Below are positions 1 to 64,000 of a stretch of DNA of 64,000 nt, one piece after another. Positions within the stretch are counted from its first letter, which is position 1. The number at the start of each line of letters is the position of its first letter. Source of the DNA: a virus (Duplodnaviria > Caudoviricetes). Made by a program: the position numbers and the translations under genes. Location of the stretch: positions 125,180 to 189,179 of IMG/VR virus record IMGVR_UViG_3300020577_008610. The stretch is one strand, 5' to 3'. The notes beneath the pieces are model-generated. The model did no database searches. It saw only the letters and a program-made list of their open reading frames with translations, and was not told the DNA's origin.

Positions 1-183
1 TCTACCAGAAGCACCTGACAAAAGTCAGGGCTTGCGAACCATCCTGTGGAGAACCCGGTTTGTGGCCTCTCAAAGGTTGGGACCTGTGATGGAAGATGTC
101 TTTGATTGGCCTTGGAGTCAATCAAGGCTGGTTATGCTCTTTCCATGTCAACTGCCTCAATTAAGCATGAAAGCGGCAACTCC

Positions 184-552
184 ATGAGCAATACCTTCGT
201 TGAGATGGCCTCGAAATACAAGAAGGACCTTCAGTCCCACCTGCGGGCACAAGTTGAGGAGTTCGCCAAGGAAAATCCAAAGTATTGTGGGATTCAGTGG
301 GATCAGTACACTCCGTCTTTCAACGACGGTGAACCCTGCTATGCCACCATGTCTGACCTTCGACTTCTTCTCGTTGACGAGGAAGAGGGAGATGGTTACA
401 TTGATGCCTACGAGTTCGATAGTTTCACTCCCGAAGGCCAAATCAACGAGTTAATTTCTGACAGCATTGGCCTGATGACTTGGCTGTTCGAGGATGACAA
501 GACCATCACAATCACAGCCTCCACTGTGACCACAGAGGATTACAGAGAATGA
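184..552 (+). CDS. hypothetical phage protein (WxQYTPxFNDGxPCY family), paralog of next gene
   Basis: ORF 106..552, start tentatively ATG 184; shares QW(D/T)QYTP(S/Y)FNDG(E/D)PCY and C-terminal ITIT...E(D/E)Y with 549..1037. Confidence 0.7.
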   Translation: MSNTFVEMASKYKKDLQSHLRAQVEEFAKENPKYCGIQWDQYTPSFNDGEPCYATMSDLRLLLVDEEEGDGYIDAYEFDSFTPEGQINELISDSIGLMTWLFEDDKTITITASTVTTEDYRE

Positions 553-1037
553 AGCAGAGCATCCAAGATAAGCTCAACGAAATCAACGAAGCCCGTCAGA
601 ACTACAAGGCCCTCATGCAAAAGCATGGGGCTGCTCTGGTTCAGGAGATGGCCAACGACATCTTCGATGCCTTCCCGGTCGTTCGAGCCATTCAGTGGAC
701 ACAGTACACTCCGTATTTCAATGACGGAGATCCCTGCTACTTCAGTGTCAACGAAGCCCGGATCGCACTGAACGAAGACTTCATGGAGAGTCTGCAAGCC
801 TCAGAAAAGCAGTGCCTCTACGAATGCCGTGATGATTTCATGGAGTTTTCCTATCGTCTTGACGACCACCCGGACTCTCCGACCGCCAAGGTGTTGAAGA
901 AGATCAAGAAAGCCCTGGGAGAATTCCAGGGTGTCCTGAACGACCTCTCGGAAGCCATGGAGGAAGCCTTCGGGGACCACCAGCAAATCACCATCACTCG
1001 GGATGGGGTTGAATCCGAAGAGTATAGCCACGACTAA
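549..1037 (+). CDS. hypothetical phage protein (WxQYTPxFNDGxPCY family)
   Basis: ATGA overlap with upstream paralog; shared motif. Confidence 0.8.
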   Translation: MKQSIQDKLNEINEARQNYKALMQKHGAALVQEMANDIFDAFPVVRAIQWTQYTPYFNDGDPCYFSVNEARIALNEDFMESLQASEKQCLYECRDDFMEFSYRLDDHPDSPTAKVLKKIKKALGEFQGVLNDLSEAMEEAFGDHQQITITRDGVESEEYSHD

Positions 1038-1074
1038 GGGTCAACAGAACTTTAGAGCAAGAGGAGAGCCGCAG

Positions 1075-1698
1075 ATGAAGCCGTTGCAGCATGCCAAGAT
1101 CAGTGCCAAGAAGCATGGCGGTAAGTGGGAGGACTACATCGACATCCATGAGTTCTTCGACCAGACCAAGGCACACATCCCGGACATGAGGCACCGTGCC
1201 ATCCTGCATAACTCCCTGGGCATCTACATTGCCCAGCAAGTGTTCGGTGAGGTTCGGACCAACAGTGCTGGTCGGGAATACTCCGTTCGGGACATTGGGG
1301 AAGACCACGTTTTGGAGGACTTGGGAACCATTCCTTCCATGGCTTCCATCATCGAATGCATTGATACCAAACATTTGAAATGGCTCGGCGGCTTACCCAA
1401 GAACAAGCGAACCTTGGTTAGCAAGATACCCCGCAAGAAGTCCGATGAGCCACCAGAGGAGATCATCCACGAAGGGGCCTGTACGGCCTGCGGACTGGAA
1501 GATGGCCGCCACACCCAGGAGTGCCCCGAGAAGGGCAAGGAAAGGACGCTGGAGGTCAAGGAAGGGTTGGTTGATGGGAAGTGTGAAGACTGTCCAGATT
1601 TGAAGAGAGTTGAAGAGGCTCCACACTCTGGACTCTCGGGCAGGGACATGGTAGTAGATGGAGCGGCTTCTTTCCGAAGCGCATTGATGAGGGACTAA
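1075..1698 (+). CDS. DUF6915-like protein with C-terminal Cys-rich extension
   Basis: MKPLQHAKISAKKHGGKWEDYIDIHEFFDQTK...RHRAILH pattern; GAGGAG RBS before ATG 1075. Confidence 0.7.
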   Translation: MKPLQHAKISAKKHGGKWEDYIDIHEFFDQTKAHIPDMRHRAILHNSLGIYIAQQVFGEVRTNSAGREYSVRDIGEDHVLEDLGTIPSMASIIECIDTKHLKWLGGLPKNKRTLVSKIPRKKSDEPPEEIIHEGACTACGLEDGRHTQECPEKGKERTLEVKEGLVDGKCEDCPDLKRVEEAPHSGLSGRDMVVDGAASFRSALMRD

Positions 1699-1719
1699 CG
1701 CCCCAAAAGGACTAAGATA

Positions 1720-2067
1720 ATGGCACACCGGATTCACATTCCAACCGTAGGAGACAAATTGGTTCTTGCAGAACCATGGACCTTTACCCTGCATTATGAG
1801 TACCGAAACAAGAAGTTGTTCCAGATGGCAATTCCGGTCAAAGACCGGGAAGGCGGCGGATACGGCAAGTTGGGTAATTCTTTGCAACTAACATTCCCGA
1901 CAGGCTGGGAACTGAAGGTTACTCGGGTATACATCCGGCAAGGACGGCCGGGATATGATTCCATTAGCTTTATGTGCCCCTACAATGGGAAGAATGTAAG
2001 GTTTTGGGTCAAACTACAAGATGTCAACAAGATGATCGTGGTGGAGGAGAGTGAGCATGACGATTGA
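1720..2067 (+). CDS. hypothetical phage protein
   Basis: ORF in tight + strand gene run. Confidence 0.65.
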   Translation: MAHRIHIPTVGDKLVLAEPWTFTLHYEYRNKKLFQMAIPVKDREGGGYGKLGNSLQLTFPTGWELKVTRVYIRQGRPGYDSISFMCPYNGKNVRFWVKLQDVNKMIVVEESEHDD

Positions 2068-2449
2068 ACTCACCGAAGAAGAGAAGGCTATGACTCTGGA
2101 GGAGTTTGAGGATCAGCAAGAGAAGATAGACCGTCCGCCGGATATCCAGGATGAGAATAGAAATTGGGTCTGTGGTGAGTGCAAGGATCGGCACCTGGAT
2201 TCTTGTAAGATTTACCAGCATTTCCGAAGATGGTATGAAAAGCTGACTCAGGAGAACGAGAAGGCTCAAAATCAGCCACGCCCTGAGTGGATGTGTTCGG
2301 GATGTGACGAACCCAAGGAAGGGCCTCATCGATTCTCCTGTTATGCGAGTGAAACCAAAGCAAATCAACTGACGGTTTCGGCAACTCAGAAAGAGGATGG
2401 GACGTTTATGACCCATCTTTCAGGGACAGACCTATCTTTAAAAGGGTGA
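2051..2449 (+). CDS. hypothetical protein with two CxxC/H-C Zn-finger-like motifs
   Basis: WVCGECKDRHLDSC and WMCSGCDEPKEGPHRFSC. Confidence 0.6.
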   Translation: MSMTIELTEEEKAMTLEEFEDQQEKIDRPPDIQDENRNWVCGECKDRHLDSCKIYQHFRRWYEKLTQENEKAQNQPRPEWMCSGCDEPKEGPHRFSCYASETKANQLTVSATQKEDGTFMTHLSGTDLSLKG

Positions 2450-3054
2450 GCTATACCACCCTTCAAACCAAACTGGCAAAGCTAAAGAATGGGGACCGAC
2501 TTCCCCTAGACATGCTACGAGAGCTTGCTGACTGTAACCCTCATTGGTCTTTTTATAAAGGGAAACAGCAATTCAAGCTGGCGGATCATATTTCCCTTGT
2601 CTCTGAGTTCAGATTTCGGAGGTGGACCGAGAGCACCCAGAAGACAGATGGCTCGTGGAACTTCCATGAGGCCAAGGGGAACCTGACGTTCAAGGATGGC
2701 ACCAAAGCTACCGTTCACTTCGACCAATCCAGCTTTTACAAGATGGACGTTTTGGGTTCCAGATACAGGAGCACTTATTTCAGTCTTTTGAAGCCTGGAA
2801 AGTTGGCTATTGTGGCCGAAGAAGTTATTTCGTTGTTGACCGAACACGAAATGATTATGGATGGAATCGACAGTCACCAACAGAATCGCCTTCAGGTTTC
2901 AGAAGGGACACCGGTTATGGTATTGAAGACGTTGATGTTCGACTCCATCCCCTTGGTGAAAGTTCTGTGCGGTGAAGAAATCAGGTGGACGTATGGAGTT
3001 CTATATGACAAGGACACCTTTGATGCAAACGACAACGACAACCATTGGCTCTGA
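2446..3054 (+). CDS. hypothetical protein, C-terminal SH3-like barrel
   Basis: GTGA overlap; GTPVMVL...VKVLCGEEIRW ending. Confidence 0.6.
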   Translation: MSYTTLQTKLAKLKNGDRLPLDMLRELADCNPHWSFYKGKQQFKLADHISLVSEFRFRRWTESTQKTDGSWNFHEAKGNLTFKDGTKATVHFDQSSFYKMDVLGSRYRSTYFSLLKPGKLAIVAEEVISLLTEHEMIMDGIDSHQQNRLQVSEGTPVMVLKTLMFDSIPLVKVLCGEEIRWTYGVLYDKDTFDANDNDNHWL

Positions 3055-3346
3055 AACTAAAAAAGAAGCCGCTCTCAATGAGCTGAAATCAGGGAAGTGG
3101 TACAAGATTCGAGGCCCGAAGAACACGTTGCTCCTGTTCAAAGAACCGAACATACAAGCCAAAACTGTTGGAGCCTTGAAAGACACCCAAATTTTCATGG
3201 TGATCCAAACTGGTGAAACTCATGCTGCCCTGGAACAAGACAGTCTGAAGAACCGGAAGTGGGTCTACCTGGGAGTTGGCGAGCAATTTGGCTATGTCAG
3301 CTTCAGTGCATTAACAATGTTCGACGAAGTGACTCCGGAGACCTGA
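3023..3346 (+). CDS. hypothetical SH3-like protein
   Basis: ORF 2972..3346, start uncertain; WVYLGVGEQFGYV. Confidence 0.55.
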   Translation: MQTTTTTIGSETKKEAALNELKSGKWYKIRGPKNTLLLFKEPNIQAKTVGALKDTQIFMVIQTGETHAALEQDSLKNRKWVYLGVGEQFGYVSFSALTMFDEVTPET

Positions 3347-3387
3347 GCCCCAGGGAGCCTATCTACCTTCAGGTGCAGGAGGCTCTC

Positions 3388-4011
3388 ATGACTGTTATTA
3401 TGGCCCTGAAACGTAACGGACAGGTTTGGCTTGGCGCAGATACACGAATCACTGATGGTGATTATGGAATCGACTATCAAGTGAGCGAACACGAAGATTT
3501 CCATCATTCCCTGGAAATGGACTCAAAGTTAGTTCTACTGGATCATGCTATCATCGGATGTGCTGGGGATGTCACCATGCGGAATTACCTGGAGTTATTT
3601 GTCTCTAGAAACAAGAACAAAACTCTTCCTTTCGACCACAAGCTTCATGTGATCGAATTCTTCATTGTCTTCAAGAAGTTCCTGAAAAAAGAAGCAGGAC
3701 TTGGCGACTCTGGCTCTAATGAAGTTCAGGGCATACACAACACCTCTTGGCTGGTTGCCACTCCAGAACGCATCTTCACAGTTGACTATGACGGAGCCGT
3801 TCTGGAATATCCTGTTATGTGCGCGGTTGGTAGTGGCACATACAGTGCAAGAGCTGCCCTGGAATATATGTTGGAATATCAGCCAAAGATTCTGCCCACC
3901 AAAATGCTGGAAAGAGCCCATGAGATTGTTGTCAGGCACAACCTGACCTGTGGCGGCAACCAAATCCAGATAAACGTAACGAAGGCACTTGGCTCTGTTG
4001 AAACTGAGTAA
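3388..4011 (+). CDS. HslV/proteasome-beta-like Ntn threonine peptidase
   Basis: AGGAGG RBS then M-T-VIMAL...GADTRIT, SK, G.AGD, AVGSG; N-terminal Thr nucleophile after Met removal. Confidence 0.8.
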   Translation: MTVIMALKRNGQVWLGADTRITDGDYGIDYQVSEHEDFHHSLEMDSKLVLLDHAIIGCAGDVTMRNYLELFVSRNKNKTLPFDHKLHVIEFFIVFKKFLKKEAGLGDSGSNEVQGIHNTSWLVATPERIFTVDYDGAVLEYPVMCAVGSGTYSARAALEYMLEYQPKILPTKMLERAHEIVVRHNLTCGGNQIQINVTKALGSVETE

Positions 4012-4052
4012 TGGGGGTGGATTTCTGTTATTTGGTGTGCTACCATACTCGT

Positions 4053-4856
4053 ATGGGTCGCGTAATTTGCATCACAGATGTGCATGGGTGCTACGATGAA
4101 TTTATGCTTCTGCTGGAAAAAGCAAAGTATTCTGAGGGAGTAGACCGGCTAGTTTTGGCCGGAGACCTTGTAGATCGTGGGCCGGCTTCTGCCAAGGTGG
4201 TCCAGTGGACTAGGCTGGCTATGGCCAAGCACCCTGGGCTTGTTGAGTGCGTGATGGGCAACCATGATGAAAAGCATTTCCGTTACTGGAAGCATGTCCT
4301 AAAAAAAAGAGAACATTCTAACTATAAGATCCCCATGCGACCCTTTAGCATGGACAAACTTCAGGTTTTCAACTCCTTTGAGGATGAAGATCTGGAGTTT
4401 ATCGGTCAGTTGCCAGCTTTCATTTCCCTCCAGGAAGACCGAGAGGGTTGGTTGGTAGTGCACGCTGGCTTGGAGCCTGGAAAGGATTTGAAAGACCAGG
4501 ACGTGGGTAAAATGACCCATATTCGATTCTTGCACCAAGAGACACGTAAAACGGTTTCTTTGGATGATAACCACCAGCCTCCGGCTGGCTCTGTGTACTG
4601 GACGGAAGTGTACGACCTCCCTTACAGTGTGGTTTATGGCCACACTGTCCATAGCTTTACCAAACCGGAAGTAACAAGGAAGGCTCACGGTCCGACACTT
4701 GTGGGTCTTGACACAGGAGTCTGCTTTGGTGGTCGCCTTTCAGCGTTTTTCATTCCGGAACATGGAGAAAAAGTAGGGCCTGAACATTTTGTACAGGTCC
4801 AAGCCAGCAAAGCCTACTCTAGGAGTCTTCTTCAGAATGTCAAATGGGATGAGTAA
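4053..4856 (+). CDS. calcineurin-like metallophosphoesterase (ApaH/PrpE/PNKP-phosphatase-like)
   Basis: DVHG, GDLVDRG, GNHDE, HAG, YGH, LDTGVCFGG motifs. Confidence 0.9.
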   Translation: MGRVICITDVHGCYDEFMLLLEKAKYSEGVDRLVLAGDLVDRGPASAKVVQWTRLAMAKHPGLVECVMGNHDEKHFRYWKHVLKKREHSNYKIPMRPFSMDKLQVFNSFEDEDLEFIGQLPAFISLQEDREGWLVVHAGLEPGKDLKDQDVGKMTHIRFLHQETRKTVSLDDNHQPPAGSVYWTEVYDLPYSVVYGHTVHSFTKPEVTRKAHGPTLVGLDTGVCFGGRLSAFFIPEHGEKVGPEHFVQVQASKAYSRSLLQNVKWDE

Positions 4857-4859
4857 GCC

Positions 4860-5123
4860 ATGCCTGTAACTCCCGCACAAGCCCGGAAATTCTACAAAGA
4901 ACGAGAGGAATTGCTGGAAAAAATTGACGAAGCCATTCTCGCAGCTTACACTAAGAGCATTCCTGCGAAGATAGAAGTTGTCATCTCGAAAGAGCATTAC
5001 AAAAACGAACTTTTGGCAGAGTGGCTGATGAATCAATACGAGGAAGCGGGTTGGAAGACTTATTTCGACAGACATTCTGGCGAAGAGGTATTCTTGTTTG
5101 TTCTCACGGAAGCAACAAAATGA
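4860..5123 (+). CDS. hypothetical protein (Y..AGW motif, paralog of 26500..26877)
   Basis: LMNQYEEAGWKT vs LIERYKRAGWTV. Confidence 0.6.
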   Translation: MPVTPAQARKFYKEREELLEKIDEAILAAYTKSIPAKIEVVISKEHYKNELLAEWLMNQYEEAGWKTYFDRHSGEEVFLFVLTEATK

Positions 5124-5422
5124 GCATCAAGGCTGTCAACTGCGACTCTATGAAAGGCTACATTTTTTAATGAACGAATGGCTCGAAAAGTCTGTGAGTT
5201 CATCGGAGCACACGAGAGCAATGGAGAGAGTAACGACCTTTTTGTGGTCAATTACCACATGGGGGTCTCTCGGAGTTGTGCTGTATCTGATTTTGTACGG
5301 TCTGTATGCGGCATCGACTATAGGTTCCGGAAGCGGATGAACCCACAGAACAATTTGAGCCTTTTGGTCAAGGCCCTGCTTAGGGCAGCCTGGGAAGAGT
5401 TTGACAAAGAAGGATTTGAGGC

Positions 5423-5629
5423 ATGAAACAAGATACGATTGAGAGTCTGGCCCTGGAATTGGCACAAGCGGCCGGAGAGTCAGATTGGAGAGGCCCTGGA
5501 ATCCAAAGGGACATTGATTCAGTCAGCCATGGTTGGATCCGATGGTCCAGTGTCGTTGGATGGCCTCGTGAACTGGCAGAACGAATCGACCGATTCATCA
5601 CAGAACAAAGGTCTCATCGGGGCAAGTAG
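5423..5629 (+). CDS. hypothetical protein
   Basis: ATGA-coupled short ORF. Confidence 0.45.
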   Translation: MKQDTIESLALELAQAAGESDWRGPGIQRDIDSVSHGWIRWSSVVGWPRELAERIDRFITEQRSHRGK

Positions 5630-5694
5630 TGCTTTCTTCAGTCCGATAGCACGAAGTGGATAAAGGCTTCCGCAGAAGGGATGTTTTGTATGGC

Positions 5695-6132
5695 CTAGCT
5701 AATCGGATTGTTTCCGAAGTTTCCTACCACGATGAAGTGGATTCCATCGCTCTTCAGGATGGCAGAAGCACCAACCGTAGCAGCGAAAGTAAGCTTGGCG
5801 CCAGCAACCGAGCCAGAGACCAAGGCAGTTGTTCCTGCGGTTTCCTGGGAGCTGGTAACAATGTGAGCCGAGGCCGAACCAACCCTGAACACAAACTCAG
5901 CTCCGGGACAAGAAGCAGCCGTTGGCAGAACCACGGTCTGAACTCCAGAGCCAGAGATGATATTCACTCCACCGTCACCTGCGGTGAGGGTAGAAGATCC
6001 AATGGTTGGAACCCCGTCAACAGGGAATGGCGCAAAGCCCCGGTTGGCAGTGGTGCGTTCGATGGAAACTCCAGTTTCATCTTTGTAGGTAACTGGACCC
6101 AAAGCAGAGTCGATACGAGTTTTAAGTGGCAT
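5695..6132 (-). CDS. putative virion structural (decoration-type) protein
   Basis: G/S/T/A/V-rich beta protein (TVVLPTAASCPG..F, LKSDG..F); upstream TATTTA motif at 6157-6162. Confidence 0.55.
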   Translation of the reverse strand: MPLKTRIDSALGPVTYKDETGVSIERTTANRGFAPFPVDGVPTIGSSTLTAGDGGVNIISGSGVQTVVLPTAASCPGAEFVFRVGSASAHIVTSSQETAGTTALVSGSVAGAKLTFAATVGASAILKSDGIHFIVVGNFGNNPIS

Positions 6133-6309
6133 GATGATCCCCCTTGAAGGTGCCAATAAATAGGATAATCGGGATCAATCATTCTGCCAAAATCGGCTTG
6201 CTTCAGTTGAGCCTGAAAGGTATCTAGGGTTTTGCCTTCTGGACTGTACTTTCTGACTATTATAAGGAAAAGGACAGCGGCTAGGAGCCTCTTTTCCTAA
6301 TTAAGCAGC

Positions 6310-7158
6310 ATGGACCCAAGCAATCTTCTGAAAGAATACATCAATGCCATCCTGGATTCCAGGGAAGAAGACTTCCAAAAGATTCAGGCAGCCAACGAGA
6401 GCTACGATGCTATCCTGGGCTATATCAGTAGGCTTGACAGAAACCCAAAGGCTTTTGCTCGCGTTTTCCAGGTCAATGACCAGGGTTTCTTTACAGGTTT
6501 TGCTTTGGGAGCCAGAGTGAGACGAGAAGAACACCTTCAATTGGCTGTGTTCTTCATGGACAGGGGGCTAGCTGGCATCAAAAGTAAAGTAAATGCCCAG
6601 GCTTCTCGAATCCGTGTGAGGCCGATGAGCACCACAGCAGCAGCCATCAAGGGCTATCAGATTAGGATCTACTTTGATGCCCCAGAAGAAGCCAGAACGA
6701 GCCCCAAAGCCTACAACAAGTGGCTTGCAGCCAACCTGGAAGACTTGCTGACGAACGACGGCACAAGGTCTTCTTACGTTCACGAATTCACTCACGTCCA
6801 AGATTTTAAGCGAATGGACCCTAGGTTTCTTCTTCGGAGAGGGCAGCAAAAGCAAGCCGAAAAAGAGAGACAGCAGCAAGCAGGTGAGAAGTCAAGAGAC
6901 TTTGGAGCCTATGCCAACGACCCCCTGGAGTTGAATGCCTACTTCTTTCAGGCCATGTCGGATGTGCAAACCCAACTCAGGAATGTAAAAACTCCCGAGG
7001 AGAAAAGAGCTATCATCGGCTCCTCCCCGCAAGAGTTCGTTGACAAGTTTATGGGAACCTACCTCAAGAAACAGGTCAGGAAAAATATCGACTCCGAGAA
7101 CTGGAAAAGGCTTGCCAAGAGGGCTGCTACTTCTTGGGAACTACTTATTGGAGTGTAA
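6310..7158 (+). CDS. zincin-like (HEFTH) protein with N-terminal leader; putative internal virion protein
   Basis: HEFTH followed by Y..DP.E.NAY; similar to 32052..32771; TAATTA upstream. Confidence 0.65.
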   Translation: MDPSNLLKEYINAILDSREEDFQKIQAANESYDAILGYISRLDRNPKAFARVFQVNDQGFFTGFALGARVRREEHLQLAVFFMDRGLAGIKSKVNAQASRIRVRPMSTTAAAIKGYQIRIYFDAPEEARTSPKAYNKWLAANLEDLLTNDGTRSSYVHEFTHVQDFKRMDPRFLLRRGQQKQAEKERQQQAGEKSRDFGAYANDPLELNAYFFQAMSDVQTQLRNVKTPEEKRAIIGSSPQEFVDKFMGTYLKKQVRKNIDSENWKRLAKRAATSWELLIGV

Positions 7159-7160
7159 TC

Positions 7161-7820
7161 ATGAAGAAATCCGAACTTGCTACCTTGGTTCGTGAAGCTG
7201 TCCTAGCTGGTATTGAAGAAGCCAATTATCCCGAGGGGTTCAACGTGGAGGAATTTAAGGCTCTTCCTTCGTTTGCGGCTCGGATGAAATACGTCAAAGC
7301 AAGACTTCCCAAGGTTGCTCAGGGAAGTGCAAGGGCCGTCTTTATCGTGGATGATGCTACTGTCCTGAAGGTTGCCATGAATGAGAAGGGGAAGGCCCAG
7401 AATGACGTTGAAGCTGATGTTGGCAGGCAAGGCGGCTACCCTGTTGCCCAGGTCTTTGAGGTAGGAGACGGAGGAGTTTGGGTTGAGATGGAAAAAGCCA
7501 CCAAGGCCACTCCCAAACTCTTCAAACAGCTTGCCGGGGTGGACATCAAGACCTTTGAACAGGTTGTCCGGTATTACGACATGGACATCAAAGGTAGAAC
7601 GGGCTACATGTCCAGACCACAAGGCTACGATGACTTGGTGTCAGGTGACAATGAGCTGATCAATGATGTCCTTTCCTTGATGGCGGACTATGACATGCCT
7701 GGAGGAGATATTGGGCGTATTTCTTCCTGGGGGGTTGTCAACCGAGGAGGGCAGCAAAAGCTTGTCCTTATCGATTTCGGACTAACCAACGCTGTCTGGA
7801 GAGACTATTACGCCAAGTAA
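7161..7820 (+). CDS. protein-kinase-like protein with N-terminal leader
   Basis: AQGSARAVF (Gly loop), VLKVA (VAIK-like), E in QNDVEA, GDI...SWG, LIDFG. Confidence 0.6.
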   Translation: MKKSELATLVREAVLAGIEEANYPEGFNVEEFKALPSFAARMKYVKARLPKVAQGSARAVFIVDDATVLKVAMNEKGKAQNDVEADVGRQGGYPVAQVFEVGDGGVWVEMEKATKATPKLFKQLAGVDIKTFEQVVRYYDMDIKGRTGYMSRPQGYDDLVSGDNELINDVLSLMADYDMPGGDIGRISSWGVVNRGGQQKLVLIDFGLTNAVWRDYYAK

Positions 7821-7824
7821 AAGG

Positions 7825-8062
7825 GCAGTTTTCAGTGATACCCAGCACCCTTCGAGAAGTCGAGAGTCCCACAGATGGGAGATTGTCCTACTGGAAACAC
7901 TGGCTAAGAAGCTCTGGGTGTGCACACCCCGTGGTCTTATAGATTTGCGACCCAGGATTTAGAGCAAGATTGTCTTCTGGCCAATTTCTTAATGTTGCGG
8001 GGGTGATTACCGCAGTCTCAACTTCTCCAAGACCTTCCATTATACAGTGTATAATGGAGTAA
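7825..8062 (-). ncRNA. candidate structured RNA downstream of 8068..8574
   Basis: 10-bp hairpin CCATTATACA-N-TGTATAATGG (8037-8057); 12-bp long-range pair 7854-7865 with 8016-8027; internal hairpins; no ORF. Confidence 0.4.
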
Positions 8063-8067
8063 ATCTG

Positions 8068-8574
8068 TTACTCAAAGTCCTCGGAGTTAAGGTCTTCAAG
8101 GTCAACCTCTGTCTGGTTGCCACGGTTGATGGCAGCACGGAGGGACTCAGCGTACCCTGTGGCCTTCACGGCCAGTTCCACTGCTTCCTTGATCGGAACG
8201 GTACGAACCGAGGATACCTCATCGGCAGAACGAGAACGGTTCCGGTAAGGGTTGGCATCCTCCATGGAGGCTTTCCTCCACAGAGCTTCCACTCGGCCAG
8301 CTCCTCCCACACGCTTGACAGCTTCAGTGAGAGTCATGACCTTGCTTCCAGCCTTCACAGTCACCTGGAGGTTGTACCGAGCTTGACCAACCTGGAGACG
8401 CGCGATGGCATCTTCTGCCCGGTTCATCTCAGCCACCAGTTCTTGAGGCTTCGCCTTGGCCTCCTCACGTCCTGGGAAGACATGCAGGGAGCCATCGAAC
8501 TGCTTGTGTGCCGCTTCGAGACGCAGTGCCCACCGACGGAGGGCATCACGGAACATTCCACCGTTTACCTTCAT
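8068..8574 (-). CDS. coiled-coil protein, DIP1984-like
   Basis: IARLQ..QARYN..VTV....MTLTEAV and LRAAINRGNQTEVDL pattern. Confidence 0.5.
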   Translation of the reverse strand: MKVNGGMFRDALRRWALRLEAAHKQFDGSLHVFPGREEAKAKPQELVAEMNRAEDAIARLQVGQARYNLQVTVKAGSKVMTLTEAVKRVGGAGRVEALWRKASMEDANPYRNRSRSADEVSSVRTVPIKEAVELAVKATGYAESLRAAINRGNQTEVDLEDLNSEDFE

Positions 8575-8638
8575 AACAACCTTTCAGGTTTCAAAAAACC
8601 AAGATCCTAACTATGTTGTCCGGAACCAAACTTCCAGG

Positions 8639-9211
8639 CTAGATGCTGGCTCGGGTGAAGGATTTCACTTCAACCTTCTCACCGCATTTGGCTGAGAATG
8701 CCTTGATGGCCTGTCCAACCGTCTGCTTGGAATCTAGCACAAACGGCTGCTCGGTCAAGACCTTTTCGGAGAAAACTTTCTGCATCTTGCCCTGGAAGGC
8801 TTTCTCCAGCTTCTCGCCCGTCATTCCACGCTTCTCCAGGTCGGAACGAGCAATCTCCTGCTCCGTGAGCAAGTCCTCGTCATCCATGTCTGCCACCGTC
8901 CTGGCAATCGGGTTGGAAGCCATCACGTGCATGGCGATGTTGTTGGCAAGCTCCTGGAACTCCGGGGTCCGAGCAACGAAGTCCGTCTCACAGGCAAGCA
9001 CTACCATCACACCCACACTCTTGTCGTGGTGGATGTAGGAGCCAACCACGCCAGCTTTGGCCGACCTTCCAGTGAAGCTGTCAGCCTTTGCCTCGCCCTT
9101 CTTCCGAAGGATCACCGTGGCCTTCTCAACGTCTCCATTCGCTTCCTTGAGGGCGGAAACGCATGCAGACATACCGGCACCAGTTCTGGCTCTGAGTTCT
9201 TGGATAGACAT
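8639..9211 (-). CDS. tsf: translation elongation factor Ts (short form)
   Basis: IQELRARTGAGMSACVSAL.EANGDVEKA..ILRKKG, CETDFVART, IAMHV, LTEQPFV; start set downstream of tRNA-Ser. Confidence 0.95.
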   Translation of the reverse strand: MSIQELRARTGAGMSACVSALKEANGDVEKATVILRKKGEAKADSFTGRSAKAGVVGSYIHHDKSVGVMVVLACETDFVARTPEFQELANNIAMHVMASNPIARTVADMDDEDLLTEQEIARSDLEKRGMTGEKLEKAFQGKMQKVFSEKVLTEQPFVLDSKQTVGQAIKAFSAKCGEKVEVKSFTRASI

Positions 9212-9224
9212 GGCTATTCCTTTG

Positions 9225-9312
9225 CGGATCCAGGAGGGATCGAACCTCCGCAACGTTCTTCACGTTGGCCTCCACTTTCCAGGCGGGCACGTTTCCACTC
9301 CGTCATGGATCC
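9225..9312 (-). tRNA. tRNA-Ser(GGA)
   Basis: GGATCCA/TGGATCC acceptor, CT-GGA-AA loop, long variable arm, GGTTCGATCC, G73. Confidence 0.85.
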
Positions 9313-9329
9313 AGGGACGCTTAACTATG

Positions 9330-9782
9330 TCACAGCTCGTAGACGATGAATCGGGCGTCCGTGTTTTTCTCCAGGACATCCAGGATAACCTCTACGTCGT
9401 CCCAGTCAAGTCCTCCGATGCCACAACCGATCTTAGGCATGGCAATCACGGGGAGACTTGGCCCGAAGGTCTGAATGGCACTCCGGAGGGATTGGTCGAT
9501 CCACTCCAGCCGAGCGTATGGGCCTGGACGGTCCTGGGTGGCAAGGTTGAGGATGTACCGTTTTTCGACCCTTCCGGCGTAGTTCTTGCCTTTCCAGACG
9601 AAGGCATCTCCGGGGGAGAAATCCTTGTGCTGGCACTTGAACTTGTACCACTCGAACATCTCGGGGTACCGGTCCTTGAATTGCTTGGCAATCCCAGCAC
9701 CCATCACCCCGAAGGTGTTGCACCCATGGGCAAGGGCAACACCGTCCTCGGCATTGAAAAGGTTGCCCTTGCGCTTGTCCAT
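9330..9782 (-). CDS. macrodomain ADP-ribosylhydrolase (TARG1/DarG-like)
   Basis: GNLF, LAHGCNTFGVMGAGIAKQFK, NLATQ, MPKIGCGIGGLDW. Confidence 0.9.
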   Translation of the reverse strand: MDKRKGNLFNAEDGVALAHGCNTFGVMGAGIAKQFKDRYPEMFEWYKFKCQHKDFSPGDAFVWKGKNYAGRVEKRYILNLATQDRPGPYARLEWIDQSLRSAIQTFGPSLPVIAMPKIGCGIGGLDWDDVEVILDVLEKNTDARFIVYEL

Positions 9783-9894
9783 GGTCTGTTACTCCCTGGC
9801 TTGGAGCTGCCCTTCAGCAATCATCTGAAGGGTAGCGTAGTAGATTTCCCGGCGTACAGCCTTCGGAAGACGAAGGTACTGACGTCGTTCAGTT

Positions 9895-10215
9895 TTACTC
9901 ATGGTCCTGCGAATCAGAGATCGTTCGTGTGCCCGACGAACCTGGCGAGACATTTTCGAGAGAGGCGCTTGAGCCATTGCAATTCACTTCCTTTTCGAAT
10001 TCCTCAGAGGACTCATCCAGTTCTTTCCGAATCTGTTCGGCTAGAACAATAATAGCCCGAGCTGTTTGGTGGTCAGCTTTTGCCACAATGTAACCGTCCG
10101 AAGCCGTTACCTCTTCCGCCCAGTCCGACTCAACCCTCCAGGGCAATGGATGTTCCAGCACTTGTTGCAACACCAAGACTCGAAGCATCCTGTTGGGCAA
10201 TTCGTCTGACTCCAT
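9895..10215 (-). CDS. hypothetical protein
   Basis: ORF in - strand run; HPLPWRV motif. Confidence 0.5.
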   Translation of the reverse strand: MESDELPNRMLRVLVLQQVLEHPLPWRVESDWAEEVTASDGYIVAKADHQTARAIIVLAEQIRKELDESSEEFEKEVNCNGSSASLENVSPGSSGTRTISDSQDHE

Positions 10216-10454
10216 GCCAGAAACCTAACACACCCTAGGCATCCATTCCACCTTTTTTCGTATGTTTCCACCACGTCTTGAAAATAGACTCGTCGATACC
10301 AAGGTAGTCCCAGAGAGATGACTCTCCCCCGAACTCTTGCCACTCTTTCACCAGCTCCTCCAGGCTGTCGTTGCAATATATCTGGTCAGGAGGTTGTGAC
10401 GAAACAGAAGGATAGGTGGAGATAGAATCGGAAGCGTCTGTCATTATCAACCTA

Positions 10455-10544
10455 GCGGAAGAGGGGAGATTCGAACTCCCATAGGCTTTCTGGGCCTAAC
10501 CTCAATTTTCGAGACTGGTACAATAACCGTTCTGTCACTCTTCC
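10455..10544 (-). tRNA. tRNA-Ser(CGA)
   Basis: GGAAGAG/CTCTTCC acceptor, CT-CGA-AA loop, long variable arm, GTTCGAATC. Confidence 0.85.
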
Positions 10545-10715
10545 GTAAGGGTAACTATGCGATTCAAGAACAACCATTCTTACGCTGCTGTTGCTAAATC
10601 GCTAATGATTTCGCCCTATATTATGCAGGCTGCAATTGAGCTAAAAGCGATAACTCTGTTCAGACCTTTGCTGAATGGGTAGGGCGTTTGGTCCAAAGGA
10701 AACGATTGCGGAGCC

Positions 10716-11468
10716 TTACTCAGGTGGAAGTCCAAGCACTGCACGACAACGATTGTTGGCGACTTTGGCATCCTCAACCGAAGCCTCACAGCCTAGAAAT
10801 CTACGTTTCAAAGAGAGAGCTGATACTCCGGTGGTTCCCCAGCCAGCAAAGCAATCAACCACCAAATCATCCACATTGGAATGGGTTTCAATCAACCTAT
10901 TCAGCAATGGAATTGGCTTCTGAGCTTGTCTCTCGGGTCGTTGAAGTTCCGGAATGTCTGTCCAGACATTGCTGACACGTTTGAACTCGCTCTTTGCCGG
11001 ATACTTTTTTGAAAAACCCGCATATCCCCGTTTGATGTTGGTCAAGGGGATGTTGAAGGTCACCTTGGTTCGCTCGGGTGACATGCTGTACCATGCAATC
11101 TCCTCCCGGCAGAAGAGATAGTCATGAGATTTGCCATAGGCTCTCCTTTTGCCCCAGGTAATGAGATTGCGATAGTGAAAAAGGTTTTTCTCCTCGATCT
11201 TTTGGAGGAGCGAAAAGAACGGTCTTTCTTCGTGCTTCCCAATACCTCCAAAGAAGATAATGGAACCGTTCTCTTTCATCTTGGGCTTTACAGCTTCTAG
11301 AAGCCTGTACATCCAGTCAACGTAATCTTTTACAGATTTCCATTGATTGTCCCAGGAGTCCTCTACAATACCCATGTACGGAGGATCCGTCAAGAACAGA
11401 TCCACAGAATTATCCTGGAGAGTCTTGATAAAATCGAGGCAGTCCTGGGCGGTGATGTAGGTGGTCAT
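10716..11468 (-). CDS. DNA methyltransferase (N6A/N4C, beta class)
   Basis: VDLFLTDPPY, QKPIPLL.RLI..HSN..DLVVDCFAGWGTT; start 11468 or 11489. Confidence 0.9.
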   Translation of the reverse strand: MTTYITAQDCLDFIKTLQDNSVDLFLTDPPYMGIVEDSWDNQWKSVKDYVDWMYRLLEAVKPKMKENGSIIFFGGIGKHEERPFFSLLQKIEEKNLFHYRNLITWGKRRAYGKSHDYLFCREEIAWYSMSPERTKVTFNIPLTNIKRGYAGFSKKYPAKSEFKRVSNVWTDIPELQRPERQAQKPIPLLNRLIETHSNVDDLVVDCFAGWGTTGVSALSLKRRFLGCEASVEDAKVANNRCRAVLGLPPE

Positions 11469-11782
11469 AGCATTGTTTTGATCTTGCATGCCGAAATGTC
11501 CGTGTAAACAACAAATTCATGCGGGATGATGATGTTGTCTGTTGTTATGTGAGGGTGCACTTCCAGTGCCTCGCAATCTACCTCTAATCCGACCCACATT
11601 CCAAGATAACAGGCAGACCCTAGTTGCCTAATGGGCACTATAAGATCATCAGTAAGGAAGATTCTGGGTGGATTCCATTCTCTTTTAATGCCGATTCCGC
11701 CCTGGCCGCAGCGTTCCAGAAGCAATCCGTGAAGAAGAATGGATGCAATGTTTGCCCTGCGGGTAAGATGGTAAAGAATCAT
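11465..11782 (-). CDS. small ADP-ribosyltransferase-fold protein (Tpt1/DarT-like)
   Basis: LYHLT...IASILLHGL, RIFLT, EFVVYTDI. Confidence 0.5.
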   Translation of the reverse strand: MILYHLTRRANIASILLHGLLLERCGQGGIGIKREWNPPRIFLTDDLIVPIRQLGSACYLGMWVGLEVDCEALEVHPHITTDNIIIPHEFVVYTDISACKIKTML

Positions 11783-12033
11783 GGATCCAGTCCTTGGAGA
11801 TTGCCTGTTCCATTGCAGGTTTTACAGATGCCATCACCGAAAGTGGGTCTTCCGTAACCTCGGCATTCCTTGCAAATGCAGGTCTTGGCCAGATTCATCA
11901 TCCGGTCAAAAGTTTCTTCATCTGATTCGTGGATGAGGCGAATCATTGCCAGCTTGGTTCGCATCCGTTCCAACAGCTCAAGTTGACTGACAATACTCTT
12001 GAGTTCCTTCAAGGCCTTCAAGGCATCGTTCAT
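11779..12033 (-). CDS. small protein with DnaJ-type Zn finger
   Basis: CKECRGYG...CKTCNGTG. Confidence 0.6.
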   Translation of the reverse strand: MNDALKALKELKSIVSQLELLERMRTKLAMIRLIHESDEETFDRMMNLAKTCICKECRGYGRPTFGDGICKTCNGTGNLQGLDP

Positions 12034-12605
12034 GGCACAGCCGGTTTCATGCCGCCAAGATCTTTTAGCATGACCTTGAGCAAAGCATAGGTCAACTCGA
12101 CATCCACCTTGGCATCGTGATTGCCAGAGGGATTAATGCCGTAATGGAGGCACAGCTTGGCAAGAGATCCGTTGTTGTCATTTGGAATCTTCCCCAGAAG
12201 CTGAAGAGTTTGTCCCAAAACAGAGGTGTCAAGCCACCTGTGACCACAAAAAGCTTTCCAGTCGGGAACAAGCTTTTGAGCAAACCTAACATCCAGGTTG
12301 ATGTTGTGCCCCGAAGGAATCAACTTGCTGTTAGTTGGGCAGTTCAGCAACAAAAAGTCACGGAGTTTTTGTTGCGCTTCCAACTCTGGAATGGCTTCGG
12401 CGTCATGCTTCAAAAGGTCGATCTTGTTGACCCTCAGAGCATCAATATCAACCACGTAACGGCCGTTGGGCGGACGGATCTTCAGGTCAATGACGTCGAG
12501 CTCCTCTAACTTTTCATTAAGAACCATGCCGTAGAGAGTGAACAAAGAGACTTCTTTCTCCTCAAGACCACCAGTTTCAACATCGAACAGGAAAAATCGT
12601 TTCAT
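12030..12605 (-). CDS. DEDDh 3'-5' exonuclease (DnaQ-like)
   Basis: FDVETGG, GHNINLD, LDT, HDAKVD. Confidence 0.9.
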   Translation of the reverse strand: MKRFFLFDVETGGLEEKEVSLFTLYGMVLNEKLEELDVIDLKIRPPNGRYVVDIDALRVNKIDLLKHDAEAIPELEAQQKLRDFLLLNCPTNSKLIPSGHNINLDVRFAQKLVPDWKAFCGHRWLDTSVLGQTLQLLGKIPNDNNGSLAKLCLHYGINPSGNHDAKVDVELTYALLKVMLKDLGGMKPAVP

Positions 12606-12915
12606 GGCCCACCAAAGATAGCACTTCTTTGAGGGACATAGCACCTATTTTCCGTTGCACCTCGTTACCCTTGTCGTATAGGACCAACGTAGGAAGCCCA
12701 CGGACATCCTCCTCTTTTGTCAGGGAGTAGGATTCATCACAGTCCACATACCTGATTGACACCTTGCCAGCCAGAAGAGGGACAGCTTGATCTAGGATGA
12801 GCTTGAGTCTTTTGCAAGGAGCACACCATTCAGCTCCAAACAAGACTAGAATAGGAATAGGAGAGGATTTGATGGTGGAGATGAAGTTCTCCGGGGTAAG
12901 TTCAGGAAGGAGCAT
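12577..12915 (-). CDS. trxA: thioredoxin
   Basis: FGAEWCAPCK, VRGLPTL. Confidence 0.9.
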   Translation of the reverse strand: MLLPELTPENFISTIKSSPIPILVLFGAEWCAPCKRLKLILDQAVPLLAGKVSIRYVDCDESYSLTKEEDVRGLPTLVLYDKGNEVQRKIGAMSLKEVLSLVGHETIFPVRC

Positions 12916-12944
12916 AGGGGTAAATATACCCCATGCCTCGGGTC

Positions 12945-13640
12945 TCAGTCCTTCTTGTAGCTGGTGCCATTAAAGAGACGGAGGATGTGGATGAAAAGGT
13001 TGATGAAATCGAGGTAAACCTCAAGAGCCATGTCCAAAGCAGCTAAAGCGGTCTGACTCTCCATTCCCTTCTTCCGGATGGCCTGGGCGTCGAAGATGGC
13101 CAAACCTGTGAACAACAGGACAGCTACGCCAGAGATCAGGTAGCCCATAGGCTGGGAATGAATGAACAAGTTGATTACCATAGTTGCAATCAAACCCAAC
13201 AAGCCAAAAAACAGCCATAAACCCCAACTATCCAAATTTTTCTTGGTGGCAAAACCGTAGAAACTTGCTGCTCCAAAGATCCCAGCAGAAGCCAAAAAGG
13301 CCAACAACACAGTAGCTGAACTGTACCGAATCAACAAGCCCGAGAGCGTAAGGCCGTTCAAAACAGTATAAGCTCCCATTAATGCTAACCCGGTAGCCAG
13401 AGAGAGATTTTTTCTTAGCCTGGAATAGGCTACTACAAGGCACAGCTCCACCGTCAACAGGGCAACAAATACCCACAAGTGAGTTAGTAGCCACTGGACA
13501 GCACCGACTGCTAGTGCTACGCCAGAGGTTCCAGCGGTTACCAACAGCATTCCTGTCATCCAGGTATAGACTTTTGCCCCAAAATTTGCAAGCACCTCTG
13601 AAGTGGGGGCTGAGCTCTGTCGATACACATTCGTTTCCAT
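12945..13640 (-). CDS. Bax inhibitor-1/YccA family membrane protein
   Basis: 7 hydrophobic segments, KVYTWM, NGLTLS, FDAQ.I, ALEVYLDFINLF. Confidence 0.9.
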   Translation of the reverse strand: METNVYRQSSAPTSEVLANFGAKVYTWMTGMLLVTAGTSGVALAVGAVQWLLTHLWVFVALLTVELCLVVAYSRLRKNLSLATGLALMGAYTVLNGLTLSGLLIRYSSATVLLAFLASAGIFGAASFYGFATKKNLDSWGLWLFFGLLGLIATMVINLFIHSQPMGYLISGVAVLLFTGLAIFDAQAIRKKGMESQTALAALDMALEVYLDFINLFIHILRLFNGTSYKKD

Positions 13641-13695
13641 GAGTTGAGAATTCCTTTTGAAGGAAGTGTAGCGCAATTCAAGTTGAATTTCAACT

Positions 13696-14424
13696 TCATT
13701 CTTCTGTTGGCTCAGGATCTCCTGACCTTCGAATGGAGAACATGCGATCTGGCAGGAACCTTGTGTACCCGTCAGCAGTGTGGTTAAGCAAAGTGATGGA
13801 GTAACAACTCCAAGAGGAGGTGGTGTAGAACCTGGGCTTGTTTAGGAGCTTCTTTCGGATAACCAGTCCCTTGGTCTTCTGGAATAGAATCAGGTCTCCT
13901 TTGGAAACTGACTCGTATTTCATGATTTCTGTGACGGGAACAAGCTCCCAGGGGTTGAAGAACCACATGGTCTCGTGGCCCTCAGCCGTCTTAGGATTCC
14001 AGGGATTGATGGGTTTGAGTTGCTTGGTCTCTGGATCCACCTGGAAGCCCTTGTAGAGCTTCAAACCCACCGAGACGACCCGGAGGTTGGTTCGTGCTCC
14101 AAGACGCTTCCTTGCCATTCTCAGAGTCTCCTGGACGTTGTTCTTGTCCACAAGGGTGAGGGCCCCGGCAATCCGGACAACGTAGTGGGTTACCTCTCCG
14201 ACATAAGCGACTGTTGTATCCTTGGAGGTGTCTCCCAATTGAAGGGAAGAAAACAGGTCGTGGGGCTTTCTCTCAAAAGCTCCAAAGTGATCGTATCTAT
14301 CTGATTTCCTGGCTTTAGTCCAGGAAAACTCAAACTGGAAGGTGCTGCCAACGGGAACAATGGCTGCTGTGGCCAAAATTCTAGGTCGAACCAGTGTTCC
14401 TAATGTTTCAGGTCTGAATCTCAT
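13696..14424 (-). CDS. hypothetical protein
   Basis: 242-aa ORF in - strand run. Confidence 0.6.
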   Translation of the reverse strand: MRFRPETLGTLVRPRILATAAIVPVGSTFQFEFSWTKARKSDRYDHFGAFERKPHDLFSSLQLGDTSKDTTVAYVGEVTHYVVRIAGALTLVDKNNVQETLRMARKRLGARTNLRVVSVGLKLYKGFQVDPETKQLKPINPWNPKTAEGHETMWFFNPWELVPVTEIMKYESVSKGDLILFQKTKGLVIRKKLLNKPRFYTTSSWSCYSITLLNHTADGYTRFLPDRMFSIRRSGDPEPTEE

Positions 14425-14484
14425 GGCCGCTGAAAATAGATAGGAGGAACCTACCGGTTCTCTGGCAGCTTGATTTCGATGATA

Positions 14485-14763
14485 TTACGAGTCTGAATCG
14501 GGCTGTGTTTTCGGCTTCTTCGCAAGCTTTTGAACAGGCTTGGGAGCTTCCGGTTCAGCAAGAGGGGTTCCATCCGGAAGAGATAGAGCCATGTCCTTCA
14601 TTTCCTGAGGGATAAAAAACTCTCCAGCTTGTTCGATACGAGCAACAACTTCCTGGAATTGGGGCTTATTCTGAATTCCTTCTTGTCTGCACCAACGTTC
14701 AAATGACACCCTTCGACGGTTAAGAAGATGAAGCAGAGAGGTTGGGCCGGTGTTGGGTATCAT
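14485..14763 (-). CDS. hypothetical protein
   Basis: coupled to upstream gene. Confidence 0.6.
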   Translation of the reverse strand: MIPNTGPTSLLHLLNRRRVSFERWCRQEGIQNKPQFQEVVARIEQAGEFFIPQEMKDMALSLPDGTPLAEPEAPKPVQKLAKKPKTQPDSDS

Positions 14764-15068
14764 GGTGCTGTCTTTTCTTTCTTGATTTGATTGTGGATCT
14801 CGAAGAGTACATCCGAAAGAGCTTCGTGGACCTGCTGGTCTTTCAAAGTTCTCTTGATTTGCTCCTCGGTAATTGTAGCTCCCAGTTCTTCCGAGACGTT
14901 CTTAACTAGACGACCCAAGGAATTCATGAGAACATTCCGTGCTGTAGCATGATTCATCTGGTAGCCCGCAGCCGACATGATTTCGGCAATCCGGCGAAAA
15001 TCAGTGCCTTCCTCCAGGGTAACGTACTTGGTGGCAGCAGTCTTGATAGTTTCTGGCGTCTTAGACAT
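14760..15068 (-). CDS. HTH-like protein downstream of sigma factor
   Basis: DFRRIAEIMSAAGYQMNHATARN helix-turn-helix-like; overlaps sigma gene end. Confidence 0.55.
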   Translation of the reverse strand: MSKTPETIKTAATKYVTLEEGTDFRRIAEIMSAAGYQMNHATARNVLMNSLGRLVKNVSEELGATITEEQIKRTLKDQQVHEALSDVLFEIHNQIKKEKTAP

Positions 15069-15882
15069 TGGATCCTTCTCCGGCAGAGTCTTGAATCGAA
15101 GGCACTTTTTGGATCACATCATACCGCAAGAGAATGATATTCCTTTCTCGTTCTGGTAGCTTCAGAAGAGCTCTTTTCACCACTTCAACCAAGGTATGGT
15201 AGTCGGAAACAGAATCGCTGCTAACATCCAACTCATCCACCAACAAGTCCTTGATGGAGAGACCAGTAGATATGCCTTTCCCATGCTGAGCAGGAATGGC
15301 GGTATCCATGGAGGAAATCCACCTGGATTTCAGGGAGTGGTTGATGCTATTGAGCATTTTCTCGGAAACACCGAGTTCTGCCGCATTCCCCTCAACCAAA
15401 TCCTTAAAGCCGAGATTCTTCTCCTTCATGGTCTTCAGAAGCTTGTTCTGAGCTGTCCGGATGTGTGAAGGTACATGGAGCTGAGGATCCTGGGAAAGAA
15501 GGTAGTTGTTGATAGCATGGCGTATCCACCACGTAGCGTAGGTACTGAACTTGAACCCACGGTGAGGGTCAAACTTCTCCACAGCTGACAACAAGCCGAA
15601 AGAACCCTCTTGGAGAAGATCTTCCCGAATACGTTGGTGTTCCTTCTTCTTGGAATAGAATTTGTTGACCACAAAAGTGACCAACTTGCAGTTCCGGTTC
15701 GCAAGAACATTCCTCAGATTCTTGTCTTGTTTCGCCAACTTGCCTTTGGCATCCAATTCTTTCGTCTCGGAATACCGGAAAAACAGCTTCATGTCCTCGT
15801 CTCGATCATCCAGATTCTTTGAAAGAGCCGTAGCCGCTGCTTGAGTTATCACTGATGTTGATGTTTGCTGATATGATTCCAT
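15061..15882 (-). CDS. RNA polymerase sigma70-family factor
   Basis: Region 2: DLLQEGSFGLLSAVEKFDPHRGFKFSTYATWWIRHAI; region 4 starts (LPERERNIILLRY) but the HTH appears truncated. Confidence 0.9.
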   Translation of the reverse strand: MESYQQTSTSVITQAAATALSKNLDDRDEDMKLFFRYSETKELDAKGKLAKQDKNLRNVLANRNCKLVTFVVNKFYSKKKEHQRIREDLLQEGSFGLLSAVEKFDPHRGFKFSTYATWWIRHAINNYLLSQDPQLHVPSHIRTAQNKLLKTMKEKNLGFKDLVEGNAAELGVSEKMLNSINHSLKSRWISSMDTAIPAQHGKGISTGLSIKDLLVDELDVSSDSVSDYHTLVEVVKRALLKLPERERNIILLRYDVIQKVPSIQDSAGEGSNV

Positions 15883-16339
15883 CCCTGTTTTTCCTGCCCT
15901 TTCGAGGCCTTGCTGCCCAGTTCATATAGGATGTAAGGCACTCTGCTCGGATCTTCTCAAACTTTGCCTCATTGATCCTGAGGCAAAGACTCCTTGCCAA
16001 CTTTTTTCCAACCTCCCAGGCTTCAATCTCCTCTTGCACCTTTGCAATTTTGTATGTAACGGTTGCATACCTCAGAGGTTTCCGAACCAACTCCGGATAT
16101 CTGTCCTGGTAAGTAAAATCACACTCCAACATCCATGCATGACCAATTTCATGCAGGAAGATGTAGTAGAGGATTTCAAGCTTTCGTTGTGCATATAGGG
16201 TTATCACCTTATCATGGTACTGATTCTTCCTTTTGTTTGAATACTCTATCCTCCAGGAATGCTGAGAGCAGAACTCAGTCAGACGCTTAATACTCGCCTG
16301 GATCTCCTCTTGGCCTAGTTCGATAGGAAAAAGTGCCAT
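15806..16339 (-). CDS. HExxH metallopeptidase-like protein
   Basis: FLHEIGH...EEIEAW. Confidence 0.6.
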   Translation of the reverse strand: MALFPIELGQEEIQASIKRLTEFCSQHSWRIEYSNKRKNQYHDKVITLYAQRKLEILYYIFLHEIGHAWMLECDFTYQDRYPELVRKPLRYATVTYKIAKVQEEIEAWEVGKKLARSLCLRINEAKFEKIRAECLTSYMNWAARPRKGRKNRDGIISANINISDNSSSGYGSFKESG

Positions 16340-16442
16340 ATGAATAACCTTAAATGTAGCAAGCCCTACATCCCCTTGGGCCATAGAGCAACCTACCATA
16401 CATGCACTGTCATATAAACCAATTTAACCGGACTGAATTTAA

Positions 16443-16488
16443 CTCTTCTCCTTTCTTCCCTCCTCCCCCCCTCTTGGTTATCCTCCAC
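16443..16488 (+). repeat. dispersed repeat copy 1 (pyrimidine tract + TCTTGGTTATCCTCCAC)
   Basis: near-identical cores at 41592-41608 (+) and 53696-53712 (-). Confidence 0.8.
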
Positions 16489-16575
16489 CACCATGGAAAG
16501 TCTGGAAAAAGATTGGCAAAAGCAACAAAACCTAGAAGTTACGCTTTGAAGTTTTCATCGGAATGCTATTCTGAC

Positions 16576-16603
16576 TTGACGTGGGGGTGTTGGTGGTTAA
16601 GAT
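16576..16603 (+). promoter_or_regulatory. sigma70-like early promoter
   Basis: TTGACG-N16-TAAGAT upstream of AAGGAG RBS/ATG 16627. Confidence 0.6.
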
Positions 16604-16626
16604 GGGTTGTGCAAGGAGAAAATCAC

Positions 16627-16887
16627 ATGACAACCCTGATTACCGACAAGCTTAAGGCCCTCGGAGGCCGTTGGGACTCGGCCCGCAAGGGCTGGATGGT
16701 CCCGGACGAAAAGGCTACTGAAGCCCAGGAGCTGGTAAACTCGGCATTCGGACGTCTTCTGGGTTCTGTACACGGTGTGGAGACGATTGTGGTGGTACGG
16801 CCTACCACTGCAACTATGAGTAAGGTGTTTCCTACTCACAAAAGGTTCAGTCGGTGTGACACTTTGGCTTCGGAGATGCTCCCTTAG
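16627..16887 (+). CDS. small early protein (LKALGGRWD...W motif, DUF5710-like)
   Basis: AAGGAG RBS; DKLKALGGRWDSARKGWMVP. Confidence 0.55.
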   Translation: MTTLITDKLKALGGRWDSARKGWMVPDEKATEAQELVNSAFGRLLGSVHGVETIVVVRPTTATMSKVFPTHKRFSRCDTLASEMLP

Positions 16888-16950
16888 CTCAGTGGTTAGA
16901 GCAGCCGCCTTCAAATCGGTTGGTCGTGGGTTCAAATCCTACAGGGAGCG
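16878..16950 (+). tRNA. opal suppressor tRNA (anticodon TCA), probably Trp identity
   Basis: GCTCCCT/AGGGAGC acceptor, G73, D arm GCTC/GAGC, loop CT-TCA-AA (16909-16915), short variable loop, GGTTCAAATCC. Confidence 0.85.
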
Positions 16951-16954
16951 CAAG

Positions 16955-17416
16955 ATGCGTAAAACATGGACTTCATTTAAAGATGACGAATTCATCCCTA
17001 TTGTCGATGAGGCCCTTCAAGAGTTGACCAGAGAAGAGTGTGACCTCGAAAAGGAGCCAAATTTGTCCTACATGTTTTCCCGTTATCCCAAATGGGAAAA
17101 GGTAAATCTTCTCTATGTGTGCAAAAATGCTAAGAATGGGAGCAAGAAAGGGATCATCAATCTTGATGTCGCCGACAGCATTGTCCTTCTTGACAAGGAA
17201 TGCCTTGTTGTCAATTATTGCAAAGTAGTAGCTTTTGAGCCTCGCAGCGAATGGGTTGTGTTCAATTACATAGTCCAAGCCCACTGGAAAGAGGGTAAAC
17301 TTCAAGTTTGTGCTGATATTGCCCCAAAAGATGAAGATTTGGAAGAACTTGACCCTCTGTTTGAACATTACTTGAGCTTGGAAGAAACGACCACACGTTG
17401 CGTGTGCAAGACATGA
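16955..17416 (+). CDS. hypothetical protein
   Basis: ORF begins right after the tRNA. Confidence 0.6.
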   Translation: MRKTWTSFKDDEFIPIVDEALQELTREECDLEKEPNLSYMFSRYPKWEKVNLLYVCKNAKNGSKKGIINLDVADSIVLLDKECLVVNYCKVVAFEPRSEWVVFNYIVQAHWKEGKLQVCADIAPKDEDLEELDPLFEHYLSLEETTTRCVCKT

Positions 17417-17649
17417 TGGTTACCATGCTCATCCAGCTCAAAGGCAAGACCAAGACATAGATGAGGTGAAAGAAGCTGCTGGACTTTTGAATTGCTACAA
17501 GCTAGACATCAATGACCCCAAAGTCCAAAAGGTATTCCATGACTTTGGTGGTCAATTTGACATCAAGCAAAAAACCATTTTTACGATTAGCTCATACGAG
17601 AAGCAACACCGGAGCCCGGGAATGGGCCAAGAAGGGAAGAGAGAAGAAT

Positions 17650-18015
17650 ATGGCATCCAGCAAAAAAACCAAAAAACGTACTTTTGCCTGCGGACATAAA
17701 GGTTATGGCATTTTGTGTCACCGATGTGCCCAGGCAAATGACCTGGAGACTAAGGCTAATGAGTTGGCCCAAGCAATCAAGGCTCAGGCGAAAACCCTCC
17801 CCGCCTTCGTAGTGGTCCAAAAGGCCGCCAAGGCTACGGAGACGGCTCCGGAATTGGAGTCGGGCATTCTGATCAAGGGTGGGGGTCAGCGCATCTTCAT
17901 CGGGACCAATAACAAGGACCAGGAGACAGCCCTGACCCAGGCTGTGGCTACCATGCGGGAGCATGCTACCCGCCTGGAGGCACGGCCAGAGAACAAGGTT
18001 CGTGTCTTCTCGTAA
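17650..18015 (+). CDS. hypothetical protein with N-terminal CGH...CHRC Zn motif
   Basis: FACGHKGYGILCHRC. Confidence 0.6.
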   Translation: MASSKKTKKRTFACGHKGYGILCHRCAQANDLETKANELAQAIKAQAKTLPAFVVVQKAAKATETAPELESGILIKGGGQRIFIGTNNKDQETALTQAVATMREHATRLEARPENKVRVFS

Positions 18016-18195
18016 CTGGGATGACTCCGGCATTATCTGGGTATAATAGCAAATGTCGATGAATCCTCCTTGCGGAACCTTGATTGAGGGTGAAGACCCT
18101 GCTCTGACCATGAAAAAAGAATTGGAAATCGACAATAACTGAAGGCAGCCGATATCTATCGGCGCTACTCTTGAAAGGTTGACAAAACGATACAT

Positions 18196-18284
18196 GGAGA
18201 GTTGCTAGAGCCGGGCAATAGTCCTGTTTGCTAAACAGAGGACAGCCTTAATTGGCTGCGGGGGTTCGAGTCCCTCACTCTCCG
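18196..18284 (+). tRNA. tRNA-Ser(GCT)
   Basis: GGAGAGT/ACTCTCC acceptor, TT-GCT-AA loop, long variable arm. Confidence 0.9.
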
Positions 18285-18293
18285 CTAAGAAAG

Positions 18294-18325
18294 AAACTCC
18301 AGGATCTTCGGGTTCTGGAGTTTTT
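18294..18325 (+). terminator. intrinsic terminator
   Basis: AAACTCCAGGATC-TTCG-GGTTCTGGAGTTTTT. Confidence 0.75.
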
Positions 18326-18339
18326 ACATTTGAACTTTA

Positions 18340-18579
18340 GTGATTAGTTTGCTCGTCAAGACCGAAAGGGATGTCAAAGAGGCTTTTCCTCAACAGGAAG
18401 CCAAGTATGCCCGTAGGCTTGCCCAGAAGGCGCAGGAAGCCGAGTTCAAGGATCTGAAGGACTATCCCATCTCCCTCCAGCTTTCGAGCCCTGGAAGGAC
18501 TCCCAGACTCAAGGAAGAATACCTCGGAGACCTTACCTTCGATGCTTTCAGGGAGCGAAGGGCAATTGGAAGGAAGTGA
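18340..18579 (+). CDS. hypothetical protein
   Basis: 79-aa ORF. Confidence 0.4.
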   Translation: MISLLVKTERDVKEAFPQQEAKYARRLAQKAQEAEFKDLKDYPISLQLSSPGRTPRLKEEYLGDLTFDAFRERRAIGRK

Positions 18580-18628
18580 GCGGCTATCTTGAGAATCGTT
18601 CTCAGGGTGAGAAAATCCAAGGGGGAAA

Positions 18629-19612
18629 TTAGGAGAACAGGTGGCGACAGATGGCCGACCCTCTATGTTCTAGGTGCTTCCATTTGGTCTTGAAGGAATC
18701 CGTGTTGGTACCGCCAAAAAGTGTTGCATCGGAATGTACCTCGGCTAGACCAGCAAGCAGCAGAGCTGCTTCTTCAGGTCTTTTGCTGAACTCTTTCGCT
18801 TCTTTAGCGGATAAACAGTGAAGATCCATGTCCATCTCGATTAGTCGAGCTACCTCTTTCTGCTCGGGATAGAGTTCACGGAAAATCTGAGCGGATATCT
18901 TGGCATGATTGGGGTAATAGACCTTGCCCTCAGCGTCAACCTCACGGCAGAAAGGTTTGCCGCAATCATGCCATAAAGCGTACTTCTCAAGGATGTGATC
19001 CGGAGGAAGTTTCTCTTGAAGCTTCTTGCCATAGGCCATGAGCCACTGTGGAAATCTCCATTGTTTCTGGTAGGAGTAGTGAGGATCCCGAAGGAACTGA
19101 AGAAGATCAAGCAGGTGTTCTTTGACAGATCCGCCGTGTTGAAGTATGTTCTGTCCAGAAGTCTGCTGGGTATTCTCCATGGCTTCCACCACTTCAAACT
19201 TCCTCTTCAGACGCTCCGGAGCACCTTCATTCACCCTTTTCCCAGCCAGAGGAAGACCAGAACAAACCTTCTTTACGTCAGGCCCAGGAACTATTGAAAT
19301 GGCTGTCAACTCATTCCCAATGTCAGGCTCTCGGAACTCGGCAAACCGAATCCCCTTTTCTTTGAGCTTCAGAGAGAATTCAATGAGCTTCAGCTCATTG
19401 GGAACGTTCAGGCAGATTACGGAGTTGCTGGTCCGATACCACTCTTTCCACTCTTCAGGGAAGGATGCTGCAAACTCCATGGCAGCGTGTGTTGTCTGTG
19501 GAACTTGGTAGCCGGTAGGTAGGTCAGAATGGGTCACAACATAGAGTTTGTGGCCAGTCTGTTCAGACAGGGGGAGTTGAACAAGAATTCAAGCTTCGTG
19601 GTTGGTGTTCAT
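18629..19612 (-). CDS. Pth2-like peptidyl-tRNA hydrolase fused to HD domain; in-frame TGA at codon 8 (readthrough candidate)
   Basis: ATG 19612 with purine-rich GAAGAGAA leader: MNTNHEA*ILVQLPLSEQTGHKLYVVTHSDLPTGYQVPQTTHAA...FREPDIGNELTAI...LPLA, then WHDCGKP...HAKISA...DMDLH; TGA at 19591-19589. Confidence 0.8.
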
Positions 19613-19686
19613 TTCTCTTCTATTTTGTAGATATTCGGGACGGTTGTCTTGATGTTTCGGATCAGAAAGAGTTAGAGTTCATCTCA

Positions 19687-20061
19687 TCAATGTTCAGCAT
19701 CGAACTCCTGGACCTCATACCATCCGATGTTCAGGCAGTCCATAATCTCTCCTGCCTTCTCGTCGGAAATATTGTTTGGGACACGGGTGGTAGCCCAGTC
19801 CAGGTCAGTTAGAGGATCACCCGTCAGTAGCTCACAAAGCTTGCTATACTTGCCTGGAAAGCAAATGTCCGAGATGTTATTCTCATCCCCCGCATAGGAA
19901 CCAAGGCTAATTCCCTTGACTTCCTTGATATTCAGGTTTCGAGCATATTGCTCAGCGGATACTTTTTTGCTGAATACCCTTTTATTGGTACCACCAGACC
20001 TGTGATAGAATTGGTCGTCATACTCCCAATTTGCCTCAACCACAATGTAGACTTTACCCAT
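19687..20061 (-). CDS. hypothetical protein
   Basis: 124-aa ORF. Confidence 0.6.
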   Translation of the reverse strand: MGKVYIVVEANWEYDDQFYHRSGGTNKRVFSKKVSAEQYARNLNIKEVKGISLGSYAGDENNISDICFPGKYSKLCELLTGDPLTDLDWATTRVPNNISDEKAGEIMDCLNIGWYEVQEFDAEH

Positions 20062-20384
20062 GGCCCCAATCTAACACTGAGGCCACAGGAAATCAACCTG
20101 TCATCTTCCGGAGAGTAGCTCCAAGGAGTGCTTGGTAGGGCCCCGGAAAGGCCACAGAAATGTGGTACCGAGGGTTGGTTGGGTTGTGAGAGAAGTTAGC
20201 ATTCAAGATGCCAATGAACCTGACAATGCCCACTCTTTGACCATTTTTCTCAGCCAAGAGTTGATCCCCAGGCACAAGTTGCGGTTGGGGGACTTGGAAG
20301 TGCCCCTGAACCAAAATGCCATTCTGAAACGGGATAGAATTTTCTACCAAGAACATACTACACCTGCTGCCCATACTTATGGGT

Positions 20385-20711
20385 ATGAAAAAGTTGGAAT
20401 TTTACTCTATCATTCGGGAAGCAGTCAAGAATGCCTTGATAGAAGCTTTGGACTACCATGGAATGGAAGAGCCAAAGGAAATCCGCAAGGCAAGGTTGGC
20501 AGGCAGAGCGCAAGCACGAGCAAAGCTAGCAGGAAAAACACCCGCAGAGCTAGAACAAGCTTATTTGGCTATTGAAAGGCAGTCAGAGAGGGAATATGAG
20601 GACCCTATCAGAAGCGAATACCTCCTGGGAGCTAGAGAGCAAGTTCGAGACATGCTGAAGAAGCTTGGTCGTGGACTTCCGAAAAGGTCACAAGATCCCT
20701 GGACCCGCTAA
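20385..20711 (+). CDS. hypothetical protein with N-terminal IIREAV leader
   Basis: MKKLEFYSIIREAVKNALIEA; TACTTA at 20374-20379. Confidence 0.65.
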   Translation: MKKLEFYSIIREAVKNALIEALDYHGMEEPKEIRKARLAGRAQARAKLAGKTPAELEQAYLAIERQSEREYEDPIRSEYLLGAREQVRDMLKKLGRGLPKRSQDPWTR

Positions 20712-20719
20712 CGAAGCGG

Positions 20720-20974
20720 TTAGCTTGCCTTCGTTGAACAGGTTGGCCTGTCCGAAATCGGTCGGGGCCGGAGCCTCCCATCTTGGTTCTTGAGCCTAAG
20801 CTCTGCTTCTTTCTCCGGGCCAATACGAGAGAAGATTAAGCTTACAACCTTGCTAGTCTGCTCCTGGGCTAGTTCGGTGGTGAAGCCCGCTGCTACTGCA
20901 GCGGCAAACACCTCAGTCCAGAGCTCTTCTCGTGTGGTTACTTGAACTTCGATGGTCTTGAGAACTTTTTCCAT
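20720..20974 (-). CDS. hypothetical protein
   Basis: part of ORF 20720..21133. Confidence 0.45.
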   Translation of the reverse strand: MEKVLKTIEVQVTTREELWTEVFAAAVAAGFTTELAQEQTSKVVSLIFSRIGPEKEAELRLKNQDGRLRPRPISDRPTCSTKAS

Positions 20975-21151
20975 ATTGGTAACTATGGAAATGCTAGAAC
21001 AACTCGGGGATGCCAAACTTCGTGAAGTCATTCCAAGGAATCCGAATAGGGCGATTCGCCGGAACGGCAGGACCATCCTCACCATTCTGAAGGCCACCCA
21101 GAAGGGAACTTCCCGTTGAGTCCGAGGGCTCAAAGCAAAGAGGAGATGGAG

Positions 21152-21535
21152 TCAATCAATGGGGTCGTCGATGGCCTGCCGAGCTCCTTCTGGGGTCTCG
21201 TTCAGGATGGTCTGGTAATGCCCCTCCTGGACCTTGAAGTCCCAACCACCAACAGCCTGAGCGGTCTTCAGGGAGTATGGACTACCTCTCCACCCGAAGG
21301 CAGTCACGCCTTTATTCGTGGAGAACCACATCAGGTCCCCGGCGGGATCACTGCCGGGCTGGACGTTTTGGAGGAATTTTACGGCTTCAGCTGAAAGACC
21401 CAGGTTCCGCTTAGCGTTGTTGATCACACACCTCAGTTTCCCGTTTCCGGCTGGAGTGAAGTCCGGGTGGGACTCTTCAGGATTGAAGGTTTCAATCACG
21501 AGATAGCCTTTGTACACCGTTGCCTTGACCTTCAT
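21152..21535 (-). CDS. hypothetical protein
   Basis: AAAGGA RBS, 127 aa. Confidence 0.65.
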   Translation of the reverse strand: MKVKATVYKGYLVIETFNPEESHPDFTPAGNGKLRCVINNAKRNLGLSAEAVKFLQNVQPGSDPAGDLMWFSTNKGVTAFGWRGSPYSLKTAQAVGGWDFKVQEGHYQTILNETPEGARQAIDDPID

Positions 21536-21612
21536 TTTTTTCCTTTGTTGCCAAGGCCGTTTAGGCTCTTGGGCTTGTTCTAGATGCCAGTGTTGGCTTT
21601 GTTTCTTTTCTG

Positions 21613-21855
21613 TCAGTAGCCCGTATAGTCATTTGCAAGGTCTTTGTAGTGACGTGGAGGACTATCATCCGGGTCACCCGGATCGTAGGAGCGCTTTGTC
21701 TCCGCAAGCTTCTCGAAGAGAGTTGCATCTTCGATTTTCCCATCAGGACAGAATTTCTGCTTGTATTCCAAAGCTAGATCGTGAGAACCAAATGCCTTGG
21801 TCTTCTCCCCTTTGGAAACAACAAGGTAAATAGCCTTTGTGGTGTTGTGGCTCAT
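21613..21855 (-). CDS. hypothetical protein
   Basis: AGGAG RBS. Confidence 0.55.
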   Translation of the reverse strand: MSHNTTKAIYLVVSKGEKTKAFGSHDLALEYKQKFCPDGKIEDATLFEKLAETKRSYDPGDPDDSPPRHYKDLANDYTGY

Positions 21856-22508
21856 TACGGGCTCCTAGTCATTGGGGCGCAACGCCGAGAAGATACCAGG
21901 AGTACAACGCTCCTGGGTGTCAATGATCCTGATGACAGGGAGACTGCAGAGATAGGCATCTCGCCGGAACAAAGCGGCGAGGTTTCTCTCTTCCACAACC
22001 ACGGACTTCATCTCCGTGAAAACCGTGACCGTTCGTTTGCTTTTCCCTTCCCCTTTTTCGCACTGCTCTTTGACGCCACCGACCACCTTAACGCGCTTGC
22101 TCATTTGCTCTGTTCCTTTGTTTCTTCGTTTTTTTTAACAAAGAGGCAGAACCAACTCTGCCTCAATCCCAACCGTTTTAACACATCACAGCAGAAACCA
22201 ACACCTTTTATTGAGAGCCGCCTAAGAAGGCCTAGGAAGGCCCCAAAGAAAGGGGTGGCAAGCCCCGAAAGACTCTCCGTCATGTTTCTGTTCGTCCTCG
22301 TTGCAAGCCTCCCTGGAAGGCCAGCAAGAAAGCTCAGGACGAAGGATCTTCCGATAGCACCAGACTCGAACAGGAGGGCTGGATTCCTGAACGGGAATGG
22401 GGGACAAACAGCCTTTTAGGATGATGAGAGTGAAAATCAAAACTGAAAGAAGCCAGCAATTCTTCATGATGTGAGTGTCAGAAGTCAAGTTTATGTTGTG
22501 CGGCGATA

Positions 22509-22748
22509 TCAGCTTTGTTCAACTTGGTAGTACTTCAAGGCAAGATCAATGATCTGAAGCCAGTCCGCATTGAATCGTTCCAAATCCCACTTGGCATTGG
22601 ACAGTTTTGCTCGGAGGATTTTGTCCACCGTAGCCAACCTATCCTTTTGGGGAATTTCCAAGCTAATTTTCGGGATGATGACGACAATGATGTTGTCAAA
22701 GTATTCCAGGAATTCCCGGTCAAACCTAACAGCTTTTATCAATTCCAT
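22509..22748 (-). CDS. hypothetical protein
   Basis: 79-aa ORF. Confidence 0.45.
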   Translation of the reverse strand: MELIKAVRFDREFLEYFDNIIVVIIPKISLEIPQKDRLATVDKILRAKLSNAKWDLERFNADWLQIIDLALKYYQVEQS

Positions 22749-22854
22749 TGCTTTGCCATGAACCTTTTTCTCGGACGAAAAATCAAGCTATTTCTTTCCC
22801 AGATTACGGCATGTTTGAATGGTCAGGAACCTGATAGTTGAACTCAGACCCTTT

Positions 22855-22934
22855 TGGTCGGGAAAGGGAGACTTGAACTCCCATGATGTCCTGTTCCCAA
22901 AACAGGCGGCTTGATCCAATTAGCCCATTTCCCG
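22855..22934 (-). tRNA. tRNA-Pro(TGG)
   Basis: CGGGAAA/TTTCCCG, CCTGT-TT-TGG-GA-ACAGG, encoded CCA. Confidence 0.9.
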
Positions 22935-22965
22935 ATGTCTAAAATAACTAGATTCTTTCGCTGTC

Positions 22966-23394
22966 TTACCAATTATTGCCAACCAGGTTGGGCATCCATA
23001 CCTGGGTGTGGTTCCGAGTGGTCTTCACTCGGTTGTGGCTTGGAAAGGCCATCTGGTGAAGACAGAGGTACATCCAAGCTTCCTTGCCATTGGCCAGTTT
23101 TACTAGCTCTCGGCGGTAAAAATACCCATTGCTTTCCAGCCTGTCAAGTTCTTCTAGGATCTTGTTGTCCACTTCATACAGCTCGCCTTCGATGCTGTAT
23201 GAAGGCCCGCCGGTTTTCGTGTGAGCCTTTCCAGCGGGAACCACCTTGTAAACGGCCGGAAAGGCACCGAAGGACTCCATTCGGAAAACCTGGTTCGCAG
23301 TTCGGGTCTCACCCAAGAAGGCAGCTCCTTCCAGCCTGGGGTGGTTGGCAAACCCCCTCTTCAAACTTCCGTAGACAAAAATCAAGTGGGCCAT
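22966..23394 (-). CDS. gamma-glutamylcyclotransferase (AIG2-like)
   Basis: IFVYGSLKRGFANH, GELYEV, LDRLE...Y.R, AWMY. Confidence 0.9.
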   Translation of the reverse strand: MAHLIFVYGSLKRGFANHPRLEGAAFLGETRTANQVFRMESFGAFPAVYKVVPAGKAHTKTGGPSYSIEGELYEVDNKILEELDRLESNGYFYRRELVKLANGKEAWMYLCLHQMAFPSHNRVKTTRNHTQVWMPNLVGNNW

Positions 23395-23464
23395 GAGCAA
23401 TTCCTATGCTGTTTTAGGACCTATGATTCGTAGACGAAAACGAGATAGGTCATGGTGAGTACCG

Positions 23465-23734
23465 TTAGTTGTTGTCCAAAACGTTAGTGAGCCCAACAAT
23501 AGACACAATTTCGTAATAAATCAAAGAGCTCAGGAACTTTTCTGCATTTTCAGTTCGGATGTAGATCCCGACCTTTCGTCCCCGTTCGGCACAATCGTGC
23601 ATAAATTCATATTCGTCCTCAGAAGAAGCGAAGCTGGCCGTACGCATTTTCTTGACAAATTCTTCAGGGGTGCCAGCCTCCAACTCTTTCCCGTCTGTAA
23701 ATCTGTACCTCATGAGAGTCTCCAGGGATTCCAT
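23465..23734 (-). CDS. hypothetical protein
   Basis: ORF between amidoligase and GGCT. Confidence 0.5.
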   Translation of the reverse strand: MESLETLMRYRFTDGKELEAGTPEEFVKKMRTASFASSEDEYEFMHDCAERGRKVGIYIRTENAEKFLSSLIYYEIVSIVGLTNVLDNN

Positions 23735-23792
23735 TGTAGCGCCTCGATGGGCTGAGTGGAATGCAGGAGGCATTTAGCCCCCCTTTGGCCTC

Positions 23793-24842
23793 TCAGGAGG
23801 CAAGATCCATTGCACGCTCCTGGAAGTAAGAGATGGTGCTCTGCTCCAGGCCCATAAATATTCCGGTATCGACCGGCATTTCTACCCGATGAACAACTGT
23901 GGGGACAGTCACGGCCACCATGGCTAGGAGACTCTGCGAGCAGTCCCGGTAGTACCCACGGCCCCGTCGGGCCGAAATTTCTGCGGCGGGGTATTTTTTG
24001 CGAAAAGCCGAGATGTAGTTGGGAACTGTACCCTCATCAACACCCATCGCAGCAGCCAGGGTGGCAGCCGAAACATAGTTGTAACGGCTCGAATCATCCA
24101 AGAGGCTTGCCATTGCAGCAAACTTCTTCTCGATGGCATTCTTGCGGAGCCCCGCCGTAGCATTCGACCCACCAACCTCTTCCCGAACCATGTTGATGGA
24201 AATCTTGCTGGTCTCCACGAAATTTACACAGAAGAGGATCCATGGAATCATTTTGCGGGCTTCTACCGTGCCCGAATGCTGGCGGAACTCAACCGTCCCG
24301 TGACGGACGAAGGAGCAAAGATTTAGTTTGTAATATCGATTAGATACCATCCCGGACACGGTGCGGTTCGACGCATCCATGCTCAGGTTCTGGAACCGAC
24401 TGGCTAGTCCAACAACAGACGCACAAAACCTGTTGTTGTTTTCACGCCGACTCTTTGGCATGAACGCATCAATTTGCGTTTCGTACTTGGCATAGCGGGT
24501 CAGGATGTTGGCAATCGTGGGGCCGTTCAGGTCCCGAGCATCCACGTGAACGTGAAAGCCACAATCCTTTTCCACCTTGGCCCCGGCACCCACCAGGGCA
24601 TCCGACACCTTCTGAACCTGAGCCAGACCATCCTGGCCCGAGAGGATGGGGCTGACAACCTCGAAGCCGCCCATCACGGAAGCGTCCGTGACGATCTTCC
24701 AAGCCGGACGAGCCTGGTGGTTATAGGACTCGATGTTGCACTCAATACCAGCAGCCTGGATGGCCGTGAGCGCTTGCTGCATGGTGATGCCCTTGCACTC
24801 GATTTCGATCCCGAAGCTGCGGTTGCTGGTGATGTTCATCAT
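23793..24842 (-). CDS. putative amidoligase (COOH-NH2 ligase) with C-terminal HTH
   Basis: FGIEIE, WKIVTDASV, FEVVSPIL, CGFHVHVD, RYYKLNL, TVEFRQHSGT; C-term SAATLAAAMGVDEGTVPNYISAFRK...RGRGY wHTH. Confidence 0.9.
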   Translation of the reverse strand: MMNITSNRSFGIEIECKGITMQQALTAIQAAGIECNIESYNHQARPAWKIVTDASVMGGFEVVSPILSGQDGLAQVQKVSDALVGAGAKVEKDCGFHVHVDARDLNGPTIANILTRYAKYETQIDAFMPKSRRENNNRFCASVVGLASRFQNLSMDASNRTVSGMVSNRYYKLNLCSFVRHGTVEFRQHSGTVEARKMIPWILFCVNFVETSKISINMVREEVGGSNATAGLRKNAIEKKFAAMASLLDDSSRYNYVSAATLAAAMGVDEGTVPNYISAFRKKYPAAEISARRGRGYYRDCSQSLLAMVAVTVPTVVHRVEMPVDTGIFMGLEQSTISYFQERAMDLAS

Positions 24843-24869
24843 TTGTCGTCCTCGCTCCTTACGCAAAAC

Positions 24870-24897
24870 AATCTAACATCCCTCACGGCACCGTCAA
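24870..24897 (-). promoter_or_regulatory. sigma70-like early promoter
   Basis: TTGACG-N16-TAGATT upstream of TAAGGAG RBS. Confidence 0.65.
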
Positions 24898-24980
24898 CGC
24901 CCCCTTTTCATTTTCTTGCGAGGGGGTTTTCTTTTTTTGTGATGGTCTTGGGAGACACCTACCTACCCTGTAGGACACCT

Positions 24981-25754
24981 ATGACAAAATGGAATGAACC
25001 ACCTGAGCCTGTTCCTTCTTGGCTAGACCCAGCCAATGAGGTAACCACAGCAACCGACACCAAACCTTCCTCCTGGAAGTCTATGAGTCTCGGTGAGCTA
25101 AGACCTGCTTTCGTCATTGCCTGCTACATTGCCCTTTGGAACCTTGGGCTGACTCCATGGCAAGCCTTGGAAGTCCTTGGAAATGCCGTTGTTGAGACCG
25201 GCTGGGGACAGTTCTTCCGAGCCTGGAACCTTGGAGGTTGGAAAATTCGGAAAACTGACGTGGATGCCATGAGGGCCAAAGGGAAAAAAGCCCTTTGGTG
25301 GAGAGCTCCAGGCAACAAGGCTCCTGGAGCCACCCTGCAAGACTACAAGGGAGGTGACCCTCCTTGGTGCTACTACCGAGGATTTGAGTCAATGGAAGCC
25401 TTCTTCGCTGAGTGGATCCCCAAGTTTGTGCCAAAGCCTGGCGCTTCAACGGGACGGTACAAGAAGACTGGAGAAGTCTTCTGGTCCAAGGGAGATTGGT
25501 TCCGTGAACTGTGTCTTGCCGGGTACAAGGGCTCGAACACCCAGAAGGCACCTGATGGATCCGTGGCTTCTCATCGCCAAATCGTCACAATGGCCTTGAG
25601 GTTCCTTTGTCAAAAGGCCCTCGGAGTCACTGTTGACGGAACCTGGGGTCCAAAGAGCACCCAAGCCTGCAAGGATGCCGAGAAGGCCCATGGACTCCCA
25701 GAGACGGGTCAACCTTCACTCGCTCTCCTGGAAGCCATTCCTGTGACCTCCTAG
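24981..25754 (+). CDS. peptidoglycan hydrolase (glucosaminidase/lysozyme-like) with C-terminal PG-binding domain
   Basis: AVVETGWG...WNLGGWK...YRGFES; QKALGVTVDGTWGPKST...HGLPETG. Confidence 0.7.
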   Translation: MTKWNEPPEPVPSWLDPANEVTTATDTKPSSWKSMSLGELRPAFVIACYIALWNLGLTPWQALEVLGNAVVETGWGQFFRAWNLGGWKIRKTDVDAMRAKGKKALWWRAPGNKAPGATLQDYKGGDPPWCYYRGFESMEAFFAEWIPKFVPKPGASTGRYKKTGEVFWSKGDWFRELCLAGYKGSNTQKAPDGSVASHRQIVTMALRFLCQKALGVTVDGTWGPKSTQACKDAEKAHGLPETGQPSLALLEAIPVTS

Positions 25755-25775
25755 AGTCAGCAAAAGCCCAAAATG

Positions 25776-25815
25776 AAAGAAAGCCGGTTGACAACATCAA
25801 CCGGCTTTCTTTTTT
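25776..25815. terminator. bidirectional intrinsic terminator
   Basis: AAAGAAAGCCGGTTGA-CAACA-TCAACCGGCTTTCTTTTTT between convergent units. Confidence 0.85.
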
Positions 25816-25819
25816 GTAG

Positions 25820-25892
25820 CAGGGGTGCTCAGATTTGAACTGAGACGAGAAGTTTTGGAGGCTTCCATGCTGCCAGATTACATCACACCCCT
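25820..25892 (-). tRNA. tRNA-Trp(CCA)
   Basis: AGGGGTG/CACCCCT, CT-CCA-AA loop, G73. Confidence 0.85.
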
Positions 25893-26410
25893 ATGGTTTG
25901 TTAAGCTTTCAACGACTCTCTTTTCCCGCAATTATCCGAACCAGATACCAAGATAGCATTGCTGCCAGAACAAGTACGCCATAACCGCAAGTTGCAATAG
26001 CCAGGAATAGCAAAATAGTAACTGCCAAGGGATTCGTGTGTAGTACTTGTGGGTTTGACGCCATAAGCCAATGAGCAACTACGCACACCAAAAAGCACAT
26101 ATCCCCAATTATCACCCCAAGTGCTGAGGCAATAAGACGTTCTCGAAAGTTTTTCGAGGTAATTGCAGAGGTTTCCTTAATTTCGCTTTCGTCCAACTTG
26201 CGATAATGCATGATTGCTTTATGTGAGAGTGCGAATCCTTTGCTTTGCATCTTCAGGCAGGCGCATATGCCAGCCATGCAAAGGATACATTTACCTGTCT
26301 TTCCAGGCTCTCTGAGAGTTGAAGAGTTACTTGGTCCTCCCGTCGGGCTTCGATTCCGAATCTCCGGGGTTTCAATCCGGCACACTTACAACTTGTGCTA
26401 CAGGAGGATA

Positions 26411-26485
26411 TGGCTCACAGGGAGGGAGTCGAACCCCCACCGAGGCAAGTTACAGCTTGCTGCCCTACCATTGGGCGACCTGTGA
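26411..26485 (-). tRNA. atypical tRNA, Asn-like body with 6-nt anticodon loop (CTGTAA)
   Basis: TCACAGG/CCTGTGA-G-CCA, GCAAG-ctgtaa-CTTGC, GGTTCGACTCC. Confidence 0.65.
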
Positions 26486-26499
26486 ATAGCGGCTCTATC

Positions 26500-26877
26500 T
26501 TAGGGCTTGTTGCCCTTCTTGTCAAACACCACCGAGTAAATATTTGCTTTTGACGTTTCTTGCCCCAGGGAAGCAGTAGTTGGAGTTGGCCGAATTGCCT
26601 TCAGTCGCTTAGTAATCTCCATTTGATCGGGGTCTTCGAACTCTAACCTGAAAAGGTGTTCGCTGCTATAGGCACAAACTACCGTCCAGCCTGCCCTCTT
26701 GTACCTCTCGATCAAGGTGTCAACGACACTCTTGTTCGAAGCTGTCACAAGGTAGCTTGTTTTGCCAGCAATGAGACGTTGCAGGAGATGCTTGTCAATC
26801 TCGTTTTCCAATGTCAGAAGTTCTCGGATTGTTGTCGAGGAAATCTGAGGGTTGGTGTCGTGAGTCTTGATAGCCAT
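26500..26877 (-). CDS. hypothetical protein (Y..AGW motif)
   Basis: paralog of 4860..5123. Confidence 0.6.
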   Translation of the reverse strand: MAIKTHDTNPQISSTTIRELLTLENEIDKHLLQRLIAGKTSYLVTASNKSVVDTLIERYKRAGWTVVCAYSSEHLFRLEFEDPDQMEITKRLKAIRPTPTTASLGQETSKANIYSVVFDKKGNKP

Positions 26878-26935
26878 AACACCCCTAAGTAGGATCTTTC
26901 ACTCTGTATTATGCCTTGCTTGAGAGGTTGGATAG

Positions 26936-27004
26936 TTCCGGCAAACGGACTCGAACCGTTTCTAAGCCCTTATGAAAAGCTCATGCTGCCCTGAGCGTGC
27001 CGGA
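26936..27004 (-). tRNA. tRNA(CAT), Met or Ile2, with reduced D arm
   Basis: TCCGGCA/TGCCGGA, AGCTT-TT-CAT-AA-GGGCT, AACGG-TTCGAGT-CCGTT. Confidence 0.6.
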
Positions 27005-27160
27005 AAAAGAGCTTTCCTTGTCATTGTTGCCCAATGGCAATGTGCTCGGAAAGCTCTTGCTAGAGGTTAATAAACGCTTGCCTAACACGCAGGAGCTTAC
27101 CTCGATTCATAGTCGAGAGCCGCTGGCAAACAACAAGCTGAAGCTTTCGCTCCTTGTTTG

Positions 27161-27238
27161 TGGCCTCCAAAGGGGGATTTGAACCCAACCAACCTCTCGG
27201 TTCGTAGCCGAGTGCTCTATCCGTTGAGCTATATGGAG
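27161..27238 (-). tRNA. tRNA-Arg(ACG)
   Basis: CTCGG-CT-ACG-AA-CCGAG, GGATAG D loop, CCA. Confidence 0.85.
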
Positions 27239-27284
27239 ATTTCCAAAGCATTCCATTTAGTTGGAATAATGGAAGGTAAGCACG

Positions 27285-27818
27285 CTATTTCCGTTTTCGT
27301 CGCCACTGCTTTGGCTTTGTTCCTTCTGATAGAGCGTCTGCAGCACTTTGAAGGCCTGCTTTAACATTATCAAGTGTTGTTGCCATGTTGGGATCAGTTT
27401 TTGCTACTGTTTGGGATGCCTTGTCTACCGTTTGAATTGTGCTTTGAATTTCCGAAGAAACATTTTTTATAGCAGCAGCGCTTGCTCCGGATTGGTAAGC
27501 TCCCTGAACAGCTCCTGCTGCCCCTTTCACGGCTCCACCGACGGCTCCTGCTGCCTTCCCTGCAGCTCCCGCCACAGCTTGCCCAACCTTTTGAGCAGCA
27601 CCGCCAACGGCCTGTCCAGCCCCTTTCACAGCTCCGCCAACAGCTTGGGCTCCTTTGGCGATTCCTTGACCGGCTCCTTTTGCAATTCCACCGAGGCCTC
27701 CCATAAAGGTTTTGAGACCACCAAAAAGTTCTTCAAGCTCTTCTTCGTTAAGCTGACCCACTTCGGCCTGCACAGCTTCCAAAACTATCTTTTCCAGTTG
27801 CTCCTTCGTGACCTTCAT
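27285..27818 (-). CDS. Gly/Ala-repeat protein with N-terminal leader (putative internal virion protein)
   Basis: MKVTKEQLEKIVLEAVQAE...LNEEELEELFGG then KGAGQAVGGA repeats; TACTTA at 27847-27842. Confidence 0.7.
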   Translation of the reverse strand: MKVTKEQLEKIVLEAVQAEVGQLNEEELEELFGGLKTFMGGLGGIAKGAGQGIAKGAQAVGGAVKGAGQAVGGAAQKVGQAVAGAAGKAAGAVGGAVKGAAGAVQGAYQSGASAAAIKNVSSEIQSTIQTVDKASQTVAKTDPNMATTLDNVKAGLQSAADALSEGTKPKQWRRKRK

Positions 27819-27867
27819 TGTTGCCTTAAACTCCACTGGAGTAAGTATTGTGCTCTTCAAGCGTTTG

Positions 27868-27913
27868 TGCTCCCGCCGAGACTCGAACTCGGATGTCCCA
27901 TCCGGGACCAAGG
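27868..27913 (-). pseudogene. 3' half of a tRNA-Leu-like gene
   Basis: variable arm GTCCC-GGAT-GGGAC, CCGAG-TTCGAGT-CTCGG, CGGGAGC-A; no matching 5' half seen. Confidence 0.55.
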
Positions 27914-28003
27914 TGGTGCCGAATGGATTCGAACATTTGCTGTTACAACTCTCTATTCCAGGTCTTGCAAATAGAGCGTTCTATCCACCGTGGTACTCGG
28001 TCA
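27914..28003 (-). ncRNA. degenerate tRNA-like element with 16-nt anticodon loop
   Basis: GGATAGAAC D-like, CTCTA-[TTTGCAAGACCTGGAA]-TAGAG, GTTCGAATC, ends CCA; weak acceptor stem. Confidence 0.35.
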
Positions 28004-28205
28004 CTTGCTGACGAAAATCACAGATTTGAGCAGTCTTTTCTCGATGCTGTTCCTGAGCCTTGTTGGCCTTCAGGTACTTGCAGTGAGAACATTTCCGACT
28101 CGAACATCCGTGAAAAACCCTTCCAACCCACTCTGGTGGAATCTCCACGAGCTTGCCACGACGCATCCGGTAGAACTTTCCATCTTTCTCGATTCGCTTT
28201 GACAT
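27981..28205 (-). CDS. small basic protein
   Basis: MSKRIEKDGKFYRMRRGKLVEIPPEWVG. Confidence 0.6.
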   Translation of the reverse strand: MSKRIEKDGKFYRMRRGKLVEIPPEWVGRVFHGCSSRKCSHCKYLKANKAQEQHREKTAQICDFRQQVTEYHGG

Positions 28206-28220
28206 TGGTCTTCCAACCTT

Positions 28221-28290
28221 TCGAGCTGGCGGGGATCGAACCCGCATCCTCAGTGTACTTTGGGCCTATAGGTTGCCCTCGGTTTTAGCC
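28221..28290 (-). ncRNA. tmRNA-like 3' end (T arm + acceptor strand)
   Basis: GAGGATGCGGGTTCGATCCCCGCCAGCTCG resembles the tmRNA 3' terminus GGACGCGGGTTCAACTCCCGCCAGCTCC. Confidence 0.35.
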
Positions 28291-28358
28291 AGCATAGATG
28301 CCAGTCAAGACCAGGGGTGTATTCCGGTTCCACCACAACCCTACTGGGTTGGAAGTTG

Positions 28359-28455
28359 TTAGCCTGGAGGGATTCGAACCCTCATACTCGGCTTCTAAGC
28401 TTGCCTGTGGCGAAGCCATTGAAGACCGCTGCCTTTGCCATTAGCCTACAAGCTC
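28359..28455 (-). ncRNA. tRNA-bodied RNA with 32-nt anticodon loop (Leu-like)
   Basis: AGCTTG/CAGGCT acceptor, GAGGG-TTCGAAT-CCCTC, GCGGT-[32 nt]-GCCGA. Confidence 0.55.
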
Positions 28456-28598
28456 TTGAGATGAAGTTTGCAAAAATTGCCCCCTTTCTCCTGTTGTTGC
28501 CTCAGCTCGTTGCCAACCTTCATGGGGGGATTGAGCCCCCTAGCTCTCTGTATTGGGCGAAAAGGGTCTGGTGTTGACAACAAGGAAAAAGTGAGTCC

Positions 28599-29030
28599 TT
28601 ATATTAACTTGGCTGCCCTGTAGTCCTTACGGCTCCAAGTCCTTGTACGATGACAGTTGGCACAAACCAACTCGCATTTGGCAACTTCCTCCCACATTCC
28701 TTGGCCGCTTCCGTTACGGATGAAATTAGAGACGTTATCAGCCTTTTGTGCTCTGTCCACGTGATCAAAATCCATGATGAAATGCGGGAAGAAGTTGCCG
28801 CAATCCTTGCATGGATGCTTTTCTTTGTACTCCCTCAAGGCTTCGAGGGCCCTCTGCCTTGTTCTCTTTCGAGATTCAGAGTACTCCTTTTTGTGGCGTT
28901 GAAAGTGAGAAGCTGTGAGCTTCGCAATGCACGATTTGCACTGCCGTACCCGCCTCTTGTCTTTTTTGGAGGCCCAAGAAAACAGCTCTTCTTCCTTTTC
29001 TTCACCGCACTTGATGCAAGTTTTCAACAT
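28599..29030 (-). CDS. HNH endonuclease-like protein with N-terminal Zn ribbon
   Basis: KTCIKCGEEK...CKSC; PCKDCG...MDFDH...EVAKCELVCANCHRTRT; paralog of 31055..31486. Confidence 0.85.
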   Translation of the reverse strand: MLKTCIKCGEEKEEELFSWASKKDKRRVRQCKSCIAKLTASHFQRHKKEYSESRKRTRQRALEALREYKEKHPCKDCGNFFPHFIMDFDHVDRAQKADNVSNFIRNGSGQGMWEEVAKCELVCANCHRTRTWSRKDYRAAKLI

Positions 29031-29157
29031 GAAAAAGCGTAACTCCAAGGGGGTACATTGTCAAGCGATGGCGTTGAACTTTGATTGAATCCAGCTGATC
29101 GGACTCGAATCTTCATTCTATTTCCCGATGATCGGATAGGATTCAATTAGCGCTTTG

Positions 29158-29240
29158 TGCTCAAGAGGGGAATCGAACCCCTACGCCCTTTCGGACACAG
29201 GCTTCTGAGACCTGCACGGCTTCCTTTACGTCACTTGAGC
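29158..29240 (-). tRNA. tRNA-Leu(CAG)
   Basis: GCTCAAG/CTTGAGC-A, CAGGT-CT-CAG-AA-GCCTG, long variable arm. Confidence 0.9.
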
Positions 29241-29302
29241 ATTCAAACATGGCAAAGTTGCTTTGAGGGAGAAGTCGCCATGTTTTAAGTTATATGAGAC
29301 AG

Positions 29303-29376
29303 TGTTCCCGGTGGGATTCGAACCCACAACATCTTCTTTTTGAGAGAAGCGACTCTGCCGGTTGGTCTACGAGAAC
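29303..29376 (-). tRNA. tRNA-Leu(CAA) with short variable loop
   Basis: GTTCTCG/CGGGAAC-A, CTTCT-CT-CAA-AA-AGAAG, variable ATGTT. Confidence 0.85.
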
Positions 29377-29413
29377 ATACAAATACAATCGTTCACTGAT
29401 GAGTTATTTGTCA

Positions 29414-29487
29414 GGTAGGCGTAGATGGAATCGAACCATCGCTCTCTCGGTTATCAGCCAAGTGCTTTTCCATTAAGCTATACGCCT
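29414..29487 (-). tRNA. tRNA-Ile(GAT)
   Basis: AGGCGTA/TACGCCT-A, CT-GAT-AA. Confidence 0.9.
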
Positions 29488-29639
29488 GTTATGCATGATT
29501 TGATGGAAATTTGAGCGCATCACCATGCTAGTAAATGTAGTTTGATGTCGAGATTCTGCATCAAGCAATTGCTCTAACCACAGAGCGTAGCTTCCTGAGC
29601 TACAATCCAACAAAGTGTGTGCTTCTGCCCATGAATGCT

Positions 29640-29942
29640 GGTCCCGTTTAAGGGGTATTTAACCCCCTTTGGTTTTGTTCTGGCTCCTATCCGAGCCTAG
29701 GATGCTGTGGCATCCTTAGCAACCGGATGGACGCTGTGTTGCTGGTCAGGCTCCACAGGAGCAATGAAATTGCTCACGATTTAATGGTTTGTTCAATTAA
29801 GCCAGGCTCCCTCAGCCTTCTGCTTTTTGCTACCAGGGAAAAGTTTTCACTCTTTTCCTCTGTCTGCCACCACAAGGTACTTTCACCTACAAATCGCTTC
29901 GTAAGGTTACTCCCACTAGGAGAGTCGAGGTCTCGCAACCCC
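29640..29942 (-). ncRNA. structured non-coding region, possible divergent tmRNA 5'/tag portion
   Basis: starts GGGGTTG...TCGAC 18 nt after tRNA-Gln; many hairpins; reading frame ...SENFSLVA. Confidence 0.3.
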
Positions 29943-29959
29943 GTAGGGCAGATGCACAG

Positions 29960-30031
29960 TTCGGGCGGGTGGATTCGAACCACCATAACAGGTTTCAGAG
30001 ACCTGGGTCCTAACCGTTGGACGACACCCGA
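29960..30031 (-). tRNA. tRNA-Gln(CTG)
   Basis: CAGGT-CT-CTG-AA-ACCTG; GGTTCGAATCC. Confidence 0.9.
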
Positions 30032-30089
30032 ATAATCTGGAACCTAGGCTGACTAAGCCTAGGTCGTTGTGGGAGGGTTGCTTGGTCCC

Positions 30090-30296
30090 TCAAGAGACTT
30101 GTCGTTTTGTTTCTACTTTACACATACAGTGCAGGTTCTCGAATTTCTTCACTTGCTCCAAGAGCTTCTCTGGATCCTTCTCTACTAGCTTTGCCTTGAT
30201 TTGACAACGTTTACATGATGCGTCAATCGTTGTCGCATCTGCGTTCGATAACTCTAGCTTAATCCACCGGTAAACCCTTGATGTTGCTGTTGGCAT
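30090..30296 (-). CDS. small Cys-containing hypothetical protein
   Basis: CKRC...HCMC. Confidence 0.4.
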   Translation of the reverse strand: MPTATSRVYRWIKLELSNADATTIDASCKRCQIKAKLVEKDPEKLLEQVKKFENLHCMCKVETKRQVS

Positions 30297-30328
30297 TGAA
30301 CTAGTGTAACCACCGTTTTATCTTCTTG

Positions 30329-31012
30329 TCAACCTGCTTCTTCAATCTCTCTCAGAATCGCTTCAGCAGCCTTCTGAGGGTCTTGGGCATCCCGGATAGG
30401 TCGACCTACCACCAGGAGGTCTGCGCCGTCTCTAATGGCTTGCCGAGGGGTTCCTGTGGCCTTCTGATCGCTATTCTGCGAACCAGCGGGACGAATGCCT
30501 GGGATCAAGAAGAAATGACCGAGGTAGTTGAGTCTTCCTTCTGCGACTTCCTTGGGGGAGCACACGAACCCATGGGCTCCCTTGGCCATGTGCATCAGGT
30601 CTTGGACCACCACTTTCCGCTCGTGGTTGTAGACCTTGAGGCAGTCTGCATCATCCAGGGAAGTCATAGCCGTCACAGCCAGGATCATGGGACCACTTCG
30701 AGAGGCTTCAACAGCCGCTTGGATCATAGTTGAGCCGCCTGAAGCATGGATGGTCATGAAGTCAGCTCCAAGATTCATCCCTTGTTTCACAGCCCGAGAG
30801 ACTGTTTCGGGAATGTCATGAAGCTTGAGGTCCAGGAAGCACTTGGCTCCCGATTCCTTCACCATCTCCACAACTTCAGGACCTTCAGAGATGAAGAGCT
30901 CCAAGCCAACCTTAAAAGTGCCGACATAGCCCCTGAGTTGACGAACAAAAGAGCGGGCTTCAATGATGTTGGGAACATCAAGAGCAAAACAGAGCCGGTC
31001 TTGAGCAGCCAT
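30329..31012 (-). CDS. pyrF: orotidine-5'-phosphate decarboxylase
   Basis: ALD, FKVGLELF, FLDLKLHDIPETV, TIHASGG, PGIRP, VVGRPI. Confidence 0.97.
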   Translation of the reverse strand: MAAQDRLCFALDVPNIIEARSFVRQLRGYVGTFKVGLELFISEGPEVVEMVKESGAKCFLDLKLHDIPETVSRAVKQGMNLGADFMTIHASGGSTMIQAAVEASRSGPMILAVTAMTSLDDADCLKVYNHERKVVVQDLMHMAKGAHGFVCSPKEVAEGRLNYLGHFFLIPGIRPAGSQNSDQKATGTPRQAIRDGADLLVVGRPIRDAQDPQKAAEAILREIEEAG

Positions 31013-31054
31013 TAACTGTACCTTCCAAAAAGAAAGTGAGATGACATAGTAATC

Positions 31055-31486
31055 TTACTTCTTCGCCAAATCCCAATCTTTCCGAGTGTGGGTTCTAATC
31101 CTATGGCAATTTGAACACACAAGATCGCACTTGGCAATTTCACTCAGAACTATACCTAGCACTTCACTCCGGATGAGTCGAGCTATCCCGTCTTTTTTCT
31201 CTGCTCGATCTCGATGGTCAAAATCCATTACATAGTATGGGTACTGTCTTCCGCAATCCATGCAAGGCTTTGATTCCTTGAGCTTTACGATCTCCTTCAT
31301 GACAGAAGCTCGTCTTTTGGCTGACTTTTCCGCGTACTGTTGTTTGTATTTCTGGTAATGCTCCTTGATGGTAGTGGCCATGCACTCTTTGCATCGAGTG
31401 CTGCGTTTGCCAGCGGCTTTGCTTTGGAGCGAGAACTGTTCGATGGTCTTCTCGACACTACATTTGGTACAGGTTTTGACTTCCAT
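31055..31486 (-). CDS. HNH endonuclease-like protein with N-terminal Zn ribbon
   Basis: KTCTKC...CKEC; PCMDCG...MDFDHRD...EIAKCDLVCSNCHRIRT. Confidence 0.85.
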   Translation of the reverse strand: MEVKTCTKCSVEKTIEQFSLQSKAAGKRSTRCKECMATTIKEHYQKYKQQYAEKSAKRRASVMKEIVKLKESKPCMDCGRQYPYYVMDFDHRDRAEKKDGIARLIRSEVLGIVLSEIAKCDLVCSNCHRIRTHTRKDWDLAKK

Positions 31487-31495
31487 ATCCTACTC

Positions 31496-31750
31496 CTAGT
31501 GTCCGTAGTTGCAGCCAACCAGAATGACCTTTCCGGTTTCGGGATGGACCAAGCGCCTATCGTAGGTGCCACAGCAGCCATCATCACGGATGGCTTCATA
31601 AGCTGAGACCTCGACAGGATCGTCGGCAGAAGCAATCCGCATGTTATCAACACAGGACTCTTCCTCCATGTCAGAACGAAGAACAGAAAAGGCCCAATCG
31701 ATTTCCATTTGAGAGAGTGTCATACCCAGAAGATGCATCGGCACTCTCAA
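31496..31750 (-). CDS. hypothetical phage protein
   Basis: DNMR.A...GCCG.YD...GCNYGH pattern. Confidence 0.6.
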   Translation of the reverse strand: MRVPMHLLGMTLSQMEIDWAFSVLRSDMEEESCVDNMRIASADDPVEVSAYEAIRDDGCCGTYDRRLVHPETGKVILVGCNYGH

Positions 31751-31969
31751 AAGGTCAATGCCCAGGCAACAAGAAACATCACAGCGTGCAAGAGGCCCAT
31801 GGCGTGTGGTGATTTTAACTTGAAACTTGCAACCCCTCGGGGTAACTCTCCCCGAGATGCCCAGGAGTCCTTAAGTTTGATGTAGGGTATATCCTGGTCT
31901 CCAAGTCCTTGCTGTTGCAAGGATTGGTGCTTCCCCATGCGAACCTAACCCCAGATGGGGTCACTGTGA

Positions 31970-32046
31970 TGGTAGCGGGTCCGGGAATTGCACACCGGGA
32001 TCTCATGGGTATGAGCCATGCGAGATAACTTCTTCTCCAACCCGCA
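31970..32046 (-). tRNA. tRNA-Met(CAT), initiator-like
   Basis: 1:72 mismatch, GCGGGT/ACCCGC, CATGG-CT-CAT-AC-CCATG, CCA. Confidence 0.8.
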
Positions 32047-32051
32047 ATAGA

Positions 32052-32771
32052 TTAGAAACTTCCGAACTCGGGTTCACCTTTGAACCCTGGCAGCCTCTTC
32101 TTAGCATACTCGATCCATGCCATCAAGAGGTTGTCGGTGAAATCTTCAGCTTCCTCTCGGGAGATTTGCTTCTTCTTCTGCAAGTCCCGGAAAAGCTCTC
32201 CCTTCTTGTCCTGCATCACCTGAAGGAGAGGAATCTTCTGGGTTTTGGCTTGTTTGTACATGCCCATCACCCAGGCTTCCACCTCGTGGGGTGCAAAGAA
32301 GTAGTTGTAAGCGGCATCCGTGGTGGCGTAGTGATCCGCTCCAGGCTCATATCCTGGATGTCCAGAGAGTCCAGGGTCCGTGAAGTGGATGCCTTGTTCT
32401 GGTCCTTCGTGGCCGCTTCTCTGGTCTTGCCTGTAGTGCTCCAGCTCATGCCGGATGGTGTTCTTCAGGGTGGGAATGAACTCAGAGAGTTGACGGTCAT
32501 TGAACTCAAAAGGCACAGCAACGTACACCTGGAGCCTGCGAATGGCATCGTTGTAGCCTCCACCAGCTTGGCGAAGGGGACCATTGTACCGCTTGAACTG
32601 AGCCTGAAGCAACAGGTCGTTGACCTGTCCCTTGAAAGGAGGAATCTCTTCCTGGTCCCGGTTCTTCTTCAGGTGATTCACAATCACCCTGGAGACTTGG
32701 GTGGTCAGGTTGTCCATGACCCCTTCACGGATTGCTTCTCGAATGAGTGCTACCAGCTCTCGCTTCTTCAT
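32052..32771 (-). CDS. zincin-like (HELEH) protein with N-terminal leader
   Basis: MKKRELVALIREAIREG; IRHELEH...YFFAPHEVEAW; TAATTA at 32782-32777. Confidence 0.7.
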   Translation of the reverse strand: MKKRELVALIREAIREGVMDNLTTQVSRVIVNHLKKNRDQEEIPPFKGQVNDLLLQAQFKRYNGPLRQAGGGYNDAIRRLQVYVAVPFEFNDRQLSEFIPTLKNTIRHELEHYRQDQRSGHEGPEQGIHFTDPGLSGHPGYEPGADHYATTDAAYNYFFAPHEVEAWVMGMYKQAKTQKIPLLQVMQDKKGELFRDLQKKKQISREEAEDFTDNLLMAWIEYAKKRLPGFKGEPEFGSF

Positions 32772-32958
32772 GCTGGTAATTATGAACAAAGGACCATTGC
32801 CGGTCTTGTTATCTTGCAACACCCTTTGGCCCGTGCTGGGTTACTCAAGTGATGCACCAACTAACCGAGCGGTCAAGCTGCTTTGAGAGCTACTAAAGCA
32901 AATTGAACCGCTGAGCCCCTGTTTGCCTAGGATATAACAGGCGCTTCTATTCATCCAG

Positions 32959-33033
32959 TGGGCCTCCCGGGATTTGAACCCGAACTTGACGGATTAAGAG
33001 TCCGCTGTGCTAAACCGTTGACACCAGAAGCCC
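32959..33033 (-). tRNA. tRNA-Lys(CTT)
   Basis: CGGA-CT-CTT-AA-TCCG; GGTTCAAATCC. Confidence 0.9.
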
Positions 33034-33243
33034 ATTAGGAAACGGTTGGGGTTATCGTGCTACCGCTTCACAAGCACCCAGGTTCTCCCACTGTCCTGGC
33101 AGTGTTCAGCCCAGGAGTAACCTTTTAAGGGGGTACCTGAGCCTATTGGTCGGGAGATGGTGGTCCTTGCCACCTCCTTGGTTCCAAGGTTGGTCTCAAT
33201 CCAGATTTCAGGGGCCCATATACTGGCCAGCGTTGAATTGAGA

Positions 33244-33319
33244 TGGTAGCCCCTGTGAGGATTGAACTCACCTGTACCGGTTTGTAGGACCGGCGCCCTC
33301 ACCAGAGTGCGAAGGAGCT
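33244..33319 (-). tRNA. tRNA-Val(TAC)
   Basis: CCGGT-CC-TAC-AA-ACCGG; AGCTCCT/AGGGGCT-A-CCA. Confidence 0.8.
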
Positions 33320-33321
33320 AA

Positions 33322-33810
33322 ACTGATTATTTCCGAGTCATTCCCGGCGCAGTACCACTTCCAAGGTTGCTTTCGCTTCACCTTAGAGGGCCTGTTTCCC
33401 ACCCTTTGCGGAATGGTAAGCCGTCTTTACTCGCTGGTTATCACCCTACAGGGCTACGTGCTCCCTGCTCGGCAACCCATGAGCCACATTAGTAACCCCA
33501 ATCCCAGGGCGTGGTTACCAGAAATTGACTTCTGGCTGGTGTCAAATACTCCCGATTTTCATCGTACGGACCAGGAGTGTTTGGCCACTCCCTGACATAC
33601 AGGATCTCTGTCTAGGTCCTAGAGGTTATTTTACGTCGGATTAGCGACGTTCCGTTGCCCAGTTTGGGCAACCAGGCATGAACCTTTTAAGGTTCCGGAA
33701 TTGAGGTTGGTTTCTCTTGAGTCTGTCAGCACCTCAAAACTGACAGAAAGAGACTAGTTGTCAAAGAGCAAAGAGTCCTCGGACTCTTGGAGGGAGCAGC
33801 CCTCCGACGT
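33322..33810 (-). ncRNA. large, highly structured ncRNA candidate (GOLLD/ROOL-like context)
   Basis: ~490 nt without a credible ORF, >10 hairpins incl. GNRA-capped GC-GAAA-GC and CCATTCC-GCAA-AGGGTGG, immediately upstream of tRNA-Val. Confidence 0.55.
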
Positions 33811-34019
33811 TTTTAAACTTAGCATCGGTCTCTTTGGCCGTCAAGGCGACCGGTTACGATTTCACTCCAAGAAGCGCTCGAAGCCAATCGGCCTTGGTGA
33901 GCACCATGTAAAGCACAGTGAGTCCCAGGAAGACCAGGACGAAAGCAAGGGCTCCAACGAGCCAAGAGAGAGCGGTTTTCAGTGCGGACGGAATTTCCAT
34001 GAGGTTCTCCTAGCTGTAA

Positions 34020-34439
34020 TTAAGGCTCCTTCTCCGTCTTCGCTTCCTTTAGTTCTGGCAACCAGCCAGTGTACCCACATTCGTGCGGACAAGGCTCAAG
34101 GTGAAGCCCAGACCACTTCCCCTTGTGCTCGGGACAGGGTTTGGTTCGAAGCTTCTCTCCACCGTAGACCAATCGTGCCAAGAGATCGCTTTTATAGATG
34201 TGAAGCTTGATATCCTCGAAGTGTGGAATAATCCTAGCCCCCCAAACATCCCGGATTGCTGCCTTCTCGCCCTTCTCCTTCTTGACCTGGCGGTACTTGT
34301 CTTCCAGCACCTTCATCCAGGCTTCAAAAGCAGCACAGTAGTAACTAACAGGCGCCACCCGTTCACCAAAGTGGACCTCCAATTCTTGGAGCATCTCTTG
34401 GGCCTCTGCTTCAGATAGCTTTTTGTTCTTTATTGCCAT
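34020..34439 (-). CDS. hypothetical protein with C-terminal Cys/His motif
   Basis: KPCPEHKGKWSG...PCPHECGYTGWLP. Confidence 0.65.
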   Translation of the reverse strand: MAIKNKKLSEAEAQEMLQELEVHFGERVAPVSYYCAAFEAWMKVLEDKYRQVKKEKGEKAAIRDVWGARIIPHFEDIKLHIYKSDLLARLVYGGEKLRTKPCPEHKGKWSGLHLEPCPHECGYTGWLPELKEAKTEKEP

Positions 34440-34561
34440 GTTCGGAGCATAGCATAAACAAAGAGCGTTTGCACCTTTTAGTCTACCCAGAGAGAATTGA
34501 ACTCTCGCCTATGGAGGCGAAGCAGACTCTCATCTCAAGCTGAAGCTTGGGAGAGTTATAG

Positions 34562-34633
34562 AGCGACTCACGGGAATCGAACCCGTATACTCAACCATGG
34601 CAAGGTCGTATAATACCATTATACCAGAGCCGC
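34562..34633 (-). tRNA. tRNA-Gly(GCC)
   Basis: GCGGCTC/GAGTCGC-T, TT-GCC-AT. Confidence 0.9.
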
Positions 34634-34662
34634 AAATACCTGCTTTTCAGCAGAAGGAACCG

Positions 34663-35064
34663 TTACATGTCCTCGTCTTCGTCGTACCCGTCATCTTCGA
34701 GGAAAGCATCGTCATCCTCGTCTTCATCTTCATTGAAAGGATCGTCTTCCTCATCGTATCCACCATCCTCGGAATCATCATTCCGAACATCCTCCAGGAA
34801 GGCTTCAAACTCGTCAGGATCCATCAAAGAAGCAGAAGCATACTGCTTGTCTTCATTGCCGCCATCAAGGGCTAGAATGAACTCTTGGCCATCAGTTCCA
34901 AAACAAAGAATTCGATAGAATTGCCGAATGTTACTTCCATCTCCGGCCACGTCCACTTCTTGCATGTGGATGCTCTTGATTTTCTTCCCGACCAAATCAG
35001 CCAGTTCGTGGTTGGCTGTTCCCTTGGTAGTACCCATTGCCTTTTCTGCTTTGCCTCCGGCCAT
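34663..35064 (-). CDS. hypothetical protein with highly acidic C-terminal tail
   Basis: D/E-rich last ~45 aa. Confidence 0.65.
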   Translation of the reverse strand: MAGGKAEKAMGTTKGTANHELADLVGKKIKSIHMQEVDVAGDGSNIRQFYRILCFGTDGQEFILALDGGNEDKQYASASLMDPDEFEAFLEDVRNDDSEDGGYDEEDDPFNEDEDEDDDAFLEDDGYDEDEDM

Positions 35065-35322
35065 AGATATGTCTTCGCTCCTATTCGCACAGGCAAAGTA
35101 AGCTGTTTTGGGTTTGTTGTGTGAAAACTTCAGCACTCCCGACAGGATTTAAACCTGCATAGAATTACTCAGATTGGGAAATAGATGCAATGCACTGTCT
35201 TCCAGAGAAGGGACGCTACTGAGTGTAGTGGACAACCCATCCAACACCCTTGAGCTGTACAGGAGTCCCCACTGGGAGCAAGAACATGGGGTTCTGTTGC
35301 CGAGGATATTCCAGCTTGTTAG

Positions 35323-35396
35323 CCTCTCCGGGGAGACTCGAACTCCCATTGCCCCATTTAGAAGACGGGTGCCTATTCCAGTTAGACTACGAAGAG
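35323..35396 (-). tRNA. tRNA-Arg(TCT)
   Basis: CCCGT-CT-TCT-AA-ATGGG. Confidence 0.85.
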
Positions 35397-35516
35397 ATGT
35401 TCCAGGAACAAGATTTCTACGAGATTGCCTGAGAAAAACAAGCTGCCTTTGATGGTCTTTCTCCATGGGGTTGACCCATACTTCCAGCTTCCTGATGGCT
35501 GGTTTAGAGGCACTCT

Positions 35517-35593
35517 TGGTAGACCCATCGGGATTTGAACCCGAAACCTCCCGCTTATAAGGCAGGTGCTCTAACCAACTGAGCTATAGGTCC
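35517..35593 (-). tRNA. tRNA-Ile(TAT)
   Basis: canonical body, CCTGC-CT-TAT-AA-GCGGG, A73, CCA. Confidence 0.85.
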
Positions 35594-35709
35594 ATAGAAT
35601 TAAGATTGAACATCGGAAGGCCAACCTTTGAAATCTTCATGGTACCACAAAGACTCTTAAAGCTGTCCAATCCCCGCAAAGAATTTACTGAGAAATGCTG
35701 TTCCTCAAG

Positions 35710-36015
35710 TCACTCTCCGTACCCTTCGCAAGACAGGGAAGACTCTTCAACCCTTCGAAACTGTACCACCTCTGCATCCTTGTAGGGATGCTCGGAAGGA
35801 GGCCTTCCGTTTCCAAGCTCCCACTTTCTTGCTCGTTCCAGAGCTCGGAAATGTGCCAACAATCGAGCTTGACTTGACCAGATTTTCCCCTGCTTCGCCC
35901 AGATGTGGCGAGAACTGACACCCCCACGACTGTAAAGGTTCGTACCCTTCTTTCGGATCATCCAGTAGATGTTCGGATCCTCTTGAACCGCTTGCTTCTT
36001 TGCTCTTTTGGTCAT
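35710..36015 (-). CDS. hypothetical phage protein (K.GKIW motif)
   Basis: IRKKGTNLYSRGG...WAKQGKIWS. Confidence 0.65.
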   Translation of the reverse strand: MTKRAKKQAVQEDPNIYWMIRKKGTNLYSRGGVSSRHIWAKQGKIWSSQARLLAHFRALERARKWELGNGRPPSEHPYKDAEVVQFRRVEESSLSCEGYGE

Positions 36016-36053
36016 GCTGCAACCATAAGACAAGTTATGGACGAAATGAACAG

Positions 36054-36125
36054 AGCGGATGGTGGAATTTGAATCCACAACGACCTGCTTGGAAGGCAGG
36101 CACTCTACCATTGAGCTACATCCGC
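36054..36125 (-). tRNA. tRNA-Gly(TCC)
   Basis: GCGGATG/CATCCGC-T, CT-TCC-AA. Confidence 0.9.
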
Positions 36126-36199
36126 ATTGCAAATCAAGAAACACAGGGTTCTCTGACTTGTGTCTAGCACCTCCCAAACCTTGATTTGCCTTTATTTTG

Positions 36200-36298
36200 T
36201 GGCGGACACAGAGAGAATCGAACTCTCTTCAATCGCCGCTAGTACTCCCTTCCAGGTCTTCCTTTCTGCGAGGCGATTCCGTCACTGGAAGTGTGCCC
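36200..36298 (-). ncRNA. tRNA-bodied RNA with 34-nt purine-rich anticodon loop
   Basis: GGGCACA/TGTGTCC-G-CCA, GAGAG-TTCGATT-CTCTC, TCGCC-[34 nt]-GGCGA. Confidence 0.6.
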
Positions 36299-36401
36299 AA
36301 ATGGGGGTCAATCAAACACAGAATTCTTTGCCCTGCTTTTTACACAGGGGATTCTCCCAAACAATTGACCGGGTTTGTGCTTGTTCTCCCTGCAAGGGAG
36401 A

Positions 36402-36486
36402 TGGTGGGGCAGGTGGGAGTCGAACCCACAGTGCACAATGGCGGATGTTTTACAGACATCTGTTCCTCCCAGGGAACATCTACCCC
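36402..36486 (-). tRNA. tRNA-Tyr(GTA)
   Basis: GATGT-CT-GTA-AA-ACATC, long variable region, CCA. Confidence 0.8.
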
Positions 36487-36660
36487 GTTATTTGTTGTAC
36501 CAGACTAATCGAAGGGTTTACGTACTCATCCGAAATGATGTGAGTGCTGGTTGCCCAATTCCTATGTTTGTCATAGTGCACAAACATCCCAGATTCAATA
36601 TGTCAAGAGAATTCCTCAATCGTCATCAGAACGACGTACCTAGGAATAGGTCTTGCCACT

Positions 36661-36748
36661 TGGCTCTCCAGCTAGGATTTGCACCTAGAACACTCCGTGG
36701 CCTTGTTAAGGGGCTCGGGCGGAGTGTGTTTCATTACACCACCGGAGA
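36661..36748 (-). ncRNA. tRNA-bodied RNA with 22-nt anticodon loop (Asn-like acceptor)
   Basis: TCTCCGG/CTGGAGA-G-CCA, GTGT/ACAC D stem, CTCCG-[22 nt]-CGGAG, CTAGG-TGCAAAT-CCTAG. Confidence 0.65.
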
Positions 36749-36822
36749 ATAAACGCCCCCACTCTTCATGGGGACCAAAGCTGATTGTCAAAGACCGGCG
36801 AGGCATTCCCTCAGATCGGAAG

Positions 36823-36894
36823 AGCTGGCGAGGAGACTTGAACTCCTACAAACTGCTTTACAAGAGCAGTGCAATACCATTTTGCTACGCCAGC
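36823..36894 (-). tRNA. tRNA-Thr(TGT)
   Basis: GCTGGCG/CGCCAGC, CTGCT-CT-TGT-AA-AGCAG. Confidence 0.9.
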
Positions 36895-37102
36895 AAGCTT
36901 GGTTGCTTACGGTAACCACTCGGGTTTCTTACGGAAACCATCTCGGGTTGTAAATCACAACCATCTGTCAACAGACTTTACTTTTGAATCACCAACGCCC
37001 CAACTTTTCATTGAGGTATTTGGTAAGTATAATGACAGTTGCCGTTTTGTCTCAGAGGACGAGCTTTTTCAAAGCTTCTCCTCTGGGGCGCCAAAAAGAG
37101 AA

Positions 37103-37417
37103 TTACTCTCCAAGAGCGTTCAGGGCTTCGGCCATCCGATCGAGGGTACGGAGAAAGTTGGCTCCGTCACGAACGATGGCAGTCTGGACGATGGTACGAT
37201 TCCAATTTCCGAACATTACAATCACAGCTCCATCCACACGGATACGGCCACGATGGGGACCAGAGCGAAGGGTTCGCATATTTGTCTTGATCACAAAATC
37301 GTGGTTTGCCCTACGTCCCGACTCAAGATAGTCCAGGCCTCTCTCCCTAGCTCGGCGATAGGTCATGTCCCCATGAAAGCTGTTGATTTTGTTCTGGATG
37401 TTTTCGAGAGTTGCCAT
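37103..37417 (-). CDS. hypothetical protein
   Basis: C-terminal part of ORF 37103..37567. Confidence 0.55.
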   Translation of the reverse strand: MATLENIQNKINSFHGDMTYRRARERGLDYLESGRRANHDFVIKTNMRTLRSGPHRGRIRVDGAVIVMFGNWNRTIVQTAIVRDGANFLRTLDRMAEALNALGE

Positions 37418-37511
37418 TTCTGTATTTTTCTTGCGTGTTGCTGTTTCTTCAGCAAGCCGCCAGGCTATAACACAACCTTGGAGACCTCCGAACCTATTTC
37501 GGCCGAGACTG

Positions 37512-38702
37512 TTACTTCTTGGCTTTGGCAGGGACGGAAGGAGTCTGAGCTTCGCTGGTGTCTTCACCCGTAGCTGTACGAACCATCAGGTCTTCTACGT
37601 ATTTGTGAGCCTTAAACAGGTTCTTGTTGCTGACCTGGAGGGCTCCCCAAACAACCATCCGGGGCTCCGAGGGGCAGTCCGCCATAAACAGGCCGAGTTG
37701 TTTAGCCTGTGCGTCGGAGAGAATTTCGTTCTTGAAGAAGATCTTCAGTTTATCGGCAATTTCCATATACTTCGGAGTGGTGGCTGCAGTGCCTAGCCGA
37801 AGCTTGGCCTTCGGCCAATCCGACAGAACATCCTTAAGGGAAATCTGACGGTCGTAGTTCTTGGCAAAGTCCGTAAATTTCAGGGCTGCTTCAATGCCGA
37901 CCATGGAAGCCACCATTGTGTAGAACAGATTCTCAAAGGGAGTGTCAATCAGCTTGGTTCGCTGAAGCTGCTGGTCCAGCTTAAACCAAGAACGACGGTC
38001 AGGGTACTTTTTGTTGCTCTCGTAAGCCTTCTTCGTCTTGCTCTGGTCGTCCGGATCAAACTCCAGGAACTCTCGGTTCTGACGGATAAAGTCCACCGTA
38101 AGGGGGTGGCACTTGCCAGGAAGCGAAGCGTACTTGATCCATTCGTCCACAGAGGGCTTCAGTTCTACTGTTGCCGCCCGCGACACCTCGGCAGGATCCG
38201 TCTGCTGAACGTTGTATAAGTCTCCCACGTTCTCAGCCACGATCACACGGGTTCCAGGGTGGAGTTTGTACCCATAGAAGGCGCGGCTGTCCATGAGTTG
38301 GAACACAGCCTGCTTTACCCCTTCCAGGGCACGGTTACGCTCATCCAGGAACAGGACCACGGGACGTTCCGTGGCGTCGATGAGCCAATCACAGGGCTTA
38401 AAAGCCGTGGATTTTCTCTCAGCTCCCAGGTCCGGCATACCTGTCAGGTCACCCTCAGTAAGCTGACTCAGGCGCCGTTCCACCACCGGAAGTCCCTGCT
38501 CGTACTTCCAGTTGTACCTCTTCTGATTGTCCTCATCCTTGTAGAAATCATCCCGCATCAAAGCAGCACTCTGATAGGTGCCCTCGGACTTGCCGACAGC
38601 GTGCCTTCCTCGGATGCAGACCGAAATTTCCGGCCCAAAGGCCACCAGGAGCTTTTGCAGCTGCTCCATTTCCACTTGAACTACTGGTGCGAGTACCGCC
38701 AT
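37512..38702 (-). CDS. MoxR-family AAA+ ATPase
   Basis: GRHAVGKS Walker A, ERRLSQ..EGDL.G.P, VVLFLDERNRA Walker B, DPA..SR, PDRRSW. Confidence 0.85.
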   Translation of the reverse strand: MAVLAPVVQVEMEQLQKLLVAFGPEISVCIRGRHAVGKSEGTYQSAALMRDDFYKDEDNQKRYNWKYEQGLPVVERRLSQLTEGDLTGMPDLGAERKSTAFKPCDWLIDATERPVVLFLDERNRALEGVKQAVFQLMDSRAFYGYKLHPGTRVIVAENVGDLYNVQQTDPAEVSRAATVELKPSVDEWIKYASLPGKCHPLTVDFIRQNREFLEFDPDDQSKTKKAYESNKKYPDRRSWFKLDQQLQRTKLIDTPFENLFYTMVASMVGIEAALKFTDFAKNYDRQISLKDVLSDWPKAKLRLGTAATTPKYMEIADKLKIFFKNEILSDAQAKQLGLFMADCPSEPRMVVWGALQVSNKNLFKAHKYVEDLMVRTATGEDTSEAQTPSVPAKAKK

Positions 38703-38857
38703 TTGTTTTCTTCCTTTACCTTCGAGATTAGCAGACTGTTAGAGGGAAATCAACTGAATTAGCCGCTTGGGTGAGAATTAAACTCACACATTGCCCTGGT
38801 TTTAGCTTTAGTCGCTAAAGCCAGCTTCGGGAAAGTTCCTGACCGAGCGGTAATGAA

Positions 38858-38948
38858 ACCATAGTCAGCCTAGGAAAGCTGTCAACCCGGAACATTCATT
38901 TTGTCTCAGCTGGGTGAAGGTTGACAGCCTTGAAGACAGGATTAGACT
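38858..38948. promoter_or_regulatory. divergent sigma70-like promoter pair
   Basis: - strand TTGACA(38885-38880)-N16-TATGGT; + strand TTGACA(38921)-N16-TAGACT. Confidence 0.6.
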
Positions 38949-39008
38949 ACTTGAAGTTGGGCATTCGAACGACCCAAACGAATATTTAAAAACAGCTGGA
39001 GACCACAC

Positions 39009-40373
39009 ATGGCCAATGAGAAAACAACGGAAACCACCAAGGATATTGGAGACAAGTTTTGGGGGCAACCTCATTACGAGGAGGAGAAGTTCGGGGAAAG
39101 AGAATTTGAACATGATTTTCTCCAGGTCTACATGCACGAACCATTTCTTGGCGGTGTGAGCCTGGCCATCTCCAAAGGGCCTGACCTTGACTGTTCCACG
39201 GCTTATGTGGGTTTCAACAAGGAAACTCACGAGCTTTTCATGGGCTACAACCCGTACTTCTTCCGCTCTTTGCAGCCGATTGAGAGAGAGGGAGTGATCA
39301 TCCACGAGTTGTACCACGTTGTTCTCCAGCACTTGTTCGAACGAAATGTTACGGACAAGAAGTATGCCATGGCCTGGAACATCGGGACGGACTTGGCCTG
39401 CAACTCCATCATCGCTCAGGGTGGAGGGAACCGTCTTCCTGACTTCGCTCTGACTCCAGGGAAAGTGCCCTCCAAGATGAAGACCCAGAAAATTGTGGAC
39501 TTCATCAAGAACGTCAAGCCGATGCAGGCTTCCGAGTTCTACTTCGAGGGAGTCAAGGAACTCCTGGATGAGATGGAGAAGAACGGAGAAGGGGAAGGGG
39601 AGCTGGGCACTCTGGACGACCACGGTGGCTGGGGTGACCTTCCTGAAGGCATCAAGGACCAAATCAAGGACAAGGTTCGTGGGATCGTCTCAAACGCCGT
39701 GAATCGAGCTGACTCTCGGAACTCCTGGGGTACGGTTCCTGCTTCCATGCAGGCTGAAATCCGCAAGGCTCTTCAGCATGAGGTTGATTGGAGATCCATT
39801 CTTCGGTTGTTCTTCGGGACAGCAAGAAGCATGCAGCGAATCAGCACTATCAAGAAGATAAACAAGAAGATGCCGGGGGTTCTCCCTGGTGTAAAACGGG
39901 GTACAATCGCTCGATTCGCTGCCTTCATTGACCAGTCAGGGTCTATGTCGGATGAGGATGTGACTCTGGCCTTTGCTGAGGTTGAGGGAGCCAGCAAAGA
40001 GACAGAAATTGACGTTTACAACTTCGACACGGAGATTGACGAGTCCAGCCACAAAGTTTGGAAGCGTGGGAAAACGTTCCCCTGGGGTCGTACTCGTTGT
40101 GGAGGTACTGATTTCAACGCTGTGGCTAGCTTCGTGAACACCCAAAGGAACCGCAGTCGATGGTCCGGAGTTATCATCCTGACAGACGGCTACGCTCCTG
40201 TCATGGGGCAAGTAAGCGGAGCGAAAGTGCTGTGGGTCATCACTCCAGGGGGAACAGTGAATGTGACCCGTCCAGGCGACCTAATTGTCCAATTGCGGAA
40301 GGACAGCAAGAACTTCAAGCAGGCTCTGCTAACAGCCATGAAAAAGCTGTCCGAAGAGGATCCAGAGGAGTAG
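39009..40373 (+). CDS. DUF2201-type metallopeptidase + VWA domain protein (MoxR partner)
   Basis: IIHELYHVV..H..R, WNIGTDLACN, LDDH..W, IDQSGSMS MIDAS, GGTDF, ILTDGY. Confidence 0.9.
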   Translation: MANEKTTETTKDIGDKFWGQPHYEEEKFGEREFEHDFLQVYMHEPFLGGVSLAISKGPDLDCSTAYVGFNKETHELFMGYNPYFFRSLQPIEREGVIIHELYHVVLQHLFERNVTDKKYAMAWNIGTDLACNSIIAQGGGNRLPDFALTPGKVPSKMKTQKIVDFIKNVKPMQASEFYFEGVKELLDEMEKNGEGEGELGTLDDHGGWGDLPEGIKDQIKDKVRGIVSNAVNRADSRNSWGTVPASMQAEIRKALQHEVDWRSILRLFFGTARSMQRISTIKKINKKMPGVLPGVKRGTIARFAAFIDQSGSMSDEDVTLAFAEVEGASKETEIDVYNFDTEIDESSHKVWKRGKTFPWGRTRCGGTDFNAVASFVNTQRNRSRWSGVIILTDGYAPVMGQVSGAKVLWVITPGGTVNVTRPGDLIVQLRKDSKNFKQALLTAMKKLSEEDPEE

Positions 40374-40379
40374 CAACCC

Positions 40380-40742
40380 ATGAAGCTCGGAGAAAAGATC
40401 CTTGACTTCCTTCTCCGAGCTTGTGTGGTTGGCCGAAGTGCTAACAAGGGCAAACTCTACAGACTGAAGTCTCCTGTCCTCTTTTCATCCAACATTTTTC
40501 TACGAATTAAACCTGGAGCCGAAGGGGGCAGAGATTTGTGCTGCCGAATCCCAGCTTCTACTATGGCCCCAGGTTCATTTCTGGTTTTGAGCAAAGAGGA
40601 AGAAAAACCTCTTTGGAAACAGTGGGTCAAGGTACTGTTTTCAGACGGTGATGGCAATTTCATGATTGGGTGGTTGCCCTACCACGAATTCAGTCGGCTT
40701 GTTCACTCGGAGTGGCCATGGGAAGAAGAAAGAAGCCAATAA
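40380..40742 (+). CDS. hypothetical SH3-like protein
   Basis: GKLYRL...WVKVLFSDG...IGWL. Confidence 0.55.
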   Translation: MKLGEKILDFLLRACVVGRSANKGKLYRLKSPVLFSSNIFLRIKPGAEGGRDLCCRIPASTMAPGSFLVLSKEEEKPLWKQWVKVLFSDGDGNFMIGWLPYHEFSRLVHSEWPWEEERSQ

Positions 40743-41056
40743 GGGAAATACAGCGTGGAAGTCTCTACATGCTAGACCGTAGACGTGACTACGTAACCAT
40801 CTTGCGAGAGGTTAAGAGCCGTCAGCACTCCAAGAACTTACAGAATAATAACCAGAAGCTCTTCAGGATCAAGAAGGGCATCGCCAACACCATTCTCGTC
40901 AACAAGAATGAGACCTTGTTCGGAAGAAAATACCTCAATGTCCTCCTGGCAAACGAAGAAGGCGATGTCCTTTCAGGCTTCATCACCCTCAGCGAATTCC
41001 TGGGTGCCATTACAGGATCTCCAAAGTGGAAGGTTGTCACTTACTCCCAGGAGTAA
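40718..41056 (+). CDS. hypothetical SH3-like protein
   Basis: RGSLYML...YLNVLLANEEG...SGFI. Confidence 0.55.
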   Translation: MGRRKKPIREIQRGSLYMLDRRRDYVTILREVKSRQHSKNLQNNNQKLFRIKKGIANTILVNKNETLFGRKYLNVLLANEEGDVLSGFITLSEFLGAITGSPKWKVVTYSQE

Positions 41057-41513
41057 AGGTGTTGAAGAAAGGCAACTTCTCCGCTTTCACGAGCTTCATG
41101 CAGGACCCAGTTCCCCCTTGATAGAAGCCATCCCAGTGAACTACCATCTCCTGGGAGTTACCCACAATCCACCCATTTCGCGCGTGCATCTTCCAGGGCT
41201 CATACGGTCCAGGGTTCACATTCACTACTCTCGCTGCCTTGGATAACAACACCTCATACCTCTGCCTCTGCGGAGGGCTCCAGAGGCTATCCTGGCCATC
41301 ACAGGGCACGACTGCCACGTAGGGTACTCCGAGGTCCAAACAGGCATCACAGACCGTCTGGTCGAATCCTAGGGCCATTCCTGTGTTCACCTCGATACCT
41401 TCCTCCTTGTGGGTTTGGAGGATCTCCCGAAGCTTGTCTTTAATGACGATTCGGACAATTTCTTCCTTCATCAAAAGCTTCCGGTGTCCCGTTACTCCTA
41501 CCTTGTAGGCCAT
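41037..41513 (-). CDS. SLOG-family protein (YspA/DUF1273-like)
   Basis: VGVTGHR, TGMALGFDQ, VVPC.GQ...W, ARNGWIV, WDG...GGTG. Confidence 0.85.
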   Translation of the reverse strand: MAYKVGVTGHRKLLMKEEIVRIVIKDKLREILQTHKEEGIEVNTGMALGFDQTVCDACLDLGVPYVAVVPCDGQDSLWSPPQRQRYEVLLSKAARVVNVNPGPYEPWKMHARNGWIVGNSQEMVVHWDGFYQGGTGSCMKLVKAEKLPFFNTFTPGSK

Positions 41514-41562
41514 GACATTTACCTTTCTTGAAGAAGCATAGCAGACTCCTAGCTCCTTCTGT

Positions 41563-41614
41563 ATTTCTTTTCTCTCCCCCCTCCCCTCTCTTCTTGGTTA
41601 TCCTCCACGCTTTT
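41563..41614 (+). repeat. dispersed repeat copy 2
   Basis: pyrimidine tract + TCTTGGTTATCCTCCACGCTTTT. Confidence 0.8.
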
Positions 41615-41669
41615 GGGATAATGGAAAAAAGTTCAAAAAGCCCATTCTGGCGTGCTACCCTCTGGAGCC

Positions 41670-42104
41670 ATGCAAGCCATTAAAAAGGGGCAACTGTTCC
41701 AGTACACGCAGGAGCATTATGGGAAATTCTATCCAGAACTCCCAAAGGTTCCATTTTCCTCGGAGTACAGAAGATTTAAAACCTCTTGCAGAAAGGATGT
41801 AAAAAAATACATCTTGCTTGCTGCGAAGTCGATAACGGTACATCATCCTAGGACGGAGGTGGCGAAGTGCGACTATGTTCTCTGCTTTGTCTCTGACCCT
41901 TACCAAGACGGAGAGACGAGGGACGGCTGGGTTCGGGCTGAATGGATTGAACCTCTGACTGCCTTTCGAACCTATGAGGCTGAGGAGTTGAATGTTCTGT
42001 ATAACTTCTTCAAGGAGATGAAGGAACAACGAAATCATCTTCTCTTGGAGAAAGAACTGACTCCTTTGGAAGATTTCCAAAGGATAAAAGAACGAAAGAG
42101 GTAG
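41670..42104 (+). CDS. hypothetical SH3-like protein
   Basis: IKKGQLFQY...DGWVRAEWIEPL. Confidence 0.6.
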   Translation: MQAIKKGQLFQYTQEHYGKFYPELPKVPFSSEYRRFKTSCRKDVKKYILLAAKSITVHHPRTEVAKCDYVLCFVSDPYQDGETRDGWVRAEWIEPLTAFRTYEAEELNVLYNFFKEMKEQRNHLLLEKELTPLEDFQRIKERKR

Positions 42105-42148
42105 GAATCGCTGCAATTTAGCAAATTACCCACTACTTCGAGGAGATA

Positions 42149-42703
42149 ATGATGCTACTCAAGACTGCTGACATGCCTAAGGTTCGACTATGTAAGATCC
42201 TCACAGCCGACAAAATTCAAATAAAGTCCACGCCTTTGGATTTGTTCCCCAAGACGCACCAAGAGATCTCAAGCGTGCCTTCTCCTGAACTCTCTCCCAA
42301 CTTGCTGGAAACAATGTGGAAAATGGTTCGAGCCTGCCTCAGGGATGATGGGATTGGTCTTGCCGCTCCACAGATTGGGGTTTTCAAGCAAATGTTTGTG
42401 ATCCGAGAGGATGCAGATCACTTCAGGGTTTACCTTCACCCCAGGTATTCTGTGGACGCTTCCTCGAAACAGGAGACCCAGGTTGAAGGGTGTCTCTCAG
42501 TTCCTGGGAAGAGGGTGCCTGTAAGCAGAGCAACAGTGATCCTGGCTGAATGGCTGGAGTTTAATTCAGAGGGCAAATTGGTAGCCTGCACAGAGCTTCT
42601 GGAGGGTCTGAAGGCTCGTGTCTTTCAACACGAGCACGACCATTTTTCCTGTTTGAGCATACTCGACAGGTATGAACAGCAACGCAAGACTAAGATGCCG
42701 TAA
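42149..42703 (+). CDS. def: peptide deformylase
   Basis: GIGLAAPQIG, EGCLSVPG, ARVFQHEHDH. Confidence 0.95.
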   Translation: MMLLKTADMPKVRLCKILTADKIQIKSTPLDLFPKTHQEISSVPSPELSPNLLETMWKMVRACLRDDGIGLAAPQIGVFKQMFVIREDADHFRVYLHPRYSVDASSKQETQVEGCLSVPGKRVPVSRATVILAEWLEFNSEGKLVACTELLEGLKARVFQHEHDHFSCLSILDRYEQQRKTKMP

Positions 42704-42828
42704 TCTATGGGCCAATTGTCAATCTTGAAAGGTTTTGCCGTCTGCATCAACTCCAAGCGTCTTCAATTCGTCATCTTTTGGTTGGCAGGTATCAAACCTC
42801 TAAGGAATGACAATCCTTCAACGAAAGA

Positions 42829-43263
42829 CTAGAACCACGCCATCTGACCATCCAGAGTGAGGATTTGAGCCCTTACACGTTTGGTGTCGTCGACACTAAT
42901 GAGTCGGCCAAGGTAGATGCCAATAGGCATACCATATTTGACCTTCAGAATATCCTCCTGTCCCAGGATCAGGTTCCTAAGAGACATGTGGCCCATGTGG
43001 TAAGTGGTAATTTCTCCCTTTTTGTCCGGGATGAGTGTCTTCAGTTGGGACCGAAGAACTTGGTTAGAGATAATCCTGGGCGGAGCTACAGCAACGTGGT
43101 AGTTCAGCAACCCTGTCCGTTCCAAGGTTTTGTCCTCACTTCCCCATCCTGAACCTGCTGTCCATTTGTAATTCACGCAATATGGATATAGGAAGGAGCC
43201 CGGCTTGACTTTGGTTTCGAGGTCTTCTTTGGTGTATGGGAAAGGGATTGTTTCTGTTTTCAC
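42829..43263 (-). CDS. hypothetical protein (PIGIYLG family)
   Basis: shares KPG(S/T)F and PIGIYLG...(IL/VL)..DG...W with 49231..49659. Confidence 0.6.
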   Translation of the reverse strand: MKTETIPFPYTKEDLETKVKPGSFLYPYCVNYKWTAGSGWGSEDKTLERTGLLNYHVAVAPPRIISNQVLRSQLKTLIPDKKGEITTYHMGHMSLRNLILGQEDILKVKYGMPIGIYLGRLISVDDTKRVRAQILTLDGQMAWF

Positions 43264-43719
43264 CTCTACACTCTACACCATTCCAATTTTCCGTTAAACA
43301 TTTGGCTTTAGACGCTTTGGAGGTGGATGTCCGAAATGTGCACCGGAAACTCTTTTTACAATTCGATTCTGCAATTTCAGCGACAAAACCGGAAGAACAG
43401 GATTTCCTGGAGGGCCGCTCATTACCGTAACACCCATATCAAGGAAGGGGAAGGCGTTCGCCAAAGCCTCTAGCTCTTCCAAGAGTTGTTCGTAGGTAAT
43501 CTTCTTCAAGAAGCCATCCAGATGGCCAATGGCGCCTTCAGGAGAGCACCAGCCATTAAAACTCATGGTGTTAGCAAAAGAAACCACAGAAGCGGCTTGC
43601 TCGGGGCTTAAGGGCTTTCCGGTTACGATCACCTGAGCTTGGGGGTGAAGAGAAGGAGCTGGCTGTTTTGGAGTATGAGGCTTCACGTCGATGCCGATAA
43701 TTACAACCGGAGCTTGCAA

Positions 43720-44406
43720 ATGGCAACAACCGAATCTCTCAGTCTGCCTCTTTTGGCCCAGGAATTTGTGACAGAAGTTTCTCAGAAGCACAACCAAAAG
43801 GTCAAAGTCCTCCGTAAGTCTGAATCCTGGCTCATGCGGGCTATTGGTTTCATCCTGAAGCCTTTCAACCCGACCTTCATGGAGCAGTACATTACGACCA
43901 TTGGAGCTACCATCTACATTCCAGATGATTTCTTGACCTCTTTTGGGGAGATGGAAGTTCTGGATGTACTTGCACATGAAACCCAGCATGTCATCGACTT
44001 CACGAAGAATAGACTGCTCTTTGTGCTTGGCTACCTATTTCCACAGTGTTTGGCTTTGTTAGCACTCTTGTCCATCTTTGCCTTCCTTAGTCCATGGATG
44101 TCGCTCTGCCTGCTGTTCCTGTTGTTCTTGGCACCAATCCCTGCTCCATTCCGGTACAAGTTCGAAGTGAGCGGCTACAGGACAACAATCCTGTTCGCTC
44201 GGAAGGTGTACAACTACACAGACGAACAGATGGTTCAACTCTACCAGTGGGTGAGCAGCCAGATGACAACCGGAAACTACTACTTTACCTTCCCATTCCC
44301 TGGCAAGATCACCAAAGATCTGAAAGATGAATCTTTCATGCTGGAGCCTCGTTACGTGGAAATCATTGACTTCCTGAAGAGGCACGGCAAGATCCAGCCT
44401 AGTTGA
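43720..44406 (+). CDS. membrane-associated HExxH peptidase-like protein
   Basis: YITTIG.TIY, LAHETQH, two TM helices, RYKFEVSGY; TAATTA upstream. Confidence 0.65.
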   Translation: MATTESLSLPLLAQEFVTEVSQKHNQKVKVLRKSESWLMRAIGFILKPFNPTFMEQYITTIGATIYIPDDFLTSFGEMEVLDVLAHETQHVIDFTKNRLLFVLGYLFPQCLALLALLSIFAFLSPWMSLCLLFLLFLAPIPAPFRYKFEVSGYRTTILFARKVYNYTDEQMVQLYQWVSSQMTTGNYYFTFPFPGKITKDLKDESFMLEPRYVEIIDFLKRHGKIQPS

Positions 44407-44640
44407 TCAGTCTTTCAACAGACTCTTTCCAGTTCCAACCTTCGTTTCCGCTTTCAATTCCTCCACCTCTTTCTCCAGTTTCTCAATCCTGGCCTTCAAG
44501 TTGGGATCCACGATAAGTGTTGTTCCATGACAACCGCAGGAGTAAGTGATGGGTGGTGGACAGTCTGGTTGAGTCCATTTATCAGGAATCCAGATGGGGG
44601 CACCGCATTTGGTGCAAGAACCAGTTTTGACAAAGCTCAT
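44407..44640 (-). CDS. small Zn-ribbon + coiled-coil protein
   Basis: GSCTKCGAPIW...YSCGC. Confidence 0.6.
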   Translation of the reverse strand: MSFVKTGSCTKCGAPIWIPDKWTQPDCPPPITYSCGCHGTTLIVDPNLKARIEKLEKEVEELKAETKVGTGKSLLKD

Positions 44641-44664
44641 GCCTTTCCCTCGCTATTTACGAGT

Positions 44665-45459
44665 ATGCAAAAGGCAAATCCACTTGTCGAACTCATTGAA
44701 CAAATTGTAGGCGAAGAGGTTGACAAGGCTTACGCCTTGCGTCAAGCCGACAAGACTCTTGCCCTTTCTGACAAAAGACGGAAGGAGTTCAAGAAGACAT
44801 TCAGTGACGTGTTCACTGAAATTGATAGCTTGAACATCGGCCGCCGACCCTTAAACCTAGAAGCGGATGCCACCTCTCCACCTCCAGCTGCTCCAACGGC
44901 TCCAACTCCCACTCCAGCTCCCGCTGCTCCAGCCTCAGCAGGCACTCCAGCAGCCCCAGCAACAGGTGGCCAAGCGGCTCCCGCTACAGGAGGCGATCCA
45001 TTGGCTGGAGCCGCCCCTGGAGCCTCTGGCGACCCTGCGGCAACGGATGTTGGTGCAACCGGCACCGACCCAGCAGCCGAAGTTGATACCACAGGAATGG
45101 CTGCTGGAGGTGGTGGTGGCTTTGGGGGCTTTGGGGGGGGAGGAGGAGGTGGTGGTGGAGAAGATAACGCCCCAGGCGAAGCTGAGAGTGGCGAAGAGAC
45201 ACCTGGAGAAGAAGATGGGGCAGGAGAGAAAGAACCGGTAGGTGATCCTATTGACGCTATGGTTTTTGGAGCCCAAGAACTTTTATCCCAGACCCAGGAC
45301 CCGAACTTGATACTTAAATCCCTGAAGGGGCAGATTCAGACAATTTTCAAAGAGCCGGAGCATGCCTTGGGAATGGTCAAGGCTTTATACGATACCAACG
45401 ACTCAATTCTCCAGTCGGTAGCACAGAGATTGTATCTGTTCATCAAGTCTTCGGGATAA
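44665..45459 (+). CDS. low-complexity (P/A/G/E) protein, putative scaffold/internal virion protein
   Basis: TATTTA 5 nt before ATG; LVELIEQIVGEE leader; Pro/Ala and poly-Gly linker. Confidence 0.65.
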   Translation: MQKANPLVELIEQIVGEEVDKAYALRQADKTLALSDKRRKEFKKTFSDVFTEIDSLNIGRRPLNLEADATSPPPAAPTAPTPTPAPAAPASAGTPAAPATGGQAAPATGGDPLAGAAPGASGDPAATDVGATGTDPAAEVDTTGMAAGGGGGFGGFGGGGGGGGGEDNAPGEAESGEETPGEEDGAGEKEPVGDPIDAMVFGAQELLSQTQDPNLILKSLKGQIQTIFKEPEHALGMVKALYDTNDSILQSVAQRLYLFIKSSG

Positions 45460-45494
45460 GGCTCATAATTACAAAATACGGTGGCAAGTAATCA

Positions 45495-45827
45495 ATGGCA
45501 AAGACGACAATGACGACGAAAATCAGCTCCAAGAAGCTTGCTGAGGCAATCCAGACCATTGTGAAGCAGGTTGTGCTCCAAGAAGGGACGCACTTTACAG
45601 CTATGAGAAATATTGAGCACATGGCTGCATCTGCATCAATGGAATTTGAGAAAACCATCACCGACGCTCTGGGTTTGATGAATCCTGACAATATGCAACC
45701 ACAACTTCAGGCCAAGTATTACGAAATCGTAACCAGGATGAAAGACCAGATTCGCCAAGCTGCTTTGGATGCTGCCAAAGGATTAATTTCTTTCCCGCGT
45801 CAGGATGACGGAAAAGGCGTGAAGTAA
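45495..45827 (+). CDS. hypothetical protein with leader
   Basis: KISSKKLAEAIQTIVKQVVLQEG; TAATTA at 45466. Confidence 0.7.
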   Translation: MAKTTMTTKISSKKLAEAIQTIVKQVVLQEGTHFTAMRNIEHMAASASMEFEKTITDALGLMNPDNMQPQLQAKYYEIVTRMKDQIRQAALDAAKGLISFPRQDDGKGVK

Positions 45828-45862
45828 AAATCTTCACAGATTGCGATTAGGAGACAACTGCA

Positions 45863-46519
45863 ATGAGCATGATTCAAGTTGACAAAGAAGAGCTTCGGGG
45901 AATCATCCGTGAAGCTGTGCAAAAGAAGCTAGCCTCTTTGAAGGAAAGCAAAGGTACCGCAGAACCAAAGGCGACGACACCACGCAAAAAGTCGGCACTA
46001 ACAGAAGCCCAGAAGCTTGAAAAGGCCCGGGTAGCTCTGAAAATGCTCCAGGAAGCCATTGGCCACACTCCTCACGGAAGCCGCCTTGGTCCAACGGATG
46101 CTGGCATGAAGGATGAGGCCATGGGTGGTGGAGTTCCAGGTCCAATCGCTGGTACTCCCAAGATGGAATCTGGGAAGCCCACGGTAGCTGACACGCAAGC
46201 AGCCGATGAGCTTCGTCTCTACATGGAGAACGACTTCGGCATTTGGGAAGGCAACCAGAAAAAGTCCATTGAAAAAAACCTTGCTTTGAAGATGAAGAAG
46301 GGCAAGTATGACGCTGCCTTGGCTCCAAAGATTTGGATGTACTTGGTGGACGGTGCGGCTCAGAAATACGTCAAGGAGTTTGGTTCTGGTGGAGACCGTG
46401 TTGACTCTATGTTCAACAAGGCAACCAGGATGCAAGTGGCAAGTGAACTGGCTCAAGAATTTGAGCAGGCCGTGGAGTCTGGTGAGAAGGACCTAGAAAG
46501 CCTTATTGCAGCTATCTAA
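45863..46519 (+). CDS. hypothetical protein with IIREAV leader
   Basis: VDKEELRGIIREAVQKKLASLKES; AGGAG RBS. Confidence 0.75.
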   Translation: MSMIQVDKEELRGIIREAVQKKLASLKESKGTAEPKATTPRKKSALTEAQKLEKARVALKMLQEAIGHTPHGSRLGPTDAGMKDEAMGGGVPGPIAGTPKMESGKPTVADTQAADELRLYMENDFGIWEGNQKKSIEKNLALKMKKGKYDAALAPKIWMYLVDGAAQKYVKEFGSGGDRVDSMFNKATRMQVASELAQEFEQAVESGEKDLESLIAAI

Positions 46520-46537
46520 CCCAAGGAACAGCTATTC

Positions 46538-46846
46538 ATGACAAAGCGTACTGTAAACAAAGGAAAACTAGCTGAGACCGTTCAGAAAGCTGTGAAGATG
46601 GCTCTTCTGGAAGCCTCCGACTCGGGTGTGGGAAAGTACGCTGAGAAGGTGGACAAGTTGGTTGAGGGCCAGATTGCTGAACTAGACAAGCTGATTGAAG
46701 AAGGCGAGAATCTGACTCAAGACGCTCCTACCCACGACTATGCCATACAAGAGAAAAATCACCTTATCATGGCCCGCGTGGGCATTTTGAAGGGCCTCAG
46801 AAGCCGTCTTATCCAGGTCATAGAAGATCTTTACCGCAATGTCTAG
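46538..46846 (+). CDS. hypothetical protein with leader
   Basis: VNKGKLAETVQKAVKMALLEA. Confidence 0.7.
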   Translation: MTKRTVNKGKLAETVQKAVKMALLEASDSGVGKYAEKVDKLVEGQIAELDKLIEEGENLTQDAPTHDYAIQEKNHLIMARVGILKGLRSRLIQVIEDLYRNV

Positions 46847-47313
46847 CGGCACTCCAACTCATTCAGGAACTCTTTCCAAATTGCCTCAAAAAAAGAATCT
46901 TCTTTAATCAAAACAGCTATCTTCTTTTTGAACTTCTTCAAATCGTCATCGATGGCAGCTTGCTCCATCCAATTTTCTCCTGGTTTCGGAAGTTTAGCAT
47001 TCAGTCGCTCTCTGGAAAGAGAGATTTTCATGATTTCCCGGACGAGTTCTTTATTCAGGAAACGTTGCATTGCAAACTCTTCCAAATAATCGTCGGTAGA
47101 GAAGATGACGCGAAAAGTCTGGTTGTTATTGATCTTTTGGTCAATGGCCACGATGGTCTTGGCGATACGATTCCCAAGGATATGCCTGTCAGCAGTGACA
47201 ATCGCCTTGGAAATGCGACTCTCTGACTTGATAAGTTTCTGAATAGCCAGACGAAGGAGTGGGGTGGAAAGTTGTGGTAGTGCTCTCATATTGGAATTAG
47301 GATGTGAGAGCAT
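46843..47313 (-). CDS. hypothetical protein
   Basis: 156-aa ORF downstream of ligase. Confidence 0.55.
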   Translation of the reverse strand: MLSHPNSNMRALPQLSTPLLRLAIQKLIKSESRISKAIVTADRHILGNRIAKTIVAIDQKINNNQTFRVIFSTDDYLEEFAMQRFLNKELVREIMKISLSRERLNAKLPKPGENWMEQAAIDDDLKKFKKKIAVLIKEDSFFEAIWKEFLNELECR

Positions 47314-47325
47314 TTTTGGATTTGT

Positions 47326-48573
47326 CTATTCCGAAACCTGCTTAGCCTCCTTTATCAACACGTCCAAGAAACTATCAGGGTAAGATCCGTCCGGACTCTT
47401 CTTCTTCTGGATGTAGTCGATCAAATCCTTGGAGCGGCCGAGGAAACGGTCAATCAAAGGGGCCATCCAAAAGCCTCGTTCCTGAATTTTCAAAGCGAAC
47501 ACCTTCCGTTTCTGAGCTTCTGGAACATCCCAAATGGCTTGGGTGGTTTCCTGATAGCCATTCTCGATTTGTTGAAACAAATGACGGGTCTGCTCTTGCA
47601 TCTCTCGTGCCCTATTCTGGATGTGAGGATCTAGAATAGGGAGAATGTCGTCCAGTTTCTCCGTGAGAATCAGCTCCATCACAGCCCTGGGAGAGTTTGT
47701 AGTTCTGTCTCGAACGCGATTGTAGGTCATATAGGCAAGGCTTTTTACTTTCACTCGATTAAAGTATTTGTCCCTGGCCACAACTCCTTCCTGTTCGAAG
47801 GGAGGTTTGGAACCTACGAAGTCCAGGAGTTCCTGGAGGTTGTTGAGCTTGTGATGGGGGCAAGGATTCACCCCAAGGACACTATGCTCAATGGATAACT
47901 CTTTCCCGTCCAAATTCTGACGAATCCCAAGGAGATGTAGTCTGTAGTTCGGGTAATTAACCACGACTCGGTTGAGAGGGGTGGTTAGTTCGAACATGTA
48001 TGCGAGGGAAGGATTTAAAGTGCCAGACCATGCCTCAAAAGCTAACTCCGGAACCACATCATTCCCAATCACGTTATTGGAGAACAAAGTCTCCTGGAGA
48101 GCCTTCTCAAAGAGCTTTCGGAAAGTCATGTCACCCCAACCGGTTATGGACTTGTCAGCCAAAGGAACCGCTCGGGTCGCAACCTGCCACTTCTTGGTGA
48201 GCAAGAAGTCGAACCAGACGATGCACAAGGTCCCATCCAGCTTTTCAAAGAAGATAGTTTTCTTGTCATCCATGTCTACGGGTGCAGCGTTGACGTCTCC
48301 GAAGTTGAAGAACCGGTCGAAAGGACGAGCCAGGATGACCGTCTTCCCCACAGACTCTTGTTGCTCCACTTGAGCCTCTGTAAGAGGCTCCTGGGTGCCT
48401 AAGATGAGTCCACGGCACTGGTTAACGATCGGTCCTGCCTTGGACTCGATTTGGTCATAGTTCAAGGAGAACATACGGTCTCCCGGCTTTGCACTAGACT
48501 TAATCCCGTGCTCGGCCTTCAGTTGAGCCAGCGAGTGATTATTCAAGTAATCCTGAACGATAGGGTTTGTCAT
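47326..48573 (-). CDS. RNA ligase, T4 Rnl1-like
   Basis: QCRGLIL, ARPFDRFFNFG, EKLDGT (motif I), FELTTPLNRVVVNY, EGVV, RVKVKSLAY. Confidence 0.9.
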   Translation of the reverse strand: MTNPIVQDYLNNHSLAQLKAEHGIKSSAKPGDRMFSLNYDQIESKAGPIVNQCRGLILGTQEPLTEAQVEQQESVGKTVILARPFDRFFNFGDVNAAPVDMDDKKTIFFEKLDGTLCIVWFDFLLTKKWQVATRAVPLADKSITGWGDMTFRKLFEKALQETLFSNNVIGNDVVPELAFEAWSGTLNPSLAYMFELTTPLNRVVVNYPNYRLHLLGIRQNLDGKELSIEHSVLGVNPCPHHKLNNLQELLDFVGSKPPFEQEGVVARDKYFNRVKVKSLAYMTYNRVRDRTTNSPRAVMELILTEKLDDILPILDPHIQNRAREMQEQTRHLFQQIENGYQETTQAIWDVPEAQKRKVFALKIQERGFWMAPLIDRFLGRSKDLIDYIQKKKSPDGSYPDSFLDVLIKEAKQVSE

Positions 48574-48768
48574 TGAGGGCCCTTGTTGGCAGCTTCCGGA
48601 TGAGGATAATAACTTTTGCCAAGAATGGAAAGTGTTTCCCTCCATCTAAATTCACGATAACAAGCGGCAGAGCAAGCAAGAGGGCCCGTGGCTTTCCCTG
48701 CGATTGGGGAGTTCTGCTCTTTTCCGCAGACGGTGCAGAACCATTTCTGTGGGCTGAATAGCATGAGA

Positions 48769-49212
48769 TTATGATCTCGGGACTTCGGATGTTGTAGATT
48801 CTTCTACGGCCTCTTCTGAGGCAGGCTGCTCTGGAGGAGCGAAGCGGACTCCTTCCATTCTTGTGCCAAGGTCTCTGAGCTGGACGATCATGTTCGAAGT
48901 CTGCTTGTTCAGCTCCTTCTTCTTCTTGTCGTTCGGAACTTCTCCCTCAACTACAGCAGTTCGAAGAGCCTCCAGCAATGTCATGGCTTCCGTGAGGGTA
49001 TCAGGGCTTGCATAAACCCTTGACTCCACAGGAGTGGTCCGAAGATAGAATTTGGAGATCCAGGTGGCAATCTGGTTGTTGTCCAAAAACATCACTTCCT
49101 TGCTGGTCTCATCCATTACCAAAATTACTTCTGGGAATTTCTTGAGATCGGTATAGTTCTTGAGATAGAACATTCTTCCAATGTATGGCTTGAACTTGCT
49201 TGGTTTTGACAT
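48769..49212 (-). CDS. hypothetical protein
   Basis: AAGGA RBS, 147 aa. Confidence 0.65.
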   Translation of the reverse strand: MSKPSKFKPYIGRMFYLKNYTDLKKFPEVILVMDETSKEVMFLDNNQIATWISKFYLRTTPVESRVYASPDTLTEAMTLLEALRTAVVEGEVPNDKKKKELNKQTSNMIVQLRDLGTRMEGVRFAPPEQPASEEAVEESTTSEVPRS

Positions 49213-49230
49213 GATTTGTTTCCTTTGGTA

Positions 49231-49659
49231 TTAGATCCAAATGTCGAAGCCGTCCCCAGAGAGGACGTTGATCAACGTTACGCCATTTGAGCGTAAAACG
49301 TGACCCAAATAGATCCCGATTGGCTTCGTGACATCGAATCCAAGTTTGATGGTGCTGTTTTGTCCATTGATCAACGTCCACGCCTTCTCTATTTGCTCGA
49401 AGGGTGGTCGATAGAGTATGGATTTACTAATATTCTGGGAGAATTCACGTAGTTGCCGGCGCCATCTGACATGATGTTCTGAAATGGGACGGGCAAAATA
49501 AACAGAACGAGACTTGGGGTACATATCACCAGCCTGAAATAGCCACTCCGGTCCCAGATGCCAGGAGTCTCCAATGTGCATAAGGCCACCTACAAAAGTA
49601 CCCGGCTTCATCGCAATGAAGTCAGCTAGAGCATGGGGGCGAATGGGTTCAGGGTTCAT
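49231..49659 (-). CDS. hypothetical protein (PIGIYLG family)
   Basis: paralog of 42829..43263. Confidence 0.6.
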   Translation of the reverse strand: MNPEPIRPHALADFIAMKPGTFVGGLMHIGDSWHLGPEWLFQAGDMYPKSRSVYFARPISEHHVRWRRQLREFSQNISKSILYRPPFEQIEKAWTLINGQNSTIKLGFDVTKPIGIYLGHVLRSNGVTLINVLSGDGFDIWI

Positions 49660-49984
49660 GAGGCTCGTTGAAGTAAGGGTTCAACACAAGATCGGTACGA
49701 ATCCAGCATTCTACCTCACCCCACAAAATATGGTAATAGTAGAAGTCTAGATTTTCCTCAAATTGCAAAGGTGGTCCAAGAATCATGACAAAGGTACCAT
49801 GAGGAATGTAGTACTTCAAACGAAATTCTATTCCATTCCAGCGTCGGCATGGACCTGTTAGAGCGTGGTTTGCCCCCTGGCGCCGAGTCCAGCCTTGCAT
49901 GCTGAACTGAGAACCATTATGGGCTACAACCCCAAACTTCCCAACGGGGATGTAATGAACATCACTCGGTTCCGGCCTGGGCAT
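49649..49984 (-). CDS. hypothetical SH3-like protein
   Basis: GTFVMILG...YHILWGEVECWI. Confidence 0.55.
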   Translation of the reverse strand: MPRPEPSDVHYIPVGKFGVVAHNGSQFSMQGWTRRQGANHALTGPCRRWNGIEFRLKYYIPHGTFVMILGPPLQFEENLDFYYYHILWGEVECWIRTDLVLNPYFNEPHEP

Positions 49985-50438
49985 CTTCTAAGCCCCATTC
50001 TGGGTGTTCTTCCAACATCTCCTGATAGAAGGTCTCGAAGAGAGATATCACGTCTATCATAGTACCGAGAGAGTTCGTCATCCAACTCTGGTGAGCAAAT
50101 TTCTCGATGTGGGAACAACACTCACAAGAGACTACGCAAATTCGGAAAAATTCATGCCTAGTCAACTTCTTTTTCTCTTGATGTACCTTCCACAAAGCAG
50201 GTGCATCCACTTCTACCCTGTAGGTGTGGACTCCAAACCAGCGGCACTTCACGCGGGCAACAAAACCAGCCGCAGAAGATGATGGTGGAACCTTTGGAAG
50301 ATCCACGTTCTTGTCCATTTCCTCTTTTAGCATGACCCTAAGACGGTCATTCTCTTCGGAGACAGTAAGCAACTTCATCTTCAGGTCTAAGTTCTCGCCA
50401 TGCAACCTGGACAACTCTGGATCTCGGTAAATACCCAT
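49962..50438 (-). CDS. hypothetical protein
   Basis: coiled N-terminus, KCRWFGVH motif. Confidence 0.55.
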   Translation of the reverse strand: MGIYRDPELSRLHGENLDLKMKLLTVSEENDRLRVMLKEEMDKNVDLPKVPPSSSAAGFVARVKCRWFGVHTYRVEVDAPALWKVHQEKKKLTRHEFFRICVVSCECCSHIEKFAHQSWMTNSLGTMIDVISLFETFYQEMLEEHPEWGLEDAQAGTE

Positions 50439-50441
50439 GCT

Positions 50442-50672
50442 CTAATTCCATTCGTTGACGACTTTTTTAACCACATACTTCTTTTGGGACAGCTCCTCCA
50501 GAAGCTTCTTCTTGTTGACATCCTGACCCACAATCTCTTGCGTATTGACTGCTAACGCTACCCAAATGCTCACTGGGGTGGGCAGGACATTCCCCGTAAT
50601 CATTCCTCGGGCCATTTCAGGGGCATTTGGAAAATGGGTAAAACGTTCCAGGATTACTGGTTTCTGGCTCAT
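50442..50672 (-). CDS. hypothetical protein
   Basis: GAGGA RBS. Confidence 0.55.
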   Translation of the reverse strand: MSQKPVILERFTHFPNAPEMARGMITGNVLPTPVSIWVALAVNTQEIVGQDVNKKKLLEELSQKKYVVKKVVNEWN

Positions 50673-50840
50673 GTATTCCTCGAAAAGGAGAGAGTGCTAT
50701 CCTTATGGGCAGCTATAGTAACTACAGCTAAAGAAAGAAGCAAGGTCTTCCGCACGGCGCCCTCAATTTCATCCGATTTCACGAACCCAGAAGCTTGATT
50801 GTAGCATACAAGGGTAAATGAGAGACTTAAGAACTTGGAT

Positions 50841-50913
50841 TGGAGACGATGCCAGGAATTGAACCCAGTCTCAGAGTTTTGCAGACTCCGCCCACCAACC
50901 CGGTGCCATCGTC
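50841..50913 (-). tRNA. tRNA-Cys(GCA)
   Basis: GACGATG/CATCGTC-T-CCA, CT-GCA-AA. Confidence 0.85.
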
Positions 50914-51055
50914 ATGAAGTGTGAACGTAGATAAGTACGTGAATGCATTCGACGCAGAGTCTCATGAAGAGACCTAAAACACAAGCCACAGAACAATTCG
51001 CAGTTCCTCCATATGCACCTGAGCGTTCCCTAGCCTATTTAAGCTAGGGTGCAAA

Positions 51056-51859
51056 ATGAGTCTCATTATCAATGGAAAGAAAGTAGATGTGCCGGGCCTT
51101 GAAGTTCACTCTTGGCTTGACGGCCCATCTTGGATCAAAGAAATTACTGACTTTTCTCACCGGTCAAAACCTGTTCACATGATTGTGTGCCATACACACA
51201 AAGGACTTAAGGGAAATCTACTCCCAGGTGCAGGTCCAGGAAGCAGTACGGCTAGTGCTCTCGTTAGATACCAGACTAATACAGCTCGTTCGGTTAGCTG
51301 GGACTATACCATCGACAACAATGGCGTAGTCTACTGCCAGAATGACCCGACCAAGAAAGTAGCATGGCAAGCAGGCAGCGTCAATGGAGTTTCCCTTGGA
51401 TTTGAGCTGGTTCAGGCTGACAATGGAGATGTTTACGAGGTTCAGATTGAAAAAGCTGTTCTTCTTATTGACGCTTTGACAGCTCTCCTTGGCATCCAGA
51501 GGCAGATTCCTTGGAATCGTGCCAAGAACCAACCGAAAATATCTCTCTGTGACAGAATTGCTGCTGGCGGAGCTGATGTAGTTGGTATTGTTGGTCACCG
51601 TAACCAAACAGCAAATCGGGGCCCAGGCGATCCTGGGGACCACATTTTCCTAGCTCTTCAAAAGGCTGGGTACGAATGCCTTGACATTAATGACAAGGAA
51701 GATTTGAAGGTCTGGAAGGAACGTCAGAAGGCTCTCGGCCTATCAGATGCCGACTGCATTGGCGTTCCAGGTCCGAAGACGCTTGCAGCTTTGAAGGCTG
51801 CTGGATACAAACACGGTTTATGGATCTCTCGCCCCGTGGATGCCTTGCTTCAGCCGTAA
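51056..51859 (+). CDS. N-acetylmuramoyl-L-alanine amidase (endolysin candidate)
   Basis: IVCHTH, SWDYTID.NG.VY, AWQAG.VN..SLGFEL, VGHR...DPG; C-terminal Q..LG...D..G..GPKT PG-binding. Confidence 0.85.
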   Translation: MSLIINGKKVDVPGLEVHSWLDGPSWIKEITDFSHRSKPVHMIVCHTHKGLKGNLLPGAGPGSSTASALVRYQTNTARSVSWDYTIDNNGVVYCQNDPTKKVAWQAGSVNGVSLGFELVQADNGDVYEVQIEKAVLLIDALTALLGIQRQIPWNRAKNQPKISLCDRIAAGGADVVGIVGHRNQTANRGPGDPGDHIFLALQKAGYECLDINDKEDLKVWKERQKALGLSDADCIGVPGPKTLAALKAAGYKHGLWISRPVDALLQP

Positions 51860-52003
51860 GCCTTAAGCATCCAAGTCAGATAACAACTCTTCCTTCTCAG
51901 CGTGCCTAGCAGGATTAATACCACCAAGCACAAACGGTACAACTAGAACCATAACAAACAAGCCCGCAATGAGTTGGAGTCCCGTTAGATTCATAGTTTG
52001 TAG

Positions 52004-52076
52004 AGCCCTCAGTGAGAGTCGAACTCACGTGACACCCATACCAAAGGTGCATAATAAGCCGTTATATGATGAGGGC
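52004..52076 (-). tRNA. tRNA-Thr(GGT)
   Basis: GCCCTCA/TGAGGGC, CACCT-TT-GGT-AT-GGGTG. Confidence 0.85.
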
Positions 52077-52175
52077 ATATCTGTTAACTACTCATCTCCA
52101 GCTTGGCTATCTTAGCATGACCAATAAAGATGTGGCAATCTCGACCTTTTCCAAATTTTGATAAAGCAATCGGCT

Positions 52176-52733
52176 TTATGGGACGATGTGTACCCGAATA
52201 ATTCTCTCTGTGCCTGCTTCGCAAGCATCCACAGAACAGACATCAAACCTCACACGAAGGCTCTCCCCTTCTTGGAGTTGCTTTCCCACCACAGACAAAC
52301 TTGGATCTTGGACGGTACTCCCAAGGGTACCGAAGCCCAGGTCAAGTCTCCAGAAGTTCATGGTGTTAGGGCAGAAGTTTTGAATCACCTCACCATCCGG
52401 AGTGGGCCATGTATGCCAAATGCCCAAAGCTCTGCCTGCCCAAACAGTTGTGGCCTGCCTTTGATCGTTCATTACCATAACCAGGCCATTGGGCCAGGAG
52501 GGGTTATTGGCGTTGCCCACATAGACTTCGGTAGCAACGTAGAGTATTCCATGCTGGAACGGCAATCCTGCATTGTCTGTGCTCTGTCGGACCTCCAGAA
52601 TGTCTTCTTGCCCAAAAGGGAAAACCACCTGGGAGGTTGCTGGAGGAGAGCAGACATCGGGACTCTGTGGAGTCACAGAAGAGGCGCAAGCCGTCAGGAC
52701 GAGACTCAGGAGCAGATATACGAGAGTTTTCAT
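52176..52733 (-). CDS. putative lipoprotein
   Basis: MKTLVYLLLSLVLTA-C lipobox. Confidence 0.7.
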   Translation of the reverse strand: MKTLVYLLLSLVLTACASSVTPQSPDVCSPPATSQVVFPFGQEDILEVRQSTDNAGLPFQHGILYVATEVYVGNANNPSWPNGLVMVMNDQRQATTVWAGRALGIWHTWPTPDGEVIQNFCPNTMNFWRLDLGFGTLGSTVQDPSLSVVGKQLQEGESLRVRFDVCSVDACEAGTERIIRVHIVP

Positions 52734-52790
52734 AAAATCAACCTAATACCAATCGAAAAAAAATCAAGATACATTCGATGCTAAATTTTG

Positions 52791-52862
52791 AGCCCACGGT
52801 GGAAGTTGAATCCACATCTCACGCCTTACCGTAGCGGCATACTGCCATTGTACGACGTGGGC
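52791..52862 (-). tRNA. atypical tRNA-Thr-like (loop AC-GGT-AA)
   Basis: GCCCACG/CGTGGGC acceptor, GTGGA-TTCAACT-TCCAC; lacks U33. Confidence 0.6.
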
Positions 52863-52940
52863 AGAAACTCATCAAATTTGCTCTCTTGGTGATGGGCGAG
52901 AGTGACGAGTGTGTTGGTGTTAACTAGGAGTTTTTGAGCT

Positions 52941-53180
52941 TCAGTTCCTTTTCTGCCTATTTTTGACCTGGGAGGTCAGATGCCACTGATGACAGTTTGG
53001 GCACTGGTAAGCCCTCATCGGGTGACCACTTTTTGTGATCTTTTTAGCCTCGGTTTTGGCTGAAATCTCCGTCCAAAATACAGTTTTTCGGAGACACATG
53101 ATGTGCCAGAATTGCTTCTGGCTCAATAGGTCTTTCTCAACATTCTCAACTCTGAGATTCTTGTGACGCTTGTGGCTCAT
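52941..53180 (-). CDS. small protein with C...RAYQCPNCHQWHLTS Zn motif
   Basis: common phage CxxK...YxCPxCxxWHLT pattern. Confidence 0.65.
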   Translation of the reverse strand: MSHKRHKNLRVENVEKDLLSQKQFWHIMCLRKTVFWTEISAKTEAKKITKSGHPMRAYQCPNCHQWHLTSQVKNRQKRN

Positions 53181-53236
53181 TGATGCTACCTCCTTCTCGT
53201 AAGTTAGCACCGATTCTCAGGTTTGCAATCGCAAAT

Positions 53237-53266
53237 AAAAAAGGTGGGTATCTTACACACCCACCT
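53237..53266 (-). terminator. intrinsic terminator
   Basis: AGGTGGGT-GTGTAAGAT-ACCCACCT-TTTTT. Confidence 0.65.
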
Positions 53267-53274
53267 CTCTCACT

Positions 53275-53349
53275 TGGCTTGGCGACTCCGACTCGAACGT
53301 AGACTCCCAAGGACATCCCCTGGCGTCCTGCCGATTACACCACCACCAC
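53275..53349 (-). pseudogene. degenerate Gln-like tRNA with scrambled anticodon loop (GGATGTC)
   Basis: TGGTGTAATCGGCAG D region, CCAGG/CTTGG stem, GTTCGAGTC, G-CCA end. Confidence 0.45.
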
Positions 53350-53514
53350 CACCGATTACAACCACAGGAAAACAAAAATGACCAGGATTGAAAATGAGAC
53401 CTATCAGAGCTCCGGGATGGATATGAGCCATCACTTATTTCTGCTATGTGCTTCTGCCTCTTGTCTTGGGCTACCGGAGCATAGTGAGCCAAACCTTGAG
53501 GGTTTGACCCGTAG

Positions 53515-53587
53515 CGGGCAGGGATGGACTTGAACCACCGACCCCCGGACGATTAATCCGGTGCTCTTGCATCTGAGCTACCTGCCC
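53515..53587 (-). tRNA. atypical tRNA, loop TT-AAT-CG
   Basis: GGGCAGG/CCTGCCC-G, CCGGA/TCCGG stem, GGTTCAAGTCC; A34 and C37 non-canonical. Confidence 0.65.
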
Positions 53588-53689
53588 AAAAACATACAGG
53601 GTGCGAATCACTTGTCTGTACGTTCCCTTACTGTAACTCACGACCCCTCGGGTTGTCTAGTGGGTAAAGTGAAAAAAATGAATTAGGAC

Positions 53690-53742
53690 AAAAGCGTGGA
53701 AGATAACCAAGAGGAGGAGGAGGAGGGAATAGTTAAGAAGAG
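53690..53742 (-). repeat. dispersed repeat copy 3
   Basis: reverse strand CCCTCCTCCTCCTCCTCTTGGTTATCTTCCACGCTTTT. Confidence 0.8.
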
Positions 53743-53743
53743 T

Positions 53744-54736
53744 ATGGCAAATCCAAAAGAAGTCCTATTTGGACCAGTGGTTGATGAGCAGAAGGATTAT
53801 TGGCAGCGCAGTAAGCTGACCCAAAGAGATGCTGCTTTGCTTGATCGGCACTTCGATGCTCGTTCTCACGGACAGAAGCTCCAAACGAACAGTATGGCGG
53901 CCTATGCTATTCCTAAAAGTCAGAAAGTAGCTCTTCGGGAGAGTAGGGTTGGGGGCATTCCAATCCCCGAGGGAGGGATGCAAGAGTGGGATGAGGCATA
54001 CATCCGAGCGCAGGCGAAGCTTGCAGCTCAAGGAGGGAATGTGTCCGTTTCGGATTCATGGGGGGGTAGAGCTCCGGGCTCTATAACAGAAGAAGTAGAC
54101 ATTGGAAGGATTCTTCAAAACAGAATGACTTCTCAGGCCGCAGCTCTTCCCATCTCCAATCATGGGCCCATGCCAGGTCATGCTATGGCAACGGGTCAAC
54201 AGCGGAGTCAACAAATTCCATCTGTTTGTACCCTTCAGGAAGGGCACACCTTCTATCAACTCCTGAAGATAGATGGCTTTGGGACCACTCAACCTTTGGT
54301 CAAAACCGGAGGTACCATTCGTGGCATCCAGGGTCGTCAGTTCCAGGTGGAAGGGCAAGTTGCCGCTTACGTGGTTGACGGCCTCCAGACGGTTGATCTG
54401 TCGAAGATGGAGCCTGGAAGAGCAAAGACTCTTGTCAGAGTCTCCGCTCCTCTTCTTGGCACCTTTTTGGTCCCGCAAGAGGCCATCCAGGAGATGTCCG
54501 GAGGAGCAGGGTCAGGCAAACAGCTTCTGATTGACTCCTCTCAGCAGTTCCGTTCGGAACAACAGATGAGGCAACAACAGCAGTACCTTCACCAGCAGCA
54601 ACAACGTCCTGGGTTGGTCGCACAAGCTCCACAGAGGTCTGTGATGCCCGCTCAACCTCGTCCAACAAATCCGCAGGAGATTCTCCAACAGCAAAGCCGC
54701 GATCTTCTACGAAGAAGAGGCATCCTTAAAGGATGA
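53744..54736 (+). CDS. hypothetical protein with Gln-rich C-terminus
   Basis: ORF 53696..54736, start placed after the repeat. Confidence 0.7.
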   Translation: MANPKEVLFGPVVDEQKDYWQRSKLTQRDAALLDRHFDARSHGQKLQTNSMAAYAIPKSQKVALRESRVGGIPIPEGGMQEWDEAYIRAQAKLAAQGGNVSVSDSWGGRAPGSITEEVDIGRILQNRMTSQAAALPISNHGPMPGHAMATGQQRSQQIPSVCTLQEGHTFYQLLKIDGFGTTQPLVKTGGTIRGIQGRQFQVEGQVAAYVVDGLQTVDLSKMEPGRAKTLVRVSAPLLGTFLVPQEAIQEMSGGAGSGKQLLIDSSQQFRSEQQMRQQQQYLHQQQQRPGLVAQAPQRSVMPAQPRPTNPQEILQQQSRDLLRRRGILKG

Positions 54737-54775
54737 ACTAGTCAAACGTCCCTTCTGACTCAAGCTGGTTGAACC

Positions 54776-54874
54776 ATGAAGTTCACCTGCAACGAATACT
54801 CTCTTAAACCCGGCATCTATAAGGTTCTCAAAGGGGAACGAAATCGCCATAAAGGATAGAGACTTGTCATTTAA
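54776..54874 (+). pseudogene. internally deleted GIY-YIG endonuclease remnant
   Basis: MKFTCNEYSLKPGIYKVL-KGERNRHKG*RLVI matches both N-terminus (EHSLKPGIYKIL) and C-terminus (QGKRKSHKGWKLAT) of 59858..60769. Confidence 0.7.
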
Positions 54875-55491
54875 ACATTCCCCACGATGATCTTAGCGTG
54901 CTCAAAGCCACCAATCTTGCGACTGTACCACCCAGAAGCCCCCATGTTGTCACCCTCAGGGTTTTTGTCTCCGTGCCAGACAATCTCTTTCCCGCCCAAG
55001 AGTTCCCGGACCTTCTTCTCATCGCTTACAGGTTTGAACCCGAGCTTTTTGATGAGGATGTTGGCCATAGCTCCTGATACTTCACTCCAGTTGCCAGGGG
55101 TTGAGTAGAAGATCTTGAGCATATCCATCAGGTATGATTTAGCTTCAGCACTTCCGTCAGTGGCAATCACTCCACCCTTGAGACCGCCTGTTGTACTGCT
55201 ATGGCTGCTCAAACGAGCCACATCAGGCTCAGGGTCATCATCTACGTCCGCTAAGTCCCACACGGGATACTCAGCTCCTACATCCCCAGGACTCCGAATT
55301 TTGGCATGGCCGCCGATTTTGGCATAACTTTTCTGGATCATATCGAAGATGTCGCCAGCCACATCCTTGGCCATCTTGCTGTCTGGCCCAACCGTTACGG
55401 TTTTATTCTTAACTCCGAGTTTGGAGTTTGCTTGCTTCATTTCATCTTCGACCAAGAAGCGGATGTACTCTTGAAGGGTGGTGGCTTTCAT
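54871..55491 (-). CDS. hypothetical protein with N-terminal leader
   Basis: MKATTLQEYIRFLVEDE; FDMIQKSYAKIGG...WSEVSG...YSRKIGG; TACTTA at 55502-55497. Confidence 0.7.
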   Translation of the reverse strand: MKATTLQEYIRFLVEDEMKQANSKLGVKNKTVTVGPDSKMAKDVAGDIFDMIQKSYAKIGGHAKIRSPGDVGAEYPVWDLADVDDDPEPDVARLSSHSSTTGGLKGGVIATDGSAEAKSYLMDMLKIFYSTPGNWSEVSGAMANILIKKLGFKPVSDEKKVRELLGGKEIVWHGDKNPEGDNMGASGWYSRKIGGFEHAKIIVGNV

Positions 55492-55507
55492 GCAAATAAG
55501 TATCACG

Positions 55508-55777
55508 TCACAGTATGAGAAGATGCCTTGGGTGCAAAGTCTTGGCAAGCAACTTTCCTGCCAAGCTCAGTTGCTTGGTGACCTTTTCATGGACAGCAGT
55601 TGAAACCTCAGGAGGCTCGTCTAAGAACACAGCTCCGTGTTCGTCGAAGACACCCAAAGAGGCTCCGATGTATTTGTTGCTTTCATGTGCGTGGAAGGGA
55701 ATTTTCCCCTCCAGAATTTCTGCTTCGCCATCTTCTAAACAGTAACCGTAGAATTGAATGCCCATACTTGGGAGCAT
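55508..55777 (-). CDS. hypothetical protein
   Basis: GGGAGG RBS. Confidence 0.5.
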   Translation of the reverse strand: MLPSMGIQFYGYCLEDGEAEILEGKIPFHAHESNKYIGASLGVFDEHGAVFLDEPPEVSTAVHEKVTKQLSLAGKLLAKTLHPRHLLIL

Positions 55778-55818
55778 AACCTCCCATCTTAGGAATTCAA
55801 CCCTATTTACCCTTTGAC

Positions 55819-56526
55819 ATGAACAAGGCGGCCCTTCAAGAATTCATCAACGTGATCCTGGAGTCGGTTTTGGCTGAAGAGCCTGAAACTGATGACGCTC
55901 CATTTGGTCGTTATGCATTTGACAATATGAGGAAGGATGTTCCTCAGCAGAACAAGCAACAAAACACCCCTCAAGAGGAAGAAGCCCAGGAAGCCCTGAA
56001 AGACTACGTGGGTAACAATCAAAAAGAGAAACTAGCAGCCCTCGCTCCCTTGATGCTGGACCTTGTGAACAAGGGGATGTACCAGCCGGTCCTGGACGCT
56101 CATTCGGCGCAATTCGTCTATCGAATTCTTCAAGTTCCACAGGATCTTGCCACCCAACTGACAGGACAGCAAATCTCGGGACAGCAACCCGCAGGGTTGG
56201 GTAAAGGCGGAACCCTCAAACCTCACGATTCGAACGTCTCAGGGTGGACTTCAAATGTAAATCTGGTAAAGGATTTCCAGGGTATTGGAGATGGCAACAC
56301 TATGCTCCTTTTCCGAGCCCCAACCAACGGAAATAATTTTTTCGGAAAACCAGGACAGCTTGCTGTGGTGGCCGGAGAACCTCAGTTTGCTAAGGAACTG
56401 GAAACCATTGGCGTTGGTCCTATCAACTACGACCGGGTGGCTTACGTGATGCTGTACGATGACGAGCAGGGCTACTTTGACGCTCAGGAAGCTTTTGCCA
56501 AGCTGATCGAACTCATTCAGAGTTAG
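55819..56526 (+). CDS. putative R-S-E ADP-ribosyltransferase with N-terminal leader
   Basis: FVYRIL, SGWTSN...F, KELETI (R, S-x-S-like, ExE); TATTTA upstream. Confidence 0.5.
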   Translation: MNKAALQEFINVILESVLAEEPETDDAPFGRYAFDNMRKDVPQQNKQQNTPQEEEAQEALKDYVGNNQKEKLAALAPLMLDLVNKGMYQPVLDAHSAQFVYRILQVPQDLATQLTGQQISGQQPAGLGKGGTLKPHDSNVSGWTSNVNLVKDFQGIGDGNTMLLFRAPTNGNNFFGKPGQLAVVAGEPQFAKELETIGVGPINYDRVAYVMLYDDEQGYFDAQEAFAKLIELIQS

Positions 56527-56857
56527 ATTCTGAATCGTTTCGATGTGCCAATCCAAGGATGAAGTCGGGATTCACGAAGATGGTTTCCTCGTTTTCAATG
56601 CACAAATATTGGTCTCCCTTAAACCAGGACCGCAGGGTTTTTTTCTCTAGTTCCTGGCCTTCTGGCAGCTTGGACTGCATTCGTAAGACATACTTGATTT
56701 TGTCGTCTCGTGTGGCTTTCCTCACCACCAAAGCAATGGCTGGAGGAGTCTTGGGGTCATCCGGATCCATAGTGTAGATCAGGTCATGATCCTTCGGAAT
56801 GTAGTTCGGATCCTTCTGGATCGTTTGTTGAGGGATTTCTTTCTCCGTCATCTTCAT
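56513..56857 (-). CDS. hypothetical protein, paralog of adjacent ORF
   Basis: IALVVRKATRDDKI vs TALLLKRASRQDKI. Confidence 0.6.
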   Translation of the reverse strand: MKMTEKEIPQQTIQKDPNYIPKDHDLIYTMDPDDPKTPPAIALVVRKATRDDKIKYVLRMQSKLPEGQELEKKTLRSWFKGDQYLCIENEETIFVNPDFILGLAHRNDSESNSE

Positions 56858-57239
56858 CTTTTCCGTCGTTTCTGCTTTGCAGCAAAGTCATGAAGCCTTC
56901 CAACACCAAGACGATTTCTTCTTCTACAATAGCCACCCAAAGGTGCTGACGGAAGAACCCAGGTTCGGGAATTCGAGTAATACCACGTCTGCGGAACAGG
57001 TCAATCTTGTCTTGGCGGGAAGCTCTCTTCAAGAGAAGAGCCGTGTGTTCTTCTTGCTCCAACTCAGCCTTCCCGCCAAACAAGCTTCCTTTGTATCGGA
57101 TCTCTGGCAGGGTGAGCGTCACAAGATCCCCCGACCTAAAGCCGAAGGAACGTCCGAATCGAGTCTTCGCAGAGAGCGTCGATTGCTGATTCCTGCGGAG
57201 CTTTTGGAAGTGCAGTGCTTGTTTGGTATACAGAAGCAA
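56784..57239 (-). CDS. hypothetical protein (start uncertain)
   Basis: FRSGDLVTL...WVAIVEEEIVLV. Confidence 0.5.
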   Translation of the reverse strand: MLLYTKQALHFQKLRRNQQSTLSAKTRFGRSFGFRSGDLVTLTLPEIRYKGSLFGGKAELEQEEHTALLLKRASRQDKIDLFRRRGITRIPEPGFFRQHLWVAIVEEEIVLVLEGFMTLLQSRNDGKDEDDGERNPSTNDPEGSELHSEGS

Positions 57240-57354
57240 GTTCGGTCTCCTGCTTGTCAGTCCATTCTACCATCTCTTCATACGGAAGGGCACCGTTCCG
57301 GATAGCCAAAAACTCTTCCCGGTCAGGTTTAATGAGGGTGATCATGTGTGTCAC
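57136..57354 (-). pseudogene. C-terminal fragment resembling phage pol-beta-type nucleotidyltransferases
   Basis: PDREEFLAIRNGALPYEE...STALPKAP...IDALC helical tail; no catalytic N-terminal domain. Confidence 0.45.
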
Positions 57355-58139
57355 TTTCTCTTGACAAGCTCATCCCAGCGAGCCTCGATGATCCTAGCAT
57401 AGGTCTTGTTTGGAATTCCATAGTTTCCGAGGGAAAAGCCTTCGTTCATCTCAACGAGGAAGGTTCCCTCCTTGTGGTACATCATTCCAACATCAAGAGA
57501 AAATCCAGCAGGAGCCTCCTTGCCAAGAGCTGAGAGCATTTTCCGAACTGTGTGATAGTTGGGCTTCGATGAGTTGTCCCTCATTAACTGACTCCATCTA
57601 TCTGGAGTCGTATTTGGTTCGTACTCCCGAGTTCCAACGATTTCTCCGTGAAGGATGTAAATCCTCCACTCTTTAAACCATTTTACGGGCTCTTGGCATA
57701 AAACCTTGTAGTTACCTGGAAGGTTGTGAGTTTGATAGTCCTGAGAAGAAAATGGGGAGCCTTTGTTGCCATGAAAAATGTGTCCTTCAAACCCCTTCTG
57801 AATTAGGAGAGGTTTGATGAAGACAGGCTCATTCTTGTGCCGGACGGCCTGCAAGGTGCTGGTCCAAATTTCCCGTCCGGCAAATGGCTTCAAGCAGTCT
57901 GGGATATCTCGGTTTCCCGGCTGAGGAACTCCTAGAAGCTCCAGGGCTCGCCGGACGGCGTAAATGGAGCCTCGAACAGGCCGAGTTTTGGCGAGAGGAG
58001 CTTTTTCGATGTTTTCTGAAGTAAAGCCCTTAAGTTTGTATCCTAGTTTTTTGAAACCAACAGCAGCAGAGTCGCAGCCGTCACTCCACCAATCGGAGTC
58101 ATCGGAGTAACGCTTCTGAATCAAAGCCGTCCGAGTCAT
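57351..58139 (-). CDS. ATP-grasp protein (DUF4343/R2K-like)
   Basis: GREIW, PVFIKP...KGFEG, EWRIYI..GEIVG, FSLDVG...LVEMNEGFSLGNYG. Confidence 0.8.
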   Translation of the reverse strand: MTRTALIQKRYSDDSDWWSDGCDSAAVGFKKLGYKLKGFTSENIEKAPLAKTRPVRGSIYAVRRALELLGVPQPGNRDIPDCLKPFAGREIWTSTLQAVRHKNEPVFIKPLLIQKGFEGHIFHGNKGSPFSSQDYQTHNLPGNYKVLCQEPVKWFKEWRIYILHGEIVGTREYEPNTTPDRWSQLMRDNSSKPNYHTVRKMLSALGKEAPAGFSLDVGMMYHKEGTFLVEMNEGFSLGNYGIPNKTYARIIEARWDELVKRK

Positions 58140-58360
58140 GGTTTTTCGCTTTTCTTTCTTTTGTTGATCTAACGCAGAAAAGGGAGAAGTCAACCCACAA
58201 AATAACAAGAGTTCTCCTTATCCATCCTGGGTAGCAAGGAAGGTCTATTTAGTGAAGAGTACAGGGCCAAGGCATGTCAACAAACTTTCCATCAATTTGT
58301 AAGCGAGGCCATAACTTGGAAACCAGCAAAAGACGAAATGGAACCAATTAGGTGCGCTAA

Positions 58361-58831
58361 ATGAGTACGCTGTTCCCAACAACCCTCGACACCTTCCTGA
58401 ATCCAGGAACACTGACGAACCTGGATTCAACGGGATCGGATCCACGGCTTCGACACTCTACTCAACACAACAACATCAACGATGCCATGGCCTCTGTGCA
58501 GGCCAAGGTTGGTGTTGATTTTTCTTCCGTTACAGTTTCTCTAGATTACATCGCAACTCTTCTCCTGATGACGCAAACAGAGCATGGCCGGGGAGTAAGA
58601 AGGGACATTCTTGGTCAACCTTTCCCAACCAACATCATCTGGTATGCCGACATAGGAGGGACTACCAAGCTAGTTGAGAAGCAATACACCTATGATTCCA
58701 AGAAAAATATCATCAAGGTAGAGCTTTTTCTGTATGATGGCACGCCTTTCAATACTCTCAAAAGGACCATTACGGACACCAAGACTTTAAGTGGTCCTTT
58801 TGAGACCTCTCGGATCCGAACGGTTACCTAA
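58361..58831 (+). CDS. putative virion structural protein
   Basis: MSTLFPTTLD...H.NINDAM..VQAKVG N-terminus of the type seen in phage fibre/baseplate proteins; FETSRIRTVT. Confidence 0.65.
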   Translation: MSTLFPTTLDTFLNPGTLTNLDSTGSDPRLRHSTQHNNINDAMASVQAKVGVDFSSVTVSLDYIATLLLMTQTEHGRGVRRDILGQPFPTNIIWYADIGGTTKLVEKQYTYDSKKNIIKVELFLYDGTPFNTLKRTITDTKTLSGPFETSRIRTVT

Positions 58832-58880
58832 ATCGGAAATTGCAAGGAACTACTGATACTTAAACCAGTAGGAGTAGTTC

Positions 58881-59801
58881 ATGTCTTACGAAAGTCCTTC
58901 TTCGATTCTTTACGATGTTCGCGGCATTGAAATGGCCGTATCTGGCGGCATTGCTGTACCCGTAAGCACATCAGCTCTTCTCTTTGCTGGTATGACCACA
59001 ACAGGTACGGCATCGTACCTGAAAACTGAAACTGATGGTACCCTTTGGGTGACAGGCTCATTTTCAACTACATTAGCTGGCGTCACCACGGTTACTGGTA
59101 CAGTAGCCATCCAGGGACTTACTAACGTTTCTGGCGCTCTGCCGGTTTTCATCTCGGCTTCGAATACTCTAACGGTTACTGGAACGATTACGGTTGGCAA
59201 CCAGCCAACGGTTAACCAAGGCAATTCTGGTTCGTTTGCACAGTCCTGGAAGGTTGTGCTGACGGACGGTACCCAAGTTCTGGGCACTGGTTCTACGGCT
59301 CCATTTTGGATCACTGGCTCCGTAGCGGCCACAATCCCAGGTACGGTCACTGTCACTGGTTCTGTTTCGGTTCTGAATACCGTTACGGTTCAGGGTACAG
59401 TCACTTCCAACCAGGGCAACTCGGGCTCTATTGCTCAGAGCTGGTACACCACACTCACGGATGGCACCAAGACTCTTGGTACAGGCTCCTCGGCTCCTCT
59501 GTTTGTTGAAAATGCCGTACACACTGGCAGCTTGATCACGGCTGTTGCTGCAACCACCTCGGTTGTGGCTCTGGTTCCTTCTTCTTCGCAAGTTCGTCGT
59601 GGAGTTACCATCTACAACAACACGAACAAGTCGATGGCTGTGCTCTACGGTTCTGGCACGGTGAATACCACCAACAACTTCTCGATCAAGGTTGCAGCCG
59701 GTGGTTACCTGGAGGTCCCAGATGACTTCACTGGTCCTGTCTACGCAATCTGGACAGCTTCCGCTACCGGAAATGCTTTGGTCACCGAGTTCTATCCATA
59801 G
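58881..59801 (+). CDS. TGS-rich virion fibre-like protein
   Basis: T/G/S/V-rich repeats; duplicated NQGNSGS.AQSW...LTDGT..LGTGS; TACTTA + AGGAG upstream. Confidence 0.7.
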   Translation: MSYESPSSILYDVRGIEMAVSGGIAVPVSTSALLFAGMTTTGTASYLKTETDGTLWVTGSFSTTLAGVTTVTGTVAIQGLTNVSGALPVFISASNTLTVTGTITVGNQPTVNQGNSGSFAQSWKVVLTDGTQVLGTGSTAPFWITGSVAATIPGTVTVTGSVSVLNTVTVQGTVTSNQGNSGSIAQSWYTTLTDGTKTLGTGSSAPLFVENAVHTGSLITAVAATTSVVALVPSSSQVRRGVTIYNNTNKSMAVLYGSGTVNTTNNFSIKVAAGGYLEVPDDFTGPVYAIWTASATGNALVTEFYP

Positions 59802-59857
59802 GGCCTGTAAAACATCCCCTCTCTGTGCTATGCTTCTTCGTGAGGTACAGTGCAGTT

Positions 59858-60769
59858 ATGAAACTTTTCTATCAAGAACATTCACTCAAGCCAGGAATCT
59901 ACAAGATCCTCAACACCCACAGTCTCCGAACCTATGTGGGACAAGCCAAAGAGTTCAAATCTAGGTGGAGAGGCCATTGTTCCTCCCTTCTTGCTGGAAA
60001 ACACCAGAACAAGTTCATCCAAGCAGATTTCAACAAGTGTCAAGAAGAGCTTGGACATACCAATTTCTTGGAATTTCATGTCATCGAAGTCATGGAAGGA
60101 TCCAGCAAAGAAGAGCGGAACAAGCGAGAGGAAGAGCACATTGCTCTCATTTGGGAGTCCAAACTTCCAGATGGAACAAGGGTTTGCTATAACTTCAAGG
60201 AGAAGACCGAAGCAAAGGATAGGTCTTGCTTCTCAAATTCTCCTGAAGAGACTCGAAAGAAGCAATCCAAGATTCAAAAGGAGATCCATTCCAATCCTGC
60301 AAGGCGAGAAGCTGACTCTAAGAGGTTTAAGGAGATGTGGGCACAGCCTGGATATCGGGAAATTCATCTCAGTAAAGTCAACTCTCCCGAAGTGAAAGAG
60401 AAGATGAAAATTTCTCATCTTGGCAAAGTTCACACTCCAGAGCGGAGAGCTAATGAATCAAAGCGGTCTCAAAAAGTATGGGCTTCTGAGGGTTTCAGAG
60501 AAAGTCATAGTGAAGGGCTGAAAAGGATGTGGAGAGAAAGGACGGATGAGAAGAAAGCTTCTTTCTCGGCCAAGATGAGTGGGGTCAATAACCCAAATGC
60601 GAAACCACTAGCTGGCTTGAAGCTCATGGATCCAGATGGAACCATCCATACCACAATCGAATGTCTCACTTCTTTTGCTAAAGATCACGGACTGTCTCCA
60701 GGACACCTACGCAGTCTACTGCAAGGCAAGAGAAAGTCGCACAAAGGCTGGAAGTTGGCAACAACGTAG
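59858..60769 (+). CDS. GIY-YIG homing endonuclease with NUMOD-type tail
   Basis: PGIYKILN....TYVGQA..FKSRW..H, H.N..IQADFN, F.VIE, CYN; SGVNNPNAK, RKSHKGWK. Confidence 0.85.
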   Translation: MKLFYQEHSLKPGIYKILNTHSLRTYVGQAKEFKSRWRGHCSSLLAGKHQNKFIQADFNKCQEELGHTNFLEFHVIEVMEGSSKEERNKREEEHIALIWESKLPDGTRVCYNFKEKTEAKDRSCFSNSPEETRKKQSKIQKEIHSNPARREADSKRFKEMWAQPGYREIHLSKVNSPEVKEKMKISHLGKVHTPERRANESKRSQKVWASEGFRESHSEGLKRMWRERTDEKKASFSAKMSGVNNPNAKPLAGLKLMDPDGTIHTTIECLTSFAKDHGLSPGHLRSLLQGKRKSHKGWKLATT

Positions 60770-60835
60770 GCTCTGTCTTAAACTGAGAGGATGCAGGCTA
60801 ATTACCTGTACCCTTTCTGCATTTAAGGATCACTT

Positions 60836-62872
60836 ATGCCTGTATCGGACCAGACCCCAAATGTCATTATCATTGACAGCTCCGAGAATCCAATGGAAGT
60901 CTCGGGCGGCCAACCAGTTCCGAATGGAACAAAGGGGCTCCTTGCGGTTGGTATCCAGTCAAATGGTACAGCCAGCTATCTTTCTCTGGATTCTGCTGGT
61001 TTTCTTAGGATTACCGGTAGCGTCAGTCAAACAGGAGCCTATACGGTAACCGGGTCTGTCACGGTTTCAAACACCGTCGCCATTACAGGCTCGGTTGGAA
61101 TCTCAGGAGTTCCTACTGTTACTGGCTCGGTCACTGTAGCAAATCAACTAAATGTCACTGGTTCCATTGCTGTAACCAACGTTCCTGCCGTAACGGGCTC
61201 TGTGAGCGTCCTGAACACAGTTACGATCACTGCTAGGACTTTGGCTGGTTCGGGAACTTTGGCGCCTTTTACGGGCTCCCTGGTGGGTGGAAAGGATGCT
61301 TCTGGAAACTTCCAGCCCTTAGCCGTCACCACTGGTGGATTCCTATTTGTTTCCGGAAACGTATCAGCCTCCATAGTTGGCACTCCAACGGTTACAGGTT
61401 CCGTTACTGTTCCGAATACTGTCACTGTCACTGGATCTGTGGGCGTGACCAACTTCCCGGCAACACAATCGGTGACGGGAACTGTTGGCATCTCTGGAAC
61501 TCCTACGGTCACCGGATCTGTCTCGGTTCTCAATGCCGTCACTGTAACCGGTTCTGTGGCTACAACCATTGTCAATCCCACATTAGCTGGCACAGGATCC
61601 CTTTCTCCAACCACAGGATCCCTGGTGGGTGGAAAGGATGCTTCTGGAAACTTTCAGCCTTTTGCGGTTACAACTGGAGGAGTACAGTTTATTTCCGGAG
61701 CGGTTTCCGCATCCATTGTTGGTGTACCAACAGTAACCGGATCTATCACTGTTCCCAATACCGTTGCCGTAACCGGTTCTGTGGGAATTTCTGGTACGCC
61801 AACGATTACAGGTTCAATCTCAGTCCTGAACACAGTGAATGTTGCTTTTGCGGATCCGGCAGAGGGAATAACGGGCTCCATCCCTCCTTCCAGGGCTATT
61901 TTCATTGGGGGCTATGACGCTGGTTCTGTAGCAATGAGGGCTCTTTCGGTTGATGCAACCGGAAAGCTAAATGTCAATGCTACAGCCGCAGGTTCTCCAA
62001 ATGTTGGAGGAACTGGTTCGGCTGCTCCAACCTCCGCCTCTCTGGGAGGTGCCGTTGATGGCTCTGGAATCCTGAGATCTCTCCTTTCTGACAACTCAGG
62101 AAGGCAGATTGTCCAGATTTTCAACACAGCTTCCATCACTGGTTCTGTGGGTTTGTCCCAGACAGCAACCGTTACGGGTTCAATCACAGTGCCGAACACG
62201 GTTGTCATCACTGGCTCTGTCGGAATCGTTGATTCCACATTTGATGCCACAAATGGAGGCGCTGTACCTGCCAGAATTGCTATTGTGGGTGGCATCAGCG
62301 GGAGTACGGCAGTTGGAATCAGGACAAACAACTCCGGCTCTGTGGTGACTGAAAGCCAAGAAGAAAAGACCTTTGTAATTCGATCTACGAGTACAGCACT
62401 GGGCAATAATAAGTCAATGTTGTCTTTGTTAAATGCCAGCATTTCTTCCTTCATTCAACTTAAAGAAGTCTACATCATCAACGTTCAAACTTCTGCTGTG
62501 ACCGGTATTATAGCCATCTTTGAGCTTTTCAGATTCACGGGTCACAGTGCTGGCACACTTTTAACTCCACAGCCTTACGATACAGCGGATGTCATGGATG
62601 CCAATGTGACAGCAAGAACTGGCGCTACTATTACGGGAGAATCCGCCACCTCAATGGCTCGGTGGCTTTGGAGCAGTGACGAGTGGGGTCCGGGCACTCT
62701 GGATGAAGAAGGTCATGAACACACATTCCAAAACTTGCTTCCCGCTTGGGCACACCGCAGTCCAAATTCCAAAGCCATTCTATTGAGGCCAGGGCAGGGA
62801 ATTCACCTAAAGCACGTTGTGAACTCCACGGCCGGCACCTTCGACATTGTGTTTGTATTTACTCAAAGATAA
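60836..62872 (+). CDS. TGS-repeat virion fibre-like protein
   Basis: about 20 (V/I)TGS(V/I) repeats; N-terminus paralogous to 58881 gene; internal ~34-nt direct repeat near 61278 and 61619. Confidence 0.75.
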   Translation: MPVSDQTPNVIIIDSSENPMEVSGGQPVPNGTKGLLAVGIQSNGTASYLSLDSAGFLRITGSVSQTGAYTVTGSVTVSNTVAITGSVGISGVPTVTGSVTVANQLNVTGSIAVTNVPAVTGSVSVLNTVTITARTLAGSGTLAPFTGSLVGGKDASGNFQPLAVTTGGFLFVSGNVSASIVGTPTVTGSVTVPNTVTVTGSVGVTNFPATQSVTGTVGISGTPTVTGSVSVLNAVTVTGSVATTIVNPTLAGTGSLSPTTGSLVGGKDASGNFQPFAVTTGGVQFISGAVSASIVGVPTVTGSITVPNTVAVTGSVGISGTPTITGSISVLNTVNVAFADPAEGITGSIPPSRAIFIGGYDAGSVAMRALSVDATGKLNVNATAAGSPNVGGTGSAAPTSASLGGAVDGSGILRSLLSDNSGRQIVQIFNTASITGSVGLSQTATVTGSITVPNTVVITGSVGIVDSTFDATNGGAVPARIAIVGGISGSTAVGIRTNNSGSVVTESQEEKTFVIRSTSTALGNNKSMLSLLNASISSFIQLKEVYIINVQTSAVTGIIAIFELFRFTGHSAGTLLTPQPYDTADVMDANVTARTGATITGESATSMARWLWSSDEWGPGTLDEEGHEHTFQNLLPAWAHRSPNSKAILLRPGQGIHLKHVVNSTAGTFDIVFVFTQR

Positions 62873-62883
62873 GAGGAAGCAAC

Positions 62884-63894
62884 ATGCACTTCTCAATTGG
62901 TTCTGCGTTCGTCAACCTTTCCGATTTATGGCCCAATGTTAGAGACATGTGCATTTCGAAGTCTCTTAGCATGCAGTATACCAATGATGACATAGAAGTA
63001 AGCGGCGGCGCTTATACTATTTTTGCCGTAGACCCTCCTGTCATCTACTACACGACAATTTTCCGAGGAACTGTTCCAGCTGTATGCGATGTGTCTCAAA
63101 GTCAGAATGATGCTTTCAAATCTGACTTCGAAACAAATTACAGGGCTCGCTGCAACATGCCAATTGAGCAACAAGGAACCTTTAATGATCCAAGACTGAT
63201 CCGTATCCTTGGAAACCTGACAACTGGCTCCACTGCAGAAGTTTTAGTAACGCCTAGACCTTACACGGCTCCCGGGTCAGAAGCTCAACGGTCAGTCGTT
63301 TCTACCAATGTCAACGACTCCAACCCTTCTGGCACAGGAGCAAAGCAGGTTAGGATTGTCTTTCTCAACTCCAATTATATTGAGAAGACCGAGGATATAC
63401 TCTTGAACGGGACAACGCCTGTCAACACCGCTGCAACGGACATTCGATTCATTCAGGATTTCAAGGTGATCAAGGGCGCTAACCCTGTTGGAGCCATTCG
63501 ATTGATGAGTTCTACAGGCGGTGGAGGAACCGAGATTTGTGGGATTCCCGCTGCTACCAACGAAGCCTTCCTAAGCCACTACTACGTTCCCTCGGGCAGT
63601 TACACCTTTGTCAGAAGTTGGGGAGCTACAGTGGACGATGATGCTTCCGTTAAGCTTACTGGACAACAATGGATTTCCGGCAATTTGACGGATCAGATTG
63701 TAGATCTTCAGAAAATTGCAGCTCCAAATGGAGCCATTACAGTCCCAGGAATGGCAGCGTTCTCTAGAGAGATAAGGGGAGTTCGTCTTGACCCAAAAAC
63801 CTATCTTCGCATTACTTGTGTGCCTTCTCAGTCCACAAATACAACCGTAAGGGCTTTCATGGAAATTTGGACAACTATTGGTCCAACCACATAA
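62884..63894 (+). CDS. putative virion structural protein
   Basis: GAGGA RBS; S....D...GTGA..V.I..L..NY....E...LNGTTPV motif typical of phage structural proteins. Confidence 0.65.
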   Translation: MHFSIGSAFVNLSDLWPNVRDMCISKSLSMQYTNDDIEVSGGAYTIFAVDPPVIYYTTIFRGTVPAVCDVSQSQNDAFKSDFETNYRARCNMPIEQQGTFNDPRLIRILGNLTTGSTAEVLVTPRPYTAPGSEAQRSVVSTNVNDSNPSGTGAKQVRIVFLNSNYIEKTEDILLNGTTPVNTAATDIRFIQDFKVIKGANPVGAIRLMSSTGGGGTEICGIPAATNEAFLSHYYVPSGSYTFVRSWGATVDDDASVKLTGQQWISGNLTDQIVDLQKIAAPNGAITVPGMAAFSREIRGVRLDPKTYLRITCVPSQSTNTTVRAFMEIWTTIGPTT

Positions 63895-64000
63895 ACCTAT
63901 CTTGAATAGCCTAGTTAGAAGCCGGATGAAATCTACCTCTCCGAACTGCACAAGCTCCAGGAAGCTCACGTGGTGACCATTTATGAGCCAGACTCTCCTC

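What the first reader, a model, noticed from the sequence alone, without database searches (positions are those of the whole stretch)
18629..19612. Peptidyl-tRNA hydrolase/HD gene gated by an in-frame UGA at codon 8
Seen: the ORF track starts this gene at GTG 19537, in the middle of the first Pth2 beta-strand (KLYVVT.SDL). Upstream in the same frame is ATG 19612 with a purine-rich leader, reading MNTNHEA-TGA-ILVQLPLSEQTGHKLYVVT..., so the intact domain needs readthrough of TGA 19591-19589. A UCA-anticodon tRNA lies ~2.7 kb away from that codon, yet many other genes end at TGA, so the genome is not globally recoded. Known: Pth2-fold enzymes recycle peptidyl-tRNA; HD domains are phosphohydrolases often found in RNA end-healing. 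Inference: this may be a translational sensor or switch. The rescue enzyme would be made only when UGA is read through, either because the phage suppressor accumulates or because host RF2/termination is impaired. That is when peptidyl-tRNA and damaged tRNA would build up. This is the best candidate in the window for an undescribed system.
Basis: partly seen in the sequence, partly recalled or inferred. Interest (0 to 1): 0.9.

Follow-up and report, generated by a model that had tools for sequence, protein, structure and literature searches.

The report
Suppressor-tRNA-gated phage tRNA-hydrolase gene
A large standard-code phage keeps a deliberate UGA stop eight codons into a tRNA-end-processing enzyme gene and carries its own UGA-reading tRNA, and dozens of distant phages do the same with UAG and a UAG-reading tRNA, so the enzyme is most likely made only when the phage's own tRNA overrides the stop.

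Summary
On the minus strand, ATG 19612 plus six sense codons runs into TGA 19591-19589. The same frame then continues into a Pth2-like/HD protein with no usable start. GTG 19537 lies inside beta-strand 1 and is absent in relatives.

The TGA is not an error. Three independent metagenome assemblies carry the identical leader. Eight diverged relatives keep x-N-H-E-x-TGA-ATT, with mostly synonymous changes on both sides.

A tRNA(UCA) scoring 66 bits lies 2.6 kb away, and relatives carry one or two copies.

The design is widespread: about 40 distinct phage loci have RBS-ATG, one or two codons, then TAG in front of the homologous gene. These include the cultured phages pT24, XacN1, CBB, fHe-Yen9-04, Arash, ME3 and RsoM2USA. 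A tRNA(CUA) was found in six of them; RsoM2USA was not scanned.

Agrobacterium phage Atu_ph07, which has tRNA(UCA), uses TGA. No gate and tRNA mismatch was seen. Canonical Pth2 paralogs and ungated family members show no such pairing. Some loci also carry a TAG inside the fold, which reinitiation cannot explain.

Best reading: a translational gate that depends on the suppressor tRNA. Why this enzyme is gated remains inferred. I found no publication describing it. This scan found amber and ochre versions earlier on other DNA. Nothing here is experimental.

The parts
19613..19623 (-). Purine-rich ribosome-binding-like stretch (ATAGAAGAGAA) directly upstream of the leader ATG
   Evidence: Sequence read and context print. 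Homologs have clear GAGGA/AGGAG motifs 6-9 nt before the leader ATG, not before the codon after the stop.
19592..19612 (-). Leader: ATG plus six sense codons (M-N-T-N-H-E-A)
   Evidence: The leader is conserved as x-N-H-E-[A/M/T] in eight diverged relatives, with synonymous changes (AAC/AAT, CAC/CAT).
19589..19591 (-). In-frame gate codon TGA, followed by ATT (A at +4)
   Evidence: TGAATT is invariant in the alignment of eight clade members. It is identical in three independent assemblies.
18629..19588 (-). Pth2-like/HD open reading frame after the gate (319 codons plus TAA)
   Evidence: Translation. phrog_14850 matches at E 6e-64. Sixty-three homologs were found. The AlphaFold2 model has pLDDT 93.
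19244..19549 (-). Pth2-like domain (residues 14-115 of P0002)
   Evidence: PF01981 scores 27.9 bits against a cut-off of 23. The family profile hits Pth2 structures at E 4e-14. Foldseek gives TM 0.74-0.76 to 2zv3/3erj, and VIA gives Z 14.4 to 1wn2.
18635..19225 (-). HD(IG)-type phosphohydrolase domain (residues about 122-318)
   Evidence: PF01966 scores 18.8 bits, below its cut-off of 22. H151, H207-D208 (WHDCGKP), H228 and D253 are invariant. VIA gives Z 14.9 to the class II tRNA nucleotidyltransferase 3wfo_A and Z 9-11 to HD proteins.
19535..19537 (-). GTG used by the ORF track; rejected as the start
   Evidence: It lies inside beta-strand 1. The codon is GTA or ATT in relatives L106 and L107.
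16878..16951 (+). tRNA with anticodon UCA (opal suppressor), the proposed reader of the gate
   Evidence: ARAGORN and RF00005 at 66.4 bits. It has a 7-bp acceptor stem, a short variable loop, G73 and loop CU-UCA-AA. tRNA(UCA) lies within 10 kb of the gene in 11 of 12 clade loci.

Best explanation
The gene is a translational gate that depends on a suppressor tRNA. Ribosomes start at ATG 19612, translate six codons and meet UGA. Release factor 2 ends translation there unless the phage's own tRNA(UCA) decodes the UGA. The inserted residue is probably Trp, inferred only from the anticodon and G73. After readthrough, the ribosome continues in frame and makes the full Pth2-like/HD protein. Output therefore follows the ratio of charged suppressor tRNA to release factor. 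The protein has a Pth2-fold domain and an HD phosphohydrolase domain most like the body of class II tRNA nucleotidyltransferases. From this I infer that it acts on tRNA acceptor 3' ends, removing acyl or peptidyl groups and phosphate-type blocks. Shown by comparison: the gate, its conservation, and the matching of stop codon to tRNA anticodon. Inferred: that readthrough happens in vivo, which residue is inserted, the substrate, and the purpose. Plausible purposes are a timer or feed-forward coupling to phage tRNA expression, or a feedback that holds suppression at a set level.
For: 1. No alternative start exists. Nothing canonical lies between the TGA and beta-strand 1, and GTG 19537 is inside the strand and not conserved.
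2. The segment right after the TGA evolves as coding sequence. Window versus L106 over 13 codons shows about 7 synonymous-type codon changes against 3 replacements. The leader keeps N-H-E through synonymous changes.
3. TGAATT is invariant among eight diverged relatives while the flanks vary.
4. The same architecture recurs in about 40 distinct TAG-gated contexts across very different phages.
5. Stop and anticodon match, with no mismatch in 33 informative contexts. TAG goes with tRNA(CUA) in 26 contexts (24 gated, plus 2 where a canonical start follows the stop). This includes pT24, where CUA is 1 of only 3 tRNAs. TGA goes with tRNA(UCA) in the window clade and, independently, in Atu_ph07 (PMC6102473).
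6. Negative controls behave as expected. Canonical Pth2 paralogs in RsoM2USA and Xoo-sp13 have plain ATG starts, and the Atu_ph07 one shows no stop before its domain. An ungated family member sits in a complete 176-kb genome that has 28 tRNAs and no suppressor.
7. Four loci carry an in-frame TAG inside the conserved fold (L039, L057 and L064 in addition to the gate; L069 in place of it), which only readthrough can bridge.
8. When the Pth2-like and HD parts are separate genes, each has its own gate. When the domain order is reversed, the gate moves to the new 5' end.
9. The base after the stop is always a purine, A in 44 and G in 7. From my own knowledge (Bossi 1983; Miller and Albertini 1983), that context favours suppression.
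10. In the complete pT24 genome this is the only long ORF with such a TAG leader.
Against: Nothing is experimental. Expression and charging of the tRNA, readthrough itself and the full-length protein are all unobserved. TGA ends about a quarter of this phage's long ORFs, so an efficient opal suppressor should be costly, which argues for weak or controlled suppression. In LR745206 both genes are TAG-gated, but I found no tRNA(CUA) among 57 tRNAs or by pattern scan. Sixteen of 40 TAG-gated contexts have no suppressor within the flank held, though these are not whole genomes. In five contexts a canonical start follows the stop within a few codons (L058, L111, L113, L114, IkeLoa), so there the gate may be bypassed by reinitiation. 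ATT follows the stop in 29 of 51 gates, which also fits a weak reinitiation codon. The window's tRNA is on the opposite strand and 2.6 kb away, not co-transcribed as in some amber loci.
Confidence: 0.8

Rival explanations
1. The leader is an ordinary tiny upstream ORF. Ribosomes terminate at the stop and reinitiate at the adjacent ATT, or another near-cognate codon, without any suppressor tRNA. The in-frame arrangement follows only from that adjacency.
For: ATT follows the stop in 29 of 51 gates, and ATA, ATG or GTG in three more. Several loci have a canonical start a few codons after the stop (L058, L111, L113, L114, XacN1). LR745206 has gates but no detected suppressor.
Against: It does not explain why the stop type matches the phage's suppressor anticodon. 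It fails where the next codon is AAT, AAC or GAG (14 of 51 gates), or ACC in XacN1. It cannot bridge TAGs inside the fold. It does not explain why ungated members sit in genomes without suppressors.
Confidence: 0.09
2. The gate senses release factor rather than the phage tRNA. UGA is read by host near-cognate tRNA-Trp when RF2 is limiting, as in prfB logic, and the tRNA(UCA) serves other purposes.
For: An early in-frame stop measures termination efficiency by construction. TGA-A is not a strong termination context (my own knowledge). The gate output must depend on RF2 as well as on the tRNA.
Against: Every clade with the gate also carries the matching suppressor, often abutting the gene and sometimes in two copies. 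The ungated complete genome lacks one. A pure RF sensor needs no tRNA.
Confidence: 0.05
3. Translation simply starts at GTG 19537, as the ORF track says. The upstream ATG...TGA is a chance in-frame feature.
For: GTG is a canonical start, and the ORF track lists 18629..19537.
Against: GTG 19537 is V18 inside beta-strand 1 of a confident model. It has no purine-rich stretch in front. It is GTA or ATT in close relatives, whose next canonical start lies deep in the domain. The 13 codons upstream evolve as coding sequence.
Confidence: 0.03
4. The gene is a pseudogene or an assembly error: a nonsense mutation in a decaying gene.
For: A single in-frame stop is what a fresh nonsense mutation looks like.
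Against: The leader is identical in three independent samples. The stop is conserved across relatives of 60-94% identity whose ORFs are otherwise intact. The same feature occurs in cultured, viable phages.
Confidence: 0.01
5. The UGA encodes selenocysteine.
For: ARAGORN labels the tRNA 'SeC' because of its UCA anticodon.
Against: The tRNA has a 7-bp acceptor stem and a short variable loop, and is 74 nt long. It therefore lacks the tRNA-Sec hallmarks of an 8-bp acceptor and a long arm (my own knowledge). Sister clades use TAG with CUA at the same place. The position lies in a disordered N-terminal tail.
Confidence: 0.01

Closest known systems
Stop-codon-recoded phages with their own suppressor tRNAs (code 15 crAss-like and Lak phages, code 4 phages; bioRxiv 10.1101/2021.08.26.457843; PMC9523058)
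   Same: A phage infecting a standard-code host encodes a suppressor tRNA that reads in-frame stops in phage genes. It has been proposed that this delays or controls translation of a subset of genes.
   Different: In those phages, hundreds of in-frame stops are spread through late genes and the stop is effectively reassigned. Here the genome keeps the standard code, with TGA ending 45 of 167 long ORFs. The stop sits at codons 2-9 of one small operon, and it switches between TAG and TGA together with the tRNA anticodon.
prfB (RF2) autoregulation through an in-frame UGA near the 5' end (PMC12421855)
   Same: An early in-frame stop in a translation-factor gene acts as a built-in meter of termination efficiency at that stop.
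   Different: prfB is rescued by a +1 frameshift at a slippery site with an internal SD, and its product is the factor being measured. Here the frame is unchanged, the rescuer is a dedicated tRNA, and a feedback of the enzyme on that tRNA is only a hypothesis.
Orphan suppressor tRNAs of cultured jumbo phages (XacN1, PMC5852040; Atu_ph07, PMC6102473; phiKp24, PMC8386662)
   Same: These are the same tRNAs. The papers report CUA, UCA or UUA suppressors in standard-code jumbo phages.
   Different: The papers found no target. The XacN1 authors read through 18 amber-ending genes and state that they could not identify targets. The gate at the 5' end of XacN1 ORF364 and of an Atu_ph07 Pth2-like gene supplies a candidate target. 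phiKp24 has no detectable member of the family.
Archaeal/eukaryotic-type peptidyl-tRNA hydrolase Pth2 (PF01981; 2zv3, 1wn2, 1xty, Bit1 1q7s)
   Same: The fold is the same (TM 0.7-0.76, Z 14.4). The Asp and Thr of the D-x-G-x-T region and the Q..HA helix are conserved.
   Different: The GKGK loop lysine of canonical Pth2 is replaced by P-x-G-Y/Q in most members. The domain is fused or paired with an HD domain. Canonical Pth2 paralogs coexist ungated in the same phages.
HD domain of class II tRNA nucleotidyltransferases (A. aeolicus enzyme 3wfo; the E. coli CCA-adding enzyme HD domain has 2',3'-cyclic phosphodiesterase and phosphatase activity, from my own knowledge of Yakunin et al. 2004)
   Same: It is the best structural match of the C-terminal domain (Z 14.9, 165 residues, 19% identity). 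There is also a sequence hit at E 1e-3. The H...HD...H...D metal ligands are kept.
   Different: There is no nucleotidyltransferase head or neck. The activity is untested.

Membership tests
Pth2 (PF01981) peptidyl-tRNA hydrolase | Pfam model match above the gathering score | tested here: met
   The match scores 27.9 bits against a cut-off of 23, over residues 14-108 and profile positions 2-108 of 115. The family profile A1 hits 2zv3 at E 4e-14.
Pth2 (PF01981) peptidyl-tRNA hydrolase | Pth2 alpha/beta fold | tested here: met
   The AlphaFold2 model has pLDDT 93. Foldseek gives TM 0.74-0.76 and rmsd 2.2-2.8 to 2zv3 and 3erj. VIA gives Z 14.4 to 1wn2 over 106 residues.
Pth2 (PF01981) peptidyl-tRNA hydrolase | Catalytic residues (Lys of the GK loop, Asp and Thr of D-x-G-x-T; residue roles recalled from the S. 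solfataricus work, so from memory) | tested here: inconclusive
   Asp89 and Thr95 are nearly invariant or invariant. The GK lysine is replaced in the window protein (PTGYQ) and in most members, and is kept only in Atu_ph07.
Pth2 (PF01981) peptidyl-tRNA hydrolase | Hydrolysis of peptidyl-tRNA | not testable with these tools
   This needs an enzyme assay.
HD phosphohydrolase superfamily (PF01966) | H...HD...D metal-binding motif | tested here: met
   H151, H207-D208 (WHDCGKP, HDIG-like), H228 and D253 are invariant in 22 homologs.
HD phosphohydrolase superfamily (PF01966) | Pfam model above the gathering score | tested here: not met
   The match scores 18.8 bits against a cut-off of 22. The fold search nevertheless places the domain among HD proteins at Z 8-15.
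Suppressor-tRNA-gated Pth2-like/HD module (unpublished; found earlier by this scan with TAG and TAA) | RBS-ATG, a short leader and an in-frame stop directly before the domain, with no canonical start in between | tested here: met
   Window sequence. Forty-six of 62 distinct homologous contexts share it.
Suppressor-tRNA-gated Pth2-like/HD module (unpublished; found earlier by this scan with TAG and TAA) | A suppressor tRNA in the same phage whose anticodon matches the gate stop | tested here: met
   tRNA(UCA) at 16878-16951 paired with a TGA gate. The clade-wide match is, and no mismatch occurs.
Suppressor-tRNA-gated Pth2-like/HD module (unpublished; found earlier by this scan with TAG and TAA) | Readthrough actually occurs and depends on the tRNA | not testable with these tools
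   No reporter, proteomic or ribosome-profiling data are available.
Globally recoded phage (code 4) | TGA used as a sense codon throughout coding genes and rare as a terminator | tested here: not met
   TGA ends 45 of 167 long ORFs. Translating with code 4 fuses neighbouring genes.
Selenoprotein gene | tRNA-Sec architecture (8-bp acceptor stem, long variable arm) | tested here: not met
   The tRNA has a 7-bp acceptor stem, a short variable loop and is 74 nt long.

The most novel reading that the evidence does not exclude
The module is a closed control loop. The early stop measures how much charged suppressor tRNA is active relative to release factor. The Pth2-like/HD enzyme made by readthrough then acts back on the 3' end of the suppressor tRNA, by deacylating it, by recycling its short peptidyl form, or by healing or blocking its end. 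Stop-codon suppression would thus be held at a set level in a phage whose own genes still end in that stop. This would be a tRNA-based counterpart of prfB autoregulation. It would also mean these suppressor tRNAs exist mainly as regulatory molecules rather than decoders.
Probability: 0.2. Interest if true: 0.9.

Novelty: new variant of a known kind. Interest (0 to 1): 0.8.

Why it matters
Suppressor tRNAs in standard-code jumbo phages have been reported repeatedly without a known target. The XacN1 authors looked and found none (PMC5852040). The Atu_ph07 and phiKp24 papers leave the role open.

This finding gives those tRNAs a specific, conserved target. The prediction that stop and anticodon match held in an independent lineage: Atu_ph07 has TGA with UCA. 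The question becomes directly testable in cultured phages with reporters, anticodon and stop swaps, and mass spectrometry.

The finding also means gene callers systematically truncate or miss this gene. It offers a natural, compact, orthogonal translational switch. It may also represent a minimal, single-operon stage on the road to full stop-codon reassignment in phages.

Tried and rejected
- **Read support for the TGA.** Independent assemblies were used instead.
- **Nucleotide search of the phage collection** with 3 kb around the gene: no match.
- **First IMG/VR scan with the whole protein** gave only distant hits. The 13-sequence alignment was too diverse for pattern making. Two sub-alignments worked.
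- **Genome-wide search for other TGA-gated genes in the 189-kb record.** Many chance candidates appeared and none could be resolved without gene models. In flanks of related loci, no other gated family emerged beyond the Pth2-like and HD genes.
- **RAPP/RGPP-type arrest leaders**, reported by earlier notes for some amber operons: none within 10-26 kb of the window.
- **tRNA(UCA) as a mutated copy of the phage tRNA-Trp(CCA).** It is not. The best paralogs are Val and Arg tRNAs at about 71% identity. The suppressors of different phages do not form one conserved tRNA lineage.
- **phiKp24** (published UUA suppressor) has no family member detectable with profile A1.
- **LR745206.** No tRNA(CUA) was found among 57 tRNAs or by pattern scan, and one pattern hit was not a tRNA.
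- **Mycobacteriophage Pth2-like genes.** They have RTG-TAG-GTG, but the SD spacing favours the GTG after the TAG. I left them as ambiguous and did not count them as gated.
- **Literature.** Five full-text searches found no description of the gate.

Full report
**What is in the window**

On the minus strand the sequence reads ATAGAAGAGAA-ATG(19612) AAC ACC AAC CAC GAA GCT TGA(19591-19589) ATT CTT GTT CAA ... It runs on without a further stop to TAA 18631-18629. The 319 codons after the TGA (P0002) match Pfam PTH2 over residues 14-108. That is profile positions 2-108 of 115, at 27.9 bits against a cut-off of 23. A weaker HD match covers residues 186-256, and phrog_14850 matches at E 6e-64.

The only canonical start after the TGA is GTG 19537, which is residue 18. 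An AlphaFold2 model built on 22 homologs has mean pLDDT 93 and pTM 0.88. It puts beta-strand 1 at residues 15-20, with residues 1-5 disordered.

ARAGORN finds 24 tRNA genes in the window, including one with anticodon UCA at 16878-16951 on the plus strand. This tRNA scores 66.4 bits on Rfam tRNA. It has a 7-bp acceptor stem, a short variable loop, G73 and a CU-UCA-AA loop. It is therefore neither a tRNA-Sec nor a copy of the phage tRNA-Trp(CCA).

The record is a 189-kb virus fragment. TGA ends 45 of its 167 long ORFs, and code 4 fuses neighbouring genes. The genome uses the standard code.

**The stop is real and selected**

Reads could not be consulted. A protein search found a clade of relatives at 60-94% identity. 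Gene callers had started these either at an internal Met (MEFAA...) or at a Met just after the stop.

I fetched 12 encoding contigs. All 12 have the same design. Three independent JGI samples carry a leader identical to the window. Seven further diverged sequences read M-x(1-6)-[N-H-E or similar]-x-TGA-ATT.

In the nucleotide alignment, TGAATT is invariant while the flanks vary. Between the window and L106, the 13 codons after the TGA differ mostly by synonymous changes. The N-H-E of the leader is also kept through synonymous changes. Both sides of the stop therefore evolve as translated sequence in one frame.

GTG 19537 is GTA or ATT in relatives. A tRNA(UCA) lies within 10 kb in 11 of the 12 loci, in two copies in three of them.

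**The same gate with TAG in distant phages**

A tblastn search of GenBank phages found homologs in jumbo phages of many hosts. In every one I opened, the annotation was truncated or fragmented. The DNA showed an SD-like motif, ATG, one to three codons, then TAG, and then the homologous frame. The phages were:
- Tenacibaculum phage pT24
- Xanthomonas phages XacN1 and Xoo-sp13
- Yersinia phage fHe-Yen9-04
- Pectobacterium phage CBB
- Salmonella phage Arash
- Acinetobacter phage ME3
- Ralstonia phage RsoM2USA
- four uncultured huge phages

Two IMG/VR scans added 48 loci. A profile-based census over all material gave 62 distinct gene contexts:
- 40 are TAG-gated and 6 are TGA-gated, with no canonical start before the domain.
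- 5 have a leader and stop followed shortly by a canonical start.
- The rest are ungated, or are second pieces of genes that carry an internal stop.

Leaders are 1-2 codons in the TAG groups and mostly 4-8 codons in the TGA clade. The base after the stop is always a purine (A 44, G 7). From my own knowledge, that context favours suppression.

**The stop matches the tRNA**

Every TAG-gated cultured phage that I scanned carries a tRNA(CUA). In pT24 it is one of only three tRNAs. XacN1 has two. In fHe-Yen9-04 and CBB it lies 2.5-3 kb away. In Arash and ME3 it lies about 450 nt away.

In IMG/VR loci a CUA tRNA lies within 6 kb in most cases. In several the tRNA 3' end abuts the leader ATG.

As a test, I took Agrobacterium phage Atu_ph07, which is published to have a UCA suppressor (PMC6102473). 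Its Pth2-like gene is gated by ATG plus five codons plus TGA ATT. Its only suppressor among 30 tRNAs is UCA.

Across the census, TAG goes with CUA in 26 contexts and TGA with UCA in 7, with no mismatch.

The controls behave as expected. Canonical Pth2 paralogs in RsoM2USA and Xoo-sp13 start at plain ATGs, and the Atu_ph07 paralog shows no stop before its domain. An ungated family member lies in a CheckV-complete 176-kb genome with 28 tRNAs and no suppressor. In the complete pT24 genome this is the only long ORF with such a TAG leader.

**Against reinitiation**

Four loci carry an in-frame TAG inside the conserved fold, with homology continuing in frame after it. Three have it in addition to the gate. 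One has a normal ATG start and only the internal TAG. Only readthrough can produce an intact domain there.

When the Pth2-like and HD parts are separate genes, each has its own gate. In XacN1 and Xoo-sp13 the domain order is reversed and the gate sits at the new 5' end. The codon after the stop is AAT, AAC or GAG in 14 of the 51 gates and ACC in XacN1. None of these can initiate.

Reinitiation may still contribute where a canonical start follows closely.

**What the protein is**

The N-terminal domain has the Pth2 fold (TM about 0.75 to 2zv3 and 3erj; Z 14.4 to 1wn2). The family profile finds Pth2 structures at E 4e-14. However, the GK-loop lysine of canonical Pth2 is replaced in most members.

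The C-terminal domain keeps the HD ligands: H151, H207-D208 in WHDCGKP, H228 and D253. Its best structural match is the body of a class II tRNA nucleotidyltransferase (3wfo_A, Z 14.9). Next come HD proteins, including the tRNA-binding HD domain of GlyRS beta.

The gene sits among tRNA genes and, in relatives, near PNKP, RNA ligase and NUDIX genes. I infer an enzyme acting on tRNA acceptor ends. This is inference only.

**Why gate it**

This is not resolved. The gate makes output follow the ratio of charged suppressor tRNA to release factor. Three readings are possible:
- a delay or feed-forward tie to phage tRNA expression
- a safety valve that stops production of a potentially harmful aminoacyl-tRNA hydrolase when charged tRNA falls
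- a feedback that keeps suppression low in a phage that still ends genes with that stop

The cost argument favours weak, controlled suppression, since TGA terminates a quarter of this phage's long ORFs.

**Open exceptions**

LR745206 has gates but no detected CUA tRNA. L085 has a TGA-bounded ORF with no ATG leader and no suppressor. Mycobacteriophages have RTG-TAG-GTG, where the SD spacing favours the later GTG. phiKp24 has a published ochre suppressor but no family member.

**Novelty**

Five full-text searches found no description of the gate. The XacN1 paper states that its authors could not identify targets of its suppressors.

Earlier agents of this scan found amber and ochre versions on other DNA and reached the same reading. 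I saw those notes only after my own analysis. The present window adds the opal version and the Pth2-HD fusion.

The general idea that phage suppressor tRNAs control genes with in-frame stops is known from recoded phages. I therefore class this as a new variant of a known kind.

Noticed in passing
L064 about 6094-6096; L039; L057; L069 (IMG/VR and GenBank loci): In-frame TAGs lie inside the conserved Pth2-like fold. In L069 such a TAG replaces the N-terminal gate. Each is followed by A or G, and tRNA(CUA) is present in the flank where the flank is long enough.
   Followed up: partly
L027 12420-13378 (pT24 191520-192478) and L001 1453-1464: Tenacibaculum phage pT24 has only three tRNAs: one CUA suppressor and two Ile(UAU). 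Its gate reads ATG AAA TAG ATA, so both unusual codons of the gate are read by the phage's own tRNAs.
   Followed up: no
L013 1834-2485 (LR745206): An ORF of about 215 aa is inserted between the separately gated Pth2-like and HD genes. No tRNA(CUA) was detected in this 635-kb genome among 57 tRNAs.
   Followed up: partly
L041 and L042 (mycobacteriophages Phabba and IkeLoa): A start-stop RTG-TAG lies directly before the annotated GTG start of the Pth2-like gene, with tRNA(CUA) 100-250 nt downstream. The SD spacing favours the later GTG, so this may be a vestigial or different form of the gate.
   Followed up: partly
L030 7048-8622 (XacN1 36047-37621): Two tandem tRNA(CUA) genes lie next to a phage tmRNA gene in the terminal repeat.
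   Followed up: no
window 26411-26485: ARAGORN calls an odd tRNA with a two-base 'anticodon' (gt). First-reader notes list several tRNA-like genes with expanded anticodon loops at 27914-36748.
   Followed up: no
window 18196-18285: ARAGORN calls a tRNA-Ser(GCU) here, but the Rfam gathering scan of 16000-20500 did not list it.
   Followed up: no
L085 about 5990-6010 (IMG/VR 3300037010_001382, 126 kb): A Pth2-like ORF is bounded by TGA, with no in-frame ATG leader and no canonical start before beta-strand 1. The apparently complete genome has 12 tRNAs and no suppressor.
   Followed up: partly
L096 11138-11216: An Arash-like phage carries a tRNA(UUA) in addition to its tRNA(CUA) and its TAG-gated gene.
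   Followed up: no
window 14760-15882 and relatives L103-L114: A Sigma70_r2-only sigma factor gene, Bax1-I, thioredoxin and N6/N4 methyltransferase genes are syntenic with the gated gene across the clade. PNKP, RNA ligase, NUDIX, Amidoligase_2 and GGACT genes lie upstream in relatives.
   Followed up: no

Follow-up and report, generated by a model that had tools for sequence, protein, structure and literature searches.

The tRNA cluster of a giant uncultured phage raises the question of what role could be played by genes that have the body of a tRNA but carry a large loop in place of the 7-nt anticodon loop. The original prediction placed a family of at least three such genes, and a weaker fourth, in the 64,000-nt stretch of DNA analysed here (the window). 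All four lie inside the cluster and on the minus strand. ARAGORN reports 24 tRNAs in the window, and c1–c4 are not among them when the intron option is off; with that option (-i), c1 alone receives an intron model ('Pyl(cta), 23-nt intron', Pyl-CUA), which is arbitrary. The strand of c1–c3 is also that of the cluster's tRNAs, and genes for a vWA-domain protein and a MoxR-like ATPase adjoin the cluster.

c1, 28359-28455, minus strand: tRNA-like gene of 97 nt; anticodon-arm helix long but interrupted, capped by a triloop; no encoded CCA
c2, 36200-36298, minus strand: 95-nt tRNA-shaped RNA followed by GCCA; G3:U70, 34-nt loop
c3, 36661-36748, minus strand: 84-nt tRNA-shaped RNA followed by GCCA; 22-nt loop, anticodon stem of 5–6 bp
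c4, 27914-28003, minus strand: GTTCGAATC motif, ACCA tail and a perfect 7–8 bp hairpin with a 12-nt loop

Anatomy of the tRNA-like genes

Three of the four genes have the paired acceptor and T arms that were predicted. Set against a 7-bp acceptor, a 5-bp T stem and a T-loop motif, c2 and c3 have all 12 pairs and c1 has 11, while c4 lacks the arrangement. In c2, the acceptor (7/7) and T arm (5/5, T loop TTCGATT) are complete and G73-CCA follows; the 34-nt loop is closed by TCGCC/GGCGA as one P2-like stem, with no separate stable D stem. The acceptor (7/7) and T arm (5/5) of c3 are complete too, again with G73-CCA, and its loop is closed by CTCCG/CGGAG; the GG of the D loop has been lost and the T loop, TGCAAAT, is unusual. 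An encoded CCA, expected for two of the genes, is thus found in c2 and c3 and not in c1. The latter has six of seven acceptor pairs (with G1.A72) and the T arm GAGGG/TTCGAAT/CCCTC, and scores 33.6 bits with the Rfam tRNA model RF00005 (threshold 29), the insert being left out of the local alignment. Neither c2 (tRNA and tmRNA models, RF00005 and RF00023/RF04321) nor c3 (Rfam models) gave a match even at E ≤ 10.

None of the three genes has a 7-nt loop in which position 33 is U and position 37 a purine; their loops measure 25–30 nt (c1; either a 30-nt loop or, on folding the middle, a 7-bp bulged stem and 25 nt), 34 nt (c2) and 22 nt (c3). These large loops are mostly unstructured, and the middles are no more stable than shuffled sequence. 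Loops of 6 and 9 nt also occur, in other tRNA-like genes of the window. Apart from an 11-mer in the loops of c2 and c4, c1–c4 share only general tRNA features. The predicted family therefore stands as a shared kind, to which c1 probably belongs along with c2 and c3, but there is no common sequence beyond those features, and as judged from their sequences c1–c3 are not one sequence family.

Genes of this quality exceed chance. A strict scan for a perfect acceptor and T stem with a T-loop motif within 78–140 nt was run on the 189-kb genome and on 40 shuffles. The shuffles averaged 0.5 matches, never with an NCCA tail. In the real genome the scan picked out c2 and c3 (both with GCCA), five class II tRNAs, an element at 35135-35266 and one match on the plus strand.

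Counterparts in related phages

Relatives were fetched by synteny with the ATPase gene, which is separate from the RNAs; a second conserved unit lies next to c3.

MoxR-like ATPase gene, 37512-38702, minus strand: synteny anchor
Unit upstream of c3, 36755-36794, minus strand: TCTTTGACAAYNAGCTTT(T)GG box, then a 7–8 bp hairpin with loop TGAWGAG

The tRNA cluster varies strongly, with 24 tRNAs in the window, at least 17 in the L008 phage and eight, all ordinary, in L001/G001, the closest relative found, whose ATPase is 85% identical. No counterparts of c1–c3 were found in L001/G001, so they are dispensable accessory genes. Blastn of c1–c3 against 50,697 phage records gave matches of T-arm size only, and no orthologue of c1 was found there or in the related loci.

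Two further metagenomic phages have genes at the same position as c3, preceded as c3 is by the box and hairpin, which identifies them as its orthologues (L008:11952-12025 and L009:11959-12031). The upstream unit shows compensatory changes in its stem across the three phages, and in the window the hairpin scores as terminator-like. The neighbouring ATPase has diverged to 72–74% identity among these phages and the acceptor sequence of the orthologues varies, yet the 36 top-half pair cells are without exception standard, and eight of the 12 pairs are compensatory, with both sides changed. The D arm is also kept. The anticodon loop, on the other hand, measures 22 nt in the window, 8 nt in L008 and 6 nt in L009, so that the 22-nt insert is present in the window phage only; reading of the 22- and 8-nt loops revealed no U33. 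The L009 orthologue scores 41.1 bits with the Rfam tRNA model. We conclude that c3 derives from a tRNA, possibly one of glycine type, and that decay of the window copy may have begun, given its lost D-loop GG, odd T loop and phage-specific insert.

Two orthologues of c2 lie in tandem in L008 (12534-12624 and 12696-12770); both copies keep G1-C72, G2-C71, G3:U70, C4-G69, A73 and CCA, the discriminator being G73 in the window. Their T stems show compensatory changes relative to c2, while their middles (56 and 40 nt) are unalignable. Their best score with tmRNA models is 14.7 bits (E 0.39, not significant). Compared with the tmRNA that the L001 phage itself encodes, the ends of the 71-nt copy agree at 11/12 and 11/14 nt and those of the window c2 at just 4/12 and 8/14 nt. 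Of the D-loop analogue of tmRNA (..UUCGAC..), only GUGACGG- or CAACGG-like remnants are present in c2 and its copies. As in tmRNA, c2 and both copies combine a 3' (N)CCA with a 7-bp acceptor that contains G3:U70; this comparison is inapplicable to c1, c3 and c4.

In both lineages, each represented by only two or three sequences, the top-half pairs are kept and the loops and middles vary, which argues for selection on the tRNA top half and not on the loop. The original argument, that random decay would have damaged the acceptor and T arms too, holds up: the orthologues keep all or nearly all top-half pairs, with compensatory changes.

Other tRNA-like stretches in the cluster

The fourth predicted gene, c4, does not hold up as a well-formed tRNA body: a 7-bp acceptor together with a 5-bp T stem would require 12 nt between T loop and ACCA, and c4 has only 9. 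The last 23 nt of a 74-codon ORF, which ends at 27981, coincide with the 5' part of c4, and c4 has no match to Rfam models at E ≤ 10. Most likely it is a relic, or else a chance tRNA-like stretch. The exact 11-mer that it has in common with the c2 loop, AAGACCTGGAA, is absent from all related loci. Four further stretches were noted.

x5, 28222-28342, minus strand: tRNA/tmRNA-like 3' module, GCGGG TTCGATC CCCGC CAGCTCG, with a poor 5' partner
x6, 27868-27909, minus strand: 41-nt 'minihelix', acceptor 6/7, T arm CCGAG TTCGAGT CTCGG
132-nt element, 35135-35266, minus strand: perfect acceptor ACTCCTG/CGGGAGT, T arm GCAGG TTTAAAT CCTGT, 101-nt middle
86-nt tRNA-like element, 38764-38849, minus strand: within the intergenic leader that precedes the MoxR-like ATPase gene

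The x5 module matches the scan with one mismatch, scores 13.2 bits (E 0.07) with the Rfam tmRNA model and is probably a relic. In x6, which is mascRNA-like in Rfam (21.3 bits, E 1.9), just 10 nt lie between acceptor and T arm. An ORF over the 132-nt element (35149-35466) also spans a tRNA-Arg and is probably not real. Only L001 shares the 86-nt element, whose acceptor is mismatched in both phages.

Alternative explanations

With relics alongside (c4, x5 and the mismatched 86-nt element) and fast gene turnover in a tRNA cluster that differs widely among relatives, c1–c3 could be functionless, decaying or recently disabled copies of tRNAs and tmRNA, whose stems are intact only because the damage is recent. 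The phage-specific insert of c3 and its D and T loops without canonical elbow bases would fit, as would the 1:72 mismatch of c1, its lack of an orthologue and the unexceptional stability of the middles. We nevertheless consider decay unlikely: the c3 lineage has a noncanonical loop in three phages while its 12 pairs are perfect, and the c2 lineage keeps its acceptor identity pairs and CCA, a pattern that suggests purifying selection on RNAs that were already non-decoding. Splicing had been proposed as well, whereby an endonuclease would cut out an insert of 15–27 nt and an Rnl1-type ligase would seal the exons. Such a ligase gene is encoded about 10 kb away, and its Pfam match confirms the predicted identity.

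Rnl1-type RNA ligase gene, 47326-48645, minus strand: Pfam PF09511, E 1.6e-10

Nothing ties this gene to c1–c3, however. By enumeration on the sequence, some excisions from c1 would leave UU-CAA/CUA/UUA-GA loops, but no single excision gives c2 or c3 both U33 and R37, and the c3 orthologues that lack the insert still have noncanonical 6- or 8-nt loops. Archaeal and eukaryal intron-containing tRNAs likewise combine an otherwise intact cloverleaf with an anticodon loop enlarged by extra nucleotides; here, inspection of the folds found no bulge-helix-bulge (no 3-nt bulges 4 bp apart), PF01974, RtcB and an AAA_33 (Pnkp-type) kinase were absent from the 48% of the phage genome covered by our gene-content searches, and the phage is of bacterial type (tmRNA, T4-type RNA ligase). 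We know of no short protein-spliced tRNA introns in bacteria or phages, and introns are very improbable in this case. Scarcely credible is the proposal of tRNA scaffolds whose loops would act as guides or antisense sequences on transcripts of the phage or its host. The large, mostly unstructured loops and the 11-mer of c2 and c4 would suit it, but the longest complementarity of the loops to the 189-kb phage genome is 10–12 nt, a length equalled by 112–271 of 300 shuffles; the loops of orthologues are conserved in neither sequence nor length, and the 11-mer is missing from all related loci. For phage targets, this weakly refutes the guide proposal. Alternatively, the tRNA body could serve as bait for host tRNA-directed defence (anticodon nucleases, acceptor-stem toxins, acetyltransferases). 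Phage tRNAs do counter tRNA-targeting defences (PMC10264068), jumbo phages are rich in RNA-repair and counter-defence genes (PMC7824862), and conservation is confined to the top half. Anticodon nucleases, however, recognise the anticodon loop that c1–c3 lack, the unconserved acceptor sequences of the c3 orthologues imply no sequence-specific acceptor-stem enzyme, and there is no linked defence or anti-defence gene, which makes decoys quite improbable. This proposal would overlap with non-decoding mimicry if the target bound the elbow or acceptor generically.

Probable non-decoding tRNA mimics

On balance we favour the explanation that c1–c3 are non-decoding tRNA mimics, derived from tRNA-type genes whose top half is under selection. 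This retains the mimics of the original prediction and leaves the anticodon-nuclease decoy as unlikely, the anticodon loop being missing. The acceptor, T and mostly D arms that are kept make up the part of a tRNA seen by RNase P, the 3'-end maturation machinery, the CCA enzyme and some synthetases, and with a remodelled anticodon arm c1–c3 would be unable to decode. They would be made and trimmed like tRNAs, and may act as stable look-alikes that occupy a tRNA-binding partner.

The clearest case is c2, whose three-arm layout (acceptor, single closing stem with large loop, T arm) corresponds to that of the tRNA-like domain of tmRNA minus the coding part. We read it as a putative CDS-less tmRNA-like RNA or alanine-identity mimic. 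Hou and Schimmel reportedly showed in 1988 that G3:U70 is the major AlaRS determinant and works in minihelices. Given its G3:U70, encoded CCA and DS6A-like layout (below), c2 is probably alanylated by AlaRS, and could then compete with, or replace, tmRNA or tRNA-Ala partners. PMC3985003 describes tmRNA as having the upper half of a tRNA, being cleaved by RNase P and being alanylated. CDS-less ('standard, no CDS') tmRNAs occur in mycobacteriophage DS6A, jakobid mitochondria and some plastids, and the DS6A form is reported to inhibit E. coli tmRNA (PMC11915505, citing Mao et al. 2009).

The DS6A RNA (NC_023744:28478-28556) has the same layout and T loop, TTCGATT, as c2. Common to it, c2 and the L008 copies are G3:U70, a 7-bp acceptor, a closing stem and loop, a short linker and a T arm, and c2 and the copies have no plausible tag frame. 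The unpaired 5' linker is 13 nt in c2 and DS6A and 3–4 nt in the L008 copies. In contrast to c2, DS6A as a positive control matches the Rfam tmRNA model (34.7 bits, E 7e-13). The tmRNA D-loop motif GGxUUCGAC is faint in c2, as GUGACGG, and c2 differs further in its G73. A full tmRNA is encoded by this phage besides c2, and others by its lineage; a SmpB gene was absent from the 48% of the genome searched.

Comparison with other tRNA-like RNAs

Frameshift-suppressor and quadruplet-decoding tRNAs also combine an enlarged anticodon loop (8–10 nt) with an otherwise normal tRNA, but the 22–34-nt loops of c1–c3, without U33, cannot present an anticodon. YrlA and other bacterial Y RNAs (RF02553), tRNA mimics to which Ro60/Rsr binds, are non-decoding, have a tRNA-like elbow and are in some cases phage-encoded; the ends of YrlA form the Ro-binding stem and not an acceptor. 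RF02553 gave no match at E ≤ 10, and TROVE (PF05731) was absent from the same 48% of the genome. In jumbo phages that encode a TROVE protein, its partner is a tRNA-like RNA (PMC7824862).

Most of all, c1–c3 recall the still unexplained RNAC (species 1, 139 nt) and RNAD (species 2, 119 nt) of T4, small RNAs whose function is still unknown (PMC3014915, PMC9697503) and which likewise lie in a tRNA cluster on the tRNA strand. RNAC has a canonical T arm (CCGGG UUCGAAU CCCGG), an acceptor-like stem and long hairpins in place of the anticodon arm. The likeness is one of kind and location only, as there is no detectable sequence homology to c1–c3; the acceptor of RNAC has internal mismatches and no encoded CCA, and RNAD folds without a clear tRNA top half. 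Both c2 and c3 are shorter than the T4 RNAs and nearer to a cloverleaf.

Anatomy of the expanded-loop genes

The best-supported reading of three tRNA-like stretches in the window, c1–c3, is that these are tRNA-type genes which have been remodelled and are retained for RNAs that are tRNA-shaped but do not decode. The original prediction had grouped these three with a fourth, c4, as a family of tRNA bodies with expanded anticodon loops:

27914–28003, minus strand: c4
28359–28455, minus strand: c1
36200–36298, minus strand: c2
36661–36748, minus strand: c3

In the minus-strand parse, all seven acceptor pairs and all five T-stem pairs form in both c2 and c3, which also have the T-loop motif and G73-CCA; the place of the anticodon loop is taken by 34 nt (c2) or 22 nt (c3), closed in each by a 5-bp stem. 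c1 pairs six of seven acceptor positions (G1.A72) and has a perfect T arm and GG in the D loop, while its anticodon arm is a long interrupted helix; among the four stretches it alone passed the Rfam tRNA model (33.6 bits). Under strict criteria, 40 shuffled genomes gave 0.5 matches each, never with an NCCA tail, while the real genome gave c2 and c3, five class II tRNAs, a 132-nt element and one plus-strand match. The parse and shuffle test bear out expanded-loop tRNA bodies for c1–c3 but not for c4, in which only 9 nt separate the T loop from ACCA where 12 are needed, and whose 5′ end shares 23 nt with the end of a 74-codon ORF. The sequences of c1–c4 are unlike each other, so they make up a kind and not a family. 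Their sole likeness beyond kind is an exact 11-mer, AAGACCTGGAA, common to the c2 and c4 loops (chance-match probability ~1e-4, a rough estimate); none of the 17 loci searched has it, and its reading frame differs between the two loops. The idea of tag-peptide frames within the loops was discarded, with stops at about chance frequency and no tmRNA-like tag.

Genome setting and relatives

The window occupies the final 64 kb of an IMG/VR record of 189,179 nt whose completeness CheckV estimates at 48%, and the virus is therefore a jumbo phage. Besides 24 tRNAs in the window, of which nearly all are encoded by the minus strand, ARAGORN predicted a tmRNA in another part of the record. No close cultured phage was found by megablast, the sole match being a 70-nt tRNA stretch. 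Relatives were fetched with a MoxR-like ATPase gene as anchor, which precedes c3 by 0.8 kb in the direction of transcription; at the protein level this search gave approximately 30 closer relatives and hundreds of homologues in metagenomic phage contigs. Amino acid identity of the ATPase is 85% in L001 (the closest relative), 74% in L008, 72% in L009, 62% in L010 and approximately 50% in L013–L016, and the tRNA clusters of these loci vary greatly. The ATPase gene (37512–38702, minus strand) and a DUF2201 metallopeptidase/vWA gene (39009–40373, plus strand) are divergent and stand at the head of the tRNA cluster; a TROVE gene was not found in the 48%-complete record. Among the window tRNAs are two paralogous ORFs of approximately 145 aa without a Pfam match (28599–29048 and 31055–31486, minus strand), with two homologues in the L008 cluster, which may be mobile or cluster-associated genes. 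The phage's full tmRNA (G000:C1:25395–25745, tag GADALQMAA) lies approximately 100 kb from the tRNA cluster, and that of the closest relative (L001:13598–13946, tag GDNAFQMAA) within its tRNA cluster.

Covariation in the c2 and c3 lineages

Orthologues of c3 are present in L008 and in L009, directly after tRNA-Thr(UGU). All three genes have a common D arm and are preceded by a conserved box, TCTTTGACAA..AGCTTT, and a hairpin (loop UGAWGAG) with compensatory stem changes among the window, L008 and L009. This hairpin lacks a hammerhead core and has a terminator-like U tract in the window only, and neither identity was retained. Inserts made MAFFT alignments of the RNAs unusable, so standard pairs in the c2 and c3 lineages were counted by script. 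The acceptor and T stems of the three c3-type genes differ in sequence at most positions and yet all 36 of 36 pair cells are standard, with double-sided changes in eight of the 12 top-half pairs. None of the three has a canonical anticodon loop: the window has the 22-nt loop, L008 a 4-bp stem with an 8-nt loop and L009 (41 bits on the Rfam tRNA model) a 5-bp stem with a 6-nt loop. In L001 this position is occupied by an ordinary tRNA-Gly(UCC) whose D arm is similar, which suggests a Gly-type origin for the c3 lineage. Scanning IMG/VR for patterns of the box upstream of c3, of its D and T arms and of the 3′ flank of c2 brought up only L009's contig or nothing, and a search based on ORF208 gave one uninformative locus.

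The c2 lineage has two tandem copies in L008, of 87 and 71 nt before ACCA, whose downstream spacer is that of c2. G1-C72, G2-C71, G3:U70, C4-G69 and CCA are kept in all three genes, and the T-stem and distal acceptor pairs show compensatory changes. Their middles (64, 56 and 40 nt) cannot be aligned; each folds into a single closing stem with a large loop, and its stability does not exceed that of shuffles. The 71-nt copy matches the lineage's own tmRNA at 11 of 12 nt at its start and 11 of 14 at its end. The 3′ end of c2 also matches 28 nt of Salmonella phage PVP-SE1, but with its UUGGAAA anticodon loop and long variable arm the element there looks like a tRNA-Ser(GGA) whose D arm is unusual, and it was set aside as no relative of c2. 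It is an unannotated gene of approximately 88 nt between tRNA-Gln and tRNA-Ser (L018:338–432 = NC_016071:64352–64446). Of 425 matching phage records (T5-like and rV5-like), 411 have a full-length homologue, which in most cases is unannotated or called a hypothetical protein.

Retention, decay and possible roles

Judged from two or three sequences per lineage, selection is shown on the top half (acceptor and T arms, mostly also the D arm) of c2 and c3, and at the sequence level the covariation shows at least two lineages kept by selection after loss of decoding. The main rival to retention is recent decay in a rapidly turning-over cluster. Relics do lie alongside (c4; 38764–38849; and x5 at 28222–28342, a tRNA/tmRNA-like 3′ module with a poor 5′ partner), the window's c3 has degraded elbow bases, and the closest relative is without any of these genes, the whole L001 record holding eight ordinary tRNAs and nothing resembling c1–c4. 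For retained, non-decoding RNAs, the known binders of the top half would predict transcription, RNase P and 3′ processing, alanylation of c2 and any target.

The original prediction offered three roles. Introns healed by an Rnl1-like ligase are not supported for c2 or c3, for which enumeration found no single excision giving a U33/R37 loop, and insert-less orthologues are still unable to decode. In intron mode ARAGORN modelled c1 alone of c1–c4, as 'Pyl(CUA)' and with an intron of 23 nt, and this arbitrary model was dismissed. No bulge-helix-bulge was seen in folds, and a splicing endonuclease, RtcB, a Pnkp-type kinase, a CCA-adding enzyme and SmpB are absent from the 48%-complete record; the Rnl1-type ligase gene is real, but nothing ties it to these RNA genes. 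Guide or antisense loops fare no better: the best complementarity to the phage genome is 10–12 nt, equalled or beaten by 112–271 of 300 shuffles, and the loops are not conserved. Non-decoding mimicry fits, except that a decoy for anticodon nucleases would need the missing loop.

Relation to CDS-less tmRNA and T4 RNAC/RNAD

The three-arm layout of c2, with its alanine identity pair, is that of the tRNA-like domain of tmRNA. The tmRNA database paper describes nine 'standard, no CDS' tmRNAs (lacking the coding part) and inhibition of E. coli tmRNA by that of mycobacteriophage DS6A (PMC11915505). We located the DS6A element at NC_023744:28478–28556; its layout is that of c2 and its T loop, TTCGATT, is identical. 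By analogy c2 may work like a CDS-less tmRNA, and it may have descended from one, but we do not place it in that class because neither c2 nor the L008 copies score on Rfam tmRNA (34.7 bits for DS6A) and the window's c2 has G73 as discriminator. Nearest to c1–c3 in kind and place are T4 RNAC and RNAD, whose function is still unknown (PMC3014915, PMC9697503); the 3′ part of RNAC has a tRNA-type T arm and an acceptor-like stem.

The covariation points towards phage small RNAs that act, as a class, via the tRNA top half, as T4 RNAC and RNAD may, with c2 a testable candidate for an alanine-accepting mini-tmRNA-like RNA. Such an RNA would connect the tRNA clusters of phages with disturbance of ribosome rescue or of host factors that bind tRNA. 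A broader proposal, which we consider improbable, is that T4-like jumbo phages keep anticodon-less tRNA-shaped effector RNAs, the c2 type being tmRNA-derived, alanine-accepting and jamming or redirecting host ribosome rescue. Such c2-type RNAs would be 'tRNA-like-domain-only' and kept beside the full phage tmRNA; their target during infection could alternatively be another Ala-tRNA-dependent process. If true, T4 RNAC/RNAD-type RNAs, a puzzle for 50 years, would gain a function.

Other odd tRNA-shaped genes

Genes of this kind are skipped by tRNA finders, and annotators miss them or label them pseudogenes. The 'expanded anticodon loop' genes of phage tRNA clusters also call for caution because they are heterogeneous: true class II tRNAs whose D arms are odd occur among them, together with relics and with functional mimics. 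Further odd tRNA-shaped genes in the window, L008 and L015 were as follows, all on the minus strand:

26335–26407, minus strand: non-canonical tRNA gene with 9-nt loop ATTGAAACC (42.9 bits in Rfam; not called by ARAGORN)
26411–26485, minus strand: non-canonical tRNA gene with 6-nt loop CTGTAA (ARAGORN 'tRNA-???')
26937–27004, minus strand: 68-nt CAU tRNA with aberrant D arm
27868–27909, minus strand: x6, 41-nt 'minihelix' (acceptor 6/7 and perfect T arm, 10 nt between)
35135–35266, minus strand: 132-nt element, perfect acceptor and T stems around a 101-nt middle
52792–52862, minus strand: 71-nt gene with 9–11-nt loop
L008:12024–12134, minus strand: 111-nt tRNA-shaped gene with triloop 'anticodon' hairpin and ~48-nt variable region
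L008:15619–15693 and L015:17814–17888, minus strand: 75-nt tRNA-shaped genes with CUUCUAA loop and no D arm
L015:827–948, minus strand: 122-nt tRNA-shaped gene with c3-type D arm

The x6 minihelix, which directly follows c4 and precedes a 208-codon ORF, is possibly a processing signal. The 132-nt element lies just downstream of tRNA-Arg(UCU), and the ORF listed over it is probably spurious, since the same ORF spans that tRNA too.

Follow-up and report, generated by a model that had tools for sequence, protein, structure and literature searches.

The tRNA cluster of phage T4 also yields co-transcribed stable RNAs, species 1 and 2 (rnaC/rnaD), which are ~140 nt in length and partly tRNA-like. 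For very large phages with dozens of tRNA genes, we know of no account of how long untranslated units escape Rho. The RNAs GOLLD and ROOL are located beside tRNAs in phages (bioRxiv 10.1101/2024.12.08.627333), and the locus described here resembles them in being a large folded non-coding stretch beside phage tRNA genes, without known function. A second comparison is offered by the leaders of rRNA (rrn) operons, where boxB is followed by boxA (PMC6614801), and by phage nut sites (boxB-boxA-boxC; NusB/NusE/NusA/NusG/SuhB). At the present locus, a hairpin followed by UGCUCUUUGACAA similarly heads an untranslated stable-RNA unit, although that unit consists of phage tRNA genes rather than rRNA, has no recognisable boxC, and would bind Nus factors only putatively.

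The DNA analysed (the window) is the final 64 kb of a 189-kb IMG/VR virus record that is ~48% complete, and a record of this length at such completeness indicates a very large phage. ARAGORN located 24 tRNA genes within the window, the majority of them minus-strand genes in the interval 22-37 kb, and small minus-strand protein genes are interleaved with the tRNA genes of this array. A non-coding stretch at 33320-33853 is bounded by a 48-aa ORF on one side and tRNA-Val(tac) on the other. A first-pass annotation made from the sequence had placed a non-coding stretch of the array here, ending at tRNA-Val; its coordinates were right, and the stretch abuts the tRNA gene. We tentatively favour the reading that it constitutes a cis-acting, untranslated and structured 5' leader of a tRNA-Val/tRNA-Lys unit on the minus strand, carrying an antitermination signal of the rRNA type and cleaved by RNase P. 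Its likeliest role would be a function of a familiar type at a new location.

The stretch is non-coding. A six-frame stop map found all six frames of 33320-33853 to be broken, with the minus frames containing 7-10 stops each, of all three types, and six-frame tblastn of the region against all fetched loci gave no match. The longest open run, of 91 codons on the plus strand, starts inside the reverse complement of tRNA-Val, and had no match in Pfam, PHROG or a tblastn search against phages; the earlier statement that no credible ORF is present was therefore upheld. Public gene callers have annotated a plus-strand 'hypothetical protein' of 60 or 107 aa over the leader and the antisense of tRNA-Val (33272-33595). 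This call is probably spurious, as it exists only in strains at least 90% identical, and searches of a protein database retrieved only such variants of it (at least 90%). A 19-nt indel that separates the window from its nearest relative is not a multiple of three, which counts in favour of a non-coding leader.

All eight inverted repeats listed in the first-pass annotation were recovered, each close to where it had been placed and all within 33517-33812. These 296 nt contain 8 perfect hairpins (defined by a stem of ≥6 bp and a loop of 3-12 nt), as compared with 0.74 ± 0.86 in dinucleotide shuffles, none of 1000 of which reached 8, and the genome mean for 296-nt windows is 1.05; the inverted repeats are indeed dense. 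Fold z-scores for the minus and plus strands were -4.58 and -4.13, respectively, over the full 534 nt, and -5.45 and -3.17 over 33517-33770; the minus strand of 33585-33812 gave -5.66, and coding controls lay between -2.3 and +0.8. When 250-nt windows were compared genome-wide on the minus strand with correction for G+C, those starting at 33447 and 33572 ranked 14th and 8th of 1512. The 197 nt adjoining tRNA-Val (33320-33516) fold in an ordinary manner (z -1.25 and +1.10), the structure being confined to ~300 nt of the stretch, and the z-scores of the 210-nt spacer beyond tRNA-Val (-1.4 and +0.8) were not significant. The hairpin excess and the strongly negative z-scores, larger on the minus strand, count in favour of the leader reading. 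Of the ornate ~490-nt RNA proposed initially, the non-coding length stands, as does folding far better than shuffles or the genome at large, but the signal resolves into ~8-10 short local hairpins, most of them perfect, over ~300 nt, with a poorly defined overall architecture and one hairpin cleanly absent from the nearest strain. The GNRA tetraloops proposed along with it were reduced to one clean GAAA (~33374-33371, on a 2-bp stem), the GCAA not being closed as a tetraloop.

The minus strand is favoured as the RNA strand because of its stronger fold, the G.U pairs of hairpin H8 that can form on the minus strand only, and the minus-strand orientation of every neighbouring gene and tRNA, the last of which also counts for the leader reading. 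The difference in fold is evident at 33322-33571, for which the predicted energy was -83 kcal/mol on the minus strand vs -63 kcal/mol on the plus strand. Predicted features in the minus-strand reading are collected in Table 1. In the full-length fold, the local hairpins have pairing probabilities of 0.91-0.99, and long-range helices fall below 0.1. When the 5' domain is folded in isolation, the boxA-like stretch GCUCUUUGACAAC (33769-33757) is predicted to pair with 33600-33587 as a closing stem of a multi-branch domain. This stem has a probability below 0.1 in the full-length fold, and since chance alone would yield ~0.65 helices of this quality (11 bp, three G.U pairs) per 250 nt, the closing helix is not relied upon here; the interior of the domain moreover refolds in the sequence of the nearest relative. 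The 3' part of the stretch has a single stable hairpin, with a GAAA loop (33387-33360). The C/G ratio of 0.68 in these 3' 200 nt would be unfavourable to Rho loading, yet the neighbouring genes have the same composition. No direct repeats of the kind expected of a replication origin or iterons were found in the region, and that identity was rejected.

Table 1. Features of the non-coding stretch and its flanks, in window coordinates; hairpins, domain and promoter-like site are predictions from sequence.
Feature	Position	Strand	Remarks
ORF, 48 aa, hydrophobic, small membrane protein	33854-34000	-	5' limit of the non-coding stretch; codon score positive
Promoter-like site, TTGACG, 17-nt spacer, TGc-TAAGTT (extended -10)	33816-33844	-	read from sequence
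Hairpin H1, GGAGGG/CCCTCC	33789-33805	-	plus-strand reading (33787-33817) has the form of an intrinsic terminator with T-run
Hairpin H2, AAGAGTC-CGAG-GACTCTT	33771-33788	-	boxB-like by position; pairing probability 0.91
boxA-like 17-mer TGCTCTTTGACAACTAG	33754-33770	-	starts right behind H2
Predicted closed multi-branch (five-branch) domain	33587-33769	-	MFE matches centroid in isolated folds of 33517-33770 and 33585-33812
Hairpin H3	33747-33722	-	inside multi-branch domain
Hairpin H4	33695-33680	-	inside multi-branch domain; deleted in L006 (33680-33698)
Hairpin H5	33672-33654	-	inside multi-branch domain
Hairpin H6	33650-33633	-	inside multi-branch domain
Small hairpin	33623-33611	-	inside multi-branch domain
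Hairpin H8	33583-33543	-	G.U pairs on minus strand only; pairing probability (H8/H9) 0.94-0.97
Hairpin H9	33536-33517	-	pairing probability (H8/H9) 0.94-0.97
Putative leader, 3' part	33320-33516	-	G-rich, C-poor (C/G 0.68); not unusually structured
tRNA-Val(tac), CCA encoded	33244-33319	-	5' end sets the 3' end of the putative leader
210-nt spacer, then tRNA-Lys(ctt)	32958-33243	-	remainder of the presumed transcription unit

The head of the stretch presents, in minus-strand order, the stop of the 48-aa gene, a promoter-like site, H1, H2 and the boxA-like TGCTCTTTGACAACTAG. From the position of the promoter-like site, transcription may start at ~33808-33811. The site fails a consensus scan, with 3/6 positions in the -10 hexamer; promoter-like matches in the region are at noise level and the promoter would be weak, which counts against the leader reading. 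No site in the 189-kb record other than the boxA-like 13-mer TGCTCTTTGACAA (33758-33770, minus) comes within one mismatch of TGCTCTTTAACAA, and the placement of this 13-mer directly behind two hairpins, at the head of an untranslated stretch, speaks for a leader; on the other side, one such site arises in ~15% of shuffled genomes. The 13-mer agrees with the E. coli rrn boxA at 12 of 13 positions. H2 ends one base before boxA and is boxB-like in this position, but H2 and the U-rich sequence behind it also score as a weak minus-strand terminator, and this alternative reading of H2 and boxA weighs against a leader. No GU-rich motif resembling boxC could be recognised by eye in 33753-33700. Downstream of the boxA-like site are tRNA-Val and tRNA-Lys, both of them untranslated stable-RNA genes.

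Across 185,579 species genomes, 21 exact occurrences of the 17-mer were counted, no more than chance would give. One of these occurrences, in a Phaeovulum genome, lies ~220 nt upstream of a 16S rRNA gene and is a genuine rrn leader; identity with a true rrn leader, together with the boxB-boxA order, counts for the leader reading. The 17-mer is also present in bacteria outside rrn leaders, including at a hairpin tail in Marinacidobacterales, and this counts against it. The Marinacidobacterales genomes (L095, L104 and L106) contain three copies of a repeat unit made up of a GC-rich hairpin, TGCTCTTTGACAACTAG and an ATG ~10 nt further on, without 16S motifs downstream, and indicate that the same 17-mer is used outside rRNA leaders in the manner of a terminator tail. 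Among ~0.85 Mb of fetched loci, no boxA-like site was found upstream of other huge-phage tRNA arrays, which counts against the leader reading, and a general rule of boxA before tRNA arrays in huge phages was rejected. In a separate case, a 15.7-kb viral contig (L108) has two exact copies of the E. coli-type boxA TGCTCTTTAACAA, at 7832-7844 and 9156-9168, which diverge at a distance of ~1.3 kb and recall paired nut sites in their arrangement.

For the start site, the binding of Nus factors, the protection from Rho and the processing of the leader, we infer the following course. Transcription would start shortly past the 48-aa gene, at ~33808, and two hairpins would form in the nascent RNA before the rRNA-operon-type boxA UGCUCUUUGACAA becomes exposed. 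Through boxA, RNA polymerase would then acquire the host's NusB/NusE antitermination complex, and the polymerase so equipped would escape Rho over an untranslated distance of >800 nt. Behind boxA, ~250 nt would fold into dense hairpins that deny Rho and nucleases a landing site, and RNase P, with an expected cut between 33320 and 33319, would free the leader at the 5' end of tRNA-Val. Such a leader would share with T4 species 1 and 2 the property of being a non-tRNA segment of a phage tRNA precursor, which in T4 is freed by tRNA-processing enzymes, but it has no sequence relation to them and no tRNA-like fold. If true, a leader that copies the host rRNA antitermination signal and adds hairpin packing would be a simple answer to the Rho problem. 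Its general importance is modest, since the element is lineage-specific and a candidate only.

Elsewhere in the same genome, a comparable hairpin count was reached only at ~121,300-121,776 of the record (G000; L133, 3300-3776, plus strand). The layout there comprises a gene, a strong terminator hairpin, a -10 look-alike (TGgTATACT), ~380 nt without a credible ORF, and tRNA-Arg(cct), all on the same strand, though without the terminator the fold z of this leader is only -1.6. With this second hairpin-rich, ORF-free stretch of ~400 nt located directly 5' of a tRNA gene, long leaders seem to be used repeatedly by the phage, a point in favour of the leader reading. The heads of both leaders carry TGNTANNNTTANAAACG, which is found nowhere else in the genome, the motif having been derived from these two sites. 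A promoter motif shared by both leaders was nonetheless rejected, as the 12/17 identity between their 70-nt heads is at chance level.

The only DNA homologue of the element was found in L006, a 3.3-kb ENA metagenome contig that is 95.7% identical over the region and 99% identical in the flanking genes, with the spacer and tRNA-Lys(ctt) (32958-33243) being 100% identical. L006 differs from the window by four substitutions and one 19-nt deletion, which removes H4 exactly (33680-33698). Two of the substitutions together invert the H2 loop, turning CGAG into its reverse complement CTCG; another falls between hairpins, and the last, A to G at 33580, converts an A-U pair of H8 to G.U, a pair that is kept on the minus strand only. 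A third strain is known through a protein proxy, namely 90-92% identical variants of the plus-strand ORF over 33272-33592 in a public protein collection, from which nine further changes were deduced. Three of these are at unpaired sites, four keep a pair (three C-G to U.G and one G.U to A-U) and two, at 33389 and 33552, break one, both of these breaks counting against the leader reading; a further change at 33574, to which the protein proxy would be blind, could restore the pair lost at 33552. Pairing is kept in five of the seven changes at paired sites, all in near-identical strains, where about half would be expected for transitions, and the excess is not significant. In the predicted fold, the strain differences appear mostly to spare pairs (loop flip, hairpin deletion, A-U to G.U and three C-G to U.G). 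In a distant syntenic relative, L027 (36% aa identity in ORF139), tRNA-Gly(gcc), ORF139 and tRNA-Lys(ctt) follow one another with no room for the element; its absence there, and the restriction of homologues to near-identical strains, count against a functional leader.

These strain comparisons bear chiefly on the main rival to a leader, a possible though rather doubtful one, according to which the stretch is a neutral, palindrome-rich spacer that was shaped by insertion and deletion of palindromes at the DNA level, template switching and back-to-back terminators, and whose only role at the RNA level is to separate transcription units. Most of the stems are perfect Watson-Crick palindromes that are equal on both strands, H1 is a good terminator on the plus strand and H2 a weak one on the minus strand, and the hairpin differences in L006, an exact hairpin deletion and a loop inversion, are typical palindrome mutations. 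Conservation confined to near-identical strains with absence from L027 is as expected of such a spacer, as is the visible divergence of the third strain, which at ~3-4% is no lower than in the flanks. Yet the eight-fold excess of hairpins over shuffles, within the top 1% of the genome, needs a cause; the minus-strand fold is clearly better and includes G.U pairs; and the boxA is identical to that of a real rrn leader and correctly placed.

Unlikely is a free, trans-acting structured RNA of a new class, ~300-490 nt in length, released by RNase P and directed at a host or phage target. Its position beside phage tRNAs would be like that of GOLLD and ROOL, the fold z is ~-5.5 with a well-defined centroid for the 5' domain, and the tRNA would supply a defined 3' end. 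The first-pass suggestion of membership in GOLLD, ROOL or another described class was not sustained, however, as Rfam 15 returned only tRNAs, both when the whole window was scanned at the gathering score and when 1.8 kb and 551 nt were scanned at E≤10 on both strands; the stretch thus cannot be recognised as a GOLLD or ROOL RNA, a group I or II intron, an RNase P RNA, a tmRNA, a 6S RNA or a riboswitch. GOLLD (RF01998) was rejected for want of a covariance-model match at the gathering score or E≤10 on either strand, and ROOL (RF03087) for want of one at E≤10. The comparison with both also fails in dimensions and form, in that the structured part here is ~300 nt vs 500-800 nt, and a chain of short perfect hairpins, not conserved across phages, stands in place of a conserved multi-domain architecture. 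A free RNA is further disfavoured by ill-defined long-range pairs, by the dispensability of one hairpin in L006 and by the unstructured 3' 200 nt.

The same reading is weakened by the outcome of the homologue searches, in which BLAST, nhmmer and a covariance model found no relative, whether in huge-phage loci totalling ~0.9 Mb or elsewhere in the genome of this phage. No diverged homologue turned up in any collection searched, including 50,697 phage records queried by blastn with the region, and no second copy was found in the phage's own genome. A covariance model of the 186-nt domain matched the window and L006 only, and two 17-18-mers from the RNA, used as queries, gave chance matches only. 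Alignment of ORF139 in metagenome contigs yielded 70 loci, only one of which (L006) carries the element, and ORF139 relatives in viral contigs added no further carrier; a public protein collection includes ORF139 relatives of 88% aa identity, encoded on a 29-kb JGI contig and a 10-kb Logan contig. Three relatives reached through their DUF2201 proteins (L003-L005) had no element match by blastn or nhmmer, the closest of them (L003, 78% aa) ending 171 nt beyond tRNA-Thr, before the region. Neither method found a match in ten unrelated huge-phage arrays reached via a tRNA-Val anticodon-arm pattern; none of 23 loci from a PyrF alignment (≤50% aa) carried the element; and ORF256 and the RNA ligase, used as baits, gave no useful relatives. 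If a free RNA were nevertheless to exist here, the few large phage RNAs with tRNA neighbours would gain one more member, an orphan.

A more specific version, which we consider improbable, is that the 5' 300 nt make up a stable RNA specific to the phage, acting in trans after release by RNase P, with a host-type boxA partly hidden in the closing stem. Were this so, the RNA might for example serve as a sponge for host Nus factors, diverting them from rRNA operons, or alternatively as a decoy for host defence that senses or cuts transcripts of tRNA regions; either would represent a new kind of phage take-over RNA.

There is an equally slim chance that the RNA lies on the plus strand, as an antisense small RNA which overlaps the reverse complement of the leader and ends at the intrinsic terminator at 33787-33817. 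That terminator-like site is among the three best in 18 kb, with 8 pairs that include a plus-only G.U followed by the T-run, and the plus-strand fold is itself significant (z -3.2 to -4.1). However, the plus strand has no promoter-like site, all neighbouring genes are on the minus strand, the plus strand folds less stably at every point and, over the 3' third, less well than shuffled sequence, and the change in L006 at 33580 would break a plus-strand pair.

Least probable by far is a decayed or recoded protein gene, or else an intron or split tRNA overlooked by the tools, an unlikely origin for which one may cite the group I intron within a tRNA gene of the array in the relative L005 and the 60-107-aa plus-strand ORF placed here by public gene callers, but which is at odds with minus frames that each contain stops of all three types, with the want of a protein family or tblastn match in any frame, with the want of an Intron_gpI, group II or extra tRNA match at E≤10, and with a complete tRNA-Val and flanks that hold no tRNA halves. 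A group I intron (RF00028) in particular was rejected, there being no match at E≤10 and the flanks being a complete tRNA-Val and a complete ORF. The L005 array served as a positive control in this regard, as the group I intron model reaches 52 bits in an ORF-free kilobase next to its tRNA genes. Like the element in the window, the L005 intron is ORF-free, highly folded, a few hundred nt in length and part of a huge-phage tRNA array; unlike it, the intron has its 52-bit score and is flanked by tRNA halves, whereas the element in the window has no score at all and lies between an intact tRNA gene and a protein gene.

The L005 intron was itself characterized a little further. Its Intron_gpI match (6742-6967, 52 bits) lies within 6440-7102 on the minus strand of that locus, the DUF2201 protein of which has 51% aa identity to that of the present phage. 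By eye, the intron separates the two halves of a tRNA that has a long variable arm and the loop CU-U|AA-AA. As judged from these letters, the host gene in this huge-phage array would be a tRNA-Leu(UAA) whose interruption falls at the position classically seen in cyanobacteria and plastids.

Several other features of the array and its relatives were noted. In L006, the 48-aa membrane ORF contains an in-frame insertion of 90 nt (30 codons), which argues that this ORF is a real gene of variable length. Between ORF157 and tRNA-Lys, L006 and the window share 99-100% identity, which then falls to ~60% across the ORF256 region, with a sharp mosaic boundary right after tRNA-Lys (window 32052-32957 vs L006 2092-2987); the pattern suggests recombination at the tRNA gene. 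A supposed conserved 'RNA' at 28.6-29.0 kb was rejected, as the region is a protein gene, namely an intact minus-strand ORF of 149 aa (28599-29048) between tRNA genes, with CxxC..CxxC..FDHVD..CANCH motifs and no Pfam match. From these motifs the product looks like an HNH-type endonuclease, and homologues of it were found between the tRNA genes of unrelated huge phages (L079, L110 and L080). The window also encodes an orotidine-5'-phosphate decarboxylase (PyrF, PF00215; 30329-31012, minus), whose relatives within the phage lineage are 92% and ~64% identical. The nearest named cellular homologues, at ~50% identity, come from Myxococcota/'Deltaproteobacteria' MAGs and may give a weak hint of the host.
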